Origin: a virus
Lineage: Duplodnaviria; Caudoviricetes
Virus record (IMG/VR): IMGVR_UViG_3300030099_000111
Location: 1-50,072 of that record
DNA: 50,072 nucleotides
Reading direction: 5' to 3' (one strand)
This document shows, one piece after another, positions 1-50,072 of the stretch (its first letter is position 1; each line of letters begins with the position of its first letter). The notes beneath the pieces are model-generated. The model did no database searches and had not been told where the DNA came from. It worked only from the letters and a program-made list of their open reading frames with translations. The position numbers and the translations under genes were made by a program.

Positions 1-78
1 GCCACGAAGCTGCTTATTGCCAGTACCGCCATTGTTGGAAGTAGAGGCTGAGTTCGTGCTCATTGAAATAGTAGCCAT
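1..78 (-). CDS. 5' part of a gene downstream of the capsid gene (runs off the window), probably structural
   Basis: ATG at 78 preceded by GGAG; reads MATISMSTNSASTSNNGGTGNKQLRG to the window edge. Confidence 0.7.
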   Translation of the reverse strand, partial: MATISMSTNSASTSNNGGTGNKQLRG

Positions 79-94
79 TATTCAATCTCCCTTC

Positions 95-1168
95 TTACGC
101 TGCGTTGTATTTAGCAGTTGTGATTGCTTCTGGACGAAGAATCTTTCTGCCATATAGATGCATACCACGAACAATGTCAGCAAAGCTGTCAGGGTCACGA
201 TATGTTTCTGTCTTGTTGATCTGCTCTGCAGTTGCCACAGCAGAATCATGTCCAGCAACAATCACACCAAAGTTAGCATTTTGGTTTGCTGTTCCTGATG
301 TACCTGGCCCTGTACCTACTGCTGGTAGGTTAGATGACACGTACAAACGGAAGCCGTGAAAGTTGTTGATTACAAGACCGTTACGTAGTCCACCAGACTC
401 ACCATAATCTCCATTCATAAATCGAGAGTCTTCGTCTGATAGGATTTCCATAAACACTGGGTCAATTACCAGCCATCTACCTTGCGTATCAACTTGTTGT
501 TGATCAAGCAAACGTTTCATTCTAGCAATGATCATTGCAGGTGAAACTGTAGCTGTCGGTAAAGACGTAGCGCCTGGCATACGTGCAGTCACTGGGATCG
601 AGTGATCTCCAGCAGATGATGTTGTAATATTACCAAATGAATCCTTGCGGAGTTTCATTGATGTCAACAACTCGTCTGAACCTGCAGTGATTACAGCTTT
701 TGTACCATTAACGGTTGTGTTAGCTGTATCAGCTTTTGCGTGTAGTGCAGATTGTTTAAAACCTGATAGATAGCCAAGAACTTCTTGGTCATACTGATCA
801 GCTAGTCTGTATGCTGCACGATCTGTAGCAAGTTGCATGAAGTTCACATGTGAGTGAGCTTCTTCAATATCGTCCATCTTAAAAGCAAAGTAGTTGCTTT
901 TGTCTACGACTAACTGAAAATCTTCATCGTCAAGGTCTTGTGCTGTGACTGTTGTGCCACGAGAATAAGCTTGAACTGAGATTTCAGGCTCTTTGATTAT
1001 ACGCACAGTATCACCTTGTGCGCTAATCTCTCCGAAATAATCAGAGTTAGTTATATCTCCTACAGTAGCAGCTTTGCGGAACGCAAGCTGTACCTGTTTG
1101 GAGTAGATTATTGGCGAGAAATTACCGTTAGGTAAATTGCCATAACCTGATGCGGTTTGAAAAGCCAT
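95..1168 (-). CDS. Major capsid protein
   Basis: Start MAFQTASGYG after GGAGG RBS; N-terminal FSPIIYS..., GDTVRI, C-terminal DIVRGMHLYGRKILRPE typical of HK97-fold podovirus capsids; lies downstream of scaffold and portal. Confidence 0.92.
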   Translation of the reverse strand: MAFQTASGYGNLPNGNFSPIIYSKQVQLAFRKAATVGDITNSDYFGEISAQGDTVRIIKEPEISVQAYSRGTTVTAQDLDDEDFQLVVDKSNYFAFKMDDIEEAHSHVNFMQLATDRAAYRLADQYDQEVLGYLSGFKQSALHAKADTANTTVNGTKAVITAGSDELLTSMKLRKDSFGNITTSSAGDHSIPVTARMPGATSLPTATVSPAMIIARMKRLLDQQQVDTQGRWLVIDPVFMEILSDEDSRFMNGDYGESGGLRNGLVINNFHGFRLYVSSNLPAVGTGPGTSGTANQNANFGVIVAGHDSAVATAEQINKTETYRDPDSFADIVRGMHLYGRKILRPEAITTAKYNAA

Positions 1169-1249
1169 GATTAAATCCTCCATATAGATGTATAGGCTTA
1201 GTTATTAAGCGTAACACTTTGAAAGAGGCTAATAGTTCTAGGGTGCGAG

Positions 1250-1380
1250 TACCTTACACGTTGGCCTTTGTGTAAGATATCGGGCCTATACTTTATTAGG
1301 TAGGTCTTGTCTTAGTAGTCGGGCTTAGTTAAGAAAAGCATAAAGGTAGCTATATCTCTACAATAGGGCTTTATGCTTTT
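1250..1380 (-). promoter_or_regulatory. Structured 5' leader of the capsid gene (two stem-loops)
   Basis: Perfect 12-bp inverted repeat 1334-1345/1369-1380; 10-bp stem 1250-1259/1270-1279 with one G-U pair on the minus strand. Confidence 0.6.
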
Positions 1381-1394
1381 ACTTCATAAACATA

Positions 1395-1422
1395 GTTATA
1401 TATACTTAATTTACTATGTCAA
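1395..1422 (-). promoter_or_regulatory. Putative capsid promoter TTGACA-N16-TATAAC
   Basis: Minus strand reads ttgacatagtaaattaagtatatataact just after the scaffold stop codon. Confidence 0.65.
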
Positions 1423-1430
1423 TAGTTTTT

Positions 1431-2312
1431 TTACCTTGCGCCACCAGAAACATCATAAACAAACTTACCTGATCGTATAGCTTCCATGATTTCTTCTGAT
1501 TTTGCTTCGTATTCTCTTGATGACATTTTTTGTACCTGCGACTCTAATATCTGTCCTGATACACCTTCGTCATCAATCTTAGTGCTTCTCTTTGTTTTAA
1601 CTTGAGATGCAGCTTCTTTAGTACTTTTCTTTTTAGACTTGAGATCCATACCGTTGTCAATCTTAAATAGATCAATAACACGTACAACTGATCTTGGATC
1701 GTCTTGATTTTCGTACAGAGCATCCTGTACCCACTTGGGTTGTTCTCCTGCCCAGTTATGAAAGTCATCGCTCTCACGCAGTTCATCAAAGTCAGGGTGC
1801 ATCTTACGTATGGCACTCTCTGCTTTTGTGCGCTGGGTTTCAGCGTTTAGCTTATCTATTTCTTGTAGCCTTTTGTCTGCCTTTGCAAACTTTTCTTCTG
1901 CTATCTTAGCAGCCTTTGTTTCTACAATCTGTGCTATCTCTGGATATTTTTTAGCCCACGCATCTATCTCTTCATCTGATTTAGGTGGACGTATCTCTCC
2001 TTTAGCAGCATTTTCCATCTGAGCTTTTAGTTCTTTTATTTCCTCAGACTGTTTGTTTAAGTGCTTGCGTAAGTCACTGTACCGTTTCTTATACGTTCTT
2101 TCTTCAGCAGATAGCGTTTCTTCTTTAACTTCTGTATCGGCCTCTTTCGCTTCGGTACTTTCCTCTTCGGTGGGCTGTTCTGTATCTCCCTCCATGAGGG
2201 CTTTGAGTTCTGCCTCATCCTTTTCTATTCGTTTCTTGTTTGCATTTTTTGTAGATTTATGTTGTACAAATCCTGCATTTTTTGGTGTTTCCACTTCTGT
2301 TAGTTCTGGCAT
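1431..2312 (-). CDS. Capsid scaffolding protein
   Basis: Highly charged coiled coil, YKKRYSDLR motif, HPDF motif, C-terminal IMEAIRSGK; directly upstream of capsid. Confidence 0.8.
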   Translation of the reverse strand: MPELTEVETPKNAGFVQHKSTKNANKKRIEKDEAELKALMEGDTEQPTEEESTEAKEADTEVKEETLSAEERTYKKRYSDLRKHLNKQSEEIKELKAQMENAAKGEIRPPKSDEEIDAWAKKYPEIAQIVETKAAKIAEEKFAKADKRLQEIDKLNAETQRTKAESAIRKMHPDFDELRESDDFHNWAGEQPKWVQDALYENQDDPRSVVRVIDLFKIDNGMDLKSKKKSTKEAASQVKTKRSTKIDDEGVSGQILESQVQKMSSREYEAKSEEIMEAIRSGKFVYDVSGGAR

Positions 2313-2380
2313 GTTATTACTCCTTATGTTGGGGCCAGCCGTAGCTGGGTAGCCTTATTGTTATATGGATTTAGTTTTAT

Positions 2381-3577
2381 TTATCTAAAGTCTACTTCTA
2401 TTTCTTCTTTTTCTTCTGTGGGATCATCTTCCTGCTCTTGTCTAACTTGTTCTATAGCCTCATCTGGTGTAGGTAGATCATCATCATCATCGTCATCAGA
2501 AACACCTGGTGGCATTAATGCATCGTAATCTATTTCACCTGATTCTGTTTGATAGAAAGGTTGATCTGTTATAGGTACACCTGAAGAAGTCATTCCACCT
2601 GCGTTTGCATCTTGTTGATTAGCTGCTTGTTGTGCTCGAAACAAAATATTATTTGTTTCATCTGTCAGTGGATTACCGTCTGCATCAACACCTTGTGATA
2701 ATAAATCATTTATCTTGTTGTTAATTGATTTTGCTTGCATTCTTTTTATTCTTTTAGCTTGTGTTATTAAACCCAAACCTAAACCTGGCGCAAAGGAGTT
2801 TCCAACAAAACCTAAAATTATTCTATCTGCAGCCGTGACTGCACCTATATCTTCAGTTGCAAGCTTAGACATATCACTAGCATATTGTTGAAAATCTTTT
2901 GCTGTCCATTTACTAGCAGGTTTGTTTTCCCACGTTCTAGGAATATCTGGTCTGTCATCATCGTCATCATCTCTTGATGTTTCTGTTTTTTGTTTTTGTA
3001 CTTCTACGGCTGTATCACCTTTAAGTATAAATCCTTCTGGTATAGGAGAGAGAGGTCTACCATTAAAAAAGATTATTTGTATTTCTCTTCCTGTCTCAGG
3101 ATCAATGTATATCTTATATTCAAAGCCAGTAAAGATTGGACCTGTTCCACCATATGCCCCAAAGCCACCTCCAACTGGTGCAGGTATTTCTTTGTCTTGT
3201 ATTTTATCTATTTCACCACCCTCTTGCATTTGTTGTGGTGAGCCACCTGATGTAACTTTTTCTGCAGCTTCTTCTACTTCTAGCTCGTCATCTCTAAAGA
3301 AAGACTCCTCACCTTTTTTGATACGTTGGAAACCTTGTTTAGCTGCAGCCTGTAAGTTCTCAAAGAAGGGTGTTCCGTAGTAACGTCTAGTAGCTGCATC
3401 TATCATAAACTCATTGGGGCTTGCCATGATAGGTATGTCATCTCTAACTTCTTCTGGTGTAGCTCCAACAGGTGCTACGTTACCACTTACAGGATCTTGT
3501 TTCTCACTGAGTATCTCATCCATCTCACGTTTCATAGAACGTGTAGATTGAAACATTGGTGCGTCAGTCTCTGCCAT
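2381..3577 (-). CDS. Acidic head-associated protein with DDIP-x-M-x-S-xx-EF domain (possible maturation factor)
   Basis: 398-aa ORF between portal and scaffold; DDIPIMASPNEFMIDAATRRYYG, MQEGG, two poly-Asp tracts. Confidence 0.55.
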   Translation of the reverse strand: MAETDAPMFQSTRSMKREMDEILSEKQDPVSGNVAPVGATPEEVRDDIPIMASPNEFMIDAATRRYYGTPFFENLQAAAKQGFQRIKKGEESFFRDDELEVEEAAEKVTSGGSPQQMQEGGEIDKIQDKEIPAPVGGGFGAYGGTGPIFTGFEYKIYIDPETGREIQIIFFNGRPLSPIPEGFILKGDTAVEVQKQKTETSRDDDDDDRPDIPRTWENKPASKWTAKDFQQYASDMSKLATEDIGAVTAADRIILGFVGNSFAPGLGLGLITQAKRIKRMQAKSINNKINDLLSQGVDADGNPLTDETNNILFRAQQAANQQDANAGGMTSSGVPITDQPFYQTESGEIDYDALMPPGVSDDDDDDDLPTPDEAIEQVRQEQEDDPTEEKEEIEVDFR

Positions 3578-3758
3578 TTATTTCATCCCTTAAAAATGTC
3601 AATCTTCTTAGAGCAGCTATCTCACCTTGAGCACGATACACACCCTCCATAGATGTTTCTTGTTCTAGTTTGCGCTGCGCTACTTCTATCTTTTGATTAA
3701 GTACATCAACAAACCCATCCCAAAGAGGCTTGTCATTTACTAGTTTTTTTACTATCAT
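3564..3758 (-). CDS. Small conserved protein downstream of portal
   Basis: 64 aa, overlaps both neighbours; YRAQGEIAALRRL motif common after portal genes of marine podoviruses. Confidence 0.75.
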   Translation of the reverse strand: MIVKKLVNDKPLWDGFVDVLNQKIEVAQRKLEQETSMEGVYRAQGEIAALRRLTFLRDEINGRD

Positions 3759-5893
3759 GTACCTGTAAACCCTTGTTCACCTGGCGTTGGAACTGTGCCT
3801 GTGCCTATCGTTCCTCCACCTGCACCTGTAGTATCTTGTACTCCTGTACCTGCTGGTGGTGTTGGAGCAGGTTGTTGTCCTTCTTGTTCAGGAGTTTCAA
3901 GTGGAGCTATACCTTCAGGTGGCTCTGGTGGTGCAGCAAACTTCTTGAGTATCTCAGCTTGTATAGCTGCGTCACCAAGTGAGTTAGTTACTTTGTCAGG
4001 ATCTAAGTCCATGCTTTTAGCTATCTCACGAATGATGTAGTCTGACTTTACAAACGGCTGTAGCATAGGATTAGAGGCTACACCTAAGAACTGCATAAGG
4101 CGCTGGGAGCGTACCTCGTTAGCCATAAGACTTTCTGTGCCTTGTGCCTTTACTTCTAAATCACCCTTGATACCTTCATCGTAGTCAAACTGCATGTTAA
4201 ATGCAAAGAATGCTCTGCCCATAGGTGCAATAAGATAGTCATCTACGTTCTTAACTACATTCCGTATGCTACCGTTGGCAGCAGACATGAGCATAGAAAT
4301 ACCAGAAGCAGTACGCCCCACACCTTGTATGCCTGTTTGACCGTGTGCAAAAGATGGAAAGCCTGTTGATTCATCTGCTAGTACCCTTGCCTTATCAAAT
4401 AGCTGCATGTTTTCTGCAGCAACGTTTGGAAACTTAGTGCCAAATATACCTTGACCAGGAGCACCGCCCTGTCTACGAAACACCTTGCCAGGATAAACAG
4501 ATAGATCTTGGCCTGGTACTAGGTTAGTCTCATCTACCTCGATTATAAGATTACCAGATAGTGCAGCGTTGTCAATAGCCATACGCATAAAACCATTCAT
4601 TAAAGTTTGCGTATCATCCATGTTTTCTGCGATACCTACACCAAAGAATGAGTAAGGGTTTAACTCATACGGCACAGCGTAGTAAGGTATACGTGCTGGT
4701 TTAAATGGGTTAAGAACTAAACGTAAAACTTTACCATTACATATCCAAGCGTTTACACTTAACTGTTCTGAGTCTTGTACATCTTTTGGTATTACTACGC
4801 CGTGAGATTCTAGTATGTCTGTGTCTACGTATCCCCAAAACTCTAGGACTTCGTATCTGTATGGGGCGCTGCTATATTGTGCATCGTCCTCCATGTCTTG
4901 TTCCCAGTATTTCTTTTCGTAGTATTCGCCCATGTCTATAGCTTCACTAATAGACTCCTCTCTAAAGAAAGGTCTAGACTTTAGTCCTCGCATCTGAGAA
5001 CGTGTCATACGATGACGCTCTACTACATATTCTACTTCGTCCATGTTGTAAGCATCTGGATCAGGATAGAAGTTCCAAATAGATACGTGACTTGTAGATG
5101 GCACAGTCTTCACTGTTGGGTCATACTCACCGTCTTCATTCCAGTTAGGATACTCTTTGTCTATGGCAAATGGACCTTTCATAATCCCTGTGCCAAACAA
5201 TGCCATCTCAAAAGAAGTGTGGCGCAGTTGTTTATTAGCGCCACTTTCTTCTAACTGATCATGTATTTTTTTCTCCATCTTTTTAGCTGCAATCATAGCA
5301 GGATGGAATGTAACTGTATCTTGTGTTGTACCTGGGCCTTCTATTATTTTATCTGAAGCATACTCTAGCGTATCCTCTATTGGACCCATACGTTTCATGC
5401 GGTCATACATGGTTTCGCCAGGTTTTAGTTTTTGGTCTGGGTCAAACAACAATGTAACTGGGGGTTTTTTACCAAAGGCATCCTCTAACTGATCTTGTGC
5501 TTGTTCAGTTTGTGGGTTTATGCTAATGTGCATAGACTCAGCTACACCTTCAGGTAGTGTTGTAGGATTAACTGTAAGGGGAAAACGAGAGCTACCAAAC
5601 AAAACATCTACTATTTGTCCATAAGCAGCGAGTGTTTTAGTTTTAGTAACCTTTATAAATACACGAGACTTTTCAGTTTCTGTAAACTGCACGTCTGTGC
5701 TGTACATACCACGATAGTTTCTATATGCACGTAACCATCTGTTCTCGTCTGCAAACCTAGCGTCTTCTGCTTTTTTAAATTTAGAAGTAACAAAAGCTAC
5801 CACACTTGATGCATCTAAATCATCTTTGTCTTGAATAACAGAAACTTCATCTGTTTCAAATAGTTCAGCTTGTTCGTTATCTGTTGTAGCCAT
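3755..5893 (-). CDS. Portal protein
   Basis: 712 aa; FGTGIMKGP, NFYPDP, SFFGVGIAENM, RTASGISML motifs; adjacent to terminase. Confidence 0.92.
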   Translation of the reverse strand: MATTDNEQAELFETDEVSVIQDKDDLDASSVVAFVTSKFKKAEDARFADENRWLRAYRNYRGMYSTDVQFTETEKSRVFIKVTKTKTLAAYGQIVDVLFGSSRFPLTVNPTTLPEGVAESMHISINPQTEQAQDQLEDAFGKKPPVTLLFDPDQKLKPGETMYDRMKRMGPIEDTLEYASDKIIEGPGTTQDTVTFHPAMIAAKKMEKKIHDQLEESGANKQLRHTSFEMALFGTGIMKGPFAIDKEYPNWNEDGEYDPTVKTVPSTSHVSIWNFYPDPDAYNMDEVEYVVERHRMTRSQMRGLKSRPFFREESISEAIDMGEYYEKKYWEQDMEDDAQYSSAPYRYEVLEFWGYVDTDILESHGVVIPKDVQDSEQLSVNAWICNGKVLRLVLNPFKPARIPYYAVPYELNPYSFFGVGIAENMDDTQTLMNGFMRMAIDNAALSGNLIIEVDETNLVPGQDLSVYPGKVFRRQGGAPGQGIFGTKFPNVAAENMQLFDKARVLADESTGFPSFAHGQTGIQGVGRTASGISMLMSAANGSIRNVVKNVDDYLIAPMGRAFFAFNMQFDYDEGIKGDLEVKAQGTESLMANEVRSQRLMQFLGVASNPMLQPFVKSDYIIREIAKSMDLDPDKVTNSLGDAAIQAEILKKFAAPPEPPEGIAPLETPEQEGQQPAPTPPAGTGVQDTTGAGGGTIGTGTVPTPGEQGFTGT

Positions 5894-6093
5894 TATCGGT
5901 CATCCTTTTCAAAACAGTCAAACTGTAATCCGTAGTATTCATTCTCTTCATACTTTTCCCAGTTAGAGTTATCAACTATTATATTACACTGTTCTTGTGT
6001 AAACGTTTCTTGCATGATATATTGATTGCCTGTGTAAACCCACTCTTCTCCAGTGTACCCCCACATACTTATAACTACTACAAATGTTTTCAT
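5893..6093 (-). CDS. Small hypothetical protein (hydrophobic N-terminus, two Cys)
   Basis: Likely start MKTFVVVISMW at 6093 right after the terminase stop; stop overlaps the portal start. Confidence 0.65.
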   Translation of the reverse strand: MKTFVVVISMWGYTGEEWVYTGNQYIMQETFTQEQCNIIVDNSNWEKYEENEYYGLQFDCFEKDDR

Positions 6094-6095
6094 TG

Positions 6096-7664
6096 TTAAT
6101 ATCCAAACGTTGAGTCTGCGGCTTGGAAGCCTGTTCTGTGAGACATAGGATTGTAATCCCATAAAGAACTACGTGGTCTTGTCATTATACCATACCTAAG
6201 AGCATCGTACAAGTGGTCTTCTGAGTTTGTATCTACATCCTCTGGGTTTCTTTTATCAAGAGGTAGGCCTGGCAGTTGAGCTATCATATTGTTGCAAGTA
6301 GAGAAGAACACTAGTCTTGGCTCCTCAGTAAACTCGTCCACTTGCAAACGGCGGTGAAGCTCATTTTTACCTGCCACCCTTGAACCTTTTGATCTATCAG
6401 ACGGCCTCCAACGCAAGCCTTTCTGATTCATCTGTTCAGCCAAAGAAGGGCCAGTGTCTCCACGTTTATGCCACAGGGAGCTATCCAACACACCGTACCT
6501 GATATTGTCATCTTGTTCTGCATCTAATATCATATCTGCTAAATCTGTTGCCGTAACTCTTGAACAGTATAACTCTCTATATACTACAAGTTGTTCAGTT
6601 GGGCTTACTGCCAACCAAACAACTCCTGTGTAACTTCCGTAGCCGTAGTCACATGCCCTAAACCTAGTCCAACTTTTAGGTATATCATAGGGGTCTACTA
6701 CGTGTATTTTTCTGTTAAACTCAGGAAATGCTGCTCCCTCGTTTACATCCCAGTTCCCTTCTAGTAGTTGCTTTCTTTGATGCTCTGGCAGTGATAGAAG
6801 CATGGCTTCGTAGTCACCACTCTCAGCTAAATAAGGATTATCAAAGAGACTAGCAGGTATGAACCTTCTTTTGAATAGGGGTTGACCAGCTTTGCTATGC
6901 CCTTGTGGAAACTTCAGAACCTCACTAGTCTCTATGTCCGTTGCCCAGAATGGCGTGTTAGGCTTTGCTGGGTCAATGAACATCTTCTTAACCCAAGAGT
7001 GACCTGGACCACCTGGGTTTGTAGTTGCTCTCATGTACAGACCTAAGTCTTTGTTAGCACTACGTAGTCGGGATCTCATGTAGTTCCACGAGTAAGGACT
7101 GTTCCACTGTGTCAACTCGTCAAATGCTACGTAATTAAACGCCTGACCTTGATAGCGCATCACGTCTGTATCTCTGTCCAAGTACGACATCCAAAGTGTG
7201 CCGCCTCTTGGTGTAGTCCATTGCGACTTACGCTCAGACCACTTTATGTTAGGTATTGCTTTAGGGTATAGCTCTTGACTTTTTTGTATAAGCTCCCTAA
7301 GTTCCTCTGTTGTGTGTCGCACAAGTAGACCACTGAAGTCTTCATTATTTAAGTTACGTAACGGATCAGCTAGTGTTGCGTAGCTTTTACCGCCACCTGC
7401 TGCACCACCGTATAATACTTCACGCTCAGAGGATGCTAGGTATTGTGTTTGAGGACCAGGATTTGGCTTGAATACAACACTTTGTGCATACTCTACATCA
7501 AACTCTGGTGGCTTTGCTTGCGCTGGTTTAACCTCAGTCTTCTTCGTAGGTGTAGGAGCCAGGTCTTTCTTTTTCAAGGATTTCGATTTGACGTAACGCT
7601 TTTTCGAGCCTTTTGGCATACTGGCGTTTAATTGCAGTAATCCTCTTTCGCTTTCTTTCGACAT
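6096..7664 (-). CDS. terL: Terminase large subunit (true start probably downstream of 7664)
   Basis: Walker A GGAAGGGKS, Walker B VAFDE, coupling motif ATTNPG, nuclease DYGY and DHLYDALRY. Confidence 0.95.
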   Translation of the reverse strand: MSKESERGLLQLNASMPKGSKKRYVKSKSLKKKDLAPTPTKKTEVKPAQAKPPEFDVEYAQSVVFKPNPGPQTQYLASSEREVLYGGAAGGGKSYATLADPLRNLNNEDFSGLLVRHTTEELRELIQKSQELYPKAIPNIKWSERKSQWTTPRGGTLWMSYLDRDTDVMRYQGQAFNYVAFDELTQWNSPYSWNYMRSRLRSANKDLGLYMRATTNPGGPGHSWVKKMFIDPAKPNTPFWATDIETSEVLKFPQGHSKAGQPLFKRRFIPASLFDNPYLAESGDYEAMLLSLPEHQRKQLLEGNWDVNEGAAFPEFNRKIHVVDPYDIPKSWTRFRACDYGYGSYTGVVWLAVSPTEQLVVYRELYCSRVTATDLADMILDAEQDDNIRYGVLDSSLWHKRGDTGPSLAEQMNQKGLRWRPSDRSKGSRVAGKNELHRRLQVDEFTEEPRLVFFSTCNNMIAQLPGLPLDKRNPEDVDTNSEDHLYDALRYGIMTRPRSSLWDYNPMSHRTGFQAADSTFGY

Positions 7665-7956
7665 CTAATCTTTTCTTTAGCCCATCGTGTGTTATGCTTC
7701 TACCTGACTGTGTAGTTAGCCACGCAGCAACCTGTCTTAAACTATATTGCTTTACGTGTTTCTTTGCAAGCTCTAGTAGTTCTAACTGTTCTGGGATAGG
7801 GTTTAACCAATCCTCATCCTCTGGGTCTACTTCATATCCGAAAGGAATGTTCTTACTTATCTTTGGAATCCTCTGCCACAGTTTTACCTTGAAAGGTACT
7901 TTAGGCAGTGTCCAATATTCATATTGTAGAGGTCTTTCACTCGTCAGATTCTGCAT
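7534..7956 (-). CDS. Putative DNA-binding protein (PFGY + HTH-like)
   Basis: IPFGYE...LNPIPEQLELL...YSLRQVAAWL resembles the recombinase-type DNA-binding domain. Confidence 0.55.
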   Translation of the reverse strand: MQNLTSERPLQYEYWTLPKVPFKVKLWQRIPKISKNIPFGYEVDPEDEDWLNPIPEQLELLELAKKHVKQYSLRQVAAWLTTQSGRSITHDGLKKRLDVERKRKRITAIKRQYAKRLEKALRQIEILEKERPGSYTYEED

Positions 7957-8317
7957 TGGTATCCTCTTTAGGTGGTAAAATAAATAAACCTCCTGTAGAC
8001 TCTACTGATACTTTCTCTGTTTTTACTACACCTGCACGATCAAGTATCTGACCTGCAGCCATTAGTGTTTCTTTTATACCTAGCTGGGTAGGATCGTCCA
8101 AAGCCCTACCATAAGCGACTGCAGCTTTGGGTCCAATCCTTGACATGTACGTTTTAGTAGCATCAAATATTTCATCCTTCAACCCCTCCACTATAGATGT
8201 AGTGGGAGTGTTGTCACTATACCCTGCTAACTTCTTAGCTGTGACAGCATCCCCACCTGCTTCTTCAAATAGAACTTCTAGGAACTTAGTTTGTTTCTCA
8301 TTTAAAGTTCGTGTCAT
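7937..8317 (-). CDS. Probable terminase small subunit
   Basis: LNEKQTKFL...GDAVTAKKLAGYS N-terminal HTH pattern, ILDRAG motif, upstream of terL. Confidence 0.7.
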   Translation of the reverse strand: MTRTLNEKQTKFLEVLFEEAGGDAVTAKKLAGYSDNTPTTSIVEGLKDEIFDATKTYMSRIGPKAAVAYGRALDDPTQLGIKETLMAAGQILDRAGVVKTEKVSVESTGGLFILPPKEDTNAESDE

Positions 8318-8562
8318 TTTACTTTCCTGTAGGCTCTGGTTTTTTTTGCGATCTTCTTAGGTTGAGCCACATGCTGCTTACCTGCCTTAGTGCCTTTTCG
8401 CTTTGCTCTGGTTGTAGCGGCATACTCAGCAGCGCTAAGAGACTTAATAGCCGCACTAGGTAAATAGCGCTCACCAGTTTTAGCACTAGGCTTCCCACTT
8501 TTAGTTCGCCACTTTTGTTTTGTCCATGACTTTAAACTTTTCTGAGATTTTTTAAGTGCCAT
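8314..8562 (-). CDS. Basic protein, QKSL..WTKQKW/GERYLP family (C-terminal half of DUF5872-like protein)
   Basis: Start MALKKSQKSL at 8562; very Lys/Arg rich. Confidence 0.7.
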   Translation of the reverse strand: MALKKSQKSLKSWTKQKWRTKSGKPSAKTGERYLPSAAIKSLSAAEYAATTRAKRKGTKAGKQHVAQPKKIAKKTRAYRKVK

Positions 8563-8563
8563 G

Positions 8564-8653
8564 TTAAGCCTTGCAATCACATCCACACTTGCCATTACAC
8601 AGGCATTTCAAATTTATAATAGCTCTAAATAACCTTCTAAAGTACCTTTTCAT
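8564..8653 (-). CDS. 29-aa Cys-rich micro-protein (not in ORF track)
   Basis: MKRYFRRLFRAIINLKCLCNGKCGCDCKA; ATGA overlap with the upstream stop, GGAGG upstream, stop 1 nt before the next ATG. Confidence 0.65.
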   Translation of the reverse strand: MKRYFRRLFRAIINLKCLCNGKCGCDCKA

Positions 8654-8835
8654 TTGTACCCTCCACCTTTTGCTTTGTATTGCTTTGCAAGCATCTGTGC
8701 TTTCCTGGCGCTCCACTGTCCAGGTTTTCCACCTTTGCTGCCAGCTTTAATGGAAGAAAACAAACGCTTACGCATAGTAGGCTTAGTATAATTACCTGCC
8801 TTGTTAACGGTTGATTTTTTTGCTGATTTCGCCAC
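8650..8835 (-). CDS. Basic protein, GQWSARKAQ family (DUF5872-like)
   Basis: NYTKPTMRKRLF...KGGKPGQWSARKAQMLAKQYKAKGGGY. Confidence 0.75.
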   Translation of the reverse strand: MAKSAKKSTVNKAGNYTKPTMRKRLFSSIKAGSKGGKPGQWSARKAQMLAKQYKAKGGGYK

Positions 8836-8965
8836 GAGTAATACCTATATCTTTTAATTGTTCGTTGGTCATACTTGTCAACTGCCAGTGAGCCACTCTT
8901 CGCTCTTGGTGTTGTATTATCTTGTTGTTTGCTCTTTTGAGCACTTCTAATAATTTTGTCCACAT
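8804..8965 (-). CDS. DUF1127 (YjiS/CcaF1-like) small protein (not in ORF track)
   Basis: MWTKLLEVLKRANNKIIQHQERRVAHWQLTSMTNEQLKDIGITRGEISKKINR; L-xx-M-xxxx-L-x-DIGI-x-R-x-EI signature; AAGGA RBS. Confidence 0.85.
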   Translation of the reverse strand: MWTKLLEVLKRANNKIIQHQERRVAHWQLTSMTNEQLKDIGITRGEISKKINR

Positions 8966-9029
8966 AAACTATCCTTTCTTACATTAGTTGTGTACTAAGA
9001 ATAGTTTTACACATATGTGGACAAAATTA
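8951..9029 (-). promoter_or_regulatory. Hairpin sequestering the DUF1127 RBS and start codon
   Basis: Perfect 16-bp inverted repeat 8951-8966/9014-9029 plus inner 8966-8972/9001-9007. Confidence 0.75.
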
Positions 9030-9051
9030 AATAGACATTATTGCATAACCG

Positions 9052-9357
9052 TTATGTTAGAACTACACGAACCACAGTGCTTGAGCCACTAGCACGTCTG
9101 TAGTTTAAAATAGTAGCGTTACCCAAAGCTTTAGGTACAACAAAAGTATGTACCCCTGCAGGTAACTCTATATCATTATCATCAACATCAGCTTCAGCAG
9201 CACTGAAGTTAACGTCTAGAGCATGACTAGTTTCAATAATAACCATTTTGGCATTAGTGCAAACCACGTGTGTTGTGTTAGTGTTACTCAGGGTGACTGC
9301 ATCTTCTACAGACCACCCTAAGTTTTCACCAACTAAGGCTCCATTAACTTCAACCAT
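9052..9357 (-). CDS. Hypothetical beta-rich protein, possibly structural
   Basis: 101-aa ORF with AGGA RBS in the virion arm. Confidence 0.7.
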   Translation of the reverse strand: MVEVNGALVGENLGWSVEDAVTLSNTNTTHVVCTNAKMVIIETSHALDVNFSAAEADVDDNDIELPAGVHTFVVPKALGNATILNYRRASGSSTVVRVVLT

Positions 9358-9371
9358 AGTTGTATCCTAAC

Positions 9372-9881
9372 CTATGTAAATGGAGTTGCTGCAGTACCGT
9401 CACCGAATAGGTGTCCTGTAACTACCCACTTAGAATCAGTGATACATGTGTACTTAATCATACCACCGATAAAACGTCCTTTAGTATCACCGTCAGCTAC
9501 AATCTGATGATCTGCTGCTGCAGGTACTACAAACGCTAGTGTATCAATGTTTTCATTTAACGCAGCTAAACCACCGACTTCATCTTTGTCGATTATTGTA
9601 ATCATACCTTGAAGGGTATCTGCGCTAGATGCTGCATCAATTTGCATTGTTCCTGTAAATGTTGTGCCTACATGAAACTCATACGTTAATCCTGCTGCTG
9701 CTGCAGGTAGAGTTACGGTAATACCAGCAGCCCTGTTAAGAGTAAAGATAGTTCCTGACTCTGCTGCTGTTACTGTTTTAGTTGAATCAGTGATACTTGT
9801 CACTGCTGCTTTGATAGTAGTTAGAGTAATATCTTTTTCGTATACTTCGATACCCTCTTGCCTTGTTGCCGTTGCTGACAT
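9372..9881 (-). CDS. Putative head decoration/fibre protein
   Basis: TVTAAESGTIFTLNRAAGITVTLPAAAAGLTYEF beta-strand pattern seen in phage fibre/decoration domains. Confidence 0.55.
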   Translation of the reverse strand: MSATATRQEGIEVYEKDITLTTIKAAVTSITDSTKTVTAAESGTIFTLNRAAGITVTLPAAAAGLTYEFHVGTTFTGTMQIDAASSADTLQGMITIIDKDEVGGLAALNENIDTLAFVVPAAADHQIVADGDTKGRFIGGMIKYTCITDSKWVVTGHLFGDGTAATPFT

Positions 9882-10195
9882 TATTTGTCTCCTTTATAAA
9901 ACATTCCAGACTTTCTATAGTCTTTATTTCCATTACTGATCATGCCGCCTCTGTTCTTGAAGCCCATTTTGTTTCGTACTGCTGCAGGTAGTTTACCCAA
10001 ACCTTTGTTTCCTACAGGCACATCTTTTAGTTGTCCACCTTCGGACATACCCATAGCTGGGGCTGTACCCATCATCTTTTTAGGTTTACGTTGTTGTTGA
10101 CCCATCATCATACTACGTTGCCTCTCTTGATCTGCTTGTGTAGGATTGTACATAGGTTGTATAGGGTTTATGACGTTTGCGTTTTTAGTTCTCAT
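9881..10195 (-). CDS. Small basic Met/Gly-rich protein
   Basis: NKGLGKLPAAVRNKMGF motif; MSEGG and NRGG motifs. Confidence 0.75.
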   Translation of the reverse strand: MRTKNANVINPIQPMYNPTQADQERQRSMMMGQQQRKPKKMMGTAPAMGMSEGGQLKDVPVGNKGLGKLPAAVRNKMGFKNRGGMISNGNKDYRKSGMFYKGDK

Positions 10196-10199
10196 AACG

Positions 10200-10538
10200 C
10201 TACCCTTTCATAAGTTTATAACCTTTGGCTTTTGCTGCTGCACGAAGACTAGATAAAGTCATGCCTGTTTTACCACCATTAGCCATACCTTTTTTCTTCA
10301 TGCCCTTAACTTTACCGCCATTAGCCATGCCTTTCTTTTTCATAGACCTAACCTTACCACCGTTAGCCATGCCCTTTTTCTTCATGGATCTAACTTTACC
10401 TCCGTTAGCCATGCCTTTTTTCTTCATGGTTTTCTTTACTTTGCCACCATTAGCCATGCCTTTTTTCTTTACTTTACCACCGTTTTTGTATTTTCTCATA
10501 GCTCCACCACGAGCCATACCTTTCTTTTTCATTTTCAT
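10200..10538 (-). CDS. Lys-rich tandem-repeat protein (KKKGMANGGKV)
   Basis: Five MANGG repeats plus MARGG and YKNGG; no acidic residues; GAGGA RBS. Confidence 0.85.
   Translation of the reverse strand: MKMKKKGMARGGAMRKYKNGGKVKKKGMANGGKVKKTMKKKGMANGGKVRSMKKKGMANGGKVRSMKKKGMANGGKVKGMKKKGMANGGKTGMTLSSLRAAAKAKGYKLMKG
10269..10530 (-). repeat. Coding tandem repeat of about 33-45 nt with synonymous variation
   Basis: Repeated ttagccatgcctt units on the + strand with degenerate third positions. Confidence 0.85.
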
Positions 10539-10540
10539 GG

Positions 10541-11218
10541 TTAATCCTCACTGTATAGATTGTTAAACACTCGTTGCGTATCCCAAACGTACTCTACGTC
10601 TTGCTTAGAGTGAAATATGTTTTGGTTAGGTTTAAAGTCAGGAGCACCTTCGCCAGCTTCAAACCATGCAGGGTGAGTTACCCTCACTCTATTATTAGGC
10701 AACGCAACCATGTTGCCAGTATATTCACCTGCATCTAATAACTCCAACACGTGTGATTGTTTGTGCTGCGCTGGGTCATCTGCTACCTCGCTGTCTGTGT
10801 AGTCAACAGTGAAGTAATACTTTGCAGGATAAAACTCATTGTCTATCTTAGCTATCCACGGTGCAGGGCTTGCCCTGTTAATCACGTAAACGGAGTGTTC
10901 ATGCGACATGCAATCCCACGGCTGCGCTAAGTAAGGTGGAAGTTCTTGGGGCCACTCCTCTAAAGGGGTATCTGCAACGAGCGCAGTTAGCGGCATTCTA
11001 GCCCACATTGCTCCACCATGCACGTTAGGGCTATCTTCGTCATCATCGGACTCATAGCCAGTAAATATTACTTGAAAGCTTAGTGTCCTGTTAGGCATAG
11101 TCGTAACTGCTACAACCATACAATGCAAGAACTCGCCATGATATTCCTGCATATTCTTTGTGTATTCTCTTCTTACCCACGCTTTGAAGTAGGGTATATT
11201 ACTTTGTAGATACGCCAT
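10541..11218 (-). CDS. Conserved marine-phage hypothetical protein
   Basis: Start MAYLQSNIPYF; GAMWARMP, QPWDC, YYFTVD, HKQSH, ALPNNR motifs. Confidence 0.8.
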   Translation of the reverse strand: MAYLQSNIPYFKAWVRREYTKNMQEYHGEFLHCMVVAVTTMPNRTLSFQVIFTGYESDDDEDSPNVHGGAMWARMPLTALVADTPLEEWPQELPPYLAQPWDCMSHEHSVYVINRASPAPWIAKIDNEFYPAKYYFTVDYTDSEVADDPAQHKQSHVLELLDAGEYTGNMVALPNNRVRVTHPAWFEAGEGAPDFKPNQNIFHSKQDVEYVWDTQRVFNNLYSED

Positions 11219-11504
11219 CTTTTTTGTGTTTCCTTCGCAAATCTGCTTTAGCTTGTTTGAAGACATTTGCTATAGCTGTCTTCCCCATAACTTTAGCACG
11301 TTGTTCAGCTACTGTCAATATCTGAATCTTTCTTGCGTAGGGTTTCTTGATGCGTTTTACTTTAGCTACTGTAGCTCTAGCGTCAGCCATAGTAGCAAAC
11401 TTAATAGATACTGTATCTTTAGGGTTTTCGTCTGTGTATAGCCTACGTCCAGACCCTTTAGGTTTTTTACCTGTTCCTACTTTTGGGTCTTTTTGCTTTG
11501 CCAT
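11199..11504 (-). CDS. Basic hypothetical protein
   Basis: DPKVGTGKKPKGSGRRLYTDENPKDTVSIKF motif. Confidence 0.75.
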   Translation of the reverse strand: MAKQKDPKVGTGKKPKGSGRRLYTDENPKDTVSIKFATMADARATVAKVKRIKKPYARKIQILTVAEQRAKVMGKTAIANVFKQAKADLRRKHKKDGVSTK

Positions 11505-11616
11505 TACCTACTAAACCTTTTAAAGTTCTTGCTTGACCTTGGTGTGTTTTTACAGCTTTGTTCAAACCTTTTATAACACCTCGTACTTTTTTCTTATTTC
11601 CTTTTGTTAGTGGCAT
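11467..11616 (-). CDS. Small basic protein
   Basis: Likely start MPLTKGNKKKV at 11616; VIKGLNKAVKTHQGQA. Confidence 0.6.
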   Translation of the reverse strand: MPLTKGNKKKVRGVIKGLNKAVKTHQGQARTLKGLVGNGKAKRPKSRNR

Positions 11617-11737
11617 TCTTTTTCCTTTTTGCTTTACTGGGTAATAAACCTTTACTAACTGCACGAGCACGTTCAGAAAAACCCATCTTTTCTCCTGTGC
11701 GTATCTTGCGTTTAATAGTTGATACTTTAGCTACCAT
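11594..11737 (-). CDS. 47-aa basic protein (not in ORF track)
   Basis: MVAKVSTIKRKIRTGEKMGFSERARAVSKGLLPSKAKRKKNATNKRK; overlaps both neighbours. Confidence 0.6.
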   Translation of the reverse strand: MVAKVSTIKRKIRTGEKMGFSERARAVSKGLLPSKAKRKKNATNKRK

Positions 11738-12015
11738 GCTTTGCAGGACCAGTATCTTGCAGTAAATTTATCTTTGGCTGTATCGCATTTGTGTCGAGCA
11801 CGAAAACTTTTACGTGCTGCAGCGTTATCTTTTCGGATGGGCATATTAGGATCGCCAAACCGAACAACTTTTATCTCGTCACCTTTTTTAGCTAACACGG
11901 CTGACTTCTTAGATTCACCTGATAGTCGTTTAACTTTGTTGTAGCCTGGGAATATCTCACCACGATACTTTAGTTTGCCACTGGGTAGTCGCTCTACATC
12001 TTTAGTTGTTGCCAT
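11731..12015 (-). CDS. Basic protein, VRFGD/RKSFRARHKC/ARYWSC family
   Basis: Motifs seen directly in the translation; GAGG RBS. Confidence 0.8.
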   Translation of the reverse strand: MATTKDVERLPSGKLKYRGEIFPGYNKVKRLSGESKKSAVLAKKGDEIKVVRFGDPNMPIRKDNAAARKSFRARHKCDTAKDKFTARYWSCKAW

Positions 12016-12024
12016 TAGTTAACC

Positions 12025-12099
12025 TCAGTTAGTTAATAAAGCTAATGTAATTAAACCCATCCATACAGTAATTACAGCTACCGTCAAATATGTATTCAT
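12025..12099 (-). CDS. 24-aa hydrophobic peptide (not in ORF track)
   Basis: MNTYLTVAVITVWMGLITLALLTN, AAGGT RBS, fills the gap between two genes. Confidence 0.5.
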   Translation of the reverse strand: MNTYLTVAVITVWMGLITLALLTN

Positions 12100-12110
12100 A
12101 GTCTTACCTT

Positions 12111-12473
12111 TTATTTTCTTGGATCAAGCATATCCATATGATCACGGTTCATAAACTTCAAACTGTTCTCCATTAAAGCCATGCGTTGTTGCAAAGCAGT
12201 AATAGCTCCTATCGTTTTTGTTAAGTTTTCTGTTTCTTCCCAAAGTTCTTCTATCTCTTCAAACGCACCATCAATGTAGGCCATGTTGTCCAGCACATCA
12301 CGTTTAAGATTAACGTTATCCTCTACAGCCATCTTACTAGCAAACTGAGATACAGTTTCTTCTAGGCTTGATATAGTAGCAGCTTGTTGTGATACCCACC
12401 ACACACCACCTGCTAGTTGTGCGCCCATTGCTACTACGAGTGCTATAGGTAGTTTCATATTATCCATCTGCAT
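12111..12473 (-). CDS. Membrane-anchored coiled-coil protein
   Basis: N-terminal hydrophobic helix followed by heptad repeats. Confidence 0.7.
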   Translation of the reverse strand: MQMDNMKLPIALVVAMGAQLAGGVWWVSQQAATISSLEETVSQFASKMAVEDNVNLKRDVLDNMAYIDGAFEEIEELWEETENLTKTIGAITALQQRMALMENSLKFMNRDHMDMLDPRK

Positions 12474-12732
12474 ATTCCCTTTTTCTGTCGGGGTCTAGAA
12501 CTTCGTGTCGTTCTAAATGTCCTTCTAAGTACATAGCTCTTTCTACATGATCCAATGTGTACCACTCTCCAGTACGATTGTAGATTGCTTCTCGTACATA
12601 GAACACATCCGACTTGGGTATGTGTACTTTCCTCATAGCATACGAGTTATTAGAGGCTAATGCATTATAAAAGTCTTCTAAAACACTTTCACTTTGACAT
12701 AGTTGTACTCTTTTATTTTTCATTGTCAACAC
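12460..12732 (-). CDS. Hypothetical protein, first gene of the virion arm
   Basis: HIPKSDVFYVREAI...TLDHVERAMYLEG; start uncertain (ATG at 12723 likely). Confidence 0.7.
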   Translation of the reverse strand: MLTMKNKRVQLCQSESVLEDFYNALASNNSYAMRKVHIPKSDVFYVREAIYNRTGEWYTLDHVERAMYLEGHLERHEVLDPDRKREYADG

Positions 12733-12755
12733 ATATTTAACCTATGAGGGAAAAA

Positions 12756-12833
12756 AAGTGTTACAGATACAAATATGGTAGGGAGAGAGGAGACACATGG
12801 GAGGAGCTTTACCAAACTGTGTCTGTAACACTT
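12756..12833. repeat. 16-bp inverted repeat / stem-loop
   Basis: aagtgttacagataca 12756-12771 pairs with tgtgtctgtaacactt 12818-12833 (one G-T). Confidence 0.75.
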
Positions 12834-12835
12834 AT

Positions 12836-12991
12836 AGTTTAACTATAGTTCGTTTATTATTATAGTTATAGTGTAATAGTATCATAGTTTAACTAGTAGT
12901 GTCAATATATTTTTTTATTTAATTGGTAGTTTAACTTTAAGTTTAACTATTTTATAATCGTTTTATAGAAGTTTTAACTCTAAGTTTAACT
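12836..12991. repeat. Cluster of AGTTTAACT palindromic repeats
   Basis: Exact copies at 12836, 12886, 12928, 12940, 12983 and a variant at 12970, in a very AT-rich tract. Confidence 0.8.
12878..12905 (-). promoter_or_regulatory. Putative promoter TTGACA-N16-GATACT
   Basis: Minus strand ttgacactactagttaaactatgatact upstream of the virion arm. Confidence 0.5.
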
Positions 12992-13010
12992 AAGCTACTT
13001 CTACTTCGTA

Positions 13011-13038
13011 GTTTTACACGGATTTACACCTAAGTCAA
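13011..13038 (-). promoter_or_regulatory. Putative promoter TTGACT-N16-TAAAAC
   Basis: Minus strand ttgacttaggtgtaaatccgtgtaaaact. Confidence 0.5.
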
Positions 13039-13534
13039 CCCTAAAAGTACACCTAGTTGCATTATTATCACAGTGTGTTACCCTCTGTATACACTAAAAT
13101 AGGGCAAAACTCAAAATCTGGTGTGTTGCAGTGTACATATACATATACGGTATACCCCCTACTGGCCCTTGCAGGGTACATATCGTGAACAAAAGGTGAA
13201 CAAACCAGAAACAAAAGAACAAAAGGTAAACAAAATCTATGCAAAAATCCCAGCTCGTCAAAAACTCCGGGGTAAAGCATTGTTTTTATTGCACAAATTT
13301 ACAGATCAGTTGTCAGTATCTATAAAATATATGAAAAAAAGATCGAAAATTTCACGAGAAGCAAAAACTCTGGAATGGATGCACAAAACAGAAAAGCAAA
13401 TCACTTGAGCAAATCACCTCAAAAAATACCCAAGTTTTACACCCTACCCCATTGTGCAGCTTGTCGAATACCTACCCCAAACATAACGTAACCTATTGAA
13501 ATATATAACAAAACGCAGATAATTATTTTAGGGC

Positions 13535-13564
13535 TTTACATATTTAAAAAAGTATGAGCATACT
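13535..13564 (+). promoter_or_regulatory. Putative early promoter TTTACA-N18-CATACT
   Basis: Sigma70-like hexamers with an AT-rich upstream tract. Confidence 0.45.
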
Positions 13565-13676
13565 AGTCTCATCAAATTGCAGAGTAGCTTTAACGCCTTG
13601 ATCCTAAAGTTTGATAGTAAAAGCTCAGTAAGTGCAATCCAGTCTTACAAGAATAAATGACTAACTAAATAAATAC

Positions 13677-13705
13677 TTGACTAACTAAATTAAAAATTAC
13701 AGACT
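13677..13705 (+). promoter_or_regulatory. Putative early promoter TTGACT-N17-CAGACT
   Basis: 17-bp spacer; overlapped by the direct repeat TGACTAACTAAAT; predicted start coincides with the 5' end of the structured RNA. Confidence 0.6.
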
Positions 13706-13712
13706 AAATACA

Positions 13713-13973
13713 CAAGCTCTAGTAGATGGATGTCTACATGCTGACTAAATGAGAGGCTTAAAGAACCTCAGAGGAAGACGGATGGAAGTGACGCCGTTGT
13801 AGTAGAACCTACGTAAAACTATTCCCGAAGGTATGCAGTGCAACCCTGTGCTATAGAACGGTAAAATACATCAGTCCGTCATTAGGAAAAGCTTGATGTT
13901 TTTTGCGAGGCACACGCCAACTAATCTGAGCCAACTCAGACTTATGCTTGACATATGGGTTGGCTTGTGTCTT
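13713..13973 (+). ncRNA. Candidate structured ncRNA / early leader
   Basis: Nested helices 13713-18/13890-95, 13777-82/13875-80, 13794-98/13857-61; hairpins 13722-37 and 13753-69; second domain 13908-21/13959-73. Confidence 0.55.
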
Positions 13974-14001
13974 ACTGAAAATATTACAGAGAGGTGATAC
14001 A

Positions 14002-14139
14002 ATGCAAGTATGGACTTTAAACTTAAAAGACTATGAAACTAGCTATACTACTCAAATATTTATTGAGGCTAGTAGTTATAACAAAGCATTTGAAATATTA
14101 ACTAAATGGTATAGAGGTTGGGAGGTGATACATGACTAA
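14002..14139 (+). CDS. Small early protein
   Basis: ATG at 14002 after GAGGTG RBS; MQVWTLNLKD... Confidence 0.7.
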   Translation: MQVWTLNLKDYETSYTTQIFIEASSYNKAFEILTKWYRGWEVIHD

Positions 14140-14740
14140 GATAGTAAACGACTTCATGGCATACGTGGATAACATTGAGAATGTTTACACACAATGCACT
14201 AGTCCAGAGATAGCACACGGTATGACTTGGTATGCAGATGCTAAGTCTAGCGCCTACGAGATATGCGACAAGTATGAACTACCGTTGCACATTGTAGTCG
14301 GTGTTATTTCCGCACTAAGTCCGACTAACAAGTGGGAGATAAACCTACGCAATGCTGATGATATGTGCCGTATCTTTACAGACGGTGGCTATATAGAAGA
14401 GTGCAAGCCTAGCACGTATAACACAATGCGAGACAAGGCTTGGTCAATACTACAGAGTATGCCACACACTAGTGGAGATGTAGCATTCATACTCAGAGGT
14501 CCAAAAATCACAGACTTCTTTTGGTGTATCTTAGGTGATGACACTTGTGTAATTGATGGACACGCTTGGTGCATTGCTCACAACGATAGACGCAAGCTAC
14601 AAGAAGTACCAAACATAGGTAAAGCATTGCGACAAGACCTACAAGAAGCTTACAGAAGTGTAGGACTAAAGCACAATATGAAAGCATACGAGATGCAAGC
14701 TGCTACATGGTTAGCTTGGAAAAGAATACATAACGTATAG
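14132..14740 (+). CDS. Conserved early phage protein (possible HhH/glycosylase-like fold)
   Basis: WY, ISALSP..W..N, GPKI..F, IDGHA, QAATW motifs; GGAGGTG RBS. Confidence 0.7.
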   Translation: MTKIVNDFMAYVDNIENVYTQCTSPEIAHGMTWYADAKSSAYEICDKYELPLHIVVGVISALSPTNKWEINLRNADDMCRIFTDGGYIEECKPSTYNTMRDKAWSILQSMPHTSGDVAFILRGPKITDFFWCILGDDTCVIDGHAWCIAHNDRRKLQEVPNIGKALRQDLQEAYRSVGLKHNMKAYEMQAATWLAWKRIHNV

Positions 14741-14752
14741 GAAGGATATATA

Positions 14753-14944
14753 ATGCAATTTAAATGTGAAATAGACATGGACAACGATGCATTTGATGAC
14801 GGAGGTGATTATCATCGATTTGAGTTATCTAGAGTGCTTAACAAGGTAGCAAGAGAGTTTTATGAGTTTGGATGCTCTGAACGCACCAAAGCAATTTGGG
14901 ATGCCAACGGTAATAAAATTGGTTCTTGGACAATTAAAGTTTGA
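14753..14944 (+). CDS. Small early protein
   Basis: IDMDNDAF...DANGNKIG motif; AAGGA RBS. Confidence 0.75.
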   Translation: MQFKCEIDMDNDAFDDGGDYHRFELSRVLNKVAREFYEFGCSERTKAIWDANGNKIGSWTIKV

Positions 14945-14969
14945 CAACCAAATAAAATTATGATTTAAC
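14941..14969 (+). promoter_or_regulatory. Putative promoter TTGACA-N17-TTTAAC with extended TG
   Basis: ttgacaaccaaataaaattatgatttaact in the intergenic gap. Confidence 0.6.
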
Positions 14970-14998
14970 TAAACTACAAACAGAAAAGGAGACACACA

Positions 14999-15217
14999 AT
15001 GTTTGTAATATTCGCCACTAAGCCACTTAATGATGGTACTAAAGGTTTTCGCTTCAACTTCTTAGGCTACAAAGGTTTGACACGTAAGCGTAAGCATGAC
15101 AGCAGAGGCTACAAGATCAACACCGGTGGTTGCATGACAGCCATACACTTAGGCAAACGCACAGTGTACTTAGAGCATAGCTCTACACCACGCAAGTTGC
15201 GACACTTTGCAGGGTAA
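14999..15217 (+). CDS. Small basic early protein
   Basis: AAGGAG RBS, 72 aa. Confidence 0.75.
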   Translation: MFVIFATKPLNDGTKGFRFNFLGYKGLTRKRKHDSRGYKINTGGCMTAIHLGKRTVYLEHSSTPRKLRHFAG

Positions 15218-15231
15218 AAAAGGATAATCTC

Positions 15232-15423
15232 ATGCAACTAAGAGAGCTAACACAAGCCCTATCTAATGGTGATGATGTACGTTGGAGTAACGATGGTTAT
15301 CATGTACAGTGGGAAACTCTACCAAATGGTGCTGCAATCTGTATAAGATATACAGCCAATGGTTTTGGTGGGGCAATGGCTAACAGTGAAATAAAAGACT
15401 GTTATATAAAGGAAAGCGCATGA
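15232..15423 (+). CDS. Small early protein
   Basis: AAGGA RBS, 63 aa. Confidence 0.7.
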   Translation: MQLRELTQALSNGDDVRWSNDGYHVQWETLPNGAAICIRYTANGFGGAMANSEIKDCYIKESA

Positions 15424-15566
15424 CTAGATATTACATAGCAACGGTGTCCAGTGATGGACGCCACGCTAACCAACGATGGCTAACAAATATAGATGACTTG
15501 ACTGATGTTATGATACAGTACGTCAATGAAGGATACAGAGTAACTATAGAAGAGGAGATACACTAA
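15420..15566 (+). CDS. 48-aa early protein (not in ORF track)
   Basis: MTRYYIATVSSDGRH...; ATGA and TAATG coupling to both neighbours. Confidence 0.65.
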   Translation: MTRYYIATVSSDGRHANQRWLTNIDDLTDVMIQYVNEGYRVTIEEEIH

Positions 15567-15781
15567 TGGCATACAAAAATGAAATATCAGCATACAACGC
15601 AAACTATGGTGGTTTACGTGGTGCAAAGATACTAGAGTTTTACATGGAGCAATGCGACTATGACCCCGATCATTACTGGCCTACGTTTAGGATGCAAAAA
15701 GGTAATGACGTATTTAAGTTTATATTATCGCAAGACCCGGAAGGTAATGGCAGTGGGTTTGCTTTCATAGAGGATGTATAA
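15566..15781 (+). CDS. Small early protein
   Basis: GAGGAG RBS; SQDPEGNGSGF motif. Confidence 0.75.
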   Translation: MAYKNEISAYNANYGGLRGAKILEFYMEQCDYDPDHYWPTFRMQKGNDVFKFILSQDPEGNGSGFAFIEDV

Positions 15782-15783
15782 AG

Positions 15784-16914
15784 ATGAACGTACTAAGTTT
15801 ATTTGATGGTATGTCTTGTGGACAGATTGCCTTAGACAAACTAGGCATACCAGTTAACAAATACTTTGCGGCAGAGATTGACAAGTATGCAATCCAGGTT
15901 GCCAAGAAAAACTATCCTGACATGATCCACTTAGGTGATGTCAAAGAGATAGACCCTAATGAGTTACCGAAAATCGATTTGCTCATTGGCGGTTCACCTT
16001 GTCAAGGATTTTCGTTTGCAGGAAAGCAACTCAACTTTTCTGATCCACGATCACAGTTATTCTTTGAATACGTGCGACTACTCAAAGCACTCAAGCCAAA
16101 GTATTTTTTGATGGAGAACGTTAAGATGAAGAAGGAGAGCATGGATATCATTACTGAGTATCTTGGTGTAGAACCTGTGGAGATAAACAGCAATCTTGTC
16201 TCAGCTCAGAACAGGCGTAGACTTTACTGGACAAACATACCAGTAGACGGATTGCCAGAAGATAAAGGTACAGTTTTAGCTGATATCTTAGAAGATGGAT
16301 TCACAGATCGTGACAAGTCCTACTGCTTGGATGCTAGTTACTACAAGGGTGGTGGTGCATCTAATGTACGGCTGTACTTTGAAAAGAGTAGACGACAGAT
16401 TGTATTCGGATCAGGTGACAACAGACTAGATGTAACAGGTGCAAGGATTGTTAACCGTAGGCTAAACAAGGACGGTAAACGTAAAGACAATGACAAGAGT
16501 ATTAAGCCACAGGCTAGGTTAGAACTACGCAAGGATAACAAAGCAGGTTGCCTTACAACAGTACAGAAAGATTCTGTTGTTGCAAAAACAAACTCAAGTG
16601 GAATGAACATCGTAGGTGAGGCCAACATCAAAGGCAGAGAATCTATACGCAGAGTGTACGGCACAGACGGTAAAGCACCAACATTATTAGCTACTACTGG
16701 TGGTAACACACAACCTAAGATAGCACAGCCTATGACACTTGACGAGGGTACAACATGGCGTAAACTCACTGTGACAGAATGTGAGAGACTACAAACTGTA
16801 CCTGATGGGTATACCTGCGGCGTATCAAACACACAACGCTACAAGATGCTAGGCAACGGATGGACAGTAGATGTAATCAAACATATCTTTGAAGGACTAA
16901 AGGAGACAGCATAA
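15784..16914 (+). CDS. DNA (cytosine-5) methyltransferase
   Basis: Motif I LFDGMSCG, catalytic GGSPCQ, ENV, QNRRR, ECERLQ, LGNGW. Confidence 0.95.
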   Translation: MNVLSLFDGMSCGQIALDKLGIPVNKYFAAEIDKYAIQVAKKNYPDMIHLGDVKEIDPNELPKIDLLIGGSPCQGFSFAGKQLNFSDPRSQLFFEYVRLLKALKPKYFLMENVKMKKESMDIITEYLGVEPVEINSNLVSAQNRRRLYWTNIPVDGLPEDKGTVLADILEDGFTDRDKSYCLDASYYKGGGASNVRLYFEKSRRQIVFGSGDNRLDVTGARIVNRRLNKDGKRKDNDKSIKPQARLELRKDNKAGCLTTVQKDSVVAKTNSSGMNIVGEANIKGRESIRRVYGTDGKAPTLLATTGGNTQPKIAQPMTLDEGTTWRKLTVTECERLQTVPDGYTCGVSNTQRYKMLGNGWTVDVIKHIFEGLKETA

Positions 16915-17087
16915 TGAAACTATTTGAGTGTAAGTTAGAAGTGGGTACACTTTATCCAGTTCGTGAAGCAGAAAATGTAGAACAATTTATTGAAGATTTA
17001 ATTGAAGAATATAATGATCAGTGCTTTGGTTTATTTGATATAGATAAGAGTATGATTAAAGATGCAATTTTATCATCGGAAACATAG
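16914..17087 (+). CDS. 57-aa acidic protein (not in ORF track)
   Basis: MKLFECKLEVG...; AAGGAG RBS, TAATG coupling. Confidence 0.65.
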   Translation: MKLFECKLEVGTLYPVREAENVEQFIEDLIEEYNDQCFGLFDIDKSMIKDAILSSET

Positions 17088-17100
17088 TGGAGGAAGTGTA

Positions 17101-17319
17101 ATGAAAATAATAGTACAAGCAGAACAAAAACTATACATGGATGTAGAAGTAGAAGTGCCAGATGAACTAATAAAATATATTGATAAAGTTCCTAACATGA
17201 CTAATGCTAATATATCTGATTGGATAAATCAAAACTATTGGAACTTTGAATGGTCAGAGTACGACAGTAGTTTAGATTGGACTGAGTGGGAAGAAGTAAC
17301 AGAGAAGGAGACAGCATGA
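17101..17319 (+). CDS. Small acidic protein
   Basis: ATG at 17101 after GGAGG. Confidence 0.7.
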   Translation: MKIIVQAEQKLYMDVEVEVPDELIKYIDKVPNMTNANISDWINQNYWNFEWSEYDSSLDWTEWEEVTEKETA

Positions 17320-17666
17320 TGCAACTAACACTAACAATAAACACCAACGCATACCCTGAGTATGACAAGCATCAACTCAATGAGATGCTAGGATTACTCC
17401 CACTATGGGTAGCTGAACACGTAGGCAATGACGATGGCACAGACTTGGTGCAGTTTATGGAAGATCGCTACGGCTTTGGCAGACTGTACGAGTTTGGCGG
17501 TAAGATAAACGAAAATGGTGACTACGTATCTGACTACGATGATGATGCAGATTTGCCATACATTGGTAAAATGATTACTAAGCATGGCTATGCATACTTC
17601 TATACTTATGCTATCATTGCATTACCACAGCCAGACGGTAAACACTTTATAACAAGGATGGACTAA
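17316..17666 (+). CDS. Hypothetical early protein
   Basis: Start MMQLTL after AAGGAG; ends HFITRMD. Confidence 0.75.
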   Translation: MMQLTLTINTNAYPEYDKHQLNEMLGLLPLWVAEHVGNDDGTDLVQFMEDRYGFGRLYEFGGKINENGDYVSDYDDDADLPYIGKMITKHGYAYFYTYAIIALPQPDGKHFITRMD

Positions 17667-17839
17667 TGGTTTACATACTAATATGGATGCAACTCTTCAC
17701 AGGACAGACAGTGGAGCATTACCAACTAGGCACGTATGCTACACTGGAGGAGTGTCAAATCGAGATGAGCACAGCAGCCAAGATGGTGACACACAAAGCG
17801 GAGACTGTAGCTTGCCTGGAGGTGGAGGTACAAAGGTAA
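17666..17839 (+). CDS. 57-aa protein with hydrophobic N-terminus and two Cys (not in ORF track)
   Basis: MVYILIWMQLFTGQTVEHYQLGTYATLEECQIEMSTAAKMVTHKAETVACLEVEVQR; TAATG coupling on both sides. Confidence 0.7.
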   Translation: MVYILIWMQLFTGQTVEHYQLGTYATLEECQIEMSTAAKMVTHKAETVACLEVEVQR

Positions 17840-18024
17840 TGTACTTCACACACTACAAAACTAAATACATCCTGTACGATGATATGGGGCGTGTTATAAT
17901 ATCAACTAGAGACAAAAATATTATTAGAAAAACAGCAGAGAGGATCAAGAATGACACCAGAAGAGAGAGCACTGAAGTTCCAAAGAGAGCAAGAAGAAAG
18001 AAAAGCAAGGATAGCAAAAGCTAA
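17839..18024 (+). CDS. Small basic protein
   Basis: Start MYFTHYK after GGAGGT; it is the C-terminal part of the tracked ORF 17683..18024. Confidence 0.6.
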   Translation: MYFTHYKTKYILYDDMGRVIISTRDKNIIRKTAERIKNDTRRESTEVPKRARRKKSKDSKS

Positions 18025-18229
18025 AAAAGGTATGCTTGATAGTCAGATAAAAGCTATAGAAAACTATCACAACAATATGCGTCACATACTCAGCGATGTA
18101 GAAGAGATGAATGACTTGTGGCTATCTCAGATTAGAGATATGAGTAAGGCTTGGTACGAGATAGGCAGAGAGTTTGATCTAGACAACAGTTCATTTTGGG
18201 AATGGCAGAATAAACAAGATGGACAATAG
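17951..18229 (+). CDS. Hypothetical helical protein
   Basis: GAGGA RBS, 92 aa. Confidence 0.7.
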   Translation: MTPEERALKFQREQEERKARIAKAKKGMLDSQIKAIENYHNNMRHILSDVEEMNDLWLSQIRDMSKAWYEIGREFDLDNSSFWEWQNKQDGQ

Positions 18230-18416
18230 TGTAAGACAGGAGGCACAAGCCCAAGCAGAGCAAGCGTATGATTTGTTTATACTGTGGAGTAAACGCACAG
18301 TGTATGCTATCATTGCTACTCTGCTACTGCTGGCAAGCTGCGACTTTGGCACAGACAAGGAGACAGGCAGTCAGTACAACGGTGCAGTGTATGCACCACG
18401 TAACATAGGAGAGTAA
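18219..18416 (+). CDS. Small membrane protein (possible lipobox LASC)
   Basis: Hydrophobic AIIATLLLLASC segment. Confidence 0.65.
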   Translation: MDNSVRQEAQAQAEQAYDLFILWSKRTVYAIIATLLLLASCDFGTDKETGSQYNGAVYAPRNIGE

Positions 18417-18418
18417 CA

Positions 18419-18550
18419 ATGTCAGAAGTAGACAGTTTATTGAGGAGAATACAAGCAGCAGAAGATAAGATAGAAGCTATTCAAGATAGAATAGATAGAT
18501 TAGAGAAACACATGAAAGAGCTAAGACTAAAGGTGGAGAATAAGAAATGA
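18419..18550 (+). CDS. 43-aa coiled-coil peptide (not in ORF track)
   Basis: MSEVDSLLRRIQAAEDKIEAIQDRIDRLEK...; AGGAG RBS. Confidence 0.65.
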   Translation: MSEVDSLLRRIQAAEDKIEAIQDRIDRLEKHMKELRLKVENKK

Positions 18551-18642
18551 TACCTACGACACTTAGAGAATACATATGGTTCATGCATCACTACGACATA
18601 GTATGGACACCAAGCAATGAAGAAGAGGAGCCACCGTTTTAA
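18547..18642 (+). CDS. 31-aa peptide ending EEEEPPF (not in ORF track)
   Basis: MIPTTLREYIWFMHHYDIVWTPSNEEEEPPF; GGAG RBS, ATGA/TAATG coupling. Confidence 0.6.
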   Translation: MIPTTLREYIWFMHHYDIVWTPSNEEEEPPF

Positions 18643-18758
18643 TGCAACCAGGAACACAGATTATTATACCATTCGTACTAGCCTACATTGGAGGCTTCAT
18701 ATATTTTTTAGTAAAAGGCTATCGTAATGCTGATGACAAAAGAAAAAAAGATATTTAA
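18642..18758 (+). CDS. 38-aa single-pass membrane peptide (not in ORF track)
   Basis: MQPGTQIIIPFVLAYIGGFIYFLVKGYRNADDKRKKDI; GAGGAG RBS. Confidence 0.6.
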   Translation: MQPGTQIIIPFVLAYIGGFIYFLVKGYRNADDKRKKDI

Positions 18759-19647
18759 GAAAAACAAAAGCTACAGAATAGAGGAGATCATAGGTTACTA
18801 CATAAAGTCAGATGCATTTTGCAAGCTAGGATCTGCATCACAGAAAGATTATCACGACTGCTTAATGGTTATTGATGGTGACATAGGTGGTATAAACATA
18901 CGCAGACTAGACGTACAAAACATGCAATCGCTGTATAATTTATGGCTAGGTAGAGGTATCTACAGAGCTAACAAGATAGCTGCGATCATGTCTATACTTA
19001 TCAACTGGGCTAAGAAGAATGGCATTAGTATGGAGAACCCTATGCCACTGCTTGATAAGACACCCAACCCACCACGCAAAGTAATGTGGGAGCCAGAGCA
19101 AGTAAACCAGTTCTTACACACAGCATACAGCGAGTGGAAGTGGCGTAGCATTGGCTTGATTGTGCAGATGGCTTACGAGTGGGGGCAGCGAGTAGGTGAC
19201 ATGCGTATGCTTACGTGGGCAGCTATCAACTTTGACAAGAAGCGTTGCGACTTAGAGCAGAGCAAGCGTGGAGCAGAGGTGCATCTACCTATCAGTGATC
19301 CATTGATGCATGTGCTCAAGCAACAACACGAAACGTTTGGCTTTCAGTGTTTAGTGACACCACAGGTTTACCCTAGTGACGGTGCATACAAACCCTACAG
19401 CAAAGAGATGCTACACGTTTATGTCAATGCAATACTAGAAGCTGCTGGACTACCTCGACACCTCACAGCTATGGACATGAGGCGTACAGCTATCACTGAG
19501 ATGGTAGAGGCTGGTGTAGATATAACACAGATCAAACAAGTAAGTGGACACACTAACATAAATAGCTTGACTCCTTATATCAAACACACGTACACCGGTG
19601 CATCAGAAGCATTAGCCCAGCGCCAAGCATTCAAGGATAAGAAATAA
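18727..19647 (+). CDS. Tyrosine recombinase / integrase
   Basis: GQRVGD (Arg I), QSK, DMRRT (Arg II), SGHT, catalytic Tyr in TPY. Confidence 0.9.
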   Translation: MLMTKEKKIFKKNKSYRIEEIIGYYIKSDAFCKLGSASQKDYHDCLMVIDGDIGGINIRRLDVQNMQSLYNLWLGRGIYRANKIAAIMSILINWAKKNGISMENPMPLLDKTPNPPRKVMWEPEQVNQFLHTAYSEWKWRSIGLIVQMAYEWGQRVGDMRMLTWAAINFDKKRCDLEQSKRGAEVHLPISDPLMHVLKQQHETFGFQCLVTPQVYPSDGAYKPYSKEMLHVYVNAILEAAGLPRHLTAMDMRRTAITEMVEAGVDITQIKQVSGHTNINSLTPYIKHTYTGASEALAQRQAFKDKK

Positions 19648-20540
19648 TGTTTATAGATATCAATAGTTTAGACATATCTGAGGGTCAAACTATCAGACAG
19701 GACTGCCCTAGATGTAAAGGTAAGAATACTTTCACTGCTACAAAACGTAATGGCTGCATTGCTTACAACTGCTATAAGGTATCGTGTGATGTAGGAGGCT
19801 ACACTAATACAGGCATAGCAAAGGATGAACTAGAGCACTATCTAGTAACACCTCTGATCGAAACAGGTAATATAAACAAGAGGTTAGAGCACTTTGTTTA
19901 TCCAGAACATATAACAACTGACGTAAGTAACAAATATGTAAATAGATTTCGTATGCGCTGGGTAGGCGAGTACGCAAATCCCTTAGAAAACATAGACTTA
20001 CTGTACGATCTTAAAGATAAACGTGCAGTGTTTCCTATCTATAATGATGGACTTATAGTAGATGCAATAGGGAGAGCACTGGACGGTAAGCAGCCCAAGT
20101 GGTTACGCTACGGTGGTGCAGCAGAGTATGCCAAGTATTGCTATGGTGAACCTAACGGTATCTACATTGTTGTAGAGGATGTAATTAGTGCAGTAACTGT
20201 CGCAAAGATATACCCAAATGTCACAGGTTTTGCTTTATTAGGTACAAGCCTGACCGATGCACACAAAGAATGCTTGAGTGATAACGCTAACTATGTTATG
20301 GTTGCACTTGATCCAGACGCACTAAGAAAAACTTTGGTCATGCGTAAGGAGATAGAAGCGTGGTGTGATATACCTACAAGAGCAATAAGATTGCGTGATG
20401 ATGTAAAGTATCAAGACCCAGAAGATATAGAACAGATAGGAGAATGGATACATGTTGCAGAAAAGTCACACAAACAAACAAAATCCAATGGCGAAGGAGG
20501 TAAGACAATCAAAGTACAGACAACAAGTAGTACCCGATAA
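19647..20540 (+). CDS. DNA primase (Zn finger + TOPRIM)
   Basis: CPRC...CYKVSC, GRAL..PKWLRY, VVEDVISA, ALLGT, ALDPDA. Confidence 0.9.
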   Translation: MFIDINSLDISEGQTIRQDCPRCKGKNTFTATKRNGCIAYNCYKVSCDVGGYTNTGIAKDELEHYLVTPLIETGNINKRLEHFVYPEHITTDVSNKYVNRFRMRWVGEYANPLENIDLLYDLKDKRAVFPIYNDGLIVDAIGRALDGKQPKWLRYGGAAEYAKYCYGEPNGIYIVVEDVISAVTVAKIYPNVTGFALLGTSLTDAHKECLSDNANYVMVALDPDALRKTLVMRKEIEAWCDIPTRAIRLRDDVKYQDPEDIEQIGEWIHVAEKSHKQTKSNGEGGKTIKVQTTSSTR

Positions 20541-20607
20541 GAAGAAATCTAGACCCCAACGTAAAGACAAACATAAAGGAGCAAGACATGATGTCTCAGG
20601 AGATTAA
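20452..20607 (+). CDS. 51-aa ArfA-like basic peptide (not in ORF track)
   Basis: MLQKSHTNKQNPMAKEVRQSKYRQQVVPDKKKSRPQRKDKHKGARHDVSGD; AGGAG RBS. Confidence 0.6.
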   Translation: MLQKSHTNKQNPMAKEVRQSKYRQQVVPDKKKSRPQRKDKHKGARHDVSGD

Positions 20608-21112
20608 CCCAAGAACAGGTAAGCCATACTACTATCAAGAAGGTAACAGCGCAGAGATACAAAGGAAGAGAAACAAAAAAAGTAATCCCAATCGTATGTA
20701 TGTTGATGGTAAATATATTAAAGATTCACATCCTCTACACAAACCTGGTAAATATTCATCATTTGGTGATGCTGCATTTACTGCTTTACAAAAAGATAAA
20801 CAGGTAAAAGAAGGTTATGTCTACGTTATTACTAACCCAGCTTGGCCTGAGTGGGTCAAGATAGGTATGGCTATAGATGCAGAGGATAGACTTAACGGTT
20901 ATCAAACTAGTTCACCTATGCGTGACTACCAGTTAGTCCACGCTATAGCGACACCTGACAGAGCTAGAGCAGAACGTGTAGCTCACAAAGCTGCCGCCCT
21001 GTGTGGCGAGAGACAAGGTGAGTGGTTCAAGATAGCAAACGAAGAAGCTGTGACAATATTGCAACACATAAAGGAAACTGAAGATGGACAAAAAAGAGAG
21101 TCAACTAACTAA
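20588..21112 (+). CDS. GIY-YIG / T5orf172-like endonuclease domain protein
   Basis: GYVYVI...WVKIG...RLNGYQTSSP...E..H...GEWF. Confidence 0.85.
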   Translation: MMSQEINPRTGKPYYYQEGNSAEIQRKRNKKSNPNRMYVDGKYIKDSHPLHKPGKYSSFGDAAFTALQKDKQVKEGYVYVITNPAWPEWVKIGMAIDAEDRLNGYQTSSPMRDYQLVHAIATPDRARAERVAHKAAALCGERQGEWFKIANEEAVTILQHIKETEDGQKRESTN

Positions 21113-21314
21113 AGATATCTATCGTATGATAAGAACTCTCAGCGCAAAGACGCTATCTAAAACTCAACGCAGAAGTATTGAGGAAGACGTAGCGTACAAG
21201 CAAAAGAAACTACAAGATCATATGGGCGTAAAGACTTTTATACGCCCTATGAACAACATGGAACGTAAAGCTGCAGCAGAAAAAAGAAAAGCTAATAGCA
21301 ATGAGAAGATATAA
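21084..21314 (+). CDS. Hypothetical basic protein
   Basis: 76 aa, AAGGA RBS, coupled to neighbours. Confidence 0.65.
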   Translation: MDKKESQLTKDIYRMIRTLSAKTLSKTQRRSIEEDVAYKQKKLQDHMGVKTFIRPMNNMERKAAAEKRKANSNEKI

Positions 21315-21462
21315 AGAAGTAAAATGTGATATATGTGAAGAGTACTTCGACACAACTAAATACACATCATGCCCAAAAGAATCCTGTAAGTCAGTTCAGG
21401 ATGGTTGGGAAGATGAAACGTCAACACAAATACAACAGACAAGCAGAGGATTTAACAGGTGA
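21301..21462 (+). CDS. 53-aa zinc-ribbon peptide (not in ORF track)
   Basis: CDIC...CPKESC. Confidence 0.6.
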   Translation: MRRYKEVKCDICEEYFDTTKYTSCPKESCKSVQDGWEDETSTQIQQTSRGFNR

Positions 21463-21605
21463 GCGAACAATATTGTACAACTAAAGGTTTAGGCTGGGCA
21501 TTTTTAATCTGTGCTTTTTTTATAATAGGCGTACCTATACTGATGTGGTTGGCTGTAGAAGGATCAGATTGGTATGAGATATTTAAAATGATGAATCCCA
21601 TTTAA
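21459..21605 (+). CDS. 48-aa membrane peptide (not in ORF track)
   Basis: GTG start after GAGGA; LGWAFLICAFFIIGVPILMWLAV. Confidence 0.6.
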   Translation: MSEQYCTTKGLGWAFLICAFFIIGVPILMWLAVEGSDWYEIFKMMNPI

Positions 21606-21615
21606 GGAGAGTAGA

Positions 21616-22845
21616 ATGGAAAATGGAGAGTTAGCCTTACTTAGGACACTCATGGATAAGGAGTTCTATGACAGTAACAAAGGCATACACACGCCCGACA
21701 AACTGTTTACTAAAGATGTTCGTAAGGTAAAGAGAACTATAGACTACGCTATGAGTCAGTTCGATAAGGATCTAAACTTCTCAGAGTTAGAGGGGTTGTT
21801 CTTTACACGAGAGACACTGACCACAGCTAACAAAGAGTCTTACAAAAGATTGTTTGATAAGCTACGGCAAGAGAAACCCATGAATCAAGAGGTAGCTCAA
21901 GAAGTTATGTCTAACCTGTTCCAACAAGTAGTAGGTGAAGAGGTGGCTAACTTAGGCTTTGACTACGTGAATGGTGAGAAGAATACACTGGAGCCACTAC
22001 GTAACATAATCACAGACTATCAAGATAACTTCCTGCCCAACTTAAAAGTTGAGTGGGGTGATATATCTATCGACAATCTGTTGGTGGCTAATGAGATACA
22101 ATCTAAGTGGCAGTTTAACATACCGTCACTGCAGCGCAAGGTAGAGGGCATATCAGGTGGACATCTAGTTTTAGTGGGCGCTAGACCTAACACAGGCAAG
22201 ACATCCTTCCACGCATCTCTGATTGCCTCTGAGCGTGGTTTTGCTAGACAGGGTGCTAAATGTATCGTCTTGTGTAATGAAGAGGACTACACTCGTGTCG
22301 GTGCTAGATATCTCAGTGCTGCATCTAATATGCCTATGGAAGAGATCAAGGACAACTACGCTCTTGCATCCACAAGGTACAAGCCAGTGTACGACAACAT
22401 ACGAATAGTAGATAGCACTGGCAAGGACATGGTGTGGGTTGAGGCTGTAGTAAAGCATCACAATCCTGACATCGTAGTGCTAGATATGGGTGACAAGTTT
22501 GCTAACAAGACAGGTGCAGACTCCCACGTGTATCTCAAGGATGCAGCCATACACGCCAGAAACATAGCCAAGCAATACGAGTGTGCAGTTATCTGGATGT
22601 CTCAGCTATCAGCAGAAGCAGAGGGTAAGATATATGTAGATCAGTCTATGCTTGAGGGCAGTAAGACAGGTAAAGCTGCTGAGTGTGACTTGATGATACT
22701 AATATCTAAGAACCCACAAGTAGAGGGTGAGTATGAATCAGACACACAGCGACACTTGAACGTAGCAAAGAACAAACTAAAGGGTGGATGGCATGGGGTT
22801 GTCCACTGTCAGTTAGATGGAGAGAGAGCAAGGTACTCAGCATGA
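21616..22845 (+). CDS. DnaB-like (SF4) replicative helicase
   Basis: Walker A GARPNTGKT, VVLD, MSQLS, GSKTGK, KNK. Confidence 0.92.
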   Translation: MENGELALLRTLMDKEFYDSNKGIHTPDKLFTKDVRKVKRTIDYAMSQFDKDLNFSELEGLFFTRETLTTANKESYKRLFDKLRQEKPMNQEVAQEVMSNLFQQVVGEEVANLGFDYVNGEKNTLEPLRNIITDYQDNFLPNLKVEWGDISIDNLLVANEIQSKWQFNIPSLQRKVEGISGGHLVLVGARPNTGKTSFHASLIASERGFARQGAKCIVLCNEEDYTRVGARYLSAASNMPMEEIKDNYALASTRYKPVYDNIRIVDSTGKDMVWVEAVVKHHNPDIVVLDMGDKFANKTGADSHVYLKDAAIHARNIAKQYECAVIWMSQLSAEAEGKIYVDQSMLEGSKTGKAAECDLMILISKNPQVEGEYESDTQRHLNVAKNKLKGGWHGVVHCQLDGERARYSA

Positions 22846-24884
22846 GAAGAGTAGTAGATGTAGAGAACTCAATAACTCTACGAGATGGTAAGATATTTAA
22901 TGATCCTTACGAGCCAAGCAACACACTTACTGAGGTGGGTGTGCTGTGCTTAGACACAGGAGAAAAAAAACTATTACCGTTTGACCACAAAGAAGCCACA
23001 GATCAACATAAGAAAAACGATTGTGTTTTACAGAGAATGCTAGACAACACAACGCTACTGATAGGACATAACCTACAGTATGATCTAGCCTGGCTTTGGG
23101 CTAACGGTTTTAAATATGATGGTGACATATATGACACAATGCTTGCAGAATATTTACTTTTACGTGGACAAAAGCAACCACTAAGTTTAGAGCAGTGCGC
23201 TATCAGACGTAACTTACAATATCAAAAAGACGATACGCTCAAGGCGTACTATAAGAAAGGATACAACACAAATGAAATACCACTTGACGAACTCAGCCAT
23301 TATCTTGAGTATGACTTGCTTACTACTGGGGAGTTGTACAAAGCTACCGAAGCTGACTTTTCAACCCCAGCCTCCGCTTCCATTCGAGCAGTCAAAGACG
23401 TTACCTTTAGAACCTGCAAAGTCCTCACAAGAATGTCAATGGCAGGAATCAGGGTGGATAGACATGCCCTCGAACACGTCCGTGATAGATTCGAGCGAGA
23501 GCGAAAAGAAATACTTGATAGACTGCAAGCCACCACACGAGAGTTGATGGGTGGCACACCTATTAATCTTAACTCACCAGAGCAGATGTCGTGGGTTATA
23601 TTTAGCCGTAAGCCTAACGATAAGAAAGAATGGGTAGGCATCTTTGAATATGTAGATGACAAAGGTTTTAAGGATGCAGTAAAAAAGAATAGCAAGATGA
23701 TCTTTAAAACAAAAGCAAGCACTTGCCCTACTTGTAATGGTGGTGGTAAAGTACACAAAACAAGAAAGGATGGCACACTACATAAGATACCAAACAAATG
23801 CAAAGCCTGTGACGCTAGGGGCTTCCTACTCACAGCAACAAACGAAATGGCAGGGCTTGGGTTCTTTCCACCAAGTAAGAAGTGGGTCAGTGCCAATGGC
23901 TTCGGTGTAGGTAAAACAAACCTAGATGCACTGATAGCCACAGCTAAAAACAACAACATGGAGAAAGCAAATGAGTTCCTTCAAGACCTTAAAAGGCTTA
24001 GTGCTATTAGCAGTTATCTTAGTAGTTTTGTGGATGGTATTATCACCAACTGTAAAACAAATGACAAACTACACATCAACCTTACCCAGCATATCACCAG
24101 TACAGGTAGATTCTCTGGAAGAAACCCCAACATGCAAAACATGCCAAGAGGAGGAACCTTCCCAATAAAACGTGTGTTTATCTCAAGATGGAAGGGTGGC
24201 AAAATTATTGAGTCAGACTTTGCTCAACTTGAGTTCAGAACGGCTGCGTTCTTAGCACAGGACAAGACAGCAATGCACGAGATAGATACAGGATTTGATG
24301 TACACTCCTACACTGCAAAGGTTATCAGTGACGCAGGACAACCTACAACTAGGCAGGAAGCAAAGGCACACACCTTCGCCCCTCTCTTTGGCGCTACTGG
24401 ATATGGTAGATCAAAAGCAGAGGCTGCGTATTACAAAGAGTTTGTTGAGAAGTACAAAGGCATAGCTAGTTGGCATACCAGATTAGGCAATGAGGCTGTT
24501 AACGAGGGTAAGATAACCAACGTCAGTGGCAGACAGTACGCATTCCCTGATGTCATACGTAGAGAGAACGGCACTGTGTCGCACTTTACTATGATCAAGA
24601 ACTACCCTGTGCAAGGTTTCGCTACAGGAGATGTCGTACCAGTTGTATTGATAGAACTTGACCGTTTGTTACAGCCTATGCACTCATGTTTAGTCAACAG
24701 TGTCCACGATAGTATGGTAATTGACACACACCCTAATGAAATAGATGATGTGCTAGGTATAATTAGTTTGATTAACACTAATCTAAATGATATGATTCAA
24801 AAAGAATACAATATAAAAGTTAACGTACCTTTGTTATTAGAATCAAAAATAGGAGACAACTGGCTTGACACAAAGGACGTTTAA
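22842..24884 (+). CDS. polA: Family A DNA polymerase with DnaJ-type Zn-finger insertion
   Basis: Exo DVE/GHNLQYD, TGRFS..PNMQN, motif A DFAQLE, motif B RQEAKAHTF, NYPVQG, motif C VHDS; CPTCNGGG...CKACDARG. Confidence 0.96.
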   Translation: MRRVVDVENSITLRDGKIFNDPYEPSNTLTEVGVLCLDTGEKKLLPFDHKEATDQHKKNDCVLQRMLDNTTLLIGHNLQYDLAWLWANGFKYDGDIYDTMLAEYLLLRGQKQPLSLEQCAIRRNLQYQKDDTLKAYYKKGYNTNEIPLDELSHYLEYDLLTTGELYKATEADFSTPASASIRAVKDVTFRTCKVLTRMSMAGIRVDRHALEHVRDRFERERKEILDRLQATTRELMGGTPINLNSPEQMSWVIFSRKPNDKKEWVGIFEYVDDKGFKDAVKKNSKMIFKTKASTCPTCNGGGKVHKTRKDGTLHKIPNKCKACDARGFLLTATNEMAGLGFFPPSKKWVSANGFGVGKTNLDALIATAKNNNMEKANEFLQDLKRLSAISSYLSSFVDGIITNCKTNDKLHINLTQHITSTGRFSGRNPNMQNMPRGGTFPIKRVFISRWKGGKIIESDFAQLEFRTAAFLAQDKTAMHEIDTGFDVHSYTAKVISDAGQPTTRQEAKAHTFAPLFGATGYGRSKAEAAYYKEFVEKYKGIASWHTRLGNEAVNEGKITNVSGRQYAFPDVIRRENGTVSHFTMIKNYPVQGFATGDVVPVVLIELDRLLQPMHSCLVNSVHDSMVIDTHPNEIDDVLGIISLINTNLNDMIQKEYNIKVNVPLLLESKIGDNWLDTKDV

Positions 24885-24893
24885 TGATATAAC
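24865..24893 (+). promoter_or_regulatory. Putative promoter TTGACA-N17-TATAAC with extended TG
   Basis: ttgacacaaaggacgtttaatgatataact overlapping the end of the polymerase gene. Confidence 0.7.
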
Positions 24894-24916
24894 TCTAACT
24901 CTGAAACTTTTTACAT

Positions 24917-25771
24917 ATGAAAGGTAAAATTATGGAAAATGCAGTCGCACTTAAAGTAGACAACATGAACTTGTCTGATGCTATGGGTTTCTCAAGCCCA
25001 GCAACACAGTCGCAGTCTAGTCTACGTAGGATTACAGGTACAGTTATACAAGAAGTTATTGATGGTAAGGTAGCCTCTTCACCTGTGTTCAAGATTACAT
25101 CTGAAGATGATGTAGTATATGCCAGAGAAGTAGAGGTTAGACTATTTGCAGAGCGTCAGAAGTGGCAGCGTTGGGATAGTGAGAACAAGACTATGCAGAA
25201 GTCTGTCATGTCTAACTCACTCAACGTTGATTTGAAAGATACACTTGGTACGTTCAATCTTGGTAGACCGTCAGGTTACATCAAGGACTTCCAAGCTCTG
25301 CCCAAAGATCAACAGGACTTGATACGCAGTGTTAGCCGTGTCAAAGTTATGATGGGTAAAGCTAAACTAGTTGGCGCTTTCTACGAAGGTGGTGATCCTG
25401 CTACAGGTTATGATGATGAGTTTGACTTTGTGATGGACGTTAAGAACAGAGACAGTCTCAAGTTTATTGATGGCGTAGTAAGCAAACTAATGAAGAAGAA
25501 GATCTCACCTGCAGAGCACACCATAGCTCTACTTGGTGAAACACGTAGCTTGCCTAACGGCAACCCTTACATGGTAACTAACGCCTCACTCAGTGAGTTC
25601 GTTGGCTTGGCCGACGGTGATAATGAAACACTGCAGAACTTTTTAGACTACATAGATTCTAGTAACGAGTACGTTATTGGTAAGTGGTCAGAGAATAATG
25701 TAGAAACTCTATCTCCATCTGACCAGGATATAGTTGCCAACATAGTCGATGTGGAGGACTTTGACCAGTGA
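24917..25771 (+). CDS. Probable single-stranded DNA-binding protein
   Basis: Position between polymerase and exonuclease, acidic C-terminus VEDFDQ; start may be the ATG at 24932. Confidence 0.55.
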   Translation: MKGKIMENAVALKVDNMNLSDAMGFSSPATQSQSSLRRITGTVIQEVIDGKVASSPVFKITSEDDVVYAREVEVRLFAERQKWQRWDSENKTMQKSVMSNSLNVDLKDTLGTFNLGRPSGYIKDFQALPKDQQDLIRSVSRVKVMMGKAKLVGAFYEGGDPATGYDDEFDFVMDVKNRDSLKFIDGVVSKLMKKKISPAEHTIALLGETRSLPNGNPYMVTNASLSEFVGLADGDNETLQNFLDYIDSSNEYVIGKWSENNVETLSPSDQDIVANIVDVEDFDQ

Positions 25772-26631
25772 ACCACCCTGCTGAACTAGCTTTGCATCAG
25801 TATCTTAGGAGTGCTATCGAAGGTAAATCTGAGATGTCTCAGGATATCATTGATAAAATCAAAGAAGATATTGGTGCTGCTCTTGACAAGCAGTTTAACG
25901 CTGCTGATGAAAAGAAAGAGTTTAAACTTAGGATGTCCAATGTTGGGCGTCCGAAGTGTCAGCTATGGTTCGAGAAGAATGATCCCGATCATCAGGAGCC
26001 TCTGCCTACTTCATTCAAAGTCAATATGATATTTGGTGATATGGTAGAGGCTCTACTAAAAGGTTTGCTCAGAGCATCTGGAGTGCAGTTTGGTGATAAC
26101 GAAAAGGTGTCAATGCAACTTAACGAAAAAGATGAACTGTCAGGTGAATATGACATGCTACTGGATGGCAAGATAGACGATGTTAAGTCAGCTAGTACTT
26201 GGTCATACGATAATAAGTTTGTTGACTTCTATACATTGAACAGCAGTGACTCCTTTGGTTATGTGCCACAGCTTGTAGGTTACGCCACAGCAGCTAACAA
26301 AAAAGTTGGTGGCTGGTGGGTTGTAAATAAAAACAACGGTAGCTTCAAGTATGTGTCAGCAGCAGACGTAGACAAGGACATGGTTATCCAAAAGATAAAA
26401 GATGTACACACCTACCTTGAAAGCAATGCACCATTTGAGAGATGCTTTACAGACGAGCCAGAGATATACAGAGGTAAAGCTAGTGGTAACTACAAGCTAC
26501 CCAAGTCCTGCACTTTCTGTAACCACAAGATAAAATGCTGGCCTAATCTAAAGAGTTTACCATCAAAGGTATACAGTGGTAAGAAAGAACCACCAACCAT
26601 ACATTACACAAAACTAAGAGGTGAATATTAA
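25768..26631 (+). CDS. PD-(D/E)XK Cas4-like exonuclease
   Basis: LRMSNVGRPKC, GEYD..DDVKS, GYVPQLVGY, CTFC...CW. Confidence 0.85.
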   Translation: MNHPAELALHQYLRSAIEGKSEMSQDIIDKIKEDIGAALDKQFNAADEKKEFKLRMSNVGRPKCQLWFEKNDPDHQEPLPTSFKVNMIFGDMVEALLKGLLRASGVQFGDNEKVSMQLNEKDELSGEYDMLLDGKIDDVKSASTWSYDNKFVDFYTLNSSDSFGYVPQLVGYATAANKKVGGWWVVNKNNGSFKYVSAADVDKDMVIQKIKDVHTYLESNAPFERCFTDEPEIYRGKASGNYKLPKSCTFCNHKIKCWPNLKSLPSKVYSGKKEPPTIHYTKLRGEY

Positions 26632-26924
26632 TGACTACAATAACAATCAATGACAAAGACTATGCAACAGACGATATGTCTGATAAAGAAAAAGAGATAG
26701 TGCAACTGTTGCAGCAGAACCTAGTATCTGTAAATATGCTAGAGCACTGGCTACAATGCGTTAAGTTTGTAGGGGAGATGAAGACACGAGAACTAGAGAA
26801 GTCTTTAAATGTAGAGACAGAAATGGTTCGTGCTCGTAACGAAAAAGGACACTTTATAGCAGATGACCCAAACACCCCAGAAAACGAAGCGTGGGTTGAG
26901 AAGCCCAAAGAAGAGAAGGAGTAG
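26631..26924 (+). CDS. Hypothetical protein with C-terminal RAR..KG.F.ADDP.TP.NEAW module
   Basis: TITINDKDY N-terminus; motif seen in the translation. Confidence 0.75.
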   Translation: MTTITINDKDYATDDMSDKEKEIVQLLQQNLVSVNMLEHWLQCVKFVGEMKTRELEKSLNVETEMVRARNEKGHFIADDPNTPENEAWVEKPKEEKE

Positions 26925-27345
26925 CTCTAGAAGGTATCGCAGTGGTTTAGAAAGTGATATTGCTGATTACCTAAAAGATAAACAGAACCAAGTCAGGTAT
27001 GAACGTTTAAAAATAGAGTGGGAAGACTTACGCTATAGAACGTACACGCCTGACTTTATTTTAGACAACGGTATCATAATAGAAACCAAGGGCATCTTTG
27101 ATACTGAGGACAGACGTAAACATCTAGCCATACGAGAGCAACATCCAGAGCTAGACATACGTTTTGTTTTTAGTAACAGCAAAGCAAAGTTGTACAAAGG
27201 CGCAAAGTCTAGATACTGTGAATGGTGTGATAAACACGAGTTCAAATGGGAACATCGTATTATACCTGAAGCATGGCTAAAAGAAAAAGGCAAACCTATT
27301 AAAGTTAAACTTATACCTTTTAAGGGGGAGAAGAAAACAACATGA
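26863..27345 (+). CDS. Endonuclease I (T7 gp3-like Holliday junction resolvase)
   Basis: YRSGLE, YTPDFIL, IETKG, DRRKH, HPELDIRFVF; true start uncertain. Confidence 0.92.
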   Translation: MTQTPQKTKRGLRSPKKRRSSSRRYRSGLESDIADYLKDKQNQVRYERLKIEWEDLRYRTYTPDFILDNGIIIETKGIFDTEDRRKHLAIREQHPELDIRFVFSNSKAKLYKGAKSRYCEWCDKHEFKWEHRIIPEAWLKEKGKPIKVKLIPFKGEKKTT

Positions 27346-27692
27346 CAAAATATGTAATAGGAAAGGATGAAGTAGCTTTAGTTTTGAAGCCTTGTTCTTT
27401 TGATGGTAAAGGTAATTGGACAGGAGAGTTAAACACTGGTTTAGTTGTAGGTGAACTTAGCTTATTAAATCCAGAAGACACTTCATATTTAGTTCATCTA
27501 GCTACTATGATGGGTGCATTTTTAGAGCTTGCACAATATGATCAAGATCTATATAATTTAGTAGAAGAAAGAAGAAACGAACTAGTAGGTTATGAACAAG
27601 AAGAAGATACTCCATTGTACGAAAAGGTAGAAGGCACAGAGGGTAAAGTTCTAAAGCTTACTAGATTTACAAAAACACAAGGAAGCGCATAA
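27342..27692 (+). CDS. Hypothetical protein
   Basis: 116 aa, coupled overlap; ends FTKTQGSA. Confidence 0.75.
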   Translation: MTKYVIGKDEVALVLKPCSFDGKGNWTGELNTGLVVGELSLLNPEDTSYLVHLATMMGAFLELAQYDQDLYNLVEERRNELVGYEQEEDTPLYEKVEGTEGKVLKLTRFTKTQGSA

Positions 27693-27991
27693 TGGATACT
27701 ATGATAGATACACTCACTATGAACGGACAAACATTGTTTGATGATTCAGATATAATTAGTTTTGATCCAGTAGATAAACCTGCACACTATAATTTAAATG
27801 ATGGGGTTGAGTGTATAGACTATATTAAACAAGTTTTAGGAAAAGAAGGTTTTGTTGCATACTGTAGAGGTAACGTTATGAAGTACAACCACAGAGCTAT
27901 GTACAAAAATGCTACACCTGTAGAGGATCTAAAGAAAGCACAACAATATCTGACTTGGGCTAATGAAACATTAAGGGAAATACACAAGTGA
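27692..27991 (+). CDS. DUF3310 / T7 gp1.7-like nucleotide kinase domain protein
   Basis: DPVDKPAHY, ECIDYI, GNVMKY..R..YKN, EDLKKA..YL. Confidence 0.88.
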   Translation: MDTMIDTLTMNGQTLFDDSDIISFDPVDKPAHYNLNDGVECIDYIKQVLGKEGFVAYCRGNVMKYNHRAMYKNATPVEDLKKAQQYLTWANETLREIHK

Positions 27992-28164
27992 TAGGAAAGA
28001 AAAAGTTTAGCGTTACATTTTTACTAGAAGTAGAAGAGCCAAGTAACGTGCTATCAACTGTAGAGGATGCACACGTGGAAGATGTACACGATCTGATACA
28101 TAATACGTTTCACGATATAGACGATGTGAATATAGAAAATTTAAATATAAGGGAGAGATTATGA
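27988..28164 (+). CDS. 58-aa acidic protein (not in ORF track)
   Basis: GTG start, KKFSVTFLLEVEE...; GTGA/ATGA overlaps. Confidence 0.65.
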   Translation: MIGKKKFSVTFLLEVEEPSNVLSTVEDAHVEDVHDLIHNTFHDIDDVNIENLNIRERL

Positions 28165-30110
28165 TCAACGCTAGTGACATCGAAGCATTTGAATATTACA
28201 ATGAACTGGAGTTAGGTAACGTGCTGCCTACAGATTATCAAACGTTTATACATAAATCTAGGTATTCTAAGTGGCTACCAGAAGAACTAAGACGTGAGAG
28301 TTGGGCAGAGACAGTTGATCGTTACATGAAGAACATTGTCGGTGATATGCTAGACAAGAAAGATTATGCTGAGATAAGACAAGCCATACTTAATCTAGAA
28401 GTTATGCCATCTATGAGAGCAATGATGACTGCAGGTGCAGCAGCAGATAGAGACAACACATGTATCTACAACTGTAGTTATTTACCTGTAGATGATCCTA
28501 AATCTTTTGATGAAGCTATGTTTATCTTACTGTGTGGCACAGGCGTTGGCTTCAGTGTTGAGAGACAGTACATAAACAAGTTAGCTGAAGTGCCTGAGTT
28601 GTACGATAGCGAGACTACTATTGTAGTGCAAGATAGCAAAGAGGGTTGGGCTAAGTCTTTCAGGCAGCTACTAGCTTTACTGTGGGCTGGTGAGATACCT
28701 AAGTGGAACATGTCTAAGATTAGACCTGCAGGGGCTAGACTAAAAACGTTTGGTGGTAGGGCATCAGGCCCAGCGCCATTGGTTGACCTGTTTAACTTTA
28801 CTGTGCAGACATTTAAGAACGCACAAGGACGTAAACTAAACGCACTAGAGTGCCACGACATCATGTGTTTTGTAGGTCAGATAGTAGTTTCTGGTGGCGT
28901 TAGACGCAGTGCTATGATATCATTGTCGAACCTGAGTGATGATCGTATGCGTCATGCTAAGTCAGGACAGTGGTGGGAAAACGCAGGGCATCGTGCTCTA
29001 GCAAATAACTCTGTATCTTACACAGAGAAGCCCGACATGGAGTCCTTCTTGCGTGAGTGGTCATCACTCGTTGAAAGTAAATCTGGTGAAAGGGGAATAT
29101 TTAACCGTGAAGCATCTAAGAAACAAGCTGCAAAGTATGACAGGCGTGATCCAGAACATGAGTTTGGAACTAATCCCTGTAGTGAAATCATACTCAGGCC
29201 GTATCAGTTCTGCAATCTTACGGAAGTTGTTGTCAGGGCTGGAGATGATGTGGATTCTATTGCGAGAAAAGTCAGGCTTGCAACGATTCTTGGAACAGTT
29301 CAGTCCACATATACTAAGTTCCCATATCTGCGAAAGGTGTGGCAGCGAAATACCGAAGAAGAACGACTGTTGGGTGTGTCACTCACAGGGATAATGGACA
29401 ATCCTTTGATGACAACAAAGAACAAAGGTCTTGATAAAACATTGGAGTTTTTAAGAAATGTATCTGTATCTACTAATATTGAATATGCTGGTCTTTTTAA
29501 CATACCCTGCTCTGTTTCGATTAGCTGCAACAAGCCATCGGGAACCGTATCTCAGTTGGTTGACAGTGCCAGTGGCATACATTCTCGTCATAGTGCATAC
29601 TATATCCGTACTGTTCGCGCTGACGTAAACGATCCACTTACACAGTTTATGAAAGATCAAGGCATACCAAACGAGCCATGCGTTATGAAACCTGACACCA
29701 CTGTAGTGTTTAGTTTTCCTATAAAGTCTCCTAACAAAGCTGTTACTCGAAATGATCTAACAGCTATTGAACAACTGGAGACATGGCTAATGTATCAAAG
29801 ACATTGGTGTGAGCACAAACCTAGTATTACCTGCACTGTCCGTGACGATGAGTGGCTAGATGTAGGTGCGTTTGTGTACAAACACTTTGACGAAATGAGT
29901 GGTATATCCTTCCTACCCCACTCAGATCACACATACCAACAAGCACCCTATCAAGAGTGTAGCAAAGAAGAGTACAACAAACTCCTCAAAGCTATGCCTC
30001 GTAACATAGAGTGGTCAGCCTTGTGTGATTATGAAAAGGAAGATAACACTGCAGCTATGCAAACACTCGCCTGTAGTGGCGATACGTGTGAGCTAGTTGA
30101 CTTAACATAA
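28161..30110 (+). CDS. nrdJ: Class II (adenosylcobalamin-dependent) ribonucleotide reductase
   Basis: NCSY, GGVRRSA, TNPCSEI, KPSGT, C-terminal CSGDTC; no nrdB nearby. Confidence 0.93.
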   Translation: MINASDIEAFEYYNELELGNVLPTDYQTFIHKSRYSKWLPEELRRESWAETVDRYMKNIVGDMLDKKDYAEIRQAILNLEVMPSMRAMMTAGAAADRDNTCIYNCSYLPVDDPKSFDEAMFILLCGTGVGFSVERQYINKLAEVPELYDSETTIVVQDSKEGWAKSFRQLLALLWAGEIPKWNMSKIRPAGARLKTFGGRASGPAPLVDLFNFTVQTFKNAQGRKLNALECHDIMCFVGQIVVSGGVRRSAMISLSNLSDDRMRHAKSGQWWENAGHRALANNSVSYTEKPDMESFLREWSSLVESKSGERGIFNREASKKQAAKYDRRDPEHEFGTNPCSEIILRPYQFCNLTEVVVRAGDDVDSIARKVRLATILGTVQSTYTKFPYLRKVWQRNTEEERLLGVSLTGIMDNPLMTTKNKGLDKTLEFLRNVSVSTNIEYAGLFNIPCSVSISCNKPSGTVSQLVDSASGIHSRHSAYYIRTVRADVNDPLTQFMKDQGIPNEPCVMKPDTTVVFSFPIKSPNKAVTRNDLTAIEQLETWLMYQRHWCEHKPSITCTVRDDEWLDVGAFVYKHFDEMSGISFLPHSDHTYQQAPYQECSKEEYNKLLKAMPRNIEWSALCDYEKEDNTAAMQTLACSGDTCELVDLT

Positions 30111-30121
30111 AGGAAAATAAA

Positions 30122-30247
30122 ATGCATTCATTAGGAATATTAATAGCTTTTATCGTAGCTATGGAAGCGTATCAAAAACACGGTATGTCATTTCTTGGCA
30201 ATGGAGAAGATACAACCCCTACTGAAATAATAGAGAGCACAGAATAG
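30122..30247 (+). CDS. 41-aa peptide (not in ORF track)
   Basis: MHSLGILIAFIVAMEAYQ...; AAGGA RBS. Confidence 0.5.
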   Translation: MHSLGILIAFIVAMEAYQKHGMSFLGNGEDTTPTEIIESTE

Positions 30248-30438
30248 TGTATGTACTAGTGATCATAATGTCTATCGCTCCAGGATTTGTTAGAGTCCAA
30301 GCAATTGATCACGTCTATCCCACTATAGAGATGTGTAGAAATGGTGCAGCTTATATAAGAAGTGAACTTATGAGTCAAAAGCCTACACCTGAAGCTACCG
30401 TATCTGCTTATTGTACTGAGATACCAACAAAAGTATAA
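30247..30438 (+). CDS. Small protein with hydrophobic N-terminus and two Cys
   Basis: MYVLVIIM...YPTIEMC...AYC. Confidence 0.65.
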   Translation: MYVLVIIMSIAPGFVRVQAIDHVYPTIEMCRNGAAYIRSELMSQKPTPEATVSAYCTEIPTKV

Positions 30439-30641
30439 TGAATCTAGAACGTGAAGCAAAGATACACATGGAAAAAAAGTTAAAGCTTTTTTATGAGGAG
30501 TTAGAAATAAAGTTAAAGCCTGTAAGAAAGCATATAGAACAAAACCTAAGTGAAGGTTTATACAAAGCTAGGGCTTTACAAGACATAGATGACATACTTA
30601 TGATAGCTAAACATGCTTCAGAAAAGTATGGTCTAAAATAA
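30438..30641 (+). CDS. Hypothetical protein, last gene of the early arm
   Basis: 67 aa, TAATG coupling. Confidence 0.7.
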   Translation: MNLEREAKIHMEKKLKLFYEELEIKLKPVRKHIEQNLSEGLYKARALQDIDDILMIAKHASEKYGLK

Positions 30642-30642
30642 A

Positions 30643-30677
30643 AGAGTAGCCGTTGACTTAGCGTTGGCGGCTATTCT
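30643..30677. terminator. Hairpin terminator between the convergent arms
   Basis: agagtagccgttgac / gttggcggctattct; A-tract on the left gives a U tail for the minus strand. Confidence 0.8.
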
Positions 30678-33600
30678 ACATTCCAGTTTTTATTTTTAGA
30701 TTAAGATGATCTATGTAAGACTCGTAAGTTTTTAACTCTCTAAAATTAAAGTCTTTTAGTTCTGCATCTACACCTAAACTTTCCATGTAACGCATGGCTT
30801 TTTTCTGTTGTGCTTTAGTTCCTTTGGTGGATGCTCTATATCTCTGCTGATCTAAATAAGCTGAACTGCCAGGAATATCAAAGTAGTCTCGCAACTGATC
30901 TCTAGCTTTTTTAAGTTCATACTTTACCCTACCTCTTTTGTATTCCAAATCACCATCTTGAAATCTTTTACTAGACAACAACACCTGCATGCGTTTTTCT
31001 AACATGGGTGCAAGCCCTGCATTAAACAACCTATCATAGGTAGGTATGTTAGATCTTTGATCCTGCTTCCATGACTGTAGATTTGCTAGAGTGTATGCTT
31101 GTTCTGTAGCTGTCTTACCTCTCTTAATGTTTAGACCCAGTATACGAGCTAGTGGGTTAGCATCATATATGTCACCCTCTCTGCTACTAACACGTAAGTT
31201 TTCACCTGTAAGAGTTTCTGATTCTCCTATCAAAGCCTCTAATATATTATCAAAGTATTTAGTAGATGATTGTGTAAACACTGGTAAAAAACCGTCAGCC
31301 TGTCTAACATCTTTTGCTACATCATTGTCTGCTAGGAAACCTATAGATCTGTTGAGAGCGTCAAGAGGACGTGTTGCACCAGCAGCCACGTTACCTAATG
31401 ACTTATACAATGCATCCAGATCTGCCCCTCTTCCCCCACTAGAAAAGAAATCTATTGCGTTAAACACGTCATTACCAAACTGTAAGTCTCTTGCAACTTG
31501 TCCAATGGCTAACTGATTACCTAGTTCTTCTATTAGTTCAGGAGGAACAGTCTCTCCTTTTGCAGTAAGATTACCAACTCTTCCAGCAACTAAGAACAGT
31601 GAGAATGGAAATACGTTTCTGACATCCATCACAGTTCCACTCATTTCTATTTCGTTTACCCCTAAACCTTTTTTCTGTCTCTCATCATCCAACTGCATAG
31701 CTAAAACCAAAGCAGATGTACCCACTAGAGATCTAGCAAAAGCTTCATTTGTTTTTATGCCAGGTTCTTTTTTAATAATACGTGAAGCAACTCCAGCAAA
31801 GCTTAGTGGACTCCACTGATATGCTGTTGCTACAACGTTGTTCATAAATCTACCAAAGGGTATAACAGTACCCAACACAGGTGTGTTAGAGGCTTGCTCT
31901 ACAGCCCTAGCTACAGCACCTAAATACTGATCATCTGTTGTATAATCTTTTGAAAACACAGATCGTAGTGTGGTATCTACTGCACCACCTATCACATCAT
32001 CGTCTAACATTTCAAGATCACCAGACTTTAACACATCAATTAAATTTTTGTTATGCTTTAGTCTGACATACTTATCTAGCTCAGTCATAAACATTTGAGA
32101 TTTAGTAAACGTATCTTGTATACGAACACCAGTTATTGTCATAGAAGCGTCAGCAAATATCTCTGCGTTTTTAATGACAGGATTGTTCACATCAACGTTA
32201 TATCTTTTAGCAGTTCTCTCTACCCCACCGCCAATAGTCTCAAACAACAGTCCTTTAAACTCTTTGTTATCACCTATGTCATCCATTAGACTTATAAAAG
32301 TTTCATAGGTAGCTAGAGGGTCAAGAAAGTTTTTCATCTTTTGAGTTTGTATATCTCTATATACACGAGACTTTCTGAATAGCTCTTGGCTTAGTTCTTT
32401 GTTACCCACACTAGCTGCACCTATTCCAGCTATATACAACTGACCTGATGCAAATATATCAGCTACACCTTGTCCACCATAGAACTGTGCAAAGCCAGCT
32501 ACGTTAGCTGCAGTCGTAGCAGGTGATGACACAAGTAATCTTTTCCATACGTTTTGTGCGTAACCTAATCCTTTAGCTCTTTTAGTTACATTAAGTAAAC
32601 CTTCTTGTTCTAAAGTATCTCTTACTGCTTTTTGCTCAAGTGCTGTTGCTAGTATCTCATTTCCTGACACAACACCTGCGTCTGTGGCTCTTCTGACAGC
32701 CGCCATCACGCTAAGAGTGCTACCTGCTCCACTTGTGGTGGCTGCTATTATGTCACCTAAATCTACTGCAAGAGTAGCAGTGGTTCCCAAGTCTATACTT
32801 GTCTCTTTTTTAAATAGCTTTGATATTTCTTTTAGTTCTTCCTCTGGCATGTACTGAAGCAAGTTTGTCATAACATCAGAGACTTTTGTTTTCTTTGAAA
32901 ACTTAATATTATTCTCATTAAATATCTTTGCTAAACCACCAATCGGCATTGGACCTTTTGATGCTGCTTTGTCTGCAGTTGTGTAGCCTAACATTATCTG
33001 ACTAAGCAAACTCTCAGGCATTATTTGATTGCCCTCACCTTTGGCTAACTCTTCTTTACCTGATCTTACCTTCTCTCCCCACGACTTAATAGCATCTTTC
33101 ATTTCACTAGCTGCTTTGTCTATGGATTCTTTAGCTAATAATGGCTTACCTATTGCCTCACTTTGAAGTTTACTAACTAGCCGTTGTTGTTTTTTTATTG
33201 TAGCCTTGTCTGCACCGCTTTGTTTTAACTTTTTTAGCTCTTCTTTTGCAGCTTTAAATTTTTTAAGAGGGAACTCTTCACCTCTTGTTCCTGCTCTAGC
33301 CATGTCTGCTGCTTCTGCAAATCCAGACAAACCATCTGCTTTACCAAATGTGTAGTGTAACCCACCAGCAACACCACCCAAAGCTAGAGATAAACCAGTT
33401 TGTAGTGCGCTGTACTTTTCTTGAGCACCTACATCTAAATACAGATCCTGTATAGCTACATCTTGATAGCCAGCAAGGAGTGAATCGATTGCTGTAGTTT
33501 GTAGCACTGCTTTCTTACCAGCTTGTTGCATACCAAACTTTATGGTGCGTGGCTTTAGTCTACCCTTTGTAAGAGTTACCTCACCACCCTCAACAGTTGC

Positions 33601-34362
33601 TCTCCTAGCTGCTCTACGTGCGGCCTCAAATCTTACCTTTGCTCTGGCTGCTTTTGCTGCACTTTCAGCAGCCCTAGTCATAGATGCTTTTGTGTAGCCA
33701 CTACCAGTAAGCTTCTTGATCATAGCCTCTGCTGCTTCATCGCCAGCTTTTTTAGCTGCTTCTTTAGTTGCACCAGACTGTGCTGCTCTCCTAGCTGCTG
33801 CTGCTACTGCATTTTTTATTGCTGCTTTACTAGCCTCACTCACACCCAACGCACCAGCCTTACCTGCAAAGCCTGTCACTAAGCCTAAGTAGTTTGTTGG
33901 ATCAGTTGCTACAGCTAGGATGTAATCCTTGACACCATCCACAGCCCCAAACACACCATCGTTTACAAAGACATTACCTAGACTGTCGTACAACTCGTAT
34001 GCTTCTTTTGCTGCTCTTTTAGTTTCGTCATCAGCTTTAGATATGTATCTAGCTTCACCTGCAGTTGCGACTATGTTAGTATTAAACCTACGCATACTAT
34101 CTACAAAGTCCTCCACTACAGTCTCAGCTTTGGCTGTCCTGTATGCAGCACCCTTCTTGCCTATCATGTAGTTACGTATCTTGTTTAACCTGTCTCTTCT
34201 GTACAAGTCTTGCTTTTTTAGTTTTTCTCCTTCACGAGTATCAGACTCAAACATATCATCAAATTGTGTGTTGTCTCTGTACTCAGGCACACCACTGTCT
34301 ATATCTTTAGACGCATCCGTTTCTATACCATACTCTTTATAAAAATCATTTAGTGTTGTCAT
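30676..34362 (-). CDS. Large internal virion (ejection) protein
   Basis: 1228 aa, Ala/Lys-rich helical, terminal gene of the virion arm. Confidence 0.7.
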   Translation of the reverse strand: MTTLNDFYKEYGIETDASKDIDSGVPEYRDNTQFDDMFESDTREGEKLKKQDLYRRDRLNKIRNYMIGKKGAAYRTAKAETVVEDFVDSMRRFNTNIVATAGEARYISKADDETKRAAKEAYELYDSLGNVFVNDGVFGAVDGVKDYILAVATDPTNYLGLVTGFAGKAGALGVSEASKAAIKNAVAAAARRAAQSGATKEAAKKAGDEAAEAMIKKLTGSGYTKASMTRAAESAAKAARAKVRFEAARRAARRATVEGGEVTLTKGRLKPRTIKFGMQQAGKKAVLQTTAIDSLLAGYQDVAIQDLYLDVGAQEKYSALQTGLSLALGGVAGGLHYTFGKADGLSGFAEAADMARAGTRGEEFPLKKFKAAKEELKKLKQSGADKATIKKQQRLVSKLQSEAIGKPLLAKESIDKAASEMKDAIKSWGEKVRSGKEELAKGEGNQIMPESLLSQIMLGYTTADKAASKGPMPIGGLAKIFNENNIKFSKKTKVSDVMTNLLQYMPEEELKEISKLFKKETSIDLGTTATLAVDLGDIIAATTSGAGSTLSVMAAVRRATDAGVVSGNEILATALEQKAVRDTLEQEGLLNVTKRAKGLGYAQNVWKRLLVSSPATTAANVAGFAQFYGGQGVADIFASGQLYIAGIGAASVGNKELSQELFRKSRVYRDIQTQKMKNFLDPLATYETFISLMDDIGDNKEFKGLLFETIGGGVERTAKRYNVDVNNPVIKNAEIFADASMTITGVRIQDTFTKSQMFMTELDKYVRLKHNKNLIDVLKSGDLEMLDDDVIGGAVDTTLRSVFSKDYTTDDQYLGAVARAVEQASNTPVLGTVIPFGRFMNNVVATAYQWSPLSFAGVASRIIKKEPGIKTNEAFARSLVGTSALVLAMQLDDERQKKGLGVNEIEMSGTVMDVRNVFPFSLFLVAGRVGNLTAKGETVPPELIEELGNQLAIGQVARDLQFGNDVFNAIDFFSSGGRGADLDALYKSLGNVAAGATRPLDALNRSIGFLADNDVAKDVRQADGFLPVFTQSSTKYFDNILEALIGESETLTGENLRVSSREGDIYDANPLARILGLNIKRGKTATEQAYTLANLQSWKQDQRSNIPTYDRLFNAGLAPMLEKRMQVLLSSKRFQDGDLEYKRGRVKYELKKARDQLRDYFDIPGSSAYLDQQRYRASTKGTKAQQKKAMRYMESLGVDAELKDFNFRELKTYESYIDHLNLKIKTGM

Positions 34363-34958
34363 TTTAGTGCTGCCTTTAATGCGTCAGAAAACTTAGTGCC
34401 AGGAGTTCCAAAGCCATCCTTAGTAACTTTACCTGTCTTCAACCACGATTTAGCTTTACCGTGTCCTTGATTGTGTGCGTACGCTAGTGCTGCTAGTTTA
34501 TCTTCTTTAGATAACTTTCTGTACTCAGGTGACACCATCATATATCTGTGATTTTGAGCAGTGTAAGCAGCAAAAGCTTTTTCTTGTAAGTCTACATTGC
34601 CTCTAAACTTTTCACGAGATTTAGTATCATGAGGTAGTTCTAGTCCTAACAATCTAGCCGCATCTATCTTAGCATCTTTACCTAACTGATACCTACCATC
34701 ATAGTGATCGTTAGCCCCACCCTTTGCGTGATAGTTACCAGATCCTCTTGATTCTATCTTAGCTAGTTCTTCTCTGTATATATCCCATGTGCTTTTGTTT
34801 ACGCCAAGTTTATCAGACACAAGATCATACACAGTATTTTGCCATGTAGGTTTTTTCTTTGGAGACATCAGCCCCTCTGGTTCCTCTCCCACAACTCTTC
34901 CTGGCATGTTTATCTCAACAAACTCAACAACTTTTCCTGGCATATCTATAGCTACCAT
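34359..34958 (-). CDS. Lysozyme-like / lytic transglycosylase
   Basis: Start MVAIDMPG after GAGGA; KIESRG (catalytic Glu), GRYQLG, AYAHNQG. Confidence 0.78.
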   Translation of the reverse strand: MVAIDMPGKVVEFVEINMPGRVVGEEPEGLMSPKKKPTWQNTVYDLVSDKLGVNKSTWDIYREELAKIESRGSGNYHAKGGANDHYDGRYQLGKDAKIDAARLLGLELPHDTKSREKFRGNVDLQEKAFAAYTAQNHRYMMVSPEYRKLSKEDKLAALAYAHNQGHGKAKSWLKTGKVTKDGFGTPGTKFSDALKAALK

Positions 34959-34977
34959 GTTTAAAAAATCCTCTATA

Positions 34978-36558
34978 CTATTCTTTTTGCATAAGCTGAT
35001 TGGTATCAGGGTGAATAAAGTAAGCACCAACAGGAAGATCTTTATACGCTTGATTCTTTTCTGCATTACTCATACTTTCTGGAAACCTAAAAGGATTATC
35101 TCTTGATGTTTCTTGTGGTTCTGTTTCAGTGATCTCAGGAGTTTCGCTTAACTTTCTACCAGTTTCAGGATCGTGAGTGTCACCAAATAGTTCATCCCAC
35201 TCATCAACTCTTAGATTATCAGGAACCTCTATTTCACCATTTAGTATCTGCTGTCTTGTTTCATAATCTAATGAAACACCAGTAAATCTGCTAGTAAAAG
35301 CATTTGGTCTAGGTGGCACTTTTATTTCAAGATCTAAACTGTCAGTAACAGGCACTTCAGGCGTTGGCACAGGAACCTCGTCACCTGCTAATTGTATGCT
35401 TGGTATTAGACCTTTTACAGCCATATCTTTTAACAAATCATCTACCTGTTCTTCAGGAACAGTTTGACCACCTATTATTAGACTTTTTACTTTTTTATCT
35501 GTGCCTATAATTATTTCATGTCTGACACCGTTGCTCATCACACTAAATTTATTTTCAATGTCAGTGGATATGGACGGTTTACTTTTTAGTATATCACTAA
35601 CTATTTTTCTTTCTAACTCCTCATCATCCAAACTACCGTACTCTAGCTCTCCTATCTGATCTTGACTAAGACCAGCATCTTCTAGTAAAGGACGCATCCT
35701 ATTTACATAAGTGGGATCACCCTGTGATGTAATTGATATCTGATTAAAAAGCATTTGTTGTTTATCTTTTGTAGCAAACTCCATAGCTAATGCTTGGATA
35801 TCTGCATCTGGATCTCCTCGCGCAGCTAGTTCTGCTTGTCTTAAATACTTACCGCTATCTCTGTTATCTTGAACCTGTGAGTCTATCGTGTTAATCATTC
35901 TGTTGAAAGCAGATGCTGCACTTGTTGGATCAAAGTCTCGTGTAGGTGTAAATGAGAAGTATGTGCCAGGTGCAACGCTATCGTAAGTCTCCTGTTTAGA
36001 TATCTCGTTTATATCCATAACAGAGTAGCCATCATAGAAAGCATCTTTATCTAGCTTTGCTCTTACTGAATCATCTAAGTCAATACCGAATATAGTTTTC
36101 ATTAGACCTCTTTGTGGGTCTTTGGTACTACCTAGTGATGGATCAGTAAGAGCAGTGTTCATCTGGTAGAACTCCTCCGAATCCACATCCCCATACGCAA
36201 AGTTCTCTGAAAAGTCTATCAAAGATTCTATCTCATACTCATCAAATTTTTGTCCTGATGTAAAGTTACGTCTTGCTGCTTCTTCTTGAGCAGACACAGA
36301 CAAGTCAAACAAACCTTTAGGCCCAGACGCAATAGCTGCGTTGATATGTTTATCCTCAAAGCCTAGCGCCCTCAGTCTTGCTATCTCAGACTTAGCTAAG
36401 TTACCTAGCTGTCTAAGTTGAGTTATCTTAGACTTACCTTCATCTGCTTTTTCTTTTAGCTCTCGTTTATATTCTCTGGCTTCGGCAACTCTTGTGTTAA
36501 TCTGCCTTGCCTGATCTTCCATAAACGCTGCAGCGAATGCCTTTGCATCAAATCCCAT
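34978..36558 (-). CDS. Internal virion protein (putative)
   Basis: 526 aa acidic, MGFDAKAFAAAF start, in the internal protein cluster. Confidence 0.65.
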   Translation of the reverse strand: MGFDAKAFAAAFMEDQARQINTRVAEAREYKRELKEKADEGKSKITQLRQLGNLAKSEIARLRALGFEDKHINAAIASGPKGLFDLSVSAQEEAARRNFTSGQKFDEYEIESLIDFSENFAYGDVDSEEFYQMNTALTDPSLGSTKDPQRGLMKTIFGIDLDDSVRAKLDKDAFYDGYSVMDINEISKQETYDSVAPGTYFSFTPTRDFDPTSAASAFNRMINTIDSQVQDNRDSGKYLRQAELAARGDPDADIQALAMEFATKDKQQMLFNQISITSQGDPTYVNRMRPLLEDAGLSQDQIGELEYGSLDDEELERKIVSDILKSKPSISTDIENKFSVMSNGVRHEIIIGTDKKVKSLIIGGQTVPEEQVDDLLKDMAVKGLIPSIQLAGDEVPVPTPEVPVTDSLDLEIKVPPRPNAFTSRFTGVSLDYETRQQILNGEIEVPDNLRVDEWDELFGDTHDPETGRKLSETPEITETEPQETSRDNPFRFPESMSNAEKNQAYKDLPVGAYFIHPDTNQLMQKE

Positions 36559-36564
36559 AGTAAC

Positions 36565-37170
36565 CTACCTTCTAGCCATCAGGCCCATTTCTTGTGGAGC
36601 CTCTGCTGGTGGCTCGTTAACTTGTTGTATGTCTTCTGGCTCTGGCGCTGGCATATCTTGCGCTTCCATCACTTCATCTCGACTTACATCTCTTTCGAGG
36701 AACTCTGATATCTCACCTAACAGTGCTGTACCTGCATCCTCACCACCTTCTTCTTTTGCCTTAGTTAGAGCACCCTGTAGAATCATCTGCACTCTGCTTC
36801 TCTCTTTTGCATCTAGCTCTGCCTGTGGATCTTTGTTACTAAACTTATAGTCAATCTCATTGCTTTCAGCGACTGCAGCTAAAAACTCCATGACCACAGG
36901 TTTTACTAATAAGGCTACATCTAGGTTGTGTTTACCTCTCATAACCTGCGACAAAGTTATAGCCTCTGATATCGGGTTGATAGCTACGCCAGCTTCTATG
37001 GCTACCATCAGGTCATCCATGATATCCTCTTGAGATAGACTAGTCATGTAATAACTTATAGCATCCTCTACCTTATCTATGTCTACAGGACGCTCCCACG
37101 GACGCTCACCTGGCGCATGTGTAAACAAAGAGTTTCCTGGTATTGGTGCTCCAAAATCTGATACTGCCAT
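36565..37170 (-). CDS. Conserved virion-associated protein
   Basis: APIPGNSL...PWERP N-terminus; C-terminus GLMARR. Confidence 0.7.
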   Translation of the reverse strand: MAVSDFGAPIPGNSLFTHAPGERPWERPVDIDKVEDAISYYMTSLSQEDIMDDLMVAIEAGVAINPISEAITLSQVMRGKHNLDVALLVKPVVMEFLAAVAESNEIDYKFSNKDPQAELDAKERSRVQMILQGALTKAKEEGGEDAGTALLGEISEFLERDVSRDEVMEAQDMPAPEPEDIQQVNEPPAEAPQEMGLMARR

Positions 37171-37179
37171 TTTCTTTTC

Positions 37180-37623
37180 CTATTTAGTAAACCCAGCGCC
37201 AAAGTATAATCCTACTATGGCTGATACGATGTGTGTATCTAGTGGTGTGATTACAAAGCCTTTAGCCACTTTCCACTGTATAGCTTCATCTGGCCCAAAC
37301 AACCAGTTCATAATACCACCAGTTGCTTCTGTATATCCTACATAAACGCTGACATCAGGATACCACACTGCGACTAGTTTTGGCAAGACAATAATACTAA
37401 ATACTGCACCTAATGCTATTAATCTTCTAGTCCAAGCAAAGTGTTTGTCATCTTTGCCAGCGTTACGTGCTTCAGCTACGGCTTCTTTTCTAAAGTTAGC
37501 ACGTTGTAAAAGCATCTTGTTGTTAGCTTCTCTAGCCTTTATGGACTGCCCCCATATGGACATAACCCCACCTAACACGGTGGAGAAAAGCATAGTGATT
37601 AGTTCTAGTGGTAGACCCATCAT
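37180..37623 (-). CDS. Holin-like membrane protein
   Basis: Three hydrophobic segments, WTRR motif, IVGLYFG end. Confidence 0.6.
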   Translation of the reverse strand: MMGLPLELITMLFSTVLGGVMSIWGQSIKAREANNKMLLQRANFRKEAVAEARNAGKDDKHFAWTRRLIALGAVFSIIVLPKLVAVWYPDVSVYVGYTEATGGIMNWLFGPDEAIQWKVAKGFVITPLDTHIVSAIVGLYFGAGFTK

Positions 37624-37624
37624 G

Positions 37625-39052
37625 TTAGTTACCCCACGTTTCTGGATTGCCGATATTTATAAGCATAGGTGTTCCATCATCTTTACTTGAGTCTTTATAA
37701 TCTCTAGAGCCTAACAAAAAACCCATGTTGTGTGCAACATCTAGAAAACCTATTTTACCTTGTCTATATGCATTTGCTGTATCAATTACACCTTTTGCTG
37801 TAGAATATTTTTCTTCAAACTCTTCTGTGTCAAGAATAGGATATTTACCTTTTTTATTTGGTTCTACAGAGTAGTCAGTGTATATATTATAATCATATGT
37901 ATCTTTTACTATAACATCCCCATTATCTCTTTGTGTCAAAAATGTGTCACCCACAGAATAATAAGCTCTCATGGCAGGAGGTAAACCTAAAGGAGAATCG
38001 CTTTCACCAGTTGCAACTTTTAAAATATCTTTTGCTGTATCTATCTGCTGTCCTCTAGTTACTGTTCCCTCTCCATACCTATTCCACATTTCTCTAAAAT
38101 GATTTAACTCACCGTCTGTAAAGTATGTTTCATCTATTGTTTTTTTACCTGTCCATACATTTCTATCTAAACCAAATATATTTCTAAGTAAAAGTTTTGC
38201 AGGGGTTGACTTTACTAAATCTAAATATCTACCAGCAGTGGATTCACCAAAATTAAAAACGCCAGGAACAATACTAGCTTGTTTAGGAACTAAAGATTGT
38301 TGAGCTAAAAAGTCATCGTCATATATTACCTCGCCAGGCTCTAACGTTTCTACTTCAATCTCTGGTACACCTACTAACGCTGCTGTTGTGTTCTTACCTA
38401 CTATACCATCAACTTTTAAACCTTTTTCTTTTTGAAAAGCTTTGATGGCTTTCTTTGTTTGTGGACCTATAATACCATCTACCTTAATATTATAACCTGC
38501 ATCAACTAGCTTTTGTTGTATTTGTTTATTGTTTAACTCTACAGGTTCTTCAGGAAGCGGTTCTATAAATGTTTCAGGATCTGGTGGTCTACTTTCTGAC
38601 TGTTCTTTAGCTAACATAGCTGTCACATCAACTAGTAAATCATTTACTACTGGAGATTTTAATTTTTGTTGCATCACTTTCGGTACTTCATTACCAAACC
38701 TAGAAAGCCTTCTTACGGTGGTGCCATGTCTATCGTACAGAGAGTTTGGGTTTATTAGTAGCTCTTGCAGACTAGCACTATCTAACTCAACACCTTGATC
38801 CTCATCCTCGCTATCGTCATAGTTATTCATCATGGTAATAGTATCTGTGGTAGCTGCTATCGGGTCAGTTGGTTTGTCATCATCGTCATCATCATCTTCA
38901 GGTCTAGGCACAGGTCTTGGACTAGACATCAATCCTGTAGGTCTAGCTTTAGGACGCAGACTTGAGGTTACAGCACCTGATGGTTCTTTATCCTCTTGTC
39001 CAATACCCAAGAAGTTTTTGATTATTTCACCTAATCCTAATTGTTCAGCCAT
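37625..39052 (-). CDS. Peptidoglycan-binding domain protein
   Basis: IQQKLVDAGY..VDGIIGPQTKKAIKAFQKEKGLKVDGIVGKNT is a PG_binding_1 signature. Confidence 0.85.
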   Translation of the reverse strand: MAEQLGLGEIIKNFLGIGQEDKEPSGAVTSSLRPKARPTGLMSSPRPVPRPEDDDDDDDKPTDPIAATTDTITMMNNYDDSEDEDQGVELDSASLQELLINPNSLYDRHGTTVRRLSRFGNEVPKVMQQKLKSPVVNDLLVDVTAMLAKEQSESRPPDPETFIEPLPEEPVELNNKQIQQKLVDAGYNIKVDGIIGPQTKKAIKAFQKEKGLKVDGIVGKNTTAALVGVPEIEVETLEPGEVIYDDDFLAQQSLVPKQASIVPGVFNFGESTAGRYLDLVKSTPAKLLLRNIFGLDRNVWTGKKTIDETYFTDGELNHFREMWNRYGEGTVTRGQQIDTAKDILKVATGESDSPLGLPPAMRAYYSVGDTFLTQRDNGDVIVKDTYDYNIYTDYSVEPNKKGKYPILDTEEFEEKYSTAKGVIDTANAYRQGKIGFLDVAHNMGFLLGSRDYKDSSKDDGTPMLINIGNPETWGN

Positions 39053-39063
39053 TTTATTTTACC

Positions 39064-42000
39064 TTATGAAAAGAAACTACCTATGCCACCTGCTTCTCCA
39101 ACAGCGCCAACTACAGCAGATAAAAACGTACCTGTGGCTGCTGAGAATGCAGCATCACCAGCAGCATCATTATTTATTTTTGCTTTAACTAACTCAAACT
39201 CTCTGTCTGCTTGTTTCTCTGATGTAGTCCAAGCATAGTTCATTAGGTCACGCTCTTGTTGCCATAACTCTGCAATACCTTGTGCAGTTAAGTTGTTAGC
39301 TACAGCAGCAGCCCTCATGTTAGCATCGTTTATATTTTGATTGTTTATGGTGGCTATCTGTTGCCGCCACTGTGCATTAGCTTGTGCCACGACTAACTGG
39401 TTCTGTGCGTTAAACATATCTCTTTGATTTTCTAGCTCTTGATTAAACTTAGAAATAGAGTTAAGCTCACCTGTGTTAAACTGATTCATAGCATTCATCT
39501 GTGCATTGTTAAACATATCTATCTGTGAATCTTGATTCATCATAAATTGTCTAGTTTGGTTTAGGCTAGACGAGTTGAACTGTGCTGCTGCATTAGCTGC
39601 ACCTTGATCACTAAAGATACTTTGTATTGACTCTTGTGCCTTAAACAACTCCATTTGTTGTAGCTTGTCAATGTTAGACAAGTCCAGTGATAAAAACGCA
39701 TTTGCTTTTTGTTGTGCTGCTTGTTGCTCGTTAGACAGATTAGTTACATCAACTTGTGTTAGTGCTGCTGCGTCTGCTAATAATTTAGCTTGCTCGTTAG
39801 TTATATTAGTTATGTCAAAGGTTTGTACTAGTTCTGAGTTACGTAATACACGAGTCTGATCTGCGCTAAACTGTAAGTTAGCTATCTCAGCAATACGATC
39901 TGCACGTATGACATTTACTTGTTGTTCGTTAGTAAGTTCTTGTCCACGCATAGCCGCTTCTATTTGTGCGTTAGCCAATGCAGTCTGTTGACGGTTAGAC
40001 AAGTTTTCTACATCAATGTTTAACTTGTTAGTCATGTTAAATAATCGAACTTGTTGTTCGTTGCTCAACTCTGCTTCACGTTCTTGAATCTGGTTAGACA
40101 CATTAAACAAAGATGTTTGTTGTCTGTTATCCAACACTCTACCTTGCATAGCAGCAGCAGCCACAGCATCTTGTATGAATGCCTGTTGCTTGTTTGTAGC
40201 GTTTTGCATTTCTGTTTCAAATGCTTGTGTGCTTGTAAGCACAGCTACCTGCTGCTCATTACTGAGCACCTGCCCCATCATAGACGCTTTGACTTGTAAA
40301 TTAGATAGCGCAGTCTGCTGGGCGTTTGACAGGTTTGTAAGATCTACTTCAAGTGCCTGTGTGGACTCTAGTATAGATGCCTGTTGTCTGTTAGTTAAGT
40401 TTAGATTGTTTACTTCTGCAAACCTAGCTGCATTTGCTAAAGCAACGTTTTGTGACACGTTTAGGTTTTGGTTTCTTAGACCTGCTCTCAGTTGTGCTTG
40501 TGCTAACACTGCCTCTTGGGTATTGCTCAAGTTAGTTAACTGCAGATTTGCATTGTTGGTGCTATTCTGTATAGCAGCCGCTTGTTGGTTGTTTAAATTT
40601 TCTAGCTCAAACCTCTGTGCAGCAGCAGCGTTAGCTAAAGCTACAGCTTGTTTATTACGGATATTCTCCATGTCTATAGCTTGAAAGATAGACGCATCAG
40701 CCTGTGCTATTGGTATGGCGCTCTCCATAGCAGCCTGTATCATAGCTGCCCCTGCCATAGAACTAGCACCTAAACCTCTAGCATTCATAACTTCGTTTAC
40801 TTTACGTAGTGCTCCTGCAGCCCACGCAGGTGTACCATCGTTAAACGAATCCATAAGTTTTTCTAGTTGGAAAGATACTGTAGACTGTGGGCTAACTTCA
40901 CCCTTAGTGAACTGTGCTTCTAACTGTTGTGTGAATGTAGCAGTCTGTGCTTTTAGTGTGGCTGCTTCGTTTAGTCCACTGAGTGTTTGTCCAGTTACGA
41001 CAATTTCCTCTGTGTTCAATATGTTGTTTACATCTACTATTTCATTTGCATCTACAACTGTAGCTTGTTCTGCTGTTATGTCAGGCACAAACTCTGTTTG
41101 TTTTTGCTGTGCGTTTGCTATCTCAGAAAACTCTGCAGCATTCTCTACTCGTGTAGCCTCTGCAGTAGCTGACTGTGTAGGTGGTAATGTGTAATCAACT
41201 TGAGGTGTGGCTATAGGTGTGTCTGTTGCAAACTTAGCAGCATCTACTTCCTCTACAGGTTCTGTAATCTGTTGATCTGGAGCTTGTACAATCTCATCAA
41301 AGGTAGCTGGATCAGGTAGTTCACCCTCCTGTATATCTCTAGTTATTTTTTGTACTTCTCTTATTTCTTCTAAAGTTTTAGGATCTAAGTCTAACTGAGC
41401 CAACTCTTCTGGTGGCATAGTAGCAGCTTTAGCTATAGCGTCATCAGACAGTGTACCTGTCTTGGCTGCAAACTCTTCTAGTGCAGTTTTAACTTTTGCT
41501 TGAGACATGTAAGCAGTGTAGATGGCTGCTGCTGCATCTGTAGCATCCTGTGCTACTTGTGCTTGTTGTCTAGCTACATACTCTACTAAATCCTCTTCAG
41601 GAGTTCCTATAGGTGCAGGTGGGTACTTTATATTTATTTCATCTGGAGACATTCTAGCTAGATAGCCTCGAACTGCTTTGACTGATGGTGAGTTTACTGC
41701 ATCTGCAAGCGTTGCCTGTGCTGCAATAATATCATCTATACTAGCTACTTCACCTGTGCCTTTGTCTATAAGTTGACCATTCTGTACTTTAAGTAAAGAT
41801 ACATCTTGTTTAGTTACAAGTGTTTGAGGTGAGCTTATTGTTTGTGCTAGAGATTCTGCTACGGTAGGTATGTCAGTAACCTTCATGCGTTCTTCTGCAG
41901 ATTTTAAGTCTCCGTAAGTAGTTTCTATAAGAGACTGTGCATTTTCTAAGTTTAGTTTTGCTGCATCATACTCATTTGTTAATCTTGTTTTTTCTTCTTC

Positions 42001-43359
42001 TGATACTATATTTCTAGATGCAATAGTTGCTGCAGCTAATATGTTAGCACGTCCAATAGCATAACTGTTATTATTGTGAAATGTTTTAACAATAGTTCCG
42101 TCAGGATATTCTAGTTGTATGTAAGTCTTACCATTAGTGTGTACAAAAGTACCTAACTTGTAATCCTTTGGGTCTACAACATTAGTCATTTCTGATACAG
42201 TTGTTTTAGCCCAAGCTTTATCATCTGCTATTCTTCTGTTTCTACCCTCTGTACCTTCATTAAAGTCTGTTTGAAAAGCAGCTTCTATAGCAGCATCAGG
42301 ATCAGTGTACAAATCTGATGGATCTGTTAGTTTGTTAAACGCTTGCTGTGCGTCTGTTAATGTTTTCTGTGCATCAGCGTATGCCTGTTGTGCCTGATCT
42401 AATTGTGTCTGACCCTGACCAGCCGCAAATTTTGGTATTGTAACATCGGTTTGTTGTGTTTGTGGTTGTGCTGTAGTTAAATCAGTGCGTAAACCTAAAT
42501 CAGTAGCGGTGGTAGTATCAAATGGAGTTCCTGTAAAGTCTGGCTGTGTGGCAGATCCTTCAGTAATTTGTTTTAGATCATCATCAGTTGTAGTTATTTC
42601 ATCAGGTAGCTCTGACGTTATACCTGTACCTGTAGTGCCTGTACCTGTAGTTGTAGCTAAAAGATTAGTTGCGCTTGCATCAGCACCAACACCAAAGTTA
42701 ACACCTGCTTTTTGGGCTTGTTCTAGCGTTGGTAAATTACGTAATATTTGTCCATTTGCATCTACTATAGCAAATCCTTTAGCGCCACCAATATTTGTTT
42801 CAACTATACTAGGTTTATTAAATGTTTGTCCTACATTAAAATACTCTATTGTTTCTCCTTGTGTATTTTTTGTTCCTAGTTTTTCTGAATCAGTGGTTGA
42901 TTTACTAGTTATATTAGGGTCAGGAGCATTGCTTGCATACATCTGACCTGTGGCTTGTTGAGCAGCAGCGACAATATTATCAGATGCCATAATAGCATTC
43001 CAATTACGAGTGTCTTGATTAGATCCTACAACACCATATAGTAAATCAGATGCCTGTTTAGATAGAGCAGCATAACTACCATCAGCCTGTGTCTCCTTTA
43101 AAGATTTGCCACTAATAGCTTCTATAAGTTCTCGCGAACTAGGTTTTACTATTTTACCACCGCCTTGAAAGCCCATAGACATTGGTCTACCTTCAATACG
43201 ATCTCTAGCCATTTCGTTATAACGGCCTAGCATAGATGCAGCAGATGGTGTGGCTGCTACAAAAGCATCCATCATCTCTTTATCTACAGGACCATCATAG
43301 CCAAGCTCACTTAGCAGTTGATGTGTTTGTTGATTTGTAAAACCTTTAAACTTAGCCAT
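39064..43359 (-). CDS. Large internal virion protein with Gln/Asn/Ala-rich repeats
   Basis: 1431 aa; NLSNxQQ repeats; TPAWAAGA, RGLGASSMAG motifs. Confidence 0.75.
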   Translation of the reverse strand: MAKFKGFTNQQTHQLLSELGYDGPVDKEMMDAFVAATPSAASMLGRYNEMARDRIEGRPMSMGFQGGGKIVKPSSRELIEAISGKSLKETQADGSYAALSKQASDLLYGVVGSNQDTRNWNAIMASDNIVAAAQQATGQMYASNAPDPNITSKSTTDSEKLGTKNTQGETIEYFNVGQTFNKPSIVETNIGGAKGFAIVDANGQILRNLPTLEQAQKAGVNFGVGADASATNLLATTTGTGTTGTGITSELPDEITTTDDDLKQITEGSATQPDFTGTPFDTTTATDLGLRTDLTTAQPQTQQTDVTIPKFAAGQGQTQLDQAQQAYADAQKTLTDAQQAFNKLTDPSDLYTDPDAAIEAAFQTDFNEGTEGRNRRIADDKAWAKTTVSEMTNVVDPKDYKLGTFVHTNGKTYIQLEYPDGTIVKTFHNNNSYAIGRANILAAATIASRNIVSEEEKTRLTNEYDAAKLNLENAQSLIETTYGDLKSAEERMKVTDIPTVAESLAQTISSPQTLVTKQDVSLLKVQNGQLIDKGTGEVASIDDIIAAQATLADAVNSPSVKAVRGYLARMSPDEINIKYPPAPIGTPEEDLVEYVARQQAQVAQDATDAAAAIYTAYMSQAKVKTALEEFAAKTGTLSDDAIAKAATMPPEELAQLDLDPKTLEEIREVQKITRDIQEGELPDPATFDEIVQAPDQQITEPVEEVDAAKFATDTPIATPQVDYTLPPTQSATAEATRVENAAEFSEIANAQQKQTEFVPDITAEQATVVDANEIVDVNNILNTEEIVVTGQTLSGLNEAATLKAQTATFTQQLEAQFTKGEVSPQSTVSFQLEKLMDSFNDGTPAWAAGALRKVNEVMNARGLGASSMAGAAMIQAAMESAIPIAQADASIFQAIDMENIRNKQAVALANAAAAQRFELENLNNQQAAAIQNSTNNANLQLTNLSNTQEAVLAQAQLRAGLRNQNLNVSQNVALANAARFAEVNNLNLTNRQQASILESTQALEVDLTNLSNAQQTALSNLQVKASMMGQVLSNEQQVAVLTSTQAFETEMQNATNKQQAFIQDAVAAAAMQGRVLDNRQQTSLFNVSNQIQEREAELSNEQQVRLFNMTNKLNIDVENLSNRQQTALANAQIEAAMRGQELTNEQQVNVIRADRIAEIANLQFSADQTRVLRNSELVQTFDITNITNEQAKLLADAAALTQVDVTNLSNEQQAAQQKANAFLSLDLSNIDKLQQMELFKAQESIQSIFSDQGAANAAAQFNSSSLNQTRQFMMNQDSQIDMFNNAQMNAMNQFNTGELNSISKFNQELENQRDMFNAQNQLVVAQANAQWRQQIATINNQNINDANMRAAAVANNLTAQGIAELWQQERDLMNYAWTTSEKQADREFELVKAKINNDAAGDAAFSAATGTFLSAVVGAVGEAGGIGSFFS

Positions 43360-43818
43360 TTATGTCACCATGTATATTATGAAACCTAGCATTGCTGCCC
43401 CAGTTAGTATTATCAGTATTGAAAGAGTCCAAGTAACTATTGCCTCTTGTATTTCTGCTTTACGATACTCTTGATCTTTCTTTTGTTTACGTATCTTACC
43501 CTCAGTAGCTATAAGCTCATCCCATGCAGATGGCCCCATGCTAAAACTAATCCAATCCTTTAGCTCTTTTCGCATGGCTTCAGCTTTCTTTTTAGCTGTA
43601 AATATAGCCAAAGCTTCTGCTTCAACAGATTGTCCGTTTAGTGCTTTCCACCACGGAGGATTTTTATTTTTCTGTTCTGCGTAGGACAGATCACTCATAG
43701 CACCTGCCCATTGGGTCAACTGTCCTGACATATCTTGTAGATCCTTGCCTACTTGAAAGCCTTTCTTTAGCGCATTAAACGCAACAGTTGCACCACCGAT
43801 AATGGTAACTGGGTCCAC
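43360..43818 (-). CDS. Conserved hypothetical protein with C-terminal TM helix
   Basis: GTG start after GAGAGGA; DPVTII...; hydrophobic C-terminus. Confidence 0.75.
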   Translation of the reverse strand: MDPVTIIGGATVAFNALKKGFQVGKDLQDMSGQLTQWAGAMSDLSYAEQKNKNPPWWKALNGQSVEAEALAIFTAKKKAEAMRKELKDWISFSMGPSAWDELIATEGKIRKQKKDQEYRKAEIQEAIVTWTLSILIILTGAAMLGFIIYMVT

Positions 43819-43845
43819 GAGTCCTCTCCCTACTCTTGGTATGTA

Positions 43846-44091
43846 TTATTTAAACGTCATCCAAACTGCTGTAGCTAAGAATGTTAACACGGCTACGGTT
43901 CCCATCTTTACTGTCGTAGCCCATATGCTTTTCTTAGTGTATCTCCATGCCTCTAACAAACCACGCATATCTCTAATGTCGTTAGCTGCATCTTCATCCT
44001 GTAAACCTATCTCACGCAAAGCTGCAGTCGCACCTTTTTTAGCAGCACGATCTAACATATCCTCTAATTGCTCTGGTGTAATGTCAGCCAT
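43846..44091 (-). CDS. Small membrane protein (DUF6127-like)
   Basis: AAKKGA..AL..IGL.D..A..DI.D.R.LLEAW followed by a TM helix. Confidence 0.7.
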   Translation of the reverse strand: MADITPEQLEDMLDRAAKKGATAALREIGLQDEDAANDIRDMRGLLEAWRYTKKSIWATTVKMGTVAVLTFLATAVWMTFK

Positions 44092-44947
44092 CTGTCTTAT
44101 CCTCTAGTTGTGGTGTGTTTGTTAAAGATGTTTTATCTAGTATATTAAATCCACGACTGTTAGCAAAGTCACCTGGGCAATGCGCCCACTTATCTGCACA
44201 AGCTTCTAGCCACTGCACTGTGTGGTGATGCTCTGGCGCTTTACCTTCTTGTACTATCTTGTTTTCCCACTCTAGGTAAGCAAACACTTCAGCCTGTGCC
44301 TGTGCTGCATTGATACCTAAATCAAACAAGTAAATCATGTTACCCTCATCAATGACACCGTTACGTGGTCTTGCACTGTTGAGTGCTTGCTTCATGCAAG
44401 TCATAATGTGATACTTAATTTCTTCTAGCTCGTAGTCTTCTTCTGTCAGTTCTTCTTTACCTATCTTTTCCATTAGGTTATCGTACTGGTTAGTAAAGAA
44501 GTTTAGTTTACGTACTGCACCCTCAACATAATTACGAGAGCTTGCAGCCTGTGCTTGCTTCTCTGTTATCTTAATCTCTAGCATCTCTTGTTCTAGTGGG
44601 TCAGTCTCTTCTAATAGTTTACGTTCTAGCTTCTTTAGTTTTACTTCATCCTTTTTCATCTTAAAGTAGGACTCTTGTAGCGCAGCCTTAGTTTTCTCTA
44701 TCTCAGCTAGACTGTGCTTAATAGAACGTATAGGTGTGATAGCTGTAACGTCCAGTGTTACACTCATCATCTGTGAGTGAGACTTATAGAAGTTGCTTGA
44801 TGCCTGTCGTATGGCAGGAGCATGTTCTTTAATATTAGCCAACATAGATTTGTATTCAGGCTTTGACATTGGTAGCTGAATGTCTATGTCTTGTGTGACC
44901 AGTTGTGTCTGATCCTCGTTATAAGTTTTTGATAAGTCTCTTAACAT
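44084..44947 (-). CDS. Coiled-coil protein linked to the repeat-protein cluster
   Basis: 287 aa; central coiled coil; AAGGA RBS. Confidence 0.75.
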   Translation of the reverse strand: MLRDLSKTYNEDQTQLVTQDIDIQLPMSKPEYKSMLANIKEHAPAIRQASSNFYKSHSQMMSVTLDVTAITPIRSIKHSLAEIEKTKAALQESYFKMKKDEVKLKKLERKLLEETDPLEQEMLEIKITEKQAQAASSRNYVEGAVRKLNFFTNQYDNLMEKIGKEELTEEDYELEEIKYHIMTCMKQALNSARPRNGVIDEGNMIYLFDLGINAAQAQAEVFAYLEWENKIVQEGKAPEHHHTVQWLEACADKWAHCPGDFANSRGFNILDKTSLTNTPQLEDKTDG

Positions 44948-44961
44948 GTTTTATTTTTTCC

Positions 44962-46002
44962 TTATGCTGCTATACCGCCATGACCGTTGGAACAAGCTGC
45001 AAAACTTTGCAACGCTGCTGTCAAATCTCCAAAGTCCGTAGTATTACCTGTAGTAGTTATTGTTATTTTTTCGATGTTGTTTGTAGTTGACGAATCTGTA
45101 TCACCTCCTGCAATAAGTCCAGTATCACCATGAGAAGTACCTGCAGGATACCATTTTGAAAGTGACATATCTCCAAAGTCTGTTGAGTTACCAGTGCTTG
45201 CTATGGTAATGTAATCTATTACATTTTGTTTGGAACTACCACCATCACCTCCTGCTGTAATGCCTCGTGTATTATTGCTCATACAACATCCTGATCTTCT
45301 TGCAACTGTAAGATTGCCAAAGTCTGATGCATTGCCTGTGCTTGCTATAGTTACATAATCTATAGTGTTATCGCCTTGATAACTACCCCCTGATCCCATG
45401 CTGCAAACAAATCTTGTAGTTGAGGCTGCTGACCTTGTTTCTTGTCTATTTGTAGATAAATCTCCAAAGTCTGTAGCATTTCCTGTGTTAGCTATGGTAA
45501 TATACTCAAGAGTTTTGTAACCCCCTGTATGGTTACCCCCACCACTAATGCCTCTCGTATTACTTCCTGCTGCACCACCGTCATAAAAATCACCTGTTAA
45601 ATTACCGAAGTCAGAAGCATTGCCATCAGTAGCTATTGTAACATACTGTATGACATTCTGATCACCTGATGTAGGTATGCCACCCATAAATACACCTCTA
45701 GTAGTTGATGCGACACCTGCATACAAAAACCTTGCTGCATCAAGATCTCCAAAGTCAGAAGCGTCTCCTGCTGATGAAGGATCTAATTTTTGAATAACAT
45801 TTACTCTAGTGCTTCCAGTATAGCCTCCTGCAAATAAAGCACGAGGGGCTAAGTTAGCTGCATTAGGCCAATTATCACCTTTAGTAAGATCAAAAGCTTC
45901 TTCAAGTGACCACACACCTGATGCTGCACTATTTGTAAGATTGCCATTAGGCACTACTTTAGTAGCAGATATAACGTTAGCTGTGAAGTCTTTAATTGAC
46001 AT
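44962..46002 (-). CDS. Beta-propeller-like repeat protein 3 (TGNAxDFGDL repeats)
   Basis: Seven ~43-aa repeats; GVWSL N-terminal motif. Confidence 0.8.
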   Translation of the reverse strand: MSIKDFTANVISATKVVPNGNLTNSAASGVWSLEEAFDLTKGDNWPNAANLAPRALFAGGYTGSTRVNVIQKLDPSSAGDASDFGDLDAARFLYAGVASTTRGVFMGGIPTSGDQNVIQYVTIATDGNASDFGNLTGDFYDGGAAGSNTRGISGGGNHTGGYKTLEYITIANTGNATDFGDLSTNRQETRSAASTTRFVCSMGSGGSYQGDNTIDYVTIASTGNASDFGNLTVARRSGCCMSNNTRGITAGGDGGSSKQNVIDYITIASTGNSTDFGDMSLSKWYPAGTSHGDTGLIAGGDTDSSTTNNIEKITITTTGNTTDFGDLTAALQSFAACSNGHGGIAA

Positions 46003-46952
46003 TACTGCACCCCTCCGTTGCTGCTAGATGTAGAATCTCTGTATCCTACTGTGGAGTCAAGGTCTCCATAGTCTGTTCCATCACCAGTTGTTGCTATAGT
46101 CATTTGGCTTAAAGTATTAGAACCTGAATGTTGAAATATAGCTAATGTTGCGCTACTTGCAGCCGAACTTTGATTGGGTACGGAAGTGGGTAAATCTCCA
46201 AAATCAGTTGCATTACCAGTGCTTGCAATTGTTACATACTCAACATGAACTTGATTTGAAGCTTGTGGGATTAAACTTCTTACTCCACTTCCACATGCCC
46301 CAAAAGCAGGGCCAGTGTAATTACTATCTCCAAAGTCAGAAGCGTTTCCGTCAGAAGCTATTGTAACATAATCAATAACGTTTCTACTAGAGCTACCATC
46401 AAAACCTCTAAAAAACAAACCTCTTGTTGATGAGGAGTCTGCTGCAAGATTTCTTACAGCGGCACTTAGATCGCCAAAGTCAGACGCATTGCCTGTAGAA
46501 CCTATAGTAATTTTTTGTATTGTATTATAATAAGTAGAGTTGTTAGCATAACCCCCTGCATATAAACCTATTGTAGCACTATTACATGAAGCACCTATAT
46601 GAGGGGTATTTGTTAGATTACCAAAGTCTGTAGCGTTACCTGCATTTGCAATAGTTACATAATCTATAGTATTAACAGGGAAAAAACTTCCAGAGGTAGA
46701 CCCGCCTTGAAAACAAGCTCTTGTTGTTGAGGCGCAACCACTAGGGCTGTGCCTAGCTTGAGTCAAGTCTCCAAAGTCTACTGCGTTTGCTCCCCCTGTA
46801 TTTATGTCTATAGATACAATAGTGTTAATAGCAGTTGAACCATCTAACCCCCCTGCAGATAGCATCCTACCTTGACTTGGAAAAAATATAGGCCAATCTG
46901 ATCTATACTGCAACTGTGTTGTGAGTGACCACACGCCATTAAAGTTAGGCAT
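46002..46952 (-). CDS. Beta-propeller-like repeat protein 2
   Basis: Repeats IDYVTIA..GNA.DFG; GVWSL motif. Confidence 0.8.
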   Translation of the reverse strand: MPNFNGVWSLTTQLQYRSDWPIFFPSQGRMLSAGGLDGSTAINTIVSIDINTGGANAVDFGDLTQARHSPSGCASTTRACFQGGSTSGSFFPVNTIDYVTIANAGNATDFGNLTNTPHIGASCNSATIGLYAGGYANNSTYYNTIQKITIGSTGNASDFGDLSAAVRNLAADSSSTRGLFFRGFDGSSSRNVIDYVTIASDGNASDFGDSNYTGPAFGACGSGVRSLIPQASNQVHVEYVTIASTGNATDFGDLPTSVPNQSSAASSATLAIFQHSGSNTLSQMTIATTGDGTDYGDLDSTVGYRDSTSSSNGGVQ

Positions 46953-46954
46953 AG

Positions 46955-48148
46955 TTAAAGCCCTCCATGTGCGTTAGAACAACCTGCACTATAGCCACCA
47001 TCGTAACCTAAATCTCCATAATCAGTAGCATTACCTGTACTCGCTATTTGTATACTTTCAATCCTATTTTGGGTGGTGCTATTACCTCCAAATAAAGCAA
47101 AGGTGCTATTAGCACATCCTGCAACACCATAACCATTACCAGAGTTTAGATCGCCAAAGTCTGTAGCATTACCTGTGCTAGACATTGTAATATAATCTAT
47201 TTCATTTTTAATTGCACTATTAGTTCCTCCACCTGCAAATACACCTCTAGTAGAGTTACTAGCAGCACCAAGAGAATATCTTGCAACAGTCAAGTCTCCA
47301 AAATCTGTGGCATCAGCACTTGAAGCAAATAGTAAAAAGTCTATAAAATTAAGACTATTGTCGTTATAACCACCGCCAAAAATTGCTCTTGTTTCATTTG
47401 AACACCCTGCTAACTGTGATCTACTAACACTAAGTCCATTTGTATTTACTGCATTACCTGTAGTAGCTATAGTAATATATTCGGCTCTGTTTTCATAGCT
47501 ACCAGTGTCACCTCCTGCGAGAATACCAGTGATGGTGTTAGCAGCAGCACCTTGTTGCTTAGTGGCTTGCGTTGCATTACCAAAATCTTGAGCGTTTCCT
47601 GTTGATGCTATTGTAATGTAGTCTATATCATCAACTCTAGCAACTCCACCTGATTTCTCTCCTGTAGCAAACAAACCTCTTGTTTGAGAAGATAATCCTG
47701 CTTGATTTCTTCTACCTGTGGTTAAATCACCAAAATCAGTAGTTGATCCAGTACTCGCAAAACTCATGTATTCAATATTATTTTGTGGGCCTATTCCACC
47801 TGCAAAGATACCTCTTGGTGCAAAAGGTGAAACACTAGAACTAGCTTCACTTGCAGCAGATGTGCCGTAAGCATTAATAGCCCACACTTTAGCAGTGTAA
47901 GATGTACCGTTAGATAAACTACTCACAACAATAGGGGAAGATGATCCTGTGTTAGAACCTGCACTATAGTTATCACCACTTGAAGCAACCTGTGCAACAA
48001 ACCCTGTTATATCAGATGAGCCTGTATCAGTAGGAGCAGTAAACGCTATACTAATTTCTGTATTACCTGCAGTGGGTGTAACATCTGTGGGTGGATCAGG
48101 TGCATCTGGTCCATCAGTGCCTATAAAACCACCGTTGTATCTGGGCAT
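46955..48148 (-). CDS. FN3 domain + beta-propeller-like repeat protein 1
   Basis: PDPPTDV...LSNGTSYTAKVWAINAYGTS (fibronectin III) then DFGDL repeats. Confidence 0.8.
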   Translation of the reverse strand: MPRYNGGFIGTDGPDAPDPPTDVTPTAGNTEISIAFTAPTDTGSSDITGFVAQVASSGDNYSAGSNTGSSSPIVVSSLSNGTSYTAKVWAINAYGTSAASEASSSVSPFAPRGIFAGGIGPQNNIEYMSFASTGSTTDFGDLTTGRRNQAGLSSQTRGLFATGEKSGGVARVDDIDYITIASTGNAQDFGNATQATKQQGAAANTITGILAGGDTGSYENRAEYITIATTGNAVNTNGLSVSRSQLAGCSNETRAIFGGGYNDNSLNFIDFLLFASSADATDFGDLTVARYSLGAASNSTRGVFAGGGTNSAIKNEIDYITMSSTGNATDFGDLNSGNGYGVAGCANSTFALFGGNSTTQNRIESIQIASTGNATDYGDLGYDGGYSAGCSNAHGGL

Positions 48149-48160
48149 TATTAATTACCT

Positions 48161-48523
48161 TTAGTCTACTAGAAGTTCGTAACTAACCAAGTATGTTAGA
48201 TCACTGTTAGCAGAAGCTGTAACAGCGAGTAGATCTGTTTCGTCTAAATAAAATCCGTTGTCTTTACCTACAACAACTAAAGTTGCATCAGCAGGTACAG
48301 ATATTGTGTTAGCTATCTTAACATAGTTTGATCCGTTATCTACACTTACCTCAACGGTAATGTCAGCAGCATTTGTACCATCTATGTTTGATATCATTAA
48401 CGTGTTTATCTTTGCACAGTTTTCTGCAGGTACATCAACAATGTCTGCTCTACTTGTTGTCACTGCACCAACTGCCACCTTTGGTGTAATAGTTGCTACA
48501 TTAATTATATTTGGAGTTGCCAT
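48161..48523 (-). CDS. Tail-fibre-associated structural protein
   Basis: PNIINVATI, SNIDGTNAADITV, TISVPADATL, VSYE motifs. Confidence 0.7.
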   Translation of the reverse strand: MATPNIINVATITPKVAVGAVTTSRADIVDVPAENCAKINTLMISNIDGTNAADITVEVSVDNGSNYVKIANTISVPADATLVVVGKDNGFYLDETDLLAVTASANSDLTYLVSYELLVD

Positions 48524-48537
48524 TTACCTTTTCCTTT

Positions 48538-50072
48538 TTATCCAAATACTATTGCCATAGCAATAGCAAATCCTTTAGTGGCAGCACTACCTGCTGCATA
48601 AGTTTTTACATCTGATGCTGGAATAGTTTTCATTGTTCCATTATCGTTAACTATAAAACCATCAGCGTCTGCTAGTGTTATTGAACTACCAACAGAAGTA
48701 CCACCATCTATCAAGTTTAGTTCTGCTGCAGTGGCAGTTACAGCAGTTCCGTTTATTGCTAGTTTATCTGTGACAACGTTAAACGTACCATTGTCCTCTA
48801 CCCTAGCTACCTCTGTACCATCTCGTTGTTGAAAGATTATATCTTTAGCATCCACGATAGGTTTAATAATTACATCACTAGATGAGTTAGTGACACTAAG
48901 TATCTCTGTACCTGCAGCAGCAAACTTTACATCACCACCACCTGCGTCTAGTATTATATCACCAGCTACATCAACTGTCAAGTCTCCAGAGCTAAGATCA
49001 ATCTCTGTGCCATCAATTGTTATGTTGTCAACAACTACACCACCGTTGGCTGTAATTTTTGTTGTTGTCAAGTTACCTGTGCTTGGATTGTAGGTTAGAT
49101 CCCCATCCATCTCCAAGCCGACATTGCCTGTGCTAGATGTAGCGTTTTCTACAAATGTAATTAAGTTATCTTCATTTGTATTTTCATTATCTGTGACAAG
49201 AACGTGTGCGGCGTTTGTTGCATCAGTAACAGTAACACCTGCTATAACTGTATTAAGAGCAGTTCCATCTACTGTAATTGCATCTGCCTCAAGTGTGCCG
49301 TCTACATCTACGTTACCAGATATATCTAAAGAAGCTGCTATAAGTTGATCAACCTGTAAGTCCTCGTGATTAGAACCCAGCTTTAACTCAAACTTTGGAC
49401 CTGTAGTATTGTAAGTAAACGTAGCATCATCACCACTACCGCCCTCTATTGTAATACCTGCACCATTAACTACAGCAGATGTACTGTTACCACTATCAAG
49501 AACAATGTTATGATCGTTAAGATTTACAGTGGTAGAGTTTACTGTTACAGTTGTACCCGATACAGTTAAGTCACCTGTAACTGTAAGGTTGTCTGCTACT
49601 GTTACCTCTGAGGTGCTGTGACCTAATGTGATAGCTGTACCAGATATACCAGTACCAATAGATACAGACTCACTGCTGTTAGCCGTATCAATTATAAGAT
49701 AAGCATCTGATCCTTGTTTGATTGTAAATGCAGTGGCTGAGTTATCAGTAACAGCAACGTTAATATCTGTATCATCGGCACTAATAGAGTCTAGTGCAAT
49801 GTCACCAACGTTAGTTATATTGTTATCACCAAAGCTAGTATTGTCACCAAACGTTTTATTTGTTAGTGTATCTGTGGTGGTCTTACCTACTAATGTATCT
49901 GTAGTGGCAGGTAATGTTAGTGTTATGTTTCCACTAAATGCTGAGTGAGCAGGAGCTTGTAGTTGAGCATAGTGTGCGTTAGAAGATTCACAATAAAATC
50001 TAACATATGATTGTGCTCCAGAGTTTTTAATAGAGATAGCACCTGACTGCATATCAATACCGTTAGAACCAT
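48538..50072 (-). CDS. Tail fibre protein (5'-truncated by the window)
   Basis: Frame open to the window edge; Thr/Gly/Asp-rich; TDTLTNKT, VTATAAELN, C-terminal KGFAIAMAIVFG. Confidence 0.8.
   Translation of the reverse strand, partial: GSNGIDMQSGAISIKNSGAQSYVRFYCESSNAHYAQLQAPAHSAFSGNITLTLPATTDTLVGKTTTDTLTNKTFGDNTSFGDNNITNVGDIALDSISADDTDINVAVTDNSATAFTIKQGSDAYLIIDTANSSESVSIGTGISGTAITLGHSTSEVTVADNLTVTGDLTVSGTTVTVNSTTVNLNDHNIVLDSGNSTSAVVNGAGITIEGGSGDDATFTYNTTGPKFELKLGSNHEDLQVDQLIAASLDISGNVDVDGTLEADAITVDGTALNTVIAGVTVTDATNAAHVLVTDNENTNEDNLITFVENATSSTGNVGLEMDGDLTYNPSTGNLTTTKITANGGVVVDNITIDGTEIDLSSGDLTVDVAGDIILDAGGGDVKFAAAGTEILSVTNSSSDVIIKPIVDAKDIIFQQRDGTEVARVEDNGTFNVVTDKLAINGTAVTATAAELNLIDGGTSVGSSITLADADGFIVNDNGTMKTIPASDVKTYAAGSAATKGFAIAMAIVFG

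What the first reader, a model, noticed from the sequence alone, without database searches (positions are those of the whole stretch)
2381..3577. Candidate head cargo-processing/targeting system: DDIP-x-M-x-S-xx-EF domain plus dispersed [MFY]xxGG motifs
Seen: the gene between portal and scaffold carries DDIPIMASPNEFMIDAATRRYYG followed by MQEGG (3215-3229). The same hydrophobic-x-x-GG motif recurs in other virion-arm proteins: MSEGG (9881..10195), MARGG, YKNGG and five MANGG (10200..10538), and FQGGG about 65 aa into the 1431-aa internal protein. Knowledge: this gene slot often holds the prohead protease; from recall, a similar DSIPAMLSxGEFV domain is flanked by FAxGG motifs in many tape-measure proteins and has no assigned function. 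No recognisable S14/S21/S49 protease is visible in the window. Inference: the domain recognises or cleaves at xxGG motifs, acting as an uncharacterised maturation protease or capsid-import signal receptor.
Basis: partly seen in the sequence, partly recalled or inferred. Interest (0 to 1): 0.85.

Follow-up and report, generated by a model that had tools for sequence, protein, structure and literature searches.

The report
Portal-side protein carrying tape-measure module
The gene after the portal of this marine short-tailed phage encodes an acidic protein whose conserved core is the small module found near the end of many phage tape-measure proteins, bracketed by short aromatic-x-x-Gly-Gly motifs; it is probably a virion-internal, ejected protein, and nothing suggests a protease.

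Summary
The sequence observations are correct. The wider claim of a motif "dispersed over virion proteins" is not.

- **The gene.** ORF 2381-3577(-) sits in a fixed slot: portal, 64-aa gene, X, scaffold-like gene, capsid. A portal lies upstream in 57 of 57 related loci and a capsid gene downstream in 46 of 46.
- **The family.** It is a very large, unnamed marine family with 2303 representatives.
- **The tape-measure link.** Its core (residues 43-88) is homologous to a module near the C-terminal end of siphophage tape-measure proteins (hhalign 97.9%, E 4e-13). Carriers include lambda gpH, JBD30 gp46 and Douge gp16.
- **The motif.** [FYM]xxGG is tightly tied to the flanks of the module: 181 downstream and 105 upstream occurrences against about 8 expected. 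Elsewhere in the window it is at chance.
- **Not a protease.** The protein has no His or Cys. The conserved part is a short, partly disordered helical element, and no fold or family match exists.
- **Cargo in relatives.** Relatives fuse cell-wall hydrolases to it.

Best reading: a portal-proximal internal or ejection protein with a tape-measure-type anchor module. The motifs could still be processing sites, as in the unexplained cleavage of lambda gpH.

The parts
2381..3577 (-). Gene X: 398-aa acidic protein (pI 4.2, no Cys, no His), the subject of the finding
   Evidence: No Pfam, PHROG or NCBIfam family. 169 near-length homologues and 2303 representatives for residues 20-200.
3020..3511 (-). 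Conserved N-terminal region (about residues 23-186) shared by the whole family
   Evidence: Invariant columns in A1 (19 sequences) and A2 (64 sequences). Matched stretches fall within residues 1-180 of the query.
3314..3451 (-). Core module (residues 43-88) homologous to the module near the C-terminal end of tape-measure proteins. It contains the DDIPIMASPNEF motif.
   Evidence: hhalign of A2 against A3: probability 97.9%, E 4.4e-13, 49 columns. The A3 profile hits the tape-measure proteins of Douge, JBD30 and lambda among PDB chains.
3215..3229 (-). MQEGG, the downstream flanking [FYM]xxGG motif (E119, G120 and G121 invariant in close relatives; G120 and G121 invariant in 64 diverse ones)
   Evidence: 134 of 145 representatives have such a motif 50-110 aa after the core. 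It lies in a segment with pLDDT 43-48.
3065..3124 (-). Predicted beta-hairpin (residues 152-171) with the conserved FFNGRP...IPEG signature just after it
   Evidence: AlphaFold2 strands 152-158 and 165-171, pLDDT 91-94. F170, G173, P175, P180 and G182 are at least 90% conserved.
2558..2950 (-). Variable C-terminal helical region (about residues 210-340), followed by an acid-rich tail
   Evidence: Helices with pLDDT 77-95. Poorly conserved across the family. No fold match.
3564..3758 (-). Conserved 64-aa gene between the portal and gene X, overlapping both
   Evidence: Homologous small genes in CRP-603 and HMO-2011. tblastn hit in 70 of 80 related loci, including all 65 with a portal hit. No family.
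3755..5893 (-). Portal protein
   Evidence: Pfam SU10_portal, E 4.5e-25. phrog_1216 portal.
1431..2312 (-). Scaffold-position gene (293 aa), called scaffold-like by position only
   Evidence: phrog_13678, unknown function. Found downstream of gene X in 46 of 46 loci with room.
95..1183 (-). Major head protein
   Evidence: phrog_267 major head protein, E 1.2e-62. P22_CoatProtein below cut-off.
10200..10538 (-). 112-aa, pI 12 protein made of tandem KKKG-M-A-x-G-G units. The motif occurs here without the module.
   Evidence: A 42-nt tandem repeat of 4.7 copies. 194 homologues with the same repeat and a conserved C-terminal tail.
9881..10195 (-). 104-aa basic protein with one MSEGG and a conserved C-terminal RGG...DYR...FYK element
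   Evidence: Homologues in CRP-345 and CRP-1. The syntenic CRP-345 cluster of small basic proteins has M-x-RGG units.

Best explanation
Gene X encodes a portal-proximal, virion-internal protein of an HMO-2011-type podophage. It is most likely packaged at or in the DNA exit channel and expelled ahead of the DNA. That would make it the short-tailed-phage counterpart of the distal part of a siphophage tape-measure protein.

Its conserved N-terminal region holds a small tape-measure-type module: an extended D-D-I-P-x-x-x-S-x-x-E-F stretch followed by short helices. [FYM]xxGG linear motifs in flexible linkers bracket the module. I infer that the module is a docking or anchor element that lodges the protein in a ring-shaped channel component. 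This is what the JBD30 authors propose for the corresponding tape-measure segment.

The variable remainder is cargo. In relatives it is a cell-wall hydrolase. In this phage it is a helical, very acidic domain of unknown activity.

**Shown:** the homology, the fixed gene slot, the motif-module coupling and the cargo fusions.
**Inferred:** presence in the virion, ejection and the anchoring role.
For: **1. Fixed slot.**
- Portal, small gene, X, scaffold-position gene, coat in CRP-603 and HMO-2011.
- A portal lies upstream on the same strand in 57 of 57 related loci with more than 2.5 kb of upstream DNA. Scaffold-like and capsid genes lie downstream in 46 of 46 with room.

**2. A second podophage lineage.** It puts a module-bearing protein in the same slot, with the module at the C-terminal end.
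- HTVC104P gp81 lies between portal gp82 and gp80/capsid gp79.
- Of 47 such metagenomic loci, 36 of 36 portal hits lie upstream and 44 of 44 scaffold-like hits lie downstream.

**3. Homology to the tape-measure module.**
- hhalign 97.9%, E 4.4e-13.
- The module profile hits Douge gp16 (two copies, E 1e-30), JBD30 gp46 residues 1015-1089 (E 1.4e-11) and lambda gpH residues 753-795 (E 1e-4).
- tblastn with the whole 382-aa module-bearing ORF of L029 matched 110 cultured-phage records, each over about 10-15% of the query around the module. Of the 40 rows listed, most are annotated tape-measure proteins and three are Pelagibacter phage proteins.

**4. What is known of tape-measure proteins.**
- They fill the tail lumen and are ejected first.
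- JBD30 residues 1022-1066 are described as a predicted hook that may anchor the protein in the baseplate (PMC11445458, passages).
- This is by analogy to the T5 pb2* C-terminus, which inserts between hub subunits (PMC10038345, passages).

**5. Cargo in long forms.**
- Hydrolase_2 in P0265, P0267, P0272 and P0374; Phage_lysozyme in P0192; LPD23 in P0250; Phage_L5_gp82 in P0362.
- 7 of the 120 long forms listed carried a precomputed Pfam domain. 113 of 120 had none.

**6. A third class.** Its module proteins sit next to a gene matching phrog_4287, "DNA ejection protein" (E about 1e-5).

**7. Structure prediction.** The most conserved residues (28-60) have pLDDT about 58-73. That is typical of a segment that orders only on a partner.
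Against: - There is no direct evidence that the protein is in the virion. I found no proteomics or structure for any HMO-2011-type phage. The HMO-2011-type genomics paper (PMC9038755, passages) lists several core genes of unknown function without naming this one in the passages I saw.
- The module region is not resolved in the Douge, JBD30 or lambda virion maps. Only the last 33-42 residues of the tape-measure proteins were built. The anchor role is therefore a published speculation, not an observation.
- The cargo fusions I scanned were chosen because they already carried a Pfam label. Most long forms have none.
- The phrog_4287 matches are weak.
- This window's own protein carries no recognisable enzyme.
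- An assembly-only role fits the slot equally well.
Confidence: 0.5

Rival explanations
1. Processing system. The [FYM]xxGG motifs are proteolytic cleavage sites that cut these proteins, and tape-measure proteins, into modules. The cutter would be the module itself (autocatalysis or in trans), another phage protein or a host protease. The K-rich MANGG proteins would be further substrates.
For: - The motifs sit at domain boundaries. They lie before and after the module, about 25 aa after the Hydrolase_2 domain in P0265, P0267 and P0272, on both sides of it in P0374, and near the C-terminus in 50 of 145 representatives.
- They lie in low-confidence linkers.
[quoted passage not shown] Both the site and the catalyst are unknown (PMC12617516, passages).
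- In gpH, a 14-kDa C-terminal piece starts near residue 720. FATGG is at 733, the core at 753 and YATGG at 778.
- T5 pb2 is also cut between its body and its muralytic domain.
Against: - The target has no His and no Cys.
- No protease family is found in the window in six frames: S78, S49, S14, C39 and JAB.
- The residues shared by both alignments do not form a known catalytic set.
- The conserved core is far smaller than any known protease fold.
- The HTVC103P-like class keeps the module with 0 of 47 upstream motifs and only 10 of 47 downstream.
- Conservation on both sides of GG (Ala at +1, Val/Ile at +6) also fits a small structural hairpin.
- The T5 cleavage site is after an Arg, not after GG.
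- Prok-JAB, a GG-directed peptidase family, is present in only 2 of 5 module-bearing tape-measure records.
Confidence: 0.15
2. Assembly-only factor. The protein helps nucleate or build the procapsid at the portal, as a second scaffold or portal-incorporation chaperone, and is absent from the mature virion.
For: - It lies between the portal and the scaffold-position gene in every locus examined.
- It is very acidic and partly disordered, like many scaffolds.
- A small conserved partner gene overlaps both the portal and gene X.
Against: - Homology to a module of ejected tape-measure proteins.
- Fusions to cell-wall hydrolases, which make sense only if the protein is delivered to a host envelope.
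- A separate scaffold-position gene is already present.
Confidence: 0.15
3. Divergent member of the Mu F / SPP1 gp7 head-morphogenesis family: a portal-bound minor head protein that often carries fused effectors.
For: - Same gene position, immediately after the portal.
- The same habit of carrying variable fused domains.
Against: - No Pfam match at E <= 0.1, Phage_Mu_F included.
- No PHROG match.
- Foldseek against BFVD found only uncharacterised homologues.
- The demonstrable homology is to tape-measure proteins instead.
Confidence: 0.05

Closest known systems
Distal (C-terminal) module of siphophage tape-measure proteins (lambda gpH residues about 733-795, JBD30 gp46 1015-1089, Douge gp16 959-1028 and 1410-1471)
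   Same: - Homologous core of D-x-I-P-A-x-L-S-x-G-E-[FY]-V plus short helices.
- The same [FYM]xxGG brackets.
- Frequent association with muralytic domains.
   Different: - The target is a 398-aa protein of a short-tailed phage with no tape-measure Pfam domain.
- Its gene sits beside the portal, not in a tail module.
- The upstream motif lies 30-50 aa before the core instead of 14.
- The core is the DDIP variant.
Slot proteins of HTVC103P-type pelagiphages (for example HTVC104P gp81)
   Same: - Same slot: portal, X, scaffold-like gene, capsid.
- Related portals, 47-50% identity.
- Carries the module.
   Different: - The module is at the C-terminal end and of the SDSIPARLSDGEF type.
- No upstream [FYM]xxGG in 0 of 47.
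- No small gene is annotated between the portal and X in HTVC104P.
Internal or ejection proteins of podophages (T7 gp14-16, P22 ejection proteins; recalled)
   Same: - Proposed role: stored inside the particle and expelled first.
- Muralytic domains in some relatives.
- A third module class neighbours a phrog_4287 "DNA ejection protein" gene.
   Different: - No sequence or fold similarity found.
- This window has a separate block of large structural ORFs (1431 aa, 1228 aa) that look like the classical internal proteins.
Mu F / SPP1 gp7 minor head proteins and "polyvalent" phage proteins (recalled)
   Same: - Gene immediately after the portal.
- Modular fusions.
- LPD23, a polyvalent-protein domain, in relative P0250 (40.4 bits).
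   Different: - No Phage_Mu_F match.
- The target itself has no LPD domain.
Prohead maturation proteases (S78, S77, S14, S49, S21)
   Same: Only the general gene neighbourhood: the head module, between portal and capsid.
   Different: - No family match.
- No His or Cys.
- No protease-like fold.

Membership tests
Prohead or maturation protease (S78, S14, S49 and the like) | Match to a protease family model | tested here: not met
   No Pfam family at E <= 0.1 for the target. Six-frame searches of the window for PF04586, PF01343 and PF00574 found nothing at E <= 1. S21 and S77 were not searched.
Prohead or maturation protease (S78, S14, S49 and the like) | Catalytic Ser-His(-Asp), Ser-Lys or Cys-His residues conserved | tested here: not met
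   The target has 0 His and 0 Cys. No Lys or His is among the invariant columns of A2.
Tape-measure protein | Tape-measure family domain (TMP_2, TMP_3, Tape_meas_lam_C, PhageMin_Tail) and a long helical ruler | tested here: not met
   No Pfam or PHROG match for the target. It is only 398 aa. The module-bearing large ORFs do match these domains.
Tape-measure protein | Encoded in the tail module of a long-tailed phage | tested here: not met
   The gene lies between portal and capsid. The relatives are the HMO-2011-type phages, whose tail the phiRIO-1 paper treats among podovirus tails (passages of PMC4819975; records).
Unnamed module near the C-terminal end of tape-measure proteins (no Pfam model) | Core D-[SD]-[IV]-P-A-x-L-S-x-G-E-[FY]-V followed by short helices | tested here: met
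   hhalign of A2 against A3: 97.9%, E 4.4e-13. D46, S53 and E56 align with the D, S and E that are invariant or nearly invariant in A3. The target reads DDIPIMASPNEF, a divergent form.
Unnamed module near the C-terminal end of tape-measure proteins (no Pfam model) | Flanking [FYM]xxGG motifs | tested here: met
   MQEGG lies 71 aa after the core start. 134 of 145 family representatives and 62 of 73 tape-measure-type modules have a flanking motif. The target starts too close to the core to carry the upstream one.
Mu F / SPP1 gp7 head-morphogenesis family | Match to Phage_Mu_F (PF04233) | tested here: not met
   No Pfam family at E <= 0.1.
Mu F / SPP1 gp7 head-morphogenesis family | Gene directly downstream of the portal; protein bound to the portal in the head | tested here: inconclusive
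   The position holds. Portal binding cannot be tested with these tools.
Polyvalent proteins (LPD-domain proteins) | Presence of LPD or other polyvalent-associated domains in one large polypeptide | tested here: not met
   None in the target. LPD23 is above cut-off in relative P0250 and below cut-off in P0347 and P0353.

The most novel reading that the evidence does not exclude
The module and its [FYM]-A-x-G-G brackets form one ancient processing-and-anchoring cassette. It is shared by siphophage tape-measure proteins and by the portal-side proteins of abundant marine podophages. Cleavage at or next to the GG brackets would free the cargo and expose the module as a new terminus that locks into the exit channel. 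Such cleavage would be self-directed or carried out by a conserved host enzyme. This would explain the 50-year-old unexplained gpH to gpH* cleavage of lambda. It would also predict that the K-rich MA-x-GG repeat proteins are cut into short basic peptides.
Probability: 0.12. Interest if true: 0.85.

Novelty: new variant of a known kind. Interest (0 to 1): 0.55.

Why it matters
- **Scale and abundance.** HMO-2011-type and HTVC103P-type phages are described as dominant marine virus groups (PMC9038755, abstract and passages). This slot protein is one of their conserved unknowns, with thousands of variants.
- **A concrete hypothesis.** Linking its core to a tape-measure module suggests an ejected, channel-lodged protein with swappable cargo. 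It also defines a domain-plus-linear-motif cassette that no library names.
- **A route to an old question.** The cassette lies in the C-terminal region of lambda gpH from which an unmapped cleavage removes a fragment of about 14 kDa. The cassette therefore gives a specific, cheap test for that question.

Tried and rejected
- **Protease reading.** Rejected as the lead explanation for the reasons given above.
- **GG-directed peptidase partner.** I recalled that lambda gpK has a JAB domain. Prok-JAB is absent from the window. It is present in 2 of 5 module-bearing tape-measure records, both of them with lambda-type tape-measure proteins. It is therefore not a general partner.
- **Adenovirus-protease-like site.** The recalled consensus puts the hydrophobic residue one position closer to GG, and no C5-like enzyme was evident. 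This was not pursued.
- **Fold searches of the full-length model.** The PDB gave no match with E <= 0.001 (best 0.43). BFVD gave 6 matches with E <= 0.001, all uncharacterised relatives.
- **PDB sequence search with the family profile A1.** Only a chance-level hit, E 0.98.
- **ESM Atlas.** Only unnamed viral clusters. The nearest named cluster (crAss_CARG1) scored 0.80, a level the tool itself calls often chance.
- **Complex prediction, portal alignment A4 plus residues 20-200 of A2.** The verdict was "no answer" with score 0.00, and the controls were not run. This counts neither for nor against binding.
- **AlphaFold2 of the isolated tape-measure module (A3).** Only residues about 31-58 were confident, and the flanking motifs were not placed. 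The question of whether the brackets fold onto the core stays open.
- **tblastn of the 112-aa repeat protein against cultured phages.** It found nothing, and the low-complexity filter was on. The protein-cluster search did find its family.
- **Literature.**
  - No paper in the library contains any of six literal motif strings in a phage context. The 2 hits were both irrelevant.
  - I found no virion proteomics for HMO-2011-type phages.
JBD30 Appendix Fig. S8 and T5 fig. S5G and table S3 show the hook prediction and the pb2 cleavage mapping, and I did not see them.
- **First filing of the report.** One search was returned for a missing confidence field and is re-sent here with the field added.
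Full report
**What is there.**
The window is a 50,072-bp virus record, estimated 92% complete. On the minus strand it reads:
- large terminase (6096-7664);
- portal (3755-5893; Pfam SU10_portal, E 4.5e-25);
- a 64-aa ORF (3564-3758);
- the target (2381-3577, 398 aa);
- a 293-aa scaffold-position ORF;
- the major head protein (phrog_267).

The target is very acidic (pI 4.2) and has no Cys or His. It matches no Pfam, PHROG or NCBIfam model.

**The family and its slot.**
- tblastn finds the N-terminal 40% of the protein only in HMO-2011-type phages among cultured phages. That is 12 records with the target and 14 with the more typical relative P0181.
- In CRP-603 and HMO-2011 the annotated order is portal, small ORF, a hypothetical protein of 438 or 762 aa, a further hypothetical protein, coat.
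- In metagenomes the family is very large:
  - 169 near-length proteins at E <= 1e-3 among 8000 scored candidates;
  - 2303 representatives at 50% clustering for residues 20-200, of which 526 at E <= 1e-10;
  - 3056 proteins of 708-2020 aa carrying the region.
- I examined 80 viral loci found with the family alignment:
  - a portal gene lies upstream on the same strand in 57 of 57 with more than 2.5 kb of upstream DNA;
  - scaffold-position and capsid genes lie downstream in 46 of 46 with room;
  - the 64-aa gene is detected in 70 of 80.
- The conserved part is residues about 23-186. The rest varies freely.

**Structure.**
- AlphaFold2 on 64 sequences gave mean pLDDT 73 and pTM 0.42.
- The most conserved stretch (residues 28-60, including DDIPIMASPNEF) has pLDDT only about 58-73 and no regular structure.
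- It is followed by confident helices (61-87).
- The MQEGG region (residues 111-150) is low confidence, pLDDT 43-48.
- Then come a confident beta-hairpin (152-171) and a confident helical C-terminal region (211-340).
- Foldseek found nothing in the PDB and only uncharacterised relatives in BFVD.
- High conservation with low single-chain confidence suggests segments that order on a partner.

**The tape-measure link.**
- A degenerate DNA pattern for the recalled motif returned at least 119 viral contigs. My script found 120 in-frame matches in 118 of the 119 loci.
- The large ORFs among them are tape-measure proteins. They match TMP_2, Tape_meas_lam_C, TMP_3 and TMP_4, plus many tape-measure PHROGs. 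The module lies after those domains and no Pfam model covers it.
- A 45-sequence module alignment (A3) aligns to the target family profile with hhalign probability 97.9%, E 4.4e-13, over target residues 43-88.
- The A3 profile hits three tape-measure proteins present in solved entries:
  - mycobacteriophage Douge gp16, two copies;
  - Pseudomonas phage JBD30 gp46, residues 1015-1089;
  - lambda gpH, residues 753-795.
- tblastn with the whole 382-aa module-bearing ORF of L029 matched 110 cultured-phage records, each over about 10-15% of the query around the module. Of the 40 rows listed, most are annotated tape-measure proteins of Arthrobacter, Mycobacterium, Klebsiella, Salmonella and other phages. 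Three are Pelagibacter phages HTVC103P, 104P and 115P.

**Three genomic contexts for the module.**
1. The C-terminal part of tape-measure proteins.
2. The portal-side slot of two related podophage lineages.
   - In HTVC104P, gp81 between the portal and the scaffold-like and capsid genes carries the module at its C-terminal end.
   - 47 of the 119 pattern loci are of this type. All 36 portal hits lie upstream and all 44 scaffold-like hits lie downstream.
3. Proteins of 290-800 aa with the module at the extreme C-terminus. They sit in structural clusters beside a gene weakly matching phrog_4287, "DNA ejection protein".

**The motif.**
- I took the 150 representatives listed. 145 have a recognisable core and 5 were dropped for lack of it. 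The table gives [FYM]xxGG counts against shuffles of the same proteins.

| Region | Observed | Shuffle expectation | Proteins with a motif |
|---|---|---|---|
| 50-110 aa after the core | 181 | 8.9 +/- 2.8 | 134 |
| Within 60 aa before the core | 105 | 7.1 +/- 2.7 | 64 of the 72 with at least 45 aa of N-terminal extension |
| Last 35 residues | 54 | 4.7 | 50 |
| Everywhere else | 53 | 71.5 | not counted |

- The spacing is specific. In the upstream window, [FYM]xGG occurs once, [FYM]xxxGG 17 times and [ILV]xxGG 3 times, against 105.
- In the non-portal (tape-measure-type) modules, 62 of 73 have a flanking motif and 27 have both. The peaks are at -14 (28 cases) and at +35 to +46.
- The HTVC103P-like class is the exception: 0 of 47 upstream and 10 of 47 downstream.
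- These proteins are related to one another, so the counts are not independent events.
- The motif also marks other domain edges. It lies about 25 aa after Hydrolase_2 in P0265, P0267 and P0272, and on both sides of it in P0374.
- In the window itself the motif is not enriched outside three proteins.

**The motif-only proteins.**
- The 112-aa ORF is a real, conserved family with 194 hits. It consists of KKKG-[MY]-A-x-G-G units and a conserved C-terminal tail.
- It is encoded by a 42-nt tandem repeat.
- CRP-345 has a syntenic cluster of small basic proteins with M-x-RGG units.
- Whether these proteins are packaged is unknown.

**Function.**
- Tape-measure proteins fill the tail lumen and leave first. 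Only their last 33-42 residues are resolved in Douge and JBD30 virions.
- The JBD30 authors describe residues 1022-1066, which are the module, as a predicted hook. They speculate that it anchors the cleaved protein in the baseplate, by analogy with T5.
- In T5, the 43 C-terminal residues of cleaved pb2* insert between hub subunits.
- Relatives of the target carry cell-wall hydrolases, as many tape-measure and internal virion proteins do.
- I therefore read gene X as a portal-proximal internal or ejection protein with a tape-measure-type docking module. My confidence is about 0.5. Virion presence and ejection are inferred, not shown.

**The processing alternative.**
- Lambda gpH loses about 14 kDa from a glycine-rich C-terminal region. 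Both the site and the catalyst are unknown (PMC12617516, passages).
- In gpH a 14-kDa fragment begins near residue 720, just before FATGG (733), the core (753) and YATGG (778).
- Against the module being the enzyme:
  - it has no His or Cys;
  - its folded core is tiny;
  - the window holds no protease family in six frames;
  - the HTVC103P-like class largely lacks the brackets.
- I give the processing reading 0.15 overall, and less for the module acting as the protease.

**Verdict.**
- The "dispersed over virion proteins" claim and the protease or receptor mechanism are not supported.
- The finding is a new variant of a known kind: an ejection or tape-measure-type protein in a new context. 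It defines an undescribed domain-plus-motif cassette and offers a testable link to lambda gpH processing.

Noticed in passing
window 3564-3758 (-): A 64-aa ORF overlaps both the portal stop and the start of gene X. It is conserved in 70 of 80 related loci and has no family match. It may be a partner of the portal or of gene X.
   Followed up: partly
window 8314-8595, 8650-8835, 11199-11504, 11731-12015 (-): A cluster of small, very basic proteins lies between the packaging genes and the divergent replication arm. CRP-345 has syntenic equivalents. One matches phrog_7595 and phrog_9979, both of unknown function.
   Followed up: partly
window 10225-10566 (+) versus 10200-10538 (-): The tandem repeat keeps both strands open (113 aa and 112 aa). 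The minus-strand reading is the one with 194 homologues.
   Followed up: yes
window 34359-35066 and 37625-39052 (-): Two ORFs inside the structural block have lysin features: phrog_5867 endolysin-like, and PG_binding_1. They suggest virion-associated wall-degrading proteins separate from gene X.
   Followed up: no
window 10541-11266 (-): A 241-aa ORF matches phrog_3704, labelled ferredoxin or auxiliary metabolic gene (E 2.4e-29). It sits among the small basic genes.
   Followed up: no
P0107, P0114, P0118 (relatives of gene X): These relatives carry an extra, well-conserved C-terminal domain of about 110 aa that begins with a Cys-containing motif. It is absent from the target and was not identified.
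   Followed up: no
L074, L091 (viral contigs) and Douge gp16: Some tape-measure proteins carry two copies of the module 400-670 aa apart. The module is therefore not always near the C-terminus.
   Followed up: no
Family-wide: last 35 residues of 50 of 145 representatives: A C-terminal tail has the form G-G-F-[NK]-K-G-G-L-[MV]-x followed by a run of Lys. It resembles one unit of the 112-aa repeat protein. The target lacks it.
   Followed up: partly
window 15784-16914 (+): A 376-aa ORF whose translation looks like a cytosine-5 DNA methyltransferase. This is my reading of the sequence, and no family search was run.
   Followed up: no

Follow-up and report, generated by a model that had tools for sequence, protein, structure and literature searches.

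A conserved hairpin over the start codon of a phage DUF1127 gene encloses a −10-like box and probably acts as a translational switch of the T4 kind

Introduction

In the phage genome analysed here, a gene for a small DUF1127 protein starts inside one arm of a long inverted repeat, and a promoter-like sequence lies between the two arms. This arrangement raises the question of how the gene is translated, and from which transcript. Bacterial members of the DUF1127 family bind RNA or act on signalling; CcaF1, in particular, is reported to be an RNA-binding protein (PMC8034643). A full-text literature search combining DUF1127 and phage found, within the portions of text that it returned, no paper on a phage DUF1127 gene or on its leader.

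A precedent exists in bacteriophage T4. When genes e, soc, 49, and I-TevI are read from long transcripts, the ribosome-binding site (RBS) is caught in a helix, and a promoter in the DNA of the 5′ strand of that helix yields a translated RNA that lacks the strand (PMC3014915, PMC2988022). A first-pass annotation of the DNA analysed here proposed, with T4 e, soc, and I-TevI in mind, that the DUF1127 gene is silent on read-through mRNA and is translated only from its own internal promoter or after RNase III cleavage. Here, we examine the locus in its genome, in related viral contigs, and in cultured relatives.

Results

The DUF1127 gene lies in a long gene train of a Zobellviridae-like phage

The window, by which we mean the whole stretch of DNA that was analysed, is an entire IMG/VR virus record of 50,072 bases with an estimated completeness of 92%. 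Its nearest named relatives are the Methylophilales phages MEP401 and MEP402 (Zobellviridae) and the Roseobacter CRP phages. The phage is a Zobellviridae-like marine podovirus and no relative of T4. The DUF1127 locus (Table 1) is part of a long minus-strand gene train that starts at a control region near position 13,000 and runs through small genes to the genes for the large terminase (7664–6096), the portal (5893–3755), and the major head protein (1183–95). Within this train, the DUF1127 gene sits directly before a conserved 61-aa gene and ahead of the terminase gene. The PF06568 match spans residues 19–47 of the 53-aa protein and also exceeds the cut-off, which is the gathering score, in a whole-genome search (30.8 bits).

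A terminator scan detected no terminator-like site on the minus strand from 13000 to 9050. RNA-library data from four runs comprise assembled contigs of relatives only (~90% identity), which possibly include DNA and cannot show transcript starts; one 609-nt contig of one relative spans 8844–9400 and, with DNA carry-over possible, is compatible with read-through into the DUF1127 gene. The small palindrome at the end of the upstream gene corresponds, in the window, to a GC-rich hairpin of relatives, GCATRRCGGGGTTGC, that resembles a terminator. We assign this element to the upstream gene and not to the DUF1127 gene, because one related locus (L106) retains the hairpin and lacks DUF1127.

Table 1. 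Features of the DUF1127 locus and the reference promoter, with positions in the window
Feature	Position	Strand	Remarks
Upstream 101-aa ORF	9052..9357	−	stop TAA at 9054-9052, 22 nt before the 5′ arm; homologues in 80 related loci
Small palindrome CATAACGGTTATG	9040..9053	−	end of upstream gene
5′ outer arm UAAUUUUGUCCACAUA	9014..9029	−	pairs with AUG and codons 2-5; diversity in clade 0.007
−10-like box TGTGTAAAACTA	9002..9013	−	hexamer TAAAAC at 9009-9004; partly in the 7-nt bulge
5′ inner arm AACUAUUCUU	8997..9006	−	anti-Shine–Dalgarno strand; last bases ahead of the predicted start
Predicted internal transcript start	8995..8997	−	7-8 nt past the box, first loop position; GTA conserved in relatives
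Apical loop	8977..8996	−	length and sequence vary among relatives; diversity 0.10
3′ inner arm AAGGAUAGUU	8967..8976	−	contains Shine–Dalgarno AAGGA; diversity 0.011
3′ outer arm UAUGUGGACAAAAUUA	8951..8966	−	contains start codon ATG (8965-8963) and codons 2-5
DUF1127 gene, 53 aa	8804..8965	−	PF06568, E 1.5e-7, 31.5 bits against a cut-off of 23.3
61-aa gene, phrog_17747	8650..8835	−	overlaps the DUF1127 3′ end by 32 nt; constant downstream neighbour in relatives
Reference promoter TTGACT-N16-TAAAAC	13011..13038	−	shares GTGTAAAACTA with the leader

A two-helix hairpin buries the Shine–Dalgarno sequence and the start codon

On the minus strand, positions 9029–9014 are the exact reverse complement of positions 8966–8951, with 16 of 16 positions paired and 47 nt between the arms, as the first-pass annotation had stated. 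Of 13 inverted repeats that a search of the window reported, this arm pair has the top rank and is the sole one of at least 16 nt at 100%. A second pairing, which had been noted over the spacer of the RBS, is also present and proves longer than described. Specifically, AACUAUUCUU (9006–8997) pairs with AAGGAUAGUU (8976–8967) to form a 10-bp inner helix that contains one G-U pair and covers the Shine–Dalgarno sequence AAGGA. A 7-nt one-sided bulge separates the 16-bp and 10-bp helices, and in the predicted fold the outer stem is lengthened by 4 bp (9035–9032 with 8949–8946).

The minimum-free-energy structure pairs the Shine–Dalgarno sequence, the AUG, and codons 2–5. The 112-nt leader folds at −33.3 kcal/mol, compared with −17.4 ± 3.0 kcal/mol for 200 dinucleotide shuffles (z = −5.25), none of which folds as well. 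We also calculated an opening energy for each gene start, defined as the free-energy cost of unpairing positions −13 to +6 within a context of −110 to +30. The DUF1127 start requires 19.5 kcal/mol, the highest value of 51 gene starts in the window; for the other 50, which were taken from a mechanical ORF list and some of which are possibly misplaced, the median is 4.6 and the largest value 10.9 kcal/mol.

An Rfam search gave no match at the gathering score in the whole window, chance-level hits only at 8600–9300, and no match in eight related loci. A riboswitch or an RNA thermometer was considered for the leader and is undercut by the absence of any Rfam hit, by the variability of the loop, and by how stable the stem is.

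The hairpin is conserved in the window clade and built from other sequences in diverged relatives

Querying viral contigs with the DUF1127 protein and the 101-aa protein encoded upstream yielded 109 related loci, 90 of which contain a detectable DUF1127 gene (39–100% identity). A scan of bacterial-genome contigs for relatives gave one distant, uninformative match. From the window, the IMG/VR relatives, and four cultured roseophages (CRP-235, CRP-3, CRP-738, and CRP-212), we compiled 61 distinct leaders, which are related to one another and do not count as independent events.

In nearly every diverged leader, upstream sequence is paired to the Shine–Dalgarno sequence, the AUG, and the first codons, and the arms differ by clade. 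In the window clade, UAAUUUUGUCCACAUA faces AUG UGG ACA ARA UUA; in a large second clade, here termed MFK, AAACAUGGUAUAACU faces AGUUAUACC AUG UUU; and the four cultured roseophages have an RBS-burying hairpin with yet other arms. The AUG is fully paired in 55 of the 61 leaders. The median opening energy of the 61 leaders is 19.5 kcal/mol, compared with 6.1 kcal/mol when the upstream halves are shuffled, and 55 leaders lie above all 30 of their own shuffles (the exceptions being L030, L031, L052, L053, L028, and L086).

The upstream halves are matched to their own start regions. When 5′ halves were exchanged among 15 representative leaders, the mean opening energy was 17.7 kcal/mol for cognate and 9.4 kcal/mol for non-cognate combinations, and window-clade arms placed on MFK-clade RBSs gave only 4.6–5.7 kcal/mol.

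Within the MFK clade, 4 of 18 pairs have changed on both sides, an example being UUU AAA to UUC AAG together with aaa to cuugaa. A hand-written helix of 18 pairs, comprising the outer and middle helices, has 83.5% of its cells paired, compared with 30–46% for slid helices; over 31 sequences in an alignment that is not structure-fitted, it has a covariation score of 0.105. Shuffles score 0.083, with none of 500 reaching the observed value, and slid controls stay at or below 0.055. RNAalifold recovered 6 pairs on a mixed 51-sequence MAFFT alignment, in which the stem geometries of the clades differ, and 11 pairs on the 31-sequence MFK alignment, in which the inner stem is misaligned. Because few pairs were recovered on these mixed or misaligned alignments, we relied on the hand-written helix, on per-sequence folds, and on the exchange of 5′ halves. 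The within-clade counts are modest because the sequences are close, and the between-clade evidence is the stronger.

In the window clade (18 distinct sequences), the arms of the hairpin hardly vary. In particular, nucleotide diversity is 0.007 and 0.013 in the two outer arms, 0.011 in the Shine–Dalgarno strand, and 0.10 in the loop, and diversity at third codon positions is 0.0 inside the arm and 0.185 in the rest of the gene. The few arm changes are ones that a G-U pair can accommodate: AAA becomes AGA facing a U, and in L016 a C that faces a G becomes U. Judged from these substitution patterns, the hairpin is under strong purifying selection and has been rebuilt from different sequences in diverged relatives. 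We regard it as very probably a real and functional element.

The leader contains a box identical to the −10 element of the phage group's consensus promoters

The 11-mer GTGTAAAACTA occurs at 9012–9002 in the leader and at 13019–13009, where it forms the −10 region of the promoter TTGACT-N16-TAAAAC; the sharing of sequence with this promoter, remarked on in the first-pass annotation, is thus real. The pattern TTGACW-N16-18-TAWAAC has three matches in the window, compared with 0.15 expected, and 0 of 100 shuffles reach three. These sites (at 13038, 24865, and 1422) all lie at gene boundaries and point at the next gene, the site at 1422 preceding the major head gene; a single further site has the pattern with TAWAAT at its end. 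Across four genomes of the group, the consensus has 14 matches, compared with one in the reversed control, and the flanks of the 14 sites (TGGTATAAC, TGTATAAC, and GTGTAAAAC) have the same forms as in the leaders. These matches provide a usable promoter consensus for these phages, TTGACA, 16–18 nt, TAWAAC, often with a TG flank, and by the same comparison the leader box is identical to their −10 element.

A TAWAAY box is present in all 61 leaders (TATAAC in 38, TAAAAC in 18, and TATAAT in 5) and is directly preceded by TGn in 38. Several features speak against a promoter at this box. In the window clade, the TG abuts the hexamer rather than lying one base away; the TG also abuts the hexamer in the promoter at 13038, which has a −35 element. 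No −35 element stands at the correct spacing; in the window, TTGTCC lies only 9 nt from the box. Short forms of the motif are not enriched in the window as a whole: the 9-mer GTAWAACTA occurs 4 times, compared with 2.05 expected (14 of 100 shuffles reach 4), and TGTGTAAAACTA with up to two mismatches occurs 11 times, compared with 11.8 expected, which is chance level. A second, upstream promoter in the MFK clade, TTGCAN-N17-TAANNT, was considered and is probably spurious; its TTGCA lies in the terminator-like hairpin and is absent from the window clade.

The position of the box relative to the hairpin is largely constant. The anti-Shine–Dalgarno strand fills the 6–7 bases between the box and the predicted start. 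If a spacing of 7 nt from box to start is assumed, and the box nearest the strand end is chosen, which favours small offsets, 54 of the 61 leaders place the start no more than 2 nt from the base that directly follows the 5′ strand. Four of the 61 leaders fit poorly (L030 and L031, +3; L092, −4; L027, −13). In three leaders (L028, CRP-235, and CRP-738), the box lies within the loop, and a start there would likewise skip the 5′ strand.

In the MFK clade, TATAACT shows no departures in 217 cells, and its pairing partner in the spacer between the Shine–Dalgarno sequence and the AUG shows 29 in 217. The invariance of the box while its partner varies indicates a sequence constraint on the 5′ side beyond pairing. 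The box is also part of the palindromic stem in this clade, and is thus present on both strands; pairing therefore accounts for part of its conservation there, and an antisense reading is possible.

Leader and DUF1127 gene make up a single accessory cassette

The DUF1127 gene is a variable component of an otherwise stable neighbourhood. Among the 80 loci found through the upstream gene, 61 contain it, and 14 of the 19 that lack it still hold the downstream gene; in all 85 loci that hold both, DUF1127 directly precedes the 61-aa gene. In relatives without DUF1127 (e.g. L078, L084, and MEP402), the flanking genes are joined directly and no such hairpin is present, from which we conclude that the leader and the gene constitute one accessory cassette. 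Conversely, a DUF1127 ORF lies behind 113 of 120 loci that have the palindromic leader pattern, and the remaining seven have no ORF of more than 17 codons behind the ATG. The hairpin is specific to the DUF1127 gene.

Discussion

The leader as a promoter-in-hairpin switch

We propose that the leader is probably a promoter-in-hairpin translational switch acting on DUF1127, of the type described for T4 e, soc, and I-TevI. In this proposal, the 86-nt leader and the first codons of the gene would work as do those of T4 e, soc, 49, and I-TevI. Read-through transcripts from the upstream genes would fold the 16-bp and 10-bp hairpin, burying the Shine–Dalgarno sequence, the AUG, and codons 2–5, and ribosomes would not start on them. 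A putative −35-less promoter of host type would lie within the hairpin, with a TG-flanked −10 element that is TAAAAC here and TATAAC or TATAAT in relatives. The anti-Shine–Dalgarno strand lies between this box and the predicted start and hence would never be transcribed from the internal promoter. The resulting short transcript, starting at about 8996, the first loop nucleotide, would contain none of the 5′ strand and could be translated, as suggested by the position of the box, its conservation, and its identity with the −10 element of the group's consensus promoters. Since the leader and the gene travel together just upstream of the 61-aa gene, the device would insulate translation of the cassette from the surrounding operon.

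Of the two parts of the interpretation given in the first-pass annotation, the hairpin over the start stands and extends to the relatives, and the promoter has gained comparative support from the invariance of the box, its placement, and the shared −10 element.

Alternative explanations for the hairpin

The hairpin could instead be a translational silencer and/or an RNase III target without an internal promoter, DUF1127 remaining off until the structure is opened or cut. The opener would then possibly be a trans-acting RNA or protein (perhaps the DUF1127 protein itself), a helicase, or processing that splits the operon mRNA. RNase III needs about 20 bp or more of near-continuous double-stranded RNA, and the duplex may well be long enough to be cut, comprising 16 + 10 bp on either side of the 7-nt bulge in the window and outer stems of up to about 25 bp in the relatives with the longest (e.g. 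L005). The missing −35 box also fits this explanation, as do reports that DUF1127 proteins such as CcaF1 bind structured RNAs (PMC8034643) and that a bacterial DUF1127 gene is controlled via its leader (PMC12218461). It leaves unexplained, however, the invariant TAWAAY with a varying partner, the consensus-like unpaired box in the loops of CRP-235, CRP-738, and L028, and the fact that the box always sits where a start would skip the 5′ strand, and the variable length and sequence of the loop speak against a conserved ligand- or protein-binding loop. Release of DUF1127 by RNase III, the other route in the first-pass annotation, looks unlikely in its own right: the AUG lies in mid-duplex, so that cleavage of the stem would break the start region apart and would be more likely to inactivate than to release the gene. 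Taken as a whole, we consider a silencer or RNase III target without a promoter unlikely, while giving it appreciable weight.

Each of the other explanations faces objections of its own. A DNA-level role, in which the palindrome is a protein operator or a folded attC-like recombination site at the edge of a swappable cassette, would suit the presence or absence of the cassette among relatives (61 of 80 loci) and a hairpin that spans both the promoter-like box and the start codon. A sequence-specific operator is at odds with arms that are wholly different between clades and yet keep complementarity to their own RBS; the G-U pairs that accompany arm changes in the window clade hold a helix in RNA only; the leader heads one gene family (113 of 120 loci) rather than unrelated genes; and the 3′ arm is always the RBS. 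We consider such a role very unlikely. Slightly less likely still is translational coupling as in MS2 coat and replicase, in which translation to the end of the upstream ORF would open the 5′ arm and so expose the DUF1127 start. The genes do form a tightly packed operon, in which upstream sequence masks the start; but the upstream stop codon precedes the 5′ arm by 22 nt and its 4-bp extension by 16 nt, which is outside the reach of a terminating ribosome, given the size of its footprint. In the MFK clade, moreover, the stop lies ~45 nt before the arm, and in L003–L014 a cassette with the same leader follows different upstream genes. The least likely explanation, to which we attach hardly any weight, is that the hairpin serves the upstream transcript, as an intrinsic terminator or as a 3′ stabiliser, and overlaps the DUF1127 start by accident. 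The hairpin does lie just past the end of an ORF, and relatives carry terminator-like hairpins in this intergenic region. The stem in the window, however, is AT-rich and is followed by UUAGAAGUG, with no U-run; the terminator scan has no hit at the site; and the GC-rich terminator-like hairpin of relatives is a separate element further upstream. A stabiliser, for its part, could do without the RBS, but in practically every lineage it is the RBS that forms the 3′ arm.

Implications of a promoter-in-hairpin switch

If the promoter-in-hairpin switch is correct, the combination of a hairpin with an internal promoter would be a recurrent phage means of insulating inserted accessory genes and no peculiarity of T4. 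The device would in this case run on a host-type promoter, be retained across a large marine podovirus group, cultured Roseobacter phages among them, and give tightly timed expression of a phage DUF1127 small protein. Cultured phage–host pairs are available for direct tests of start site and switch: CRP-3, CRP-235, and CRP-212 grow on Rhodobacteraceae FZCC0040, and CRP-738 grows on FZCC0089.

A candidate small RNA upstream in the gene train

A separate observation concerns the region of 12905–12745, which contains a conserved candidate small RNA of ~115 nt with a CU-rich loop. A promoter-like site (12905–12876) is followed by a hairpin (12833–12756, z = −5.2) with a 29-nt CU-rich loop and by a U7 run. 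A 14-mer search in viral contigs was unspecific (113 loci, 10 of which are true relatives by blastn); the candidate is present in these 10 related loci, and the nine that were aligned have an invariant loop and compensatory stem changes. The loop contains CUCCUCCC, which is near the CCUCCUCCC of the CcsR or ‘cuckoo’ RNAs that CcaF1 binds (PMC8034643). The CcaF1 and CcsR pair of Rhodobacter involves the same protein family, DUF1127; the candidate differs from CcsR in having one hairpin rather than two, and it lies 3.8 kb from the DUF1127 gene.

One could therefore imagine a riboregulatory kit, in which a CcaF1-like RNA-binding DUF1127 protein, gated by the switch, and an early, conserved RNA of ~115 nt with an invariant, anti-Shine–Dalgarno-like loop (CUCCUCCC...CUCCUCUCUCCC), resembling the bacterial CcsR RNAs bound by CcaF1, would jointly reprogram the translation or turnover of host mRNAs in infected cells. 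No Rfam family matched the candidate RNA or the region of 12600–14150. With up to three mismatches allowed, the loop motif is absent from G001, G002, G003, MEP402, and CRP-235, and one relative with a complete genome has DUF1127 but not the small RNA. The absence from a DUF1127-bearing genome and the lack of an Rfam match make the link between the small RNA and DUF1127 a long shot, and the kit as a whole is decidedly improbable.

Comparison with known systems

The DUF1127 cassette resembles the morons of lambdoid phages, accessory genes that have their own promoter and terminator within a late operon. In particular, it is an accessory gene that is present or absent at the same junction (the flanks being joined in L078 and L084), and it has a putative promoter of its own. 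It differs from a moron in that it has no terminator of its own, since the DUF1127 ORF overlaps the next gene by 32 nt (the terminator scan likewise found none here), in the added hairpin, which would block translation from host operon transcripts, and in that no lysogeny context was seen.

The nearest comparison within the gene family is a DUF1127 gene of Sinorhizobium meliloti, which is reported to be subject to attenuation via its leader that depends on an upstream ORF (uORF; PMC12218461). Both cases would involve regulation through the mRNA leader and base pairing that includes the RBS. The S. meliloti mechanism is transcription attenuation that requires translation of the uORF, whereas here no conserved uORF and no terminator were seen.

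The closest likeness is to the devices of T4 e, soc, 49, and I-TevI and also of I-TevII, I-TevIII, segB, and Aeh1 mobE. The geometry is the same, the predicted start here falling right after the 5′ strand. The promoter class and the regulated gene differ. The T4 devices use a gp55-dependent late promoter, TATAAATA, whereas the leader boxes here are TAAAAC, TATAAC, or TATAAT with a TG flank, of host type (TGnTATAAC, TGTAAAAC, and TGnTATAAT); and the T4 devices regulate a lysozyme, a capsid decoration protein, and a homing endonuclease, whereas here the gene encodes a DUF1127 small protein. By this analogy, the DUF1127 leader would work like the T4 switches, yet it is no strict member of their class, having a putative promoter of another kind and belonging to a phage unrelated to T4.

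A candidate small RNA and a promoter class

Analysis of the window outside the DUF1127 gene reveals a candidate small RNA and a recurrent class of promoter sites. The candidate small RNA locus comprises a promoter-like sequence, TTGACA-N18-TACTAT, followed by a hairpin, followed by a run of seven U residues. The hairpin has arms of 16 nt and a CU-rich loop of 29 nt, and the loop contains both CUCCUCCC and CUCCUCUCUCCC. The predicted fold has a minimum free energy of -26.1 and a z-score of -5.2. The candidate is present in 10 related loci, and an alignment of 9 of these shows an invariant loop and compensatory changes in the stem. A search of Rfam gave no match for the candidate, and a search allowing up to 3 mismatches did not find the candidate in three relatives' genomes (G001-G003), the Methylophilales phage MEP402, or the Roseobacter phage CRP-235.

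The promoter class has the form TTGACA/T-N16-18-TA(T/A/C)AAC, usually with T immediately after the −10 element and often with TG before it. Sites of this class are positioned at gene boundaries, with one immediately 5′ of the major head gene.

Features of the window
Feature	Position	Strand	Remarks
Promoter-class site	1395-1422	minus	
Mini-ORF AUG CAA UAA, two codons	9038-9046	minus	invariant part of the DUF1127 leader, immediately 5′ of the 5′ hairpin arm
112-aa ORF	10200-10538	minus	about six tandem KKKGMANGGKV-like repeats
Promoter-class site	12702-12729	minus	TTGACA-N16-TACAAC; kept in relatives
Candidate small RNA, ~115 nt	12745-12905	minus	promoter-like site, hairpin, U7 run
AGTTAAACT unit	12840-12990	minus	several copies; control region separating divergent operons
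Promoter-class site	13011-13038	minus	
GTAAAACTATTC	13813-13824	plus	12 nt shared with DUF1127 leader 9010-8999
Promoter-class site	24865-24893	plus	

The DUF1127 leader and its surroundings in relatives

The mini-ORF of the DUF1127 leader is conserved in the window clade and missing in the other clades. The slot between the upstream 101-aa gene and DUF1127 is variable; in loci including L079, L070, and L082, it holds Lys/Gly/Met-rich repeat proteins that resemble the 112-aa repeat ORF of the window. In L040 and L041, DUF1127 is replaced by a lengthened version of the 61-aa gene, and a canonical intrinsic terminator (AACAACCC...GGGGTTGTTTTCT, ~1790-1850) is located 3′ of the 101-aa gene. Among the cultured Roseobacter phages CRP-235, CRP-3, and CRP-738 (L112-L114), CRP-235 and CRP-738 have a DUF1127 gene that adjoins no phrog_17747-like gene; the 150-190 nt 3′ of it carry no gene annotation, and an Rfam search gave no match for this stretch. 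In a further cultured phage, CRP-212 (L115, 1183-1377), the annotated DUF1127 start falls within the hairpin loop. Judging from homology (MFKR...) and the GGAGG box, the true start is probably the third in-frame ATG, which lies 18 nt 3′ of the annotated one.

A sequence shared with the leader and a repeated unit of the control region

GTAAAACTATTC, the sequence shared with the DUF1127 leader, is located in a noncoding stretch upstream of the plus-strand operon. A regulator or a replication protein may bind to the copies of AGTTAAACT.

Follow-up and report, generated by a model that had tools for sequence, protein, structure and literature searches.

In the T7 R0.3 and lambda N-leader sites, RNase III cuts the early leader RNA and raises translation or stability, while the putL and putR elements of HK022 consist of two free-standing stem-loops of about 70 nt that need no phage protein. 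The purine riboswitch class is translational and has roughly 15 unpaired bases in its junction, and the phi29-type packaging RNA is a free-standing transcript, with two loops of 4-nt complementarity, that goes with protein-primed DNA packaging. According to Arbiol et al. (2010; PMC2839356), the PeSL cassettes of T4-type phages occur many times per genome and have a simple terminator as their stem-loop, and text passages of Fremin, Bhatt and Kyrpides (2023; PMC10690425) report 8,495 unnamed structures predicted from IMG/VR. HMO-2011-type phages are described in PMC9038755 as a dominant and widely distributed marine viral group. The main text of that paper contains no mention of promoter, RNA polymerase, intergenic or non-coding, and is thus silent on how these phages start gene expression; a search for literature joining HMO-2011 with noncoding RNA found none.

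We describe here an RNA module, uncatalogued in Rfam and strongly supported, that lies between the early promoter and the first gene of such a phage (Table 1). It was found in a 50,072-bp IMG/VR virus record (the window, by which we mean the whole stretch of DNA analysed), estimated to be 92% complete. Its DNA polymerase shares 66-67% identity with the enzymes of Roseobacter phages CRP-603, CRP-2 and CRP-207, and 55% with that of Puniceispirillum phage HMO-2011, which makes the window phage an HMO-2011-type marine podophage. The window codes for a portal protein, large terminase, DnaB, PolA, ribonucleotide reductase, a methyltransferase and a tyrosine integrase, and contains no tRNA or tmRNA. 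Its genes run on the minus strand left of 12733 and on the plus strand from 14002 to 30110; the stretch under study forms the right end of the 1.27-kb divergent spacer and adjoins the first plus-strand gene.

Compared with the described systems, the conserved module of about 94 nt (hereafter the core) has no match to the phi29 packaging RNA model (RF00044) and differs from that RNA in being continuous with the mRNA and in having loops that share 3 complementary bases; the window phage itself has a large terminase and a portal. The PeSL cassettes (PMC2839356) and the core with its promoter are both conserved combinations of a promoter and a structure placed before interchangeable small early genes, but the core is single-copy, about 94-290 nt in size, multi-helix, and located after the promoter rather than before it; by analogy, it could also serve as a recombination linker. 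The candidates of PMC10690425 come from the same data source and belong to the same class, structures that covary and lie no more than 25 nt upstream of a phage gene; the core motif may already be listed, unnamed, among those 8,495 models, and the text passages name none like it.

Table 1. Features of the early leader of the window phage (positions are those of the window)
Feature	Position	Strand	Description
Early promoter-like site	13677..13705	+	TTGACT 13677-82, 17-nt spacer, CAGACT 13700-05
Variable 5' leader module (domain 1, type A)	13713..13893	+	Chain of local hairpins, A5 alignment
CAAGCT / AGCTTG	13713-18 / 13890-95	+	Complementary segments in sequence
H1	13722-26 / 13733-37	+	98.3% of cells paired
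H2	13753-56 / 13766-69	+	Perfect 4-bp stem in 16/16 type-A sequences
H3	13773-76 / 13822-25	+	Covaries by eye
GACGGA / TCCGTC	13777-82 / 13875-80	+	Complementary segments in sequence
H4	13777-81 / 13794-98	+	Conserved loop AUGGAAGUGAC; 88.5% of cells paired
H5	13799-802 / 13809-12	+	Read by eye
H6	13834-38 / 13846-50	+	Loop UGCAACC; family register by eye; covaries by eye
H7	13858-61 / 13876-79	+	94.0% of cells paired
Terminator-like stem of the earlier note	13868..13904	+	ACAUCA in H7 loop, UGAUGU, U-run
ACATCA / TGATGT + T-run	13868-73 / 13894-99, T-run to 13904	+	Present in sequence
Conserved core module (domain 2 + P0), ~94 nt	13894..13986	+	Covariance model R1, covariation
P0	13894-13903 / 13977-13986	+	10 bp, U-rich 5' strand, A-rich 3' strand
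Internal loop, 3x3	13904-06 / 13974-76	+	Between P0 and P1
P1a	13907-14 / 13966-73	+	8 bp
P1b	13916-22 / 13958-64	+	7 bp
Junction AA	13923-24	+	Only unpaired bases of the three-way junction
P2	13925-30 / 13935-40	+	Loop CCAA
P3	13941/13957 + 13943-46/13952-55	+	Loop CUUGA
Ribosome-binding site + AUG	13990..14004	+	AGAGGUGA; core GAGG 13991-94, AUG at 14002

An earlier note on this DNA had drawn positions 13713-13973 as a closed domain of about 183 nt, with a competing terminator-like stem, followed by a second domain. All the complementary segments that it listed lie about where it had put them, including CCGTT/AACGG, GTAGA/TCTAC, GAGG/CCTC, the TGCAACC loop and the second domain at 13907-13973, and the minimum free energy fold of 13713-13973 (-74.4 kcal/mol) matches its drawing. 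Against shuffled sequences this energy reaches only z = -2.08, 3 of 200 shuffles were as good, and the reverse strand gave z = -1.79, so that the single-sequence fold alone is weak evidence. Between 13650 and 13950 the G+C content reaches 0.35-0.45, while the flanks have about 0.30, and just short, non-conserved open reading frames overlap 13713-13973, in line with the GC enrichment and the lack of a credible reading frame that had been noted. A coding reading of the 34-aa frame at 13893-13997 was rejected, as one relative (L050) has a stop after 9 codons (by eye) and as the substitutions compensate each other. A relative is present as contigs in two metatranscriptome runs, which may contain DNA; the contig depth is flat over genes and spacer alike and thus speaks neither for nor against a transcript. 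As the lone sequence left the matter undecided, relatives were gathered for comparison.

For this purpose, the neighbouring DUF7178 protein (14132-14740) was used to collect 42 viral loci, 10 of which share sequence with the window from about 13855 to the ribosome-binding site (BLAST, nhmmer); the element was unmatched in 31 of the 42, some of which have little upstream sequence. A pattern derived from the alignment matched 30 viral stretches, and a stricter core pattern with 18 fixed bases matched 67 IMG/VR viral stretches, as against 3 chance, non-folding matches in 596 Gb of bacterial and archaeal genomes. The covariance model R1, built on 27 sequences, recognized 64 phage loci, each on the strand expected, but did not match any of the 3 bacterial ones; the core occurs once per genome, and in the window R1 found a single copy, scoring 118.3 bits on the plus strand and 20.7 bits on the minus strand. 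Among five cultured relatives, only CRP-207 carries the module (R1, 57.4 bits), at 54672-54791, unannotated, just ahead of the end of the record and of gp01, and the R1 search gave no match in CRP-13, CRP-603, CRP-2 or HMO-2011. BLAST against 50,697 phage records revealed no other cultured carrier: nothing matched the 1.5-kb spacer, matches to the 152-nt core were chance ones of 22-24 nt, and the CRP-207 leader matched only itself. In an Rfam scan, no family reached the gathering score anywhere in the window, or E<=10 within 13000-14300, and with Rfam 15 the sole match in 12 other carrier loci was an unrelated tRNA. The CRP-207 locus (MZ892987.1, about 54370-54895; L079 in our collection) consists of a type C 5' leader followed by the core, both unannotated; an unannotated open reading frame starts there about 42 nt past the junction and stays open to the end of the record.

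The core has the shape of a long helix, P0 plus P1, topped by a three-way junction that bears two hairpins of equal length. On a structure-blind MAFFT alignment (27 sequences, 26 distinct rows), 96.1% of the cells of P1-P3 pair, with double changes at 16 of the 26 pairs; none of 500 shuffles was as good, and slid controls paired in 23-52%. P0 was added by RNAalifold. On 57 distinct model-aligned sequences, an alignment that is fitted to model R1 and leans towards it, 95.8% of the cells of the whole core pair and double changes occur at 30 of the 35 pairs, including all 6 pairs of the outer part of P0; here too, 0 of 500 shuffles reached the result, and slid controls paired in 33-50%. The second domain (13907-13973) drawn in the earlier note is thus fully confirmed by the pairing of its relatives. 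The helices also tell the strand, since 289 cells hold G-U and 8 hold A-C, which assigns the folded molecule to the plus strand; read on the other strand, the same helices pair in only 81.5% of cells. A structure at the DNA level or on the minus strand was accordingly rejected, on these cells and on the R1 scores (118 versus 21 bits).

The module stands directly before the first early open reading frame (14002-14139, 45 aa, without a PHROG match), its end lying 4 nt from the ribosome-binding site. In 47 of the 51 loci with a called reading frame, the start codon is found 36-53 nt past the junction-closing G, which places the end of P0 about 8-25 nt before the start codon; in the remaining 4 loci the first reading frame is 76-135 nt past the junction. 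Three loci (L094, L100 and L111) have 100-135 nt with a TTGACA box between the module and the first reading frame, so the coupling of the module to the ribosome-binding site is not absolute. The first genes behind the module belong to more than 20 unrelated families, and genes are gained and lost at this first position; the 45-aa reading frame is missing in two loci (L054 and L062), where the same leader directly precedes the DUF7178 gene. Taken together, the comparisons establish the core fold, its strand, its position, its restriction to phages and its independence from the downstream gene. In folding calculations, 42 of 46 sequences had a more open region from -16 to +3 with the native leader than with shuffled ones, although the p-value overstates this because the sequences are related to one another, with a mean unpaired probability of 0.55 (native), 0.44 (shuffled leaders) and 0.63 (region alone); as any stable self-contained fold opens the ribosome-binding site, this result does not show regulation.

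The most likely role of the core would be cis control of the translation or stability of the early mRNA. More specifically, we propose, with about an even chance of being right, that it is a cis-acting leader module at the ribosome-binding site, which both insulates this site and offers a sequence-specific surface. Host RNA polymerase would start near 13712 at the sole TTGACT-N17-CAGACT promoter, and the transcript would begin with a swappable chain of hairpins of about 180 nt, followed by the conserved module. Folding of the core on itself would bar the variable leader from pairing with the ribosome-binding site, and the module would present a rigid surface of specific sequence beside the ribosome landing zone; by binding there, a factor from host or phage, a nuclease or a ligand could set the yield of the first early protein and the lifetime of the mRNA. 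Against cis control speak the absence of the element in related phages and the lack of a co-occurring protein family: none was found in the available flanks, the best candidate being a 75-aa family that occurs at 21 of 54 loci with the element and at 3 of 22 without it.

The long helix of the core also raises the question of a nuclease processing site, at which RNase III or a similar enzyme would cut P0-P1 and free the coding mRNA from the variable leader, leaving it with a defined, structured end by which its translation or stability would be raised. We regard this as unlikely, even though the helix of about 25 bp is near-continuous, has a conserved internal loop and stands directly before the ribosome-binding site of the first gene, with a 5' module that is swappable or absent, as expected of a discarded piece. 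The architecture of an RNase III site is indeed present (P0 of 10 bp, a 3x3 loop and P1 of 8 + 7 bp, i.e. about two turns), and the known leader sites likewise combine a long imperfect helix with an internal loop, are transcribed from an early host-type promoter, and precede directly the ribosome-binding site of the first early gene, whose translation they influence. A nuclease that reads double-stranded RNA, however, has no need of a three-way junction with invariant loops, a feature that sets the core apart from those sites, with which it shares no sequence similarity; moreover, the sequence of the internal loop is conserved only in the main clade, and cleavage at this locus is a prediction.

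The apex of the core is its most constrained part. Invariant or nearly so are the U-G pair closing P1, the junction AA, the motifs GCCAAC and GCUUGAC, and a C-G pair and a U-U mismatch at the base of P3, some of these bases having been fixed by the search patterns. P2 and P3 have six layers each, as is needed for side-by-side packing with touching loops, and their loops are able to form three pairs, CAA:UUG. With 4 and 5 nt, these loops do not resemble those of anticodons. From these sequences, a loop-loop contact between CCAA and CUUGA, giving the core a tuning-fork shape, appears plausible; one L2 loop variant (L046/L007) keeps CAA, the loops being otherwise fixed by the search patterns, so that variation provides no test of the contact.

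Such an apex would suit a ligand-sensing riboswitch, with the junction as aptamer and P0/P1 as the switching helix, on whose state it would depend whether the purine-rich ribosome-binding site can pair with the U-rich 5' strand of P0. In its favour, the part above P1 measures about 65 nt and has, as do purine riboswitches (RF00167; about 65-70 nt), a P1 helix, a three-way junction and parallel hairpins of equal length with complementary loops, here invariant, as are the junction nucleotides (U-G closing pair, AA, C-G and U-U), and the ribosome-binding site is adjacent, again as in RF00167-type aptamers. We nevertheless consider it unlikely, given that the two unpaired junction bases (AA) leave little room for a pocket, that neither the RF00167 model nor Rfam as a whole gives a match, that unrelated downstream genes provide no metabolic logic and no association hinting at a ligand, and that a conserved alternative pairing with the ribosome-binding site was not demonstrated. 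It is likewise doubtful, and slightly more so, that the 94-nt module represents a new aptamer class reading a host signal (metabolite, alarmone or ion) in the first seconds of infection; if true, it would gate translation of the first early gene in some of the ocean's most abundant podophages and thereby perhaps, in members with an integrase such as the window phage, the decision to lyse or to lysogenize.

Upstream of the core, the relatives are far less uniform. Sorting of 54 unique loci by motif gave 17 of type A (that of the window), 4 of type B, 12 of type C and 21 others, the upstream module of about 180 nt being kept in a subset of loci and different upstream modules being borne by the others. 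In one type (L060), the promoter lies about 45 nt ahead of the core and there is no domain 1, from which it follows that the core works without the 5' module. Where present, domain 1 is a chain of local hairpins parted by conserved single strands. RNAalifold, run on alignment A5 (21 sequences of types A and B), returned three of these (H4, H6 and H7), and H2 shows at least 7 different stem sequences, all perfect, in the 16 type-A sequences; the lower values of a first count (H2 58%, H6 50%) reflect misregistration of H2 by MAFFT and the use of the single-sequence register for H6. The GUAGA/UCUAC and GAGG/CCUC hairpins and the hairpin with the 7-nt UGCAACC loop, all taken from the earlier drawing, prove conserved and covarying in the relatives. 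Its single closed domain of 183 nt does not survive the comparison: CAAGCU/AGCUUG, GACGGA/UCCGUC and CCGUU/AACGG pair in only 52-62% of cells, little above slid controls, and several positions are broken in 16-20 of the 21 rows. The family keeps instead two local ACGG/CCGU hairpins (13777-98 and 13858-79). As ACGG and CCGU each occur twice in the window, both the nested long-range fold and the two local hairpins can be drawn, and sequence comparison supports the local hairpins. A pattern scan for domain 1 alone, with a weak pattern for which about 100 chance matches were expected by estimate, gave 105 new loci of which 2 were real, one cut by a contig end (L160) and one that carries the core too (L190).

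Another reading is a trans-acting RNA that is released from the leader and serves as decoy or sponge, its target being a host protein or a defence system. We judge this most improbable. An RNA that is large, elaborate, highly conserved and made first after infection would fit such a role, as would its accessory nature, the element being present in only some relatives, and GGA motifs occur in several domain 1 loops, e.g. AUGGAUG in H1 and AUGGAAG in H4, which we take to resemble CsrA-type binding sites. Alphaproteobacterial hosts are mostly without CsrA, and the phage has no CsrA gene; in the window there is no GGA in the H2 loop, the 5' module differs between loci, and no terminator follows the core, which runs straight into the ribosome-binding site.

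The junction between the two domains had been read in the earlier note as an attenuator or switch, in which ACAUCA/UGAUGU and the U-run terminate transcription unless the closing helices of the 183-nt domain form. The relatives give these bases another partner, UGAUGU and the U-run being the 5' strand of the covarying P0, which pairs with the A-rich tail 3' of domain 2 (by eye, GAUUGC/GCAAUC, CUAUUUU/AAAAUAG and AUGUUUU/AAAACAU in different members). Measured against shuffled upstream sequence, pairing of this arm with the 47 nt upstream gave z = -1.4 in the window and a family mean of z = +0.41, with 0 of 57 sequences below -2, whereas pairing of the same arm with the downstream tail gave a mean z of -1.86 and 24 of 57 below -2. 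The terminator-like stem has 6 AU-rich pairs and a loop of about 20 nt, and was not called by a simple terminator scan (3-8-nt loop); the U-run is absent in L098 and L089, and the L060 type lacks the upstream module. With upstream pairing at chance, no call in the scan and members devoid of the U-run, the competing terminator is no feature of the family. Since in addition the closing helices are not conserved, attenuation seems very unlikely to be the role of the leader, notwithstanding that the window does contain the stem and a run of six U, that the duplex is somewhat above shuffled upstream sequence both there and in L099 (z = -1.4 each), and that many loci with the upstream ACAUCA segment also bear the matching 3' arm (by eye). 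A weak, lineage-specific termination may yet take place in the window.

As regards the promoter, the pattern TTGACN-N16-18-NAGACT occurs once in the whole window, both strands counted, at 13677, and 33 of the 54 unique phage loci have it 51-342 nt ahead of the junction, which fits a transcription start that we infer from sequence to lie near 13712. The -10 element that had been claimed just before the RNA corresponds to a -10-like CAGACT ending at 13705, 7 nt ahead of 13713. This work thereby defines the likely single early promoter of the window phage. Overall, the comparisons indicate that the stretch is a real structured 5' leader RNA of the plus strand with a fold other than the one first drawn, and they support the earlier notion that the early leader holds a phage RNA with several helices, non-coding and not described before, which starts a few bases past a promoter. 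A rival promoter, made up of TTGACA in loop L3 and CTTACT, was discarded, as its "spacer" covaries with bases upstream of the "-35" and as L046/L007 has there a 10-nt insertion. In the window, three tandem repeats of about 20 nt with GACTAA(CT)AAAT (13652-13710) overlap the early promoter, one giving the -35 box and another the -10-like AGACT box. Relatives without the module (L017, L020 and L029-L036) display a different, recurring arrangement, in which a TTGAC box, a short hairpin and then a -10-like box lie just upstream of the DUF7178 gene.

A position close to the promoter is what a put-like processive antiterminator would call for, that is, an RNA that rides the polymerase past the terminators of the 16-kb early operon. 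The core is indeed promoter-proximal, indifferent to the first gene and present once per genome behind the only such promoter, no RNA polymerase gene was seen among the 9 window proteins scanned, and, as in the cis-acting put RNAs of HK022, two stem-loops are adjacent. P2 and P3, however, though adjacent without a spacer, are enclosed by P1 and P0 and so sit inside a long helix, and the element abuts the ribosome-binding site, a position that antitermination does not require; terminator-like sites are not enriched over 13600-31000 (13 versus 9.1 +/- 3.1 expected), few being on the plus strand, and the element is absent from close relatives. HK022 and the window phage, moreover, belong to unrelated phage groups with unrelated hosts. 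Antitermination here is thus a prediction to which we give little credence.

For cis control of the early mRNA, which remains our preferred reading, a direct approach is at hand, as CRP-207, which grows on Rhodobacteraceae FZCC0040, carries the module and makes its function directly testable in a cultured phage-host pair. If the core acts as a sensor, or as an operator that binds a factor, infection of marine alphaproteobacteria would have a new control point, and expression work in these bacteria would gain a compact, portable leader.

Two further features were observed in the divergent spacer. At 12836-12991, five exact plus-strand copies of AGTTTAACT occur within 156 bp, embedded in direct repeats of 17-20 nt, while the other 50 kb contain just a single further exact copy; these repeats look like operators or iterons for divergent promoters. 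Further to the right, the segment 13104-13406, which contains direct repeats of GAACAAAAGGTRAACAAA, stands out in one seawater metagenome by a contig depth far above all others (310-585 versus 30-100 nearby); numerous abundant phages seem to have it in common, and it might represent an origin, a packaging site or the end of the genome.
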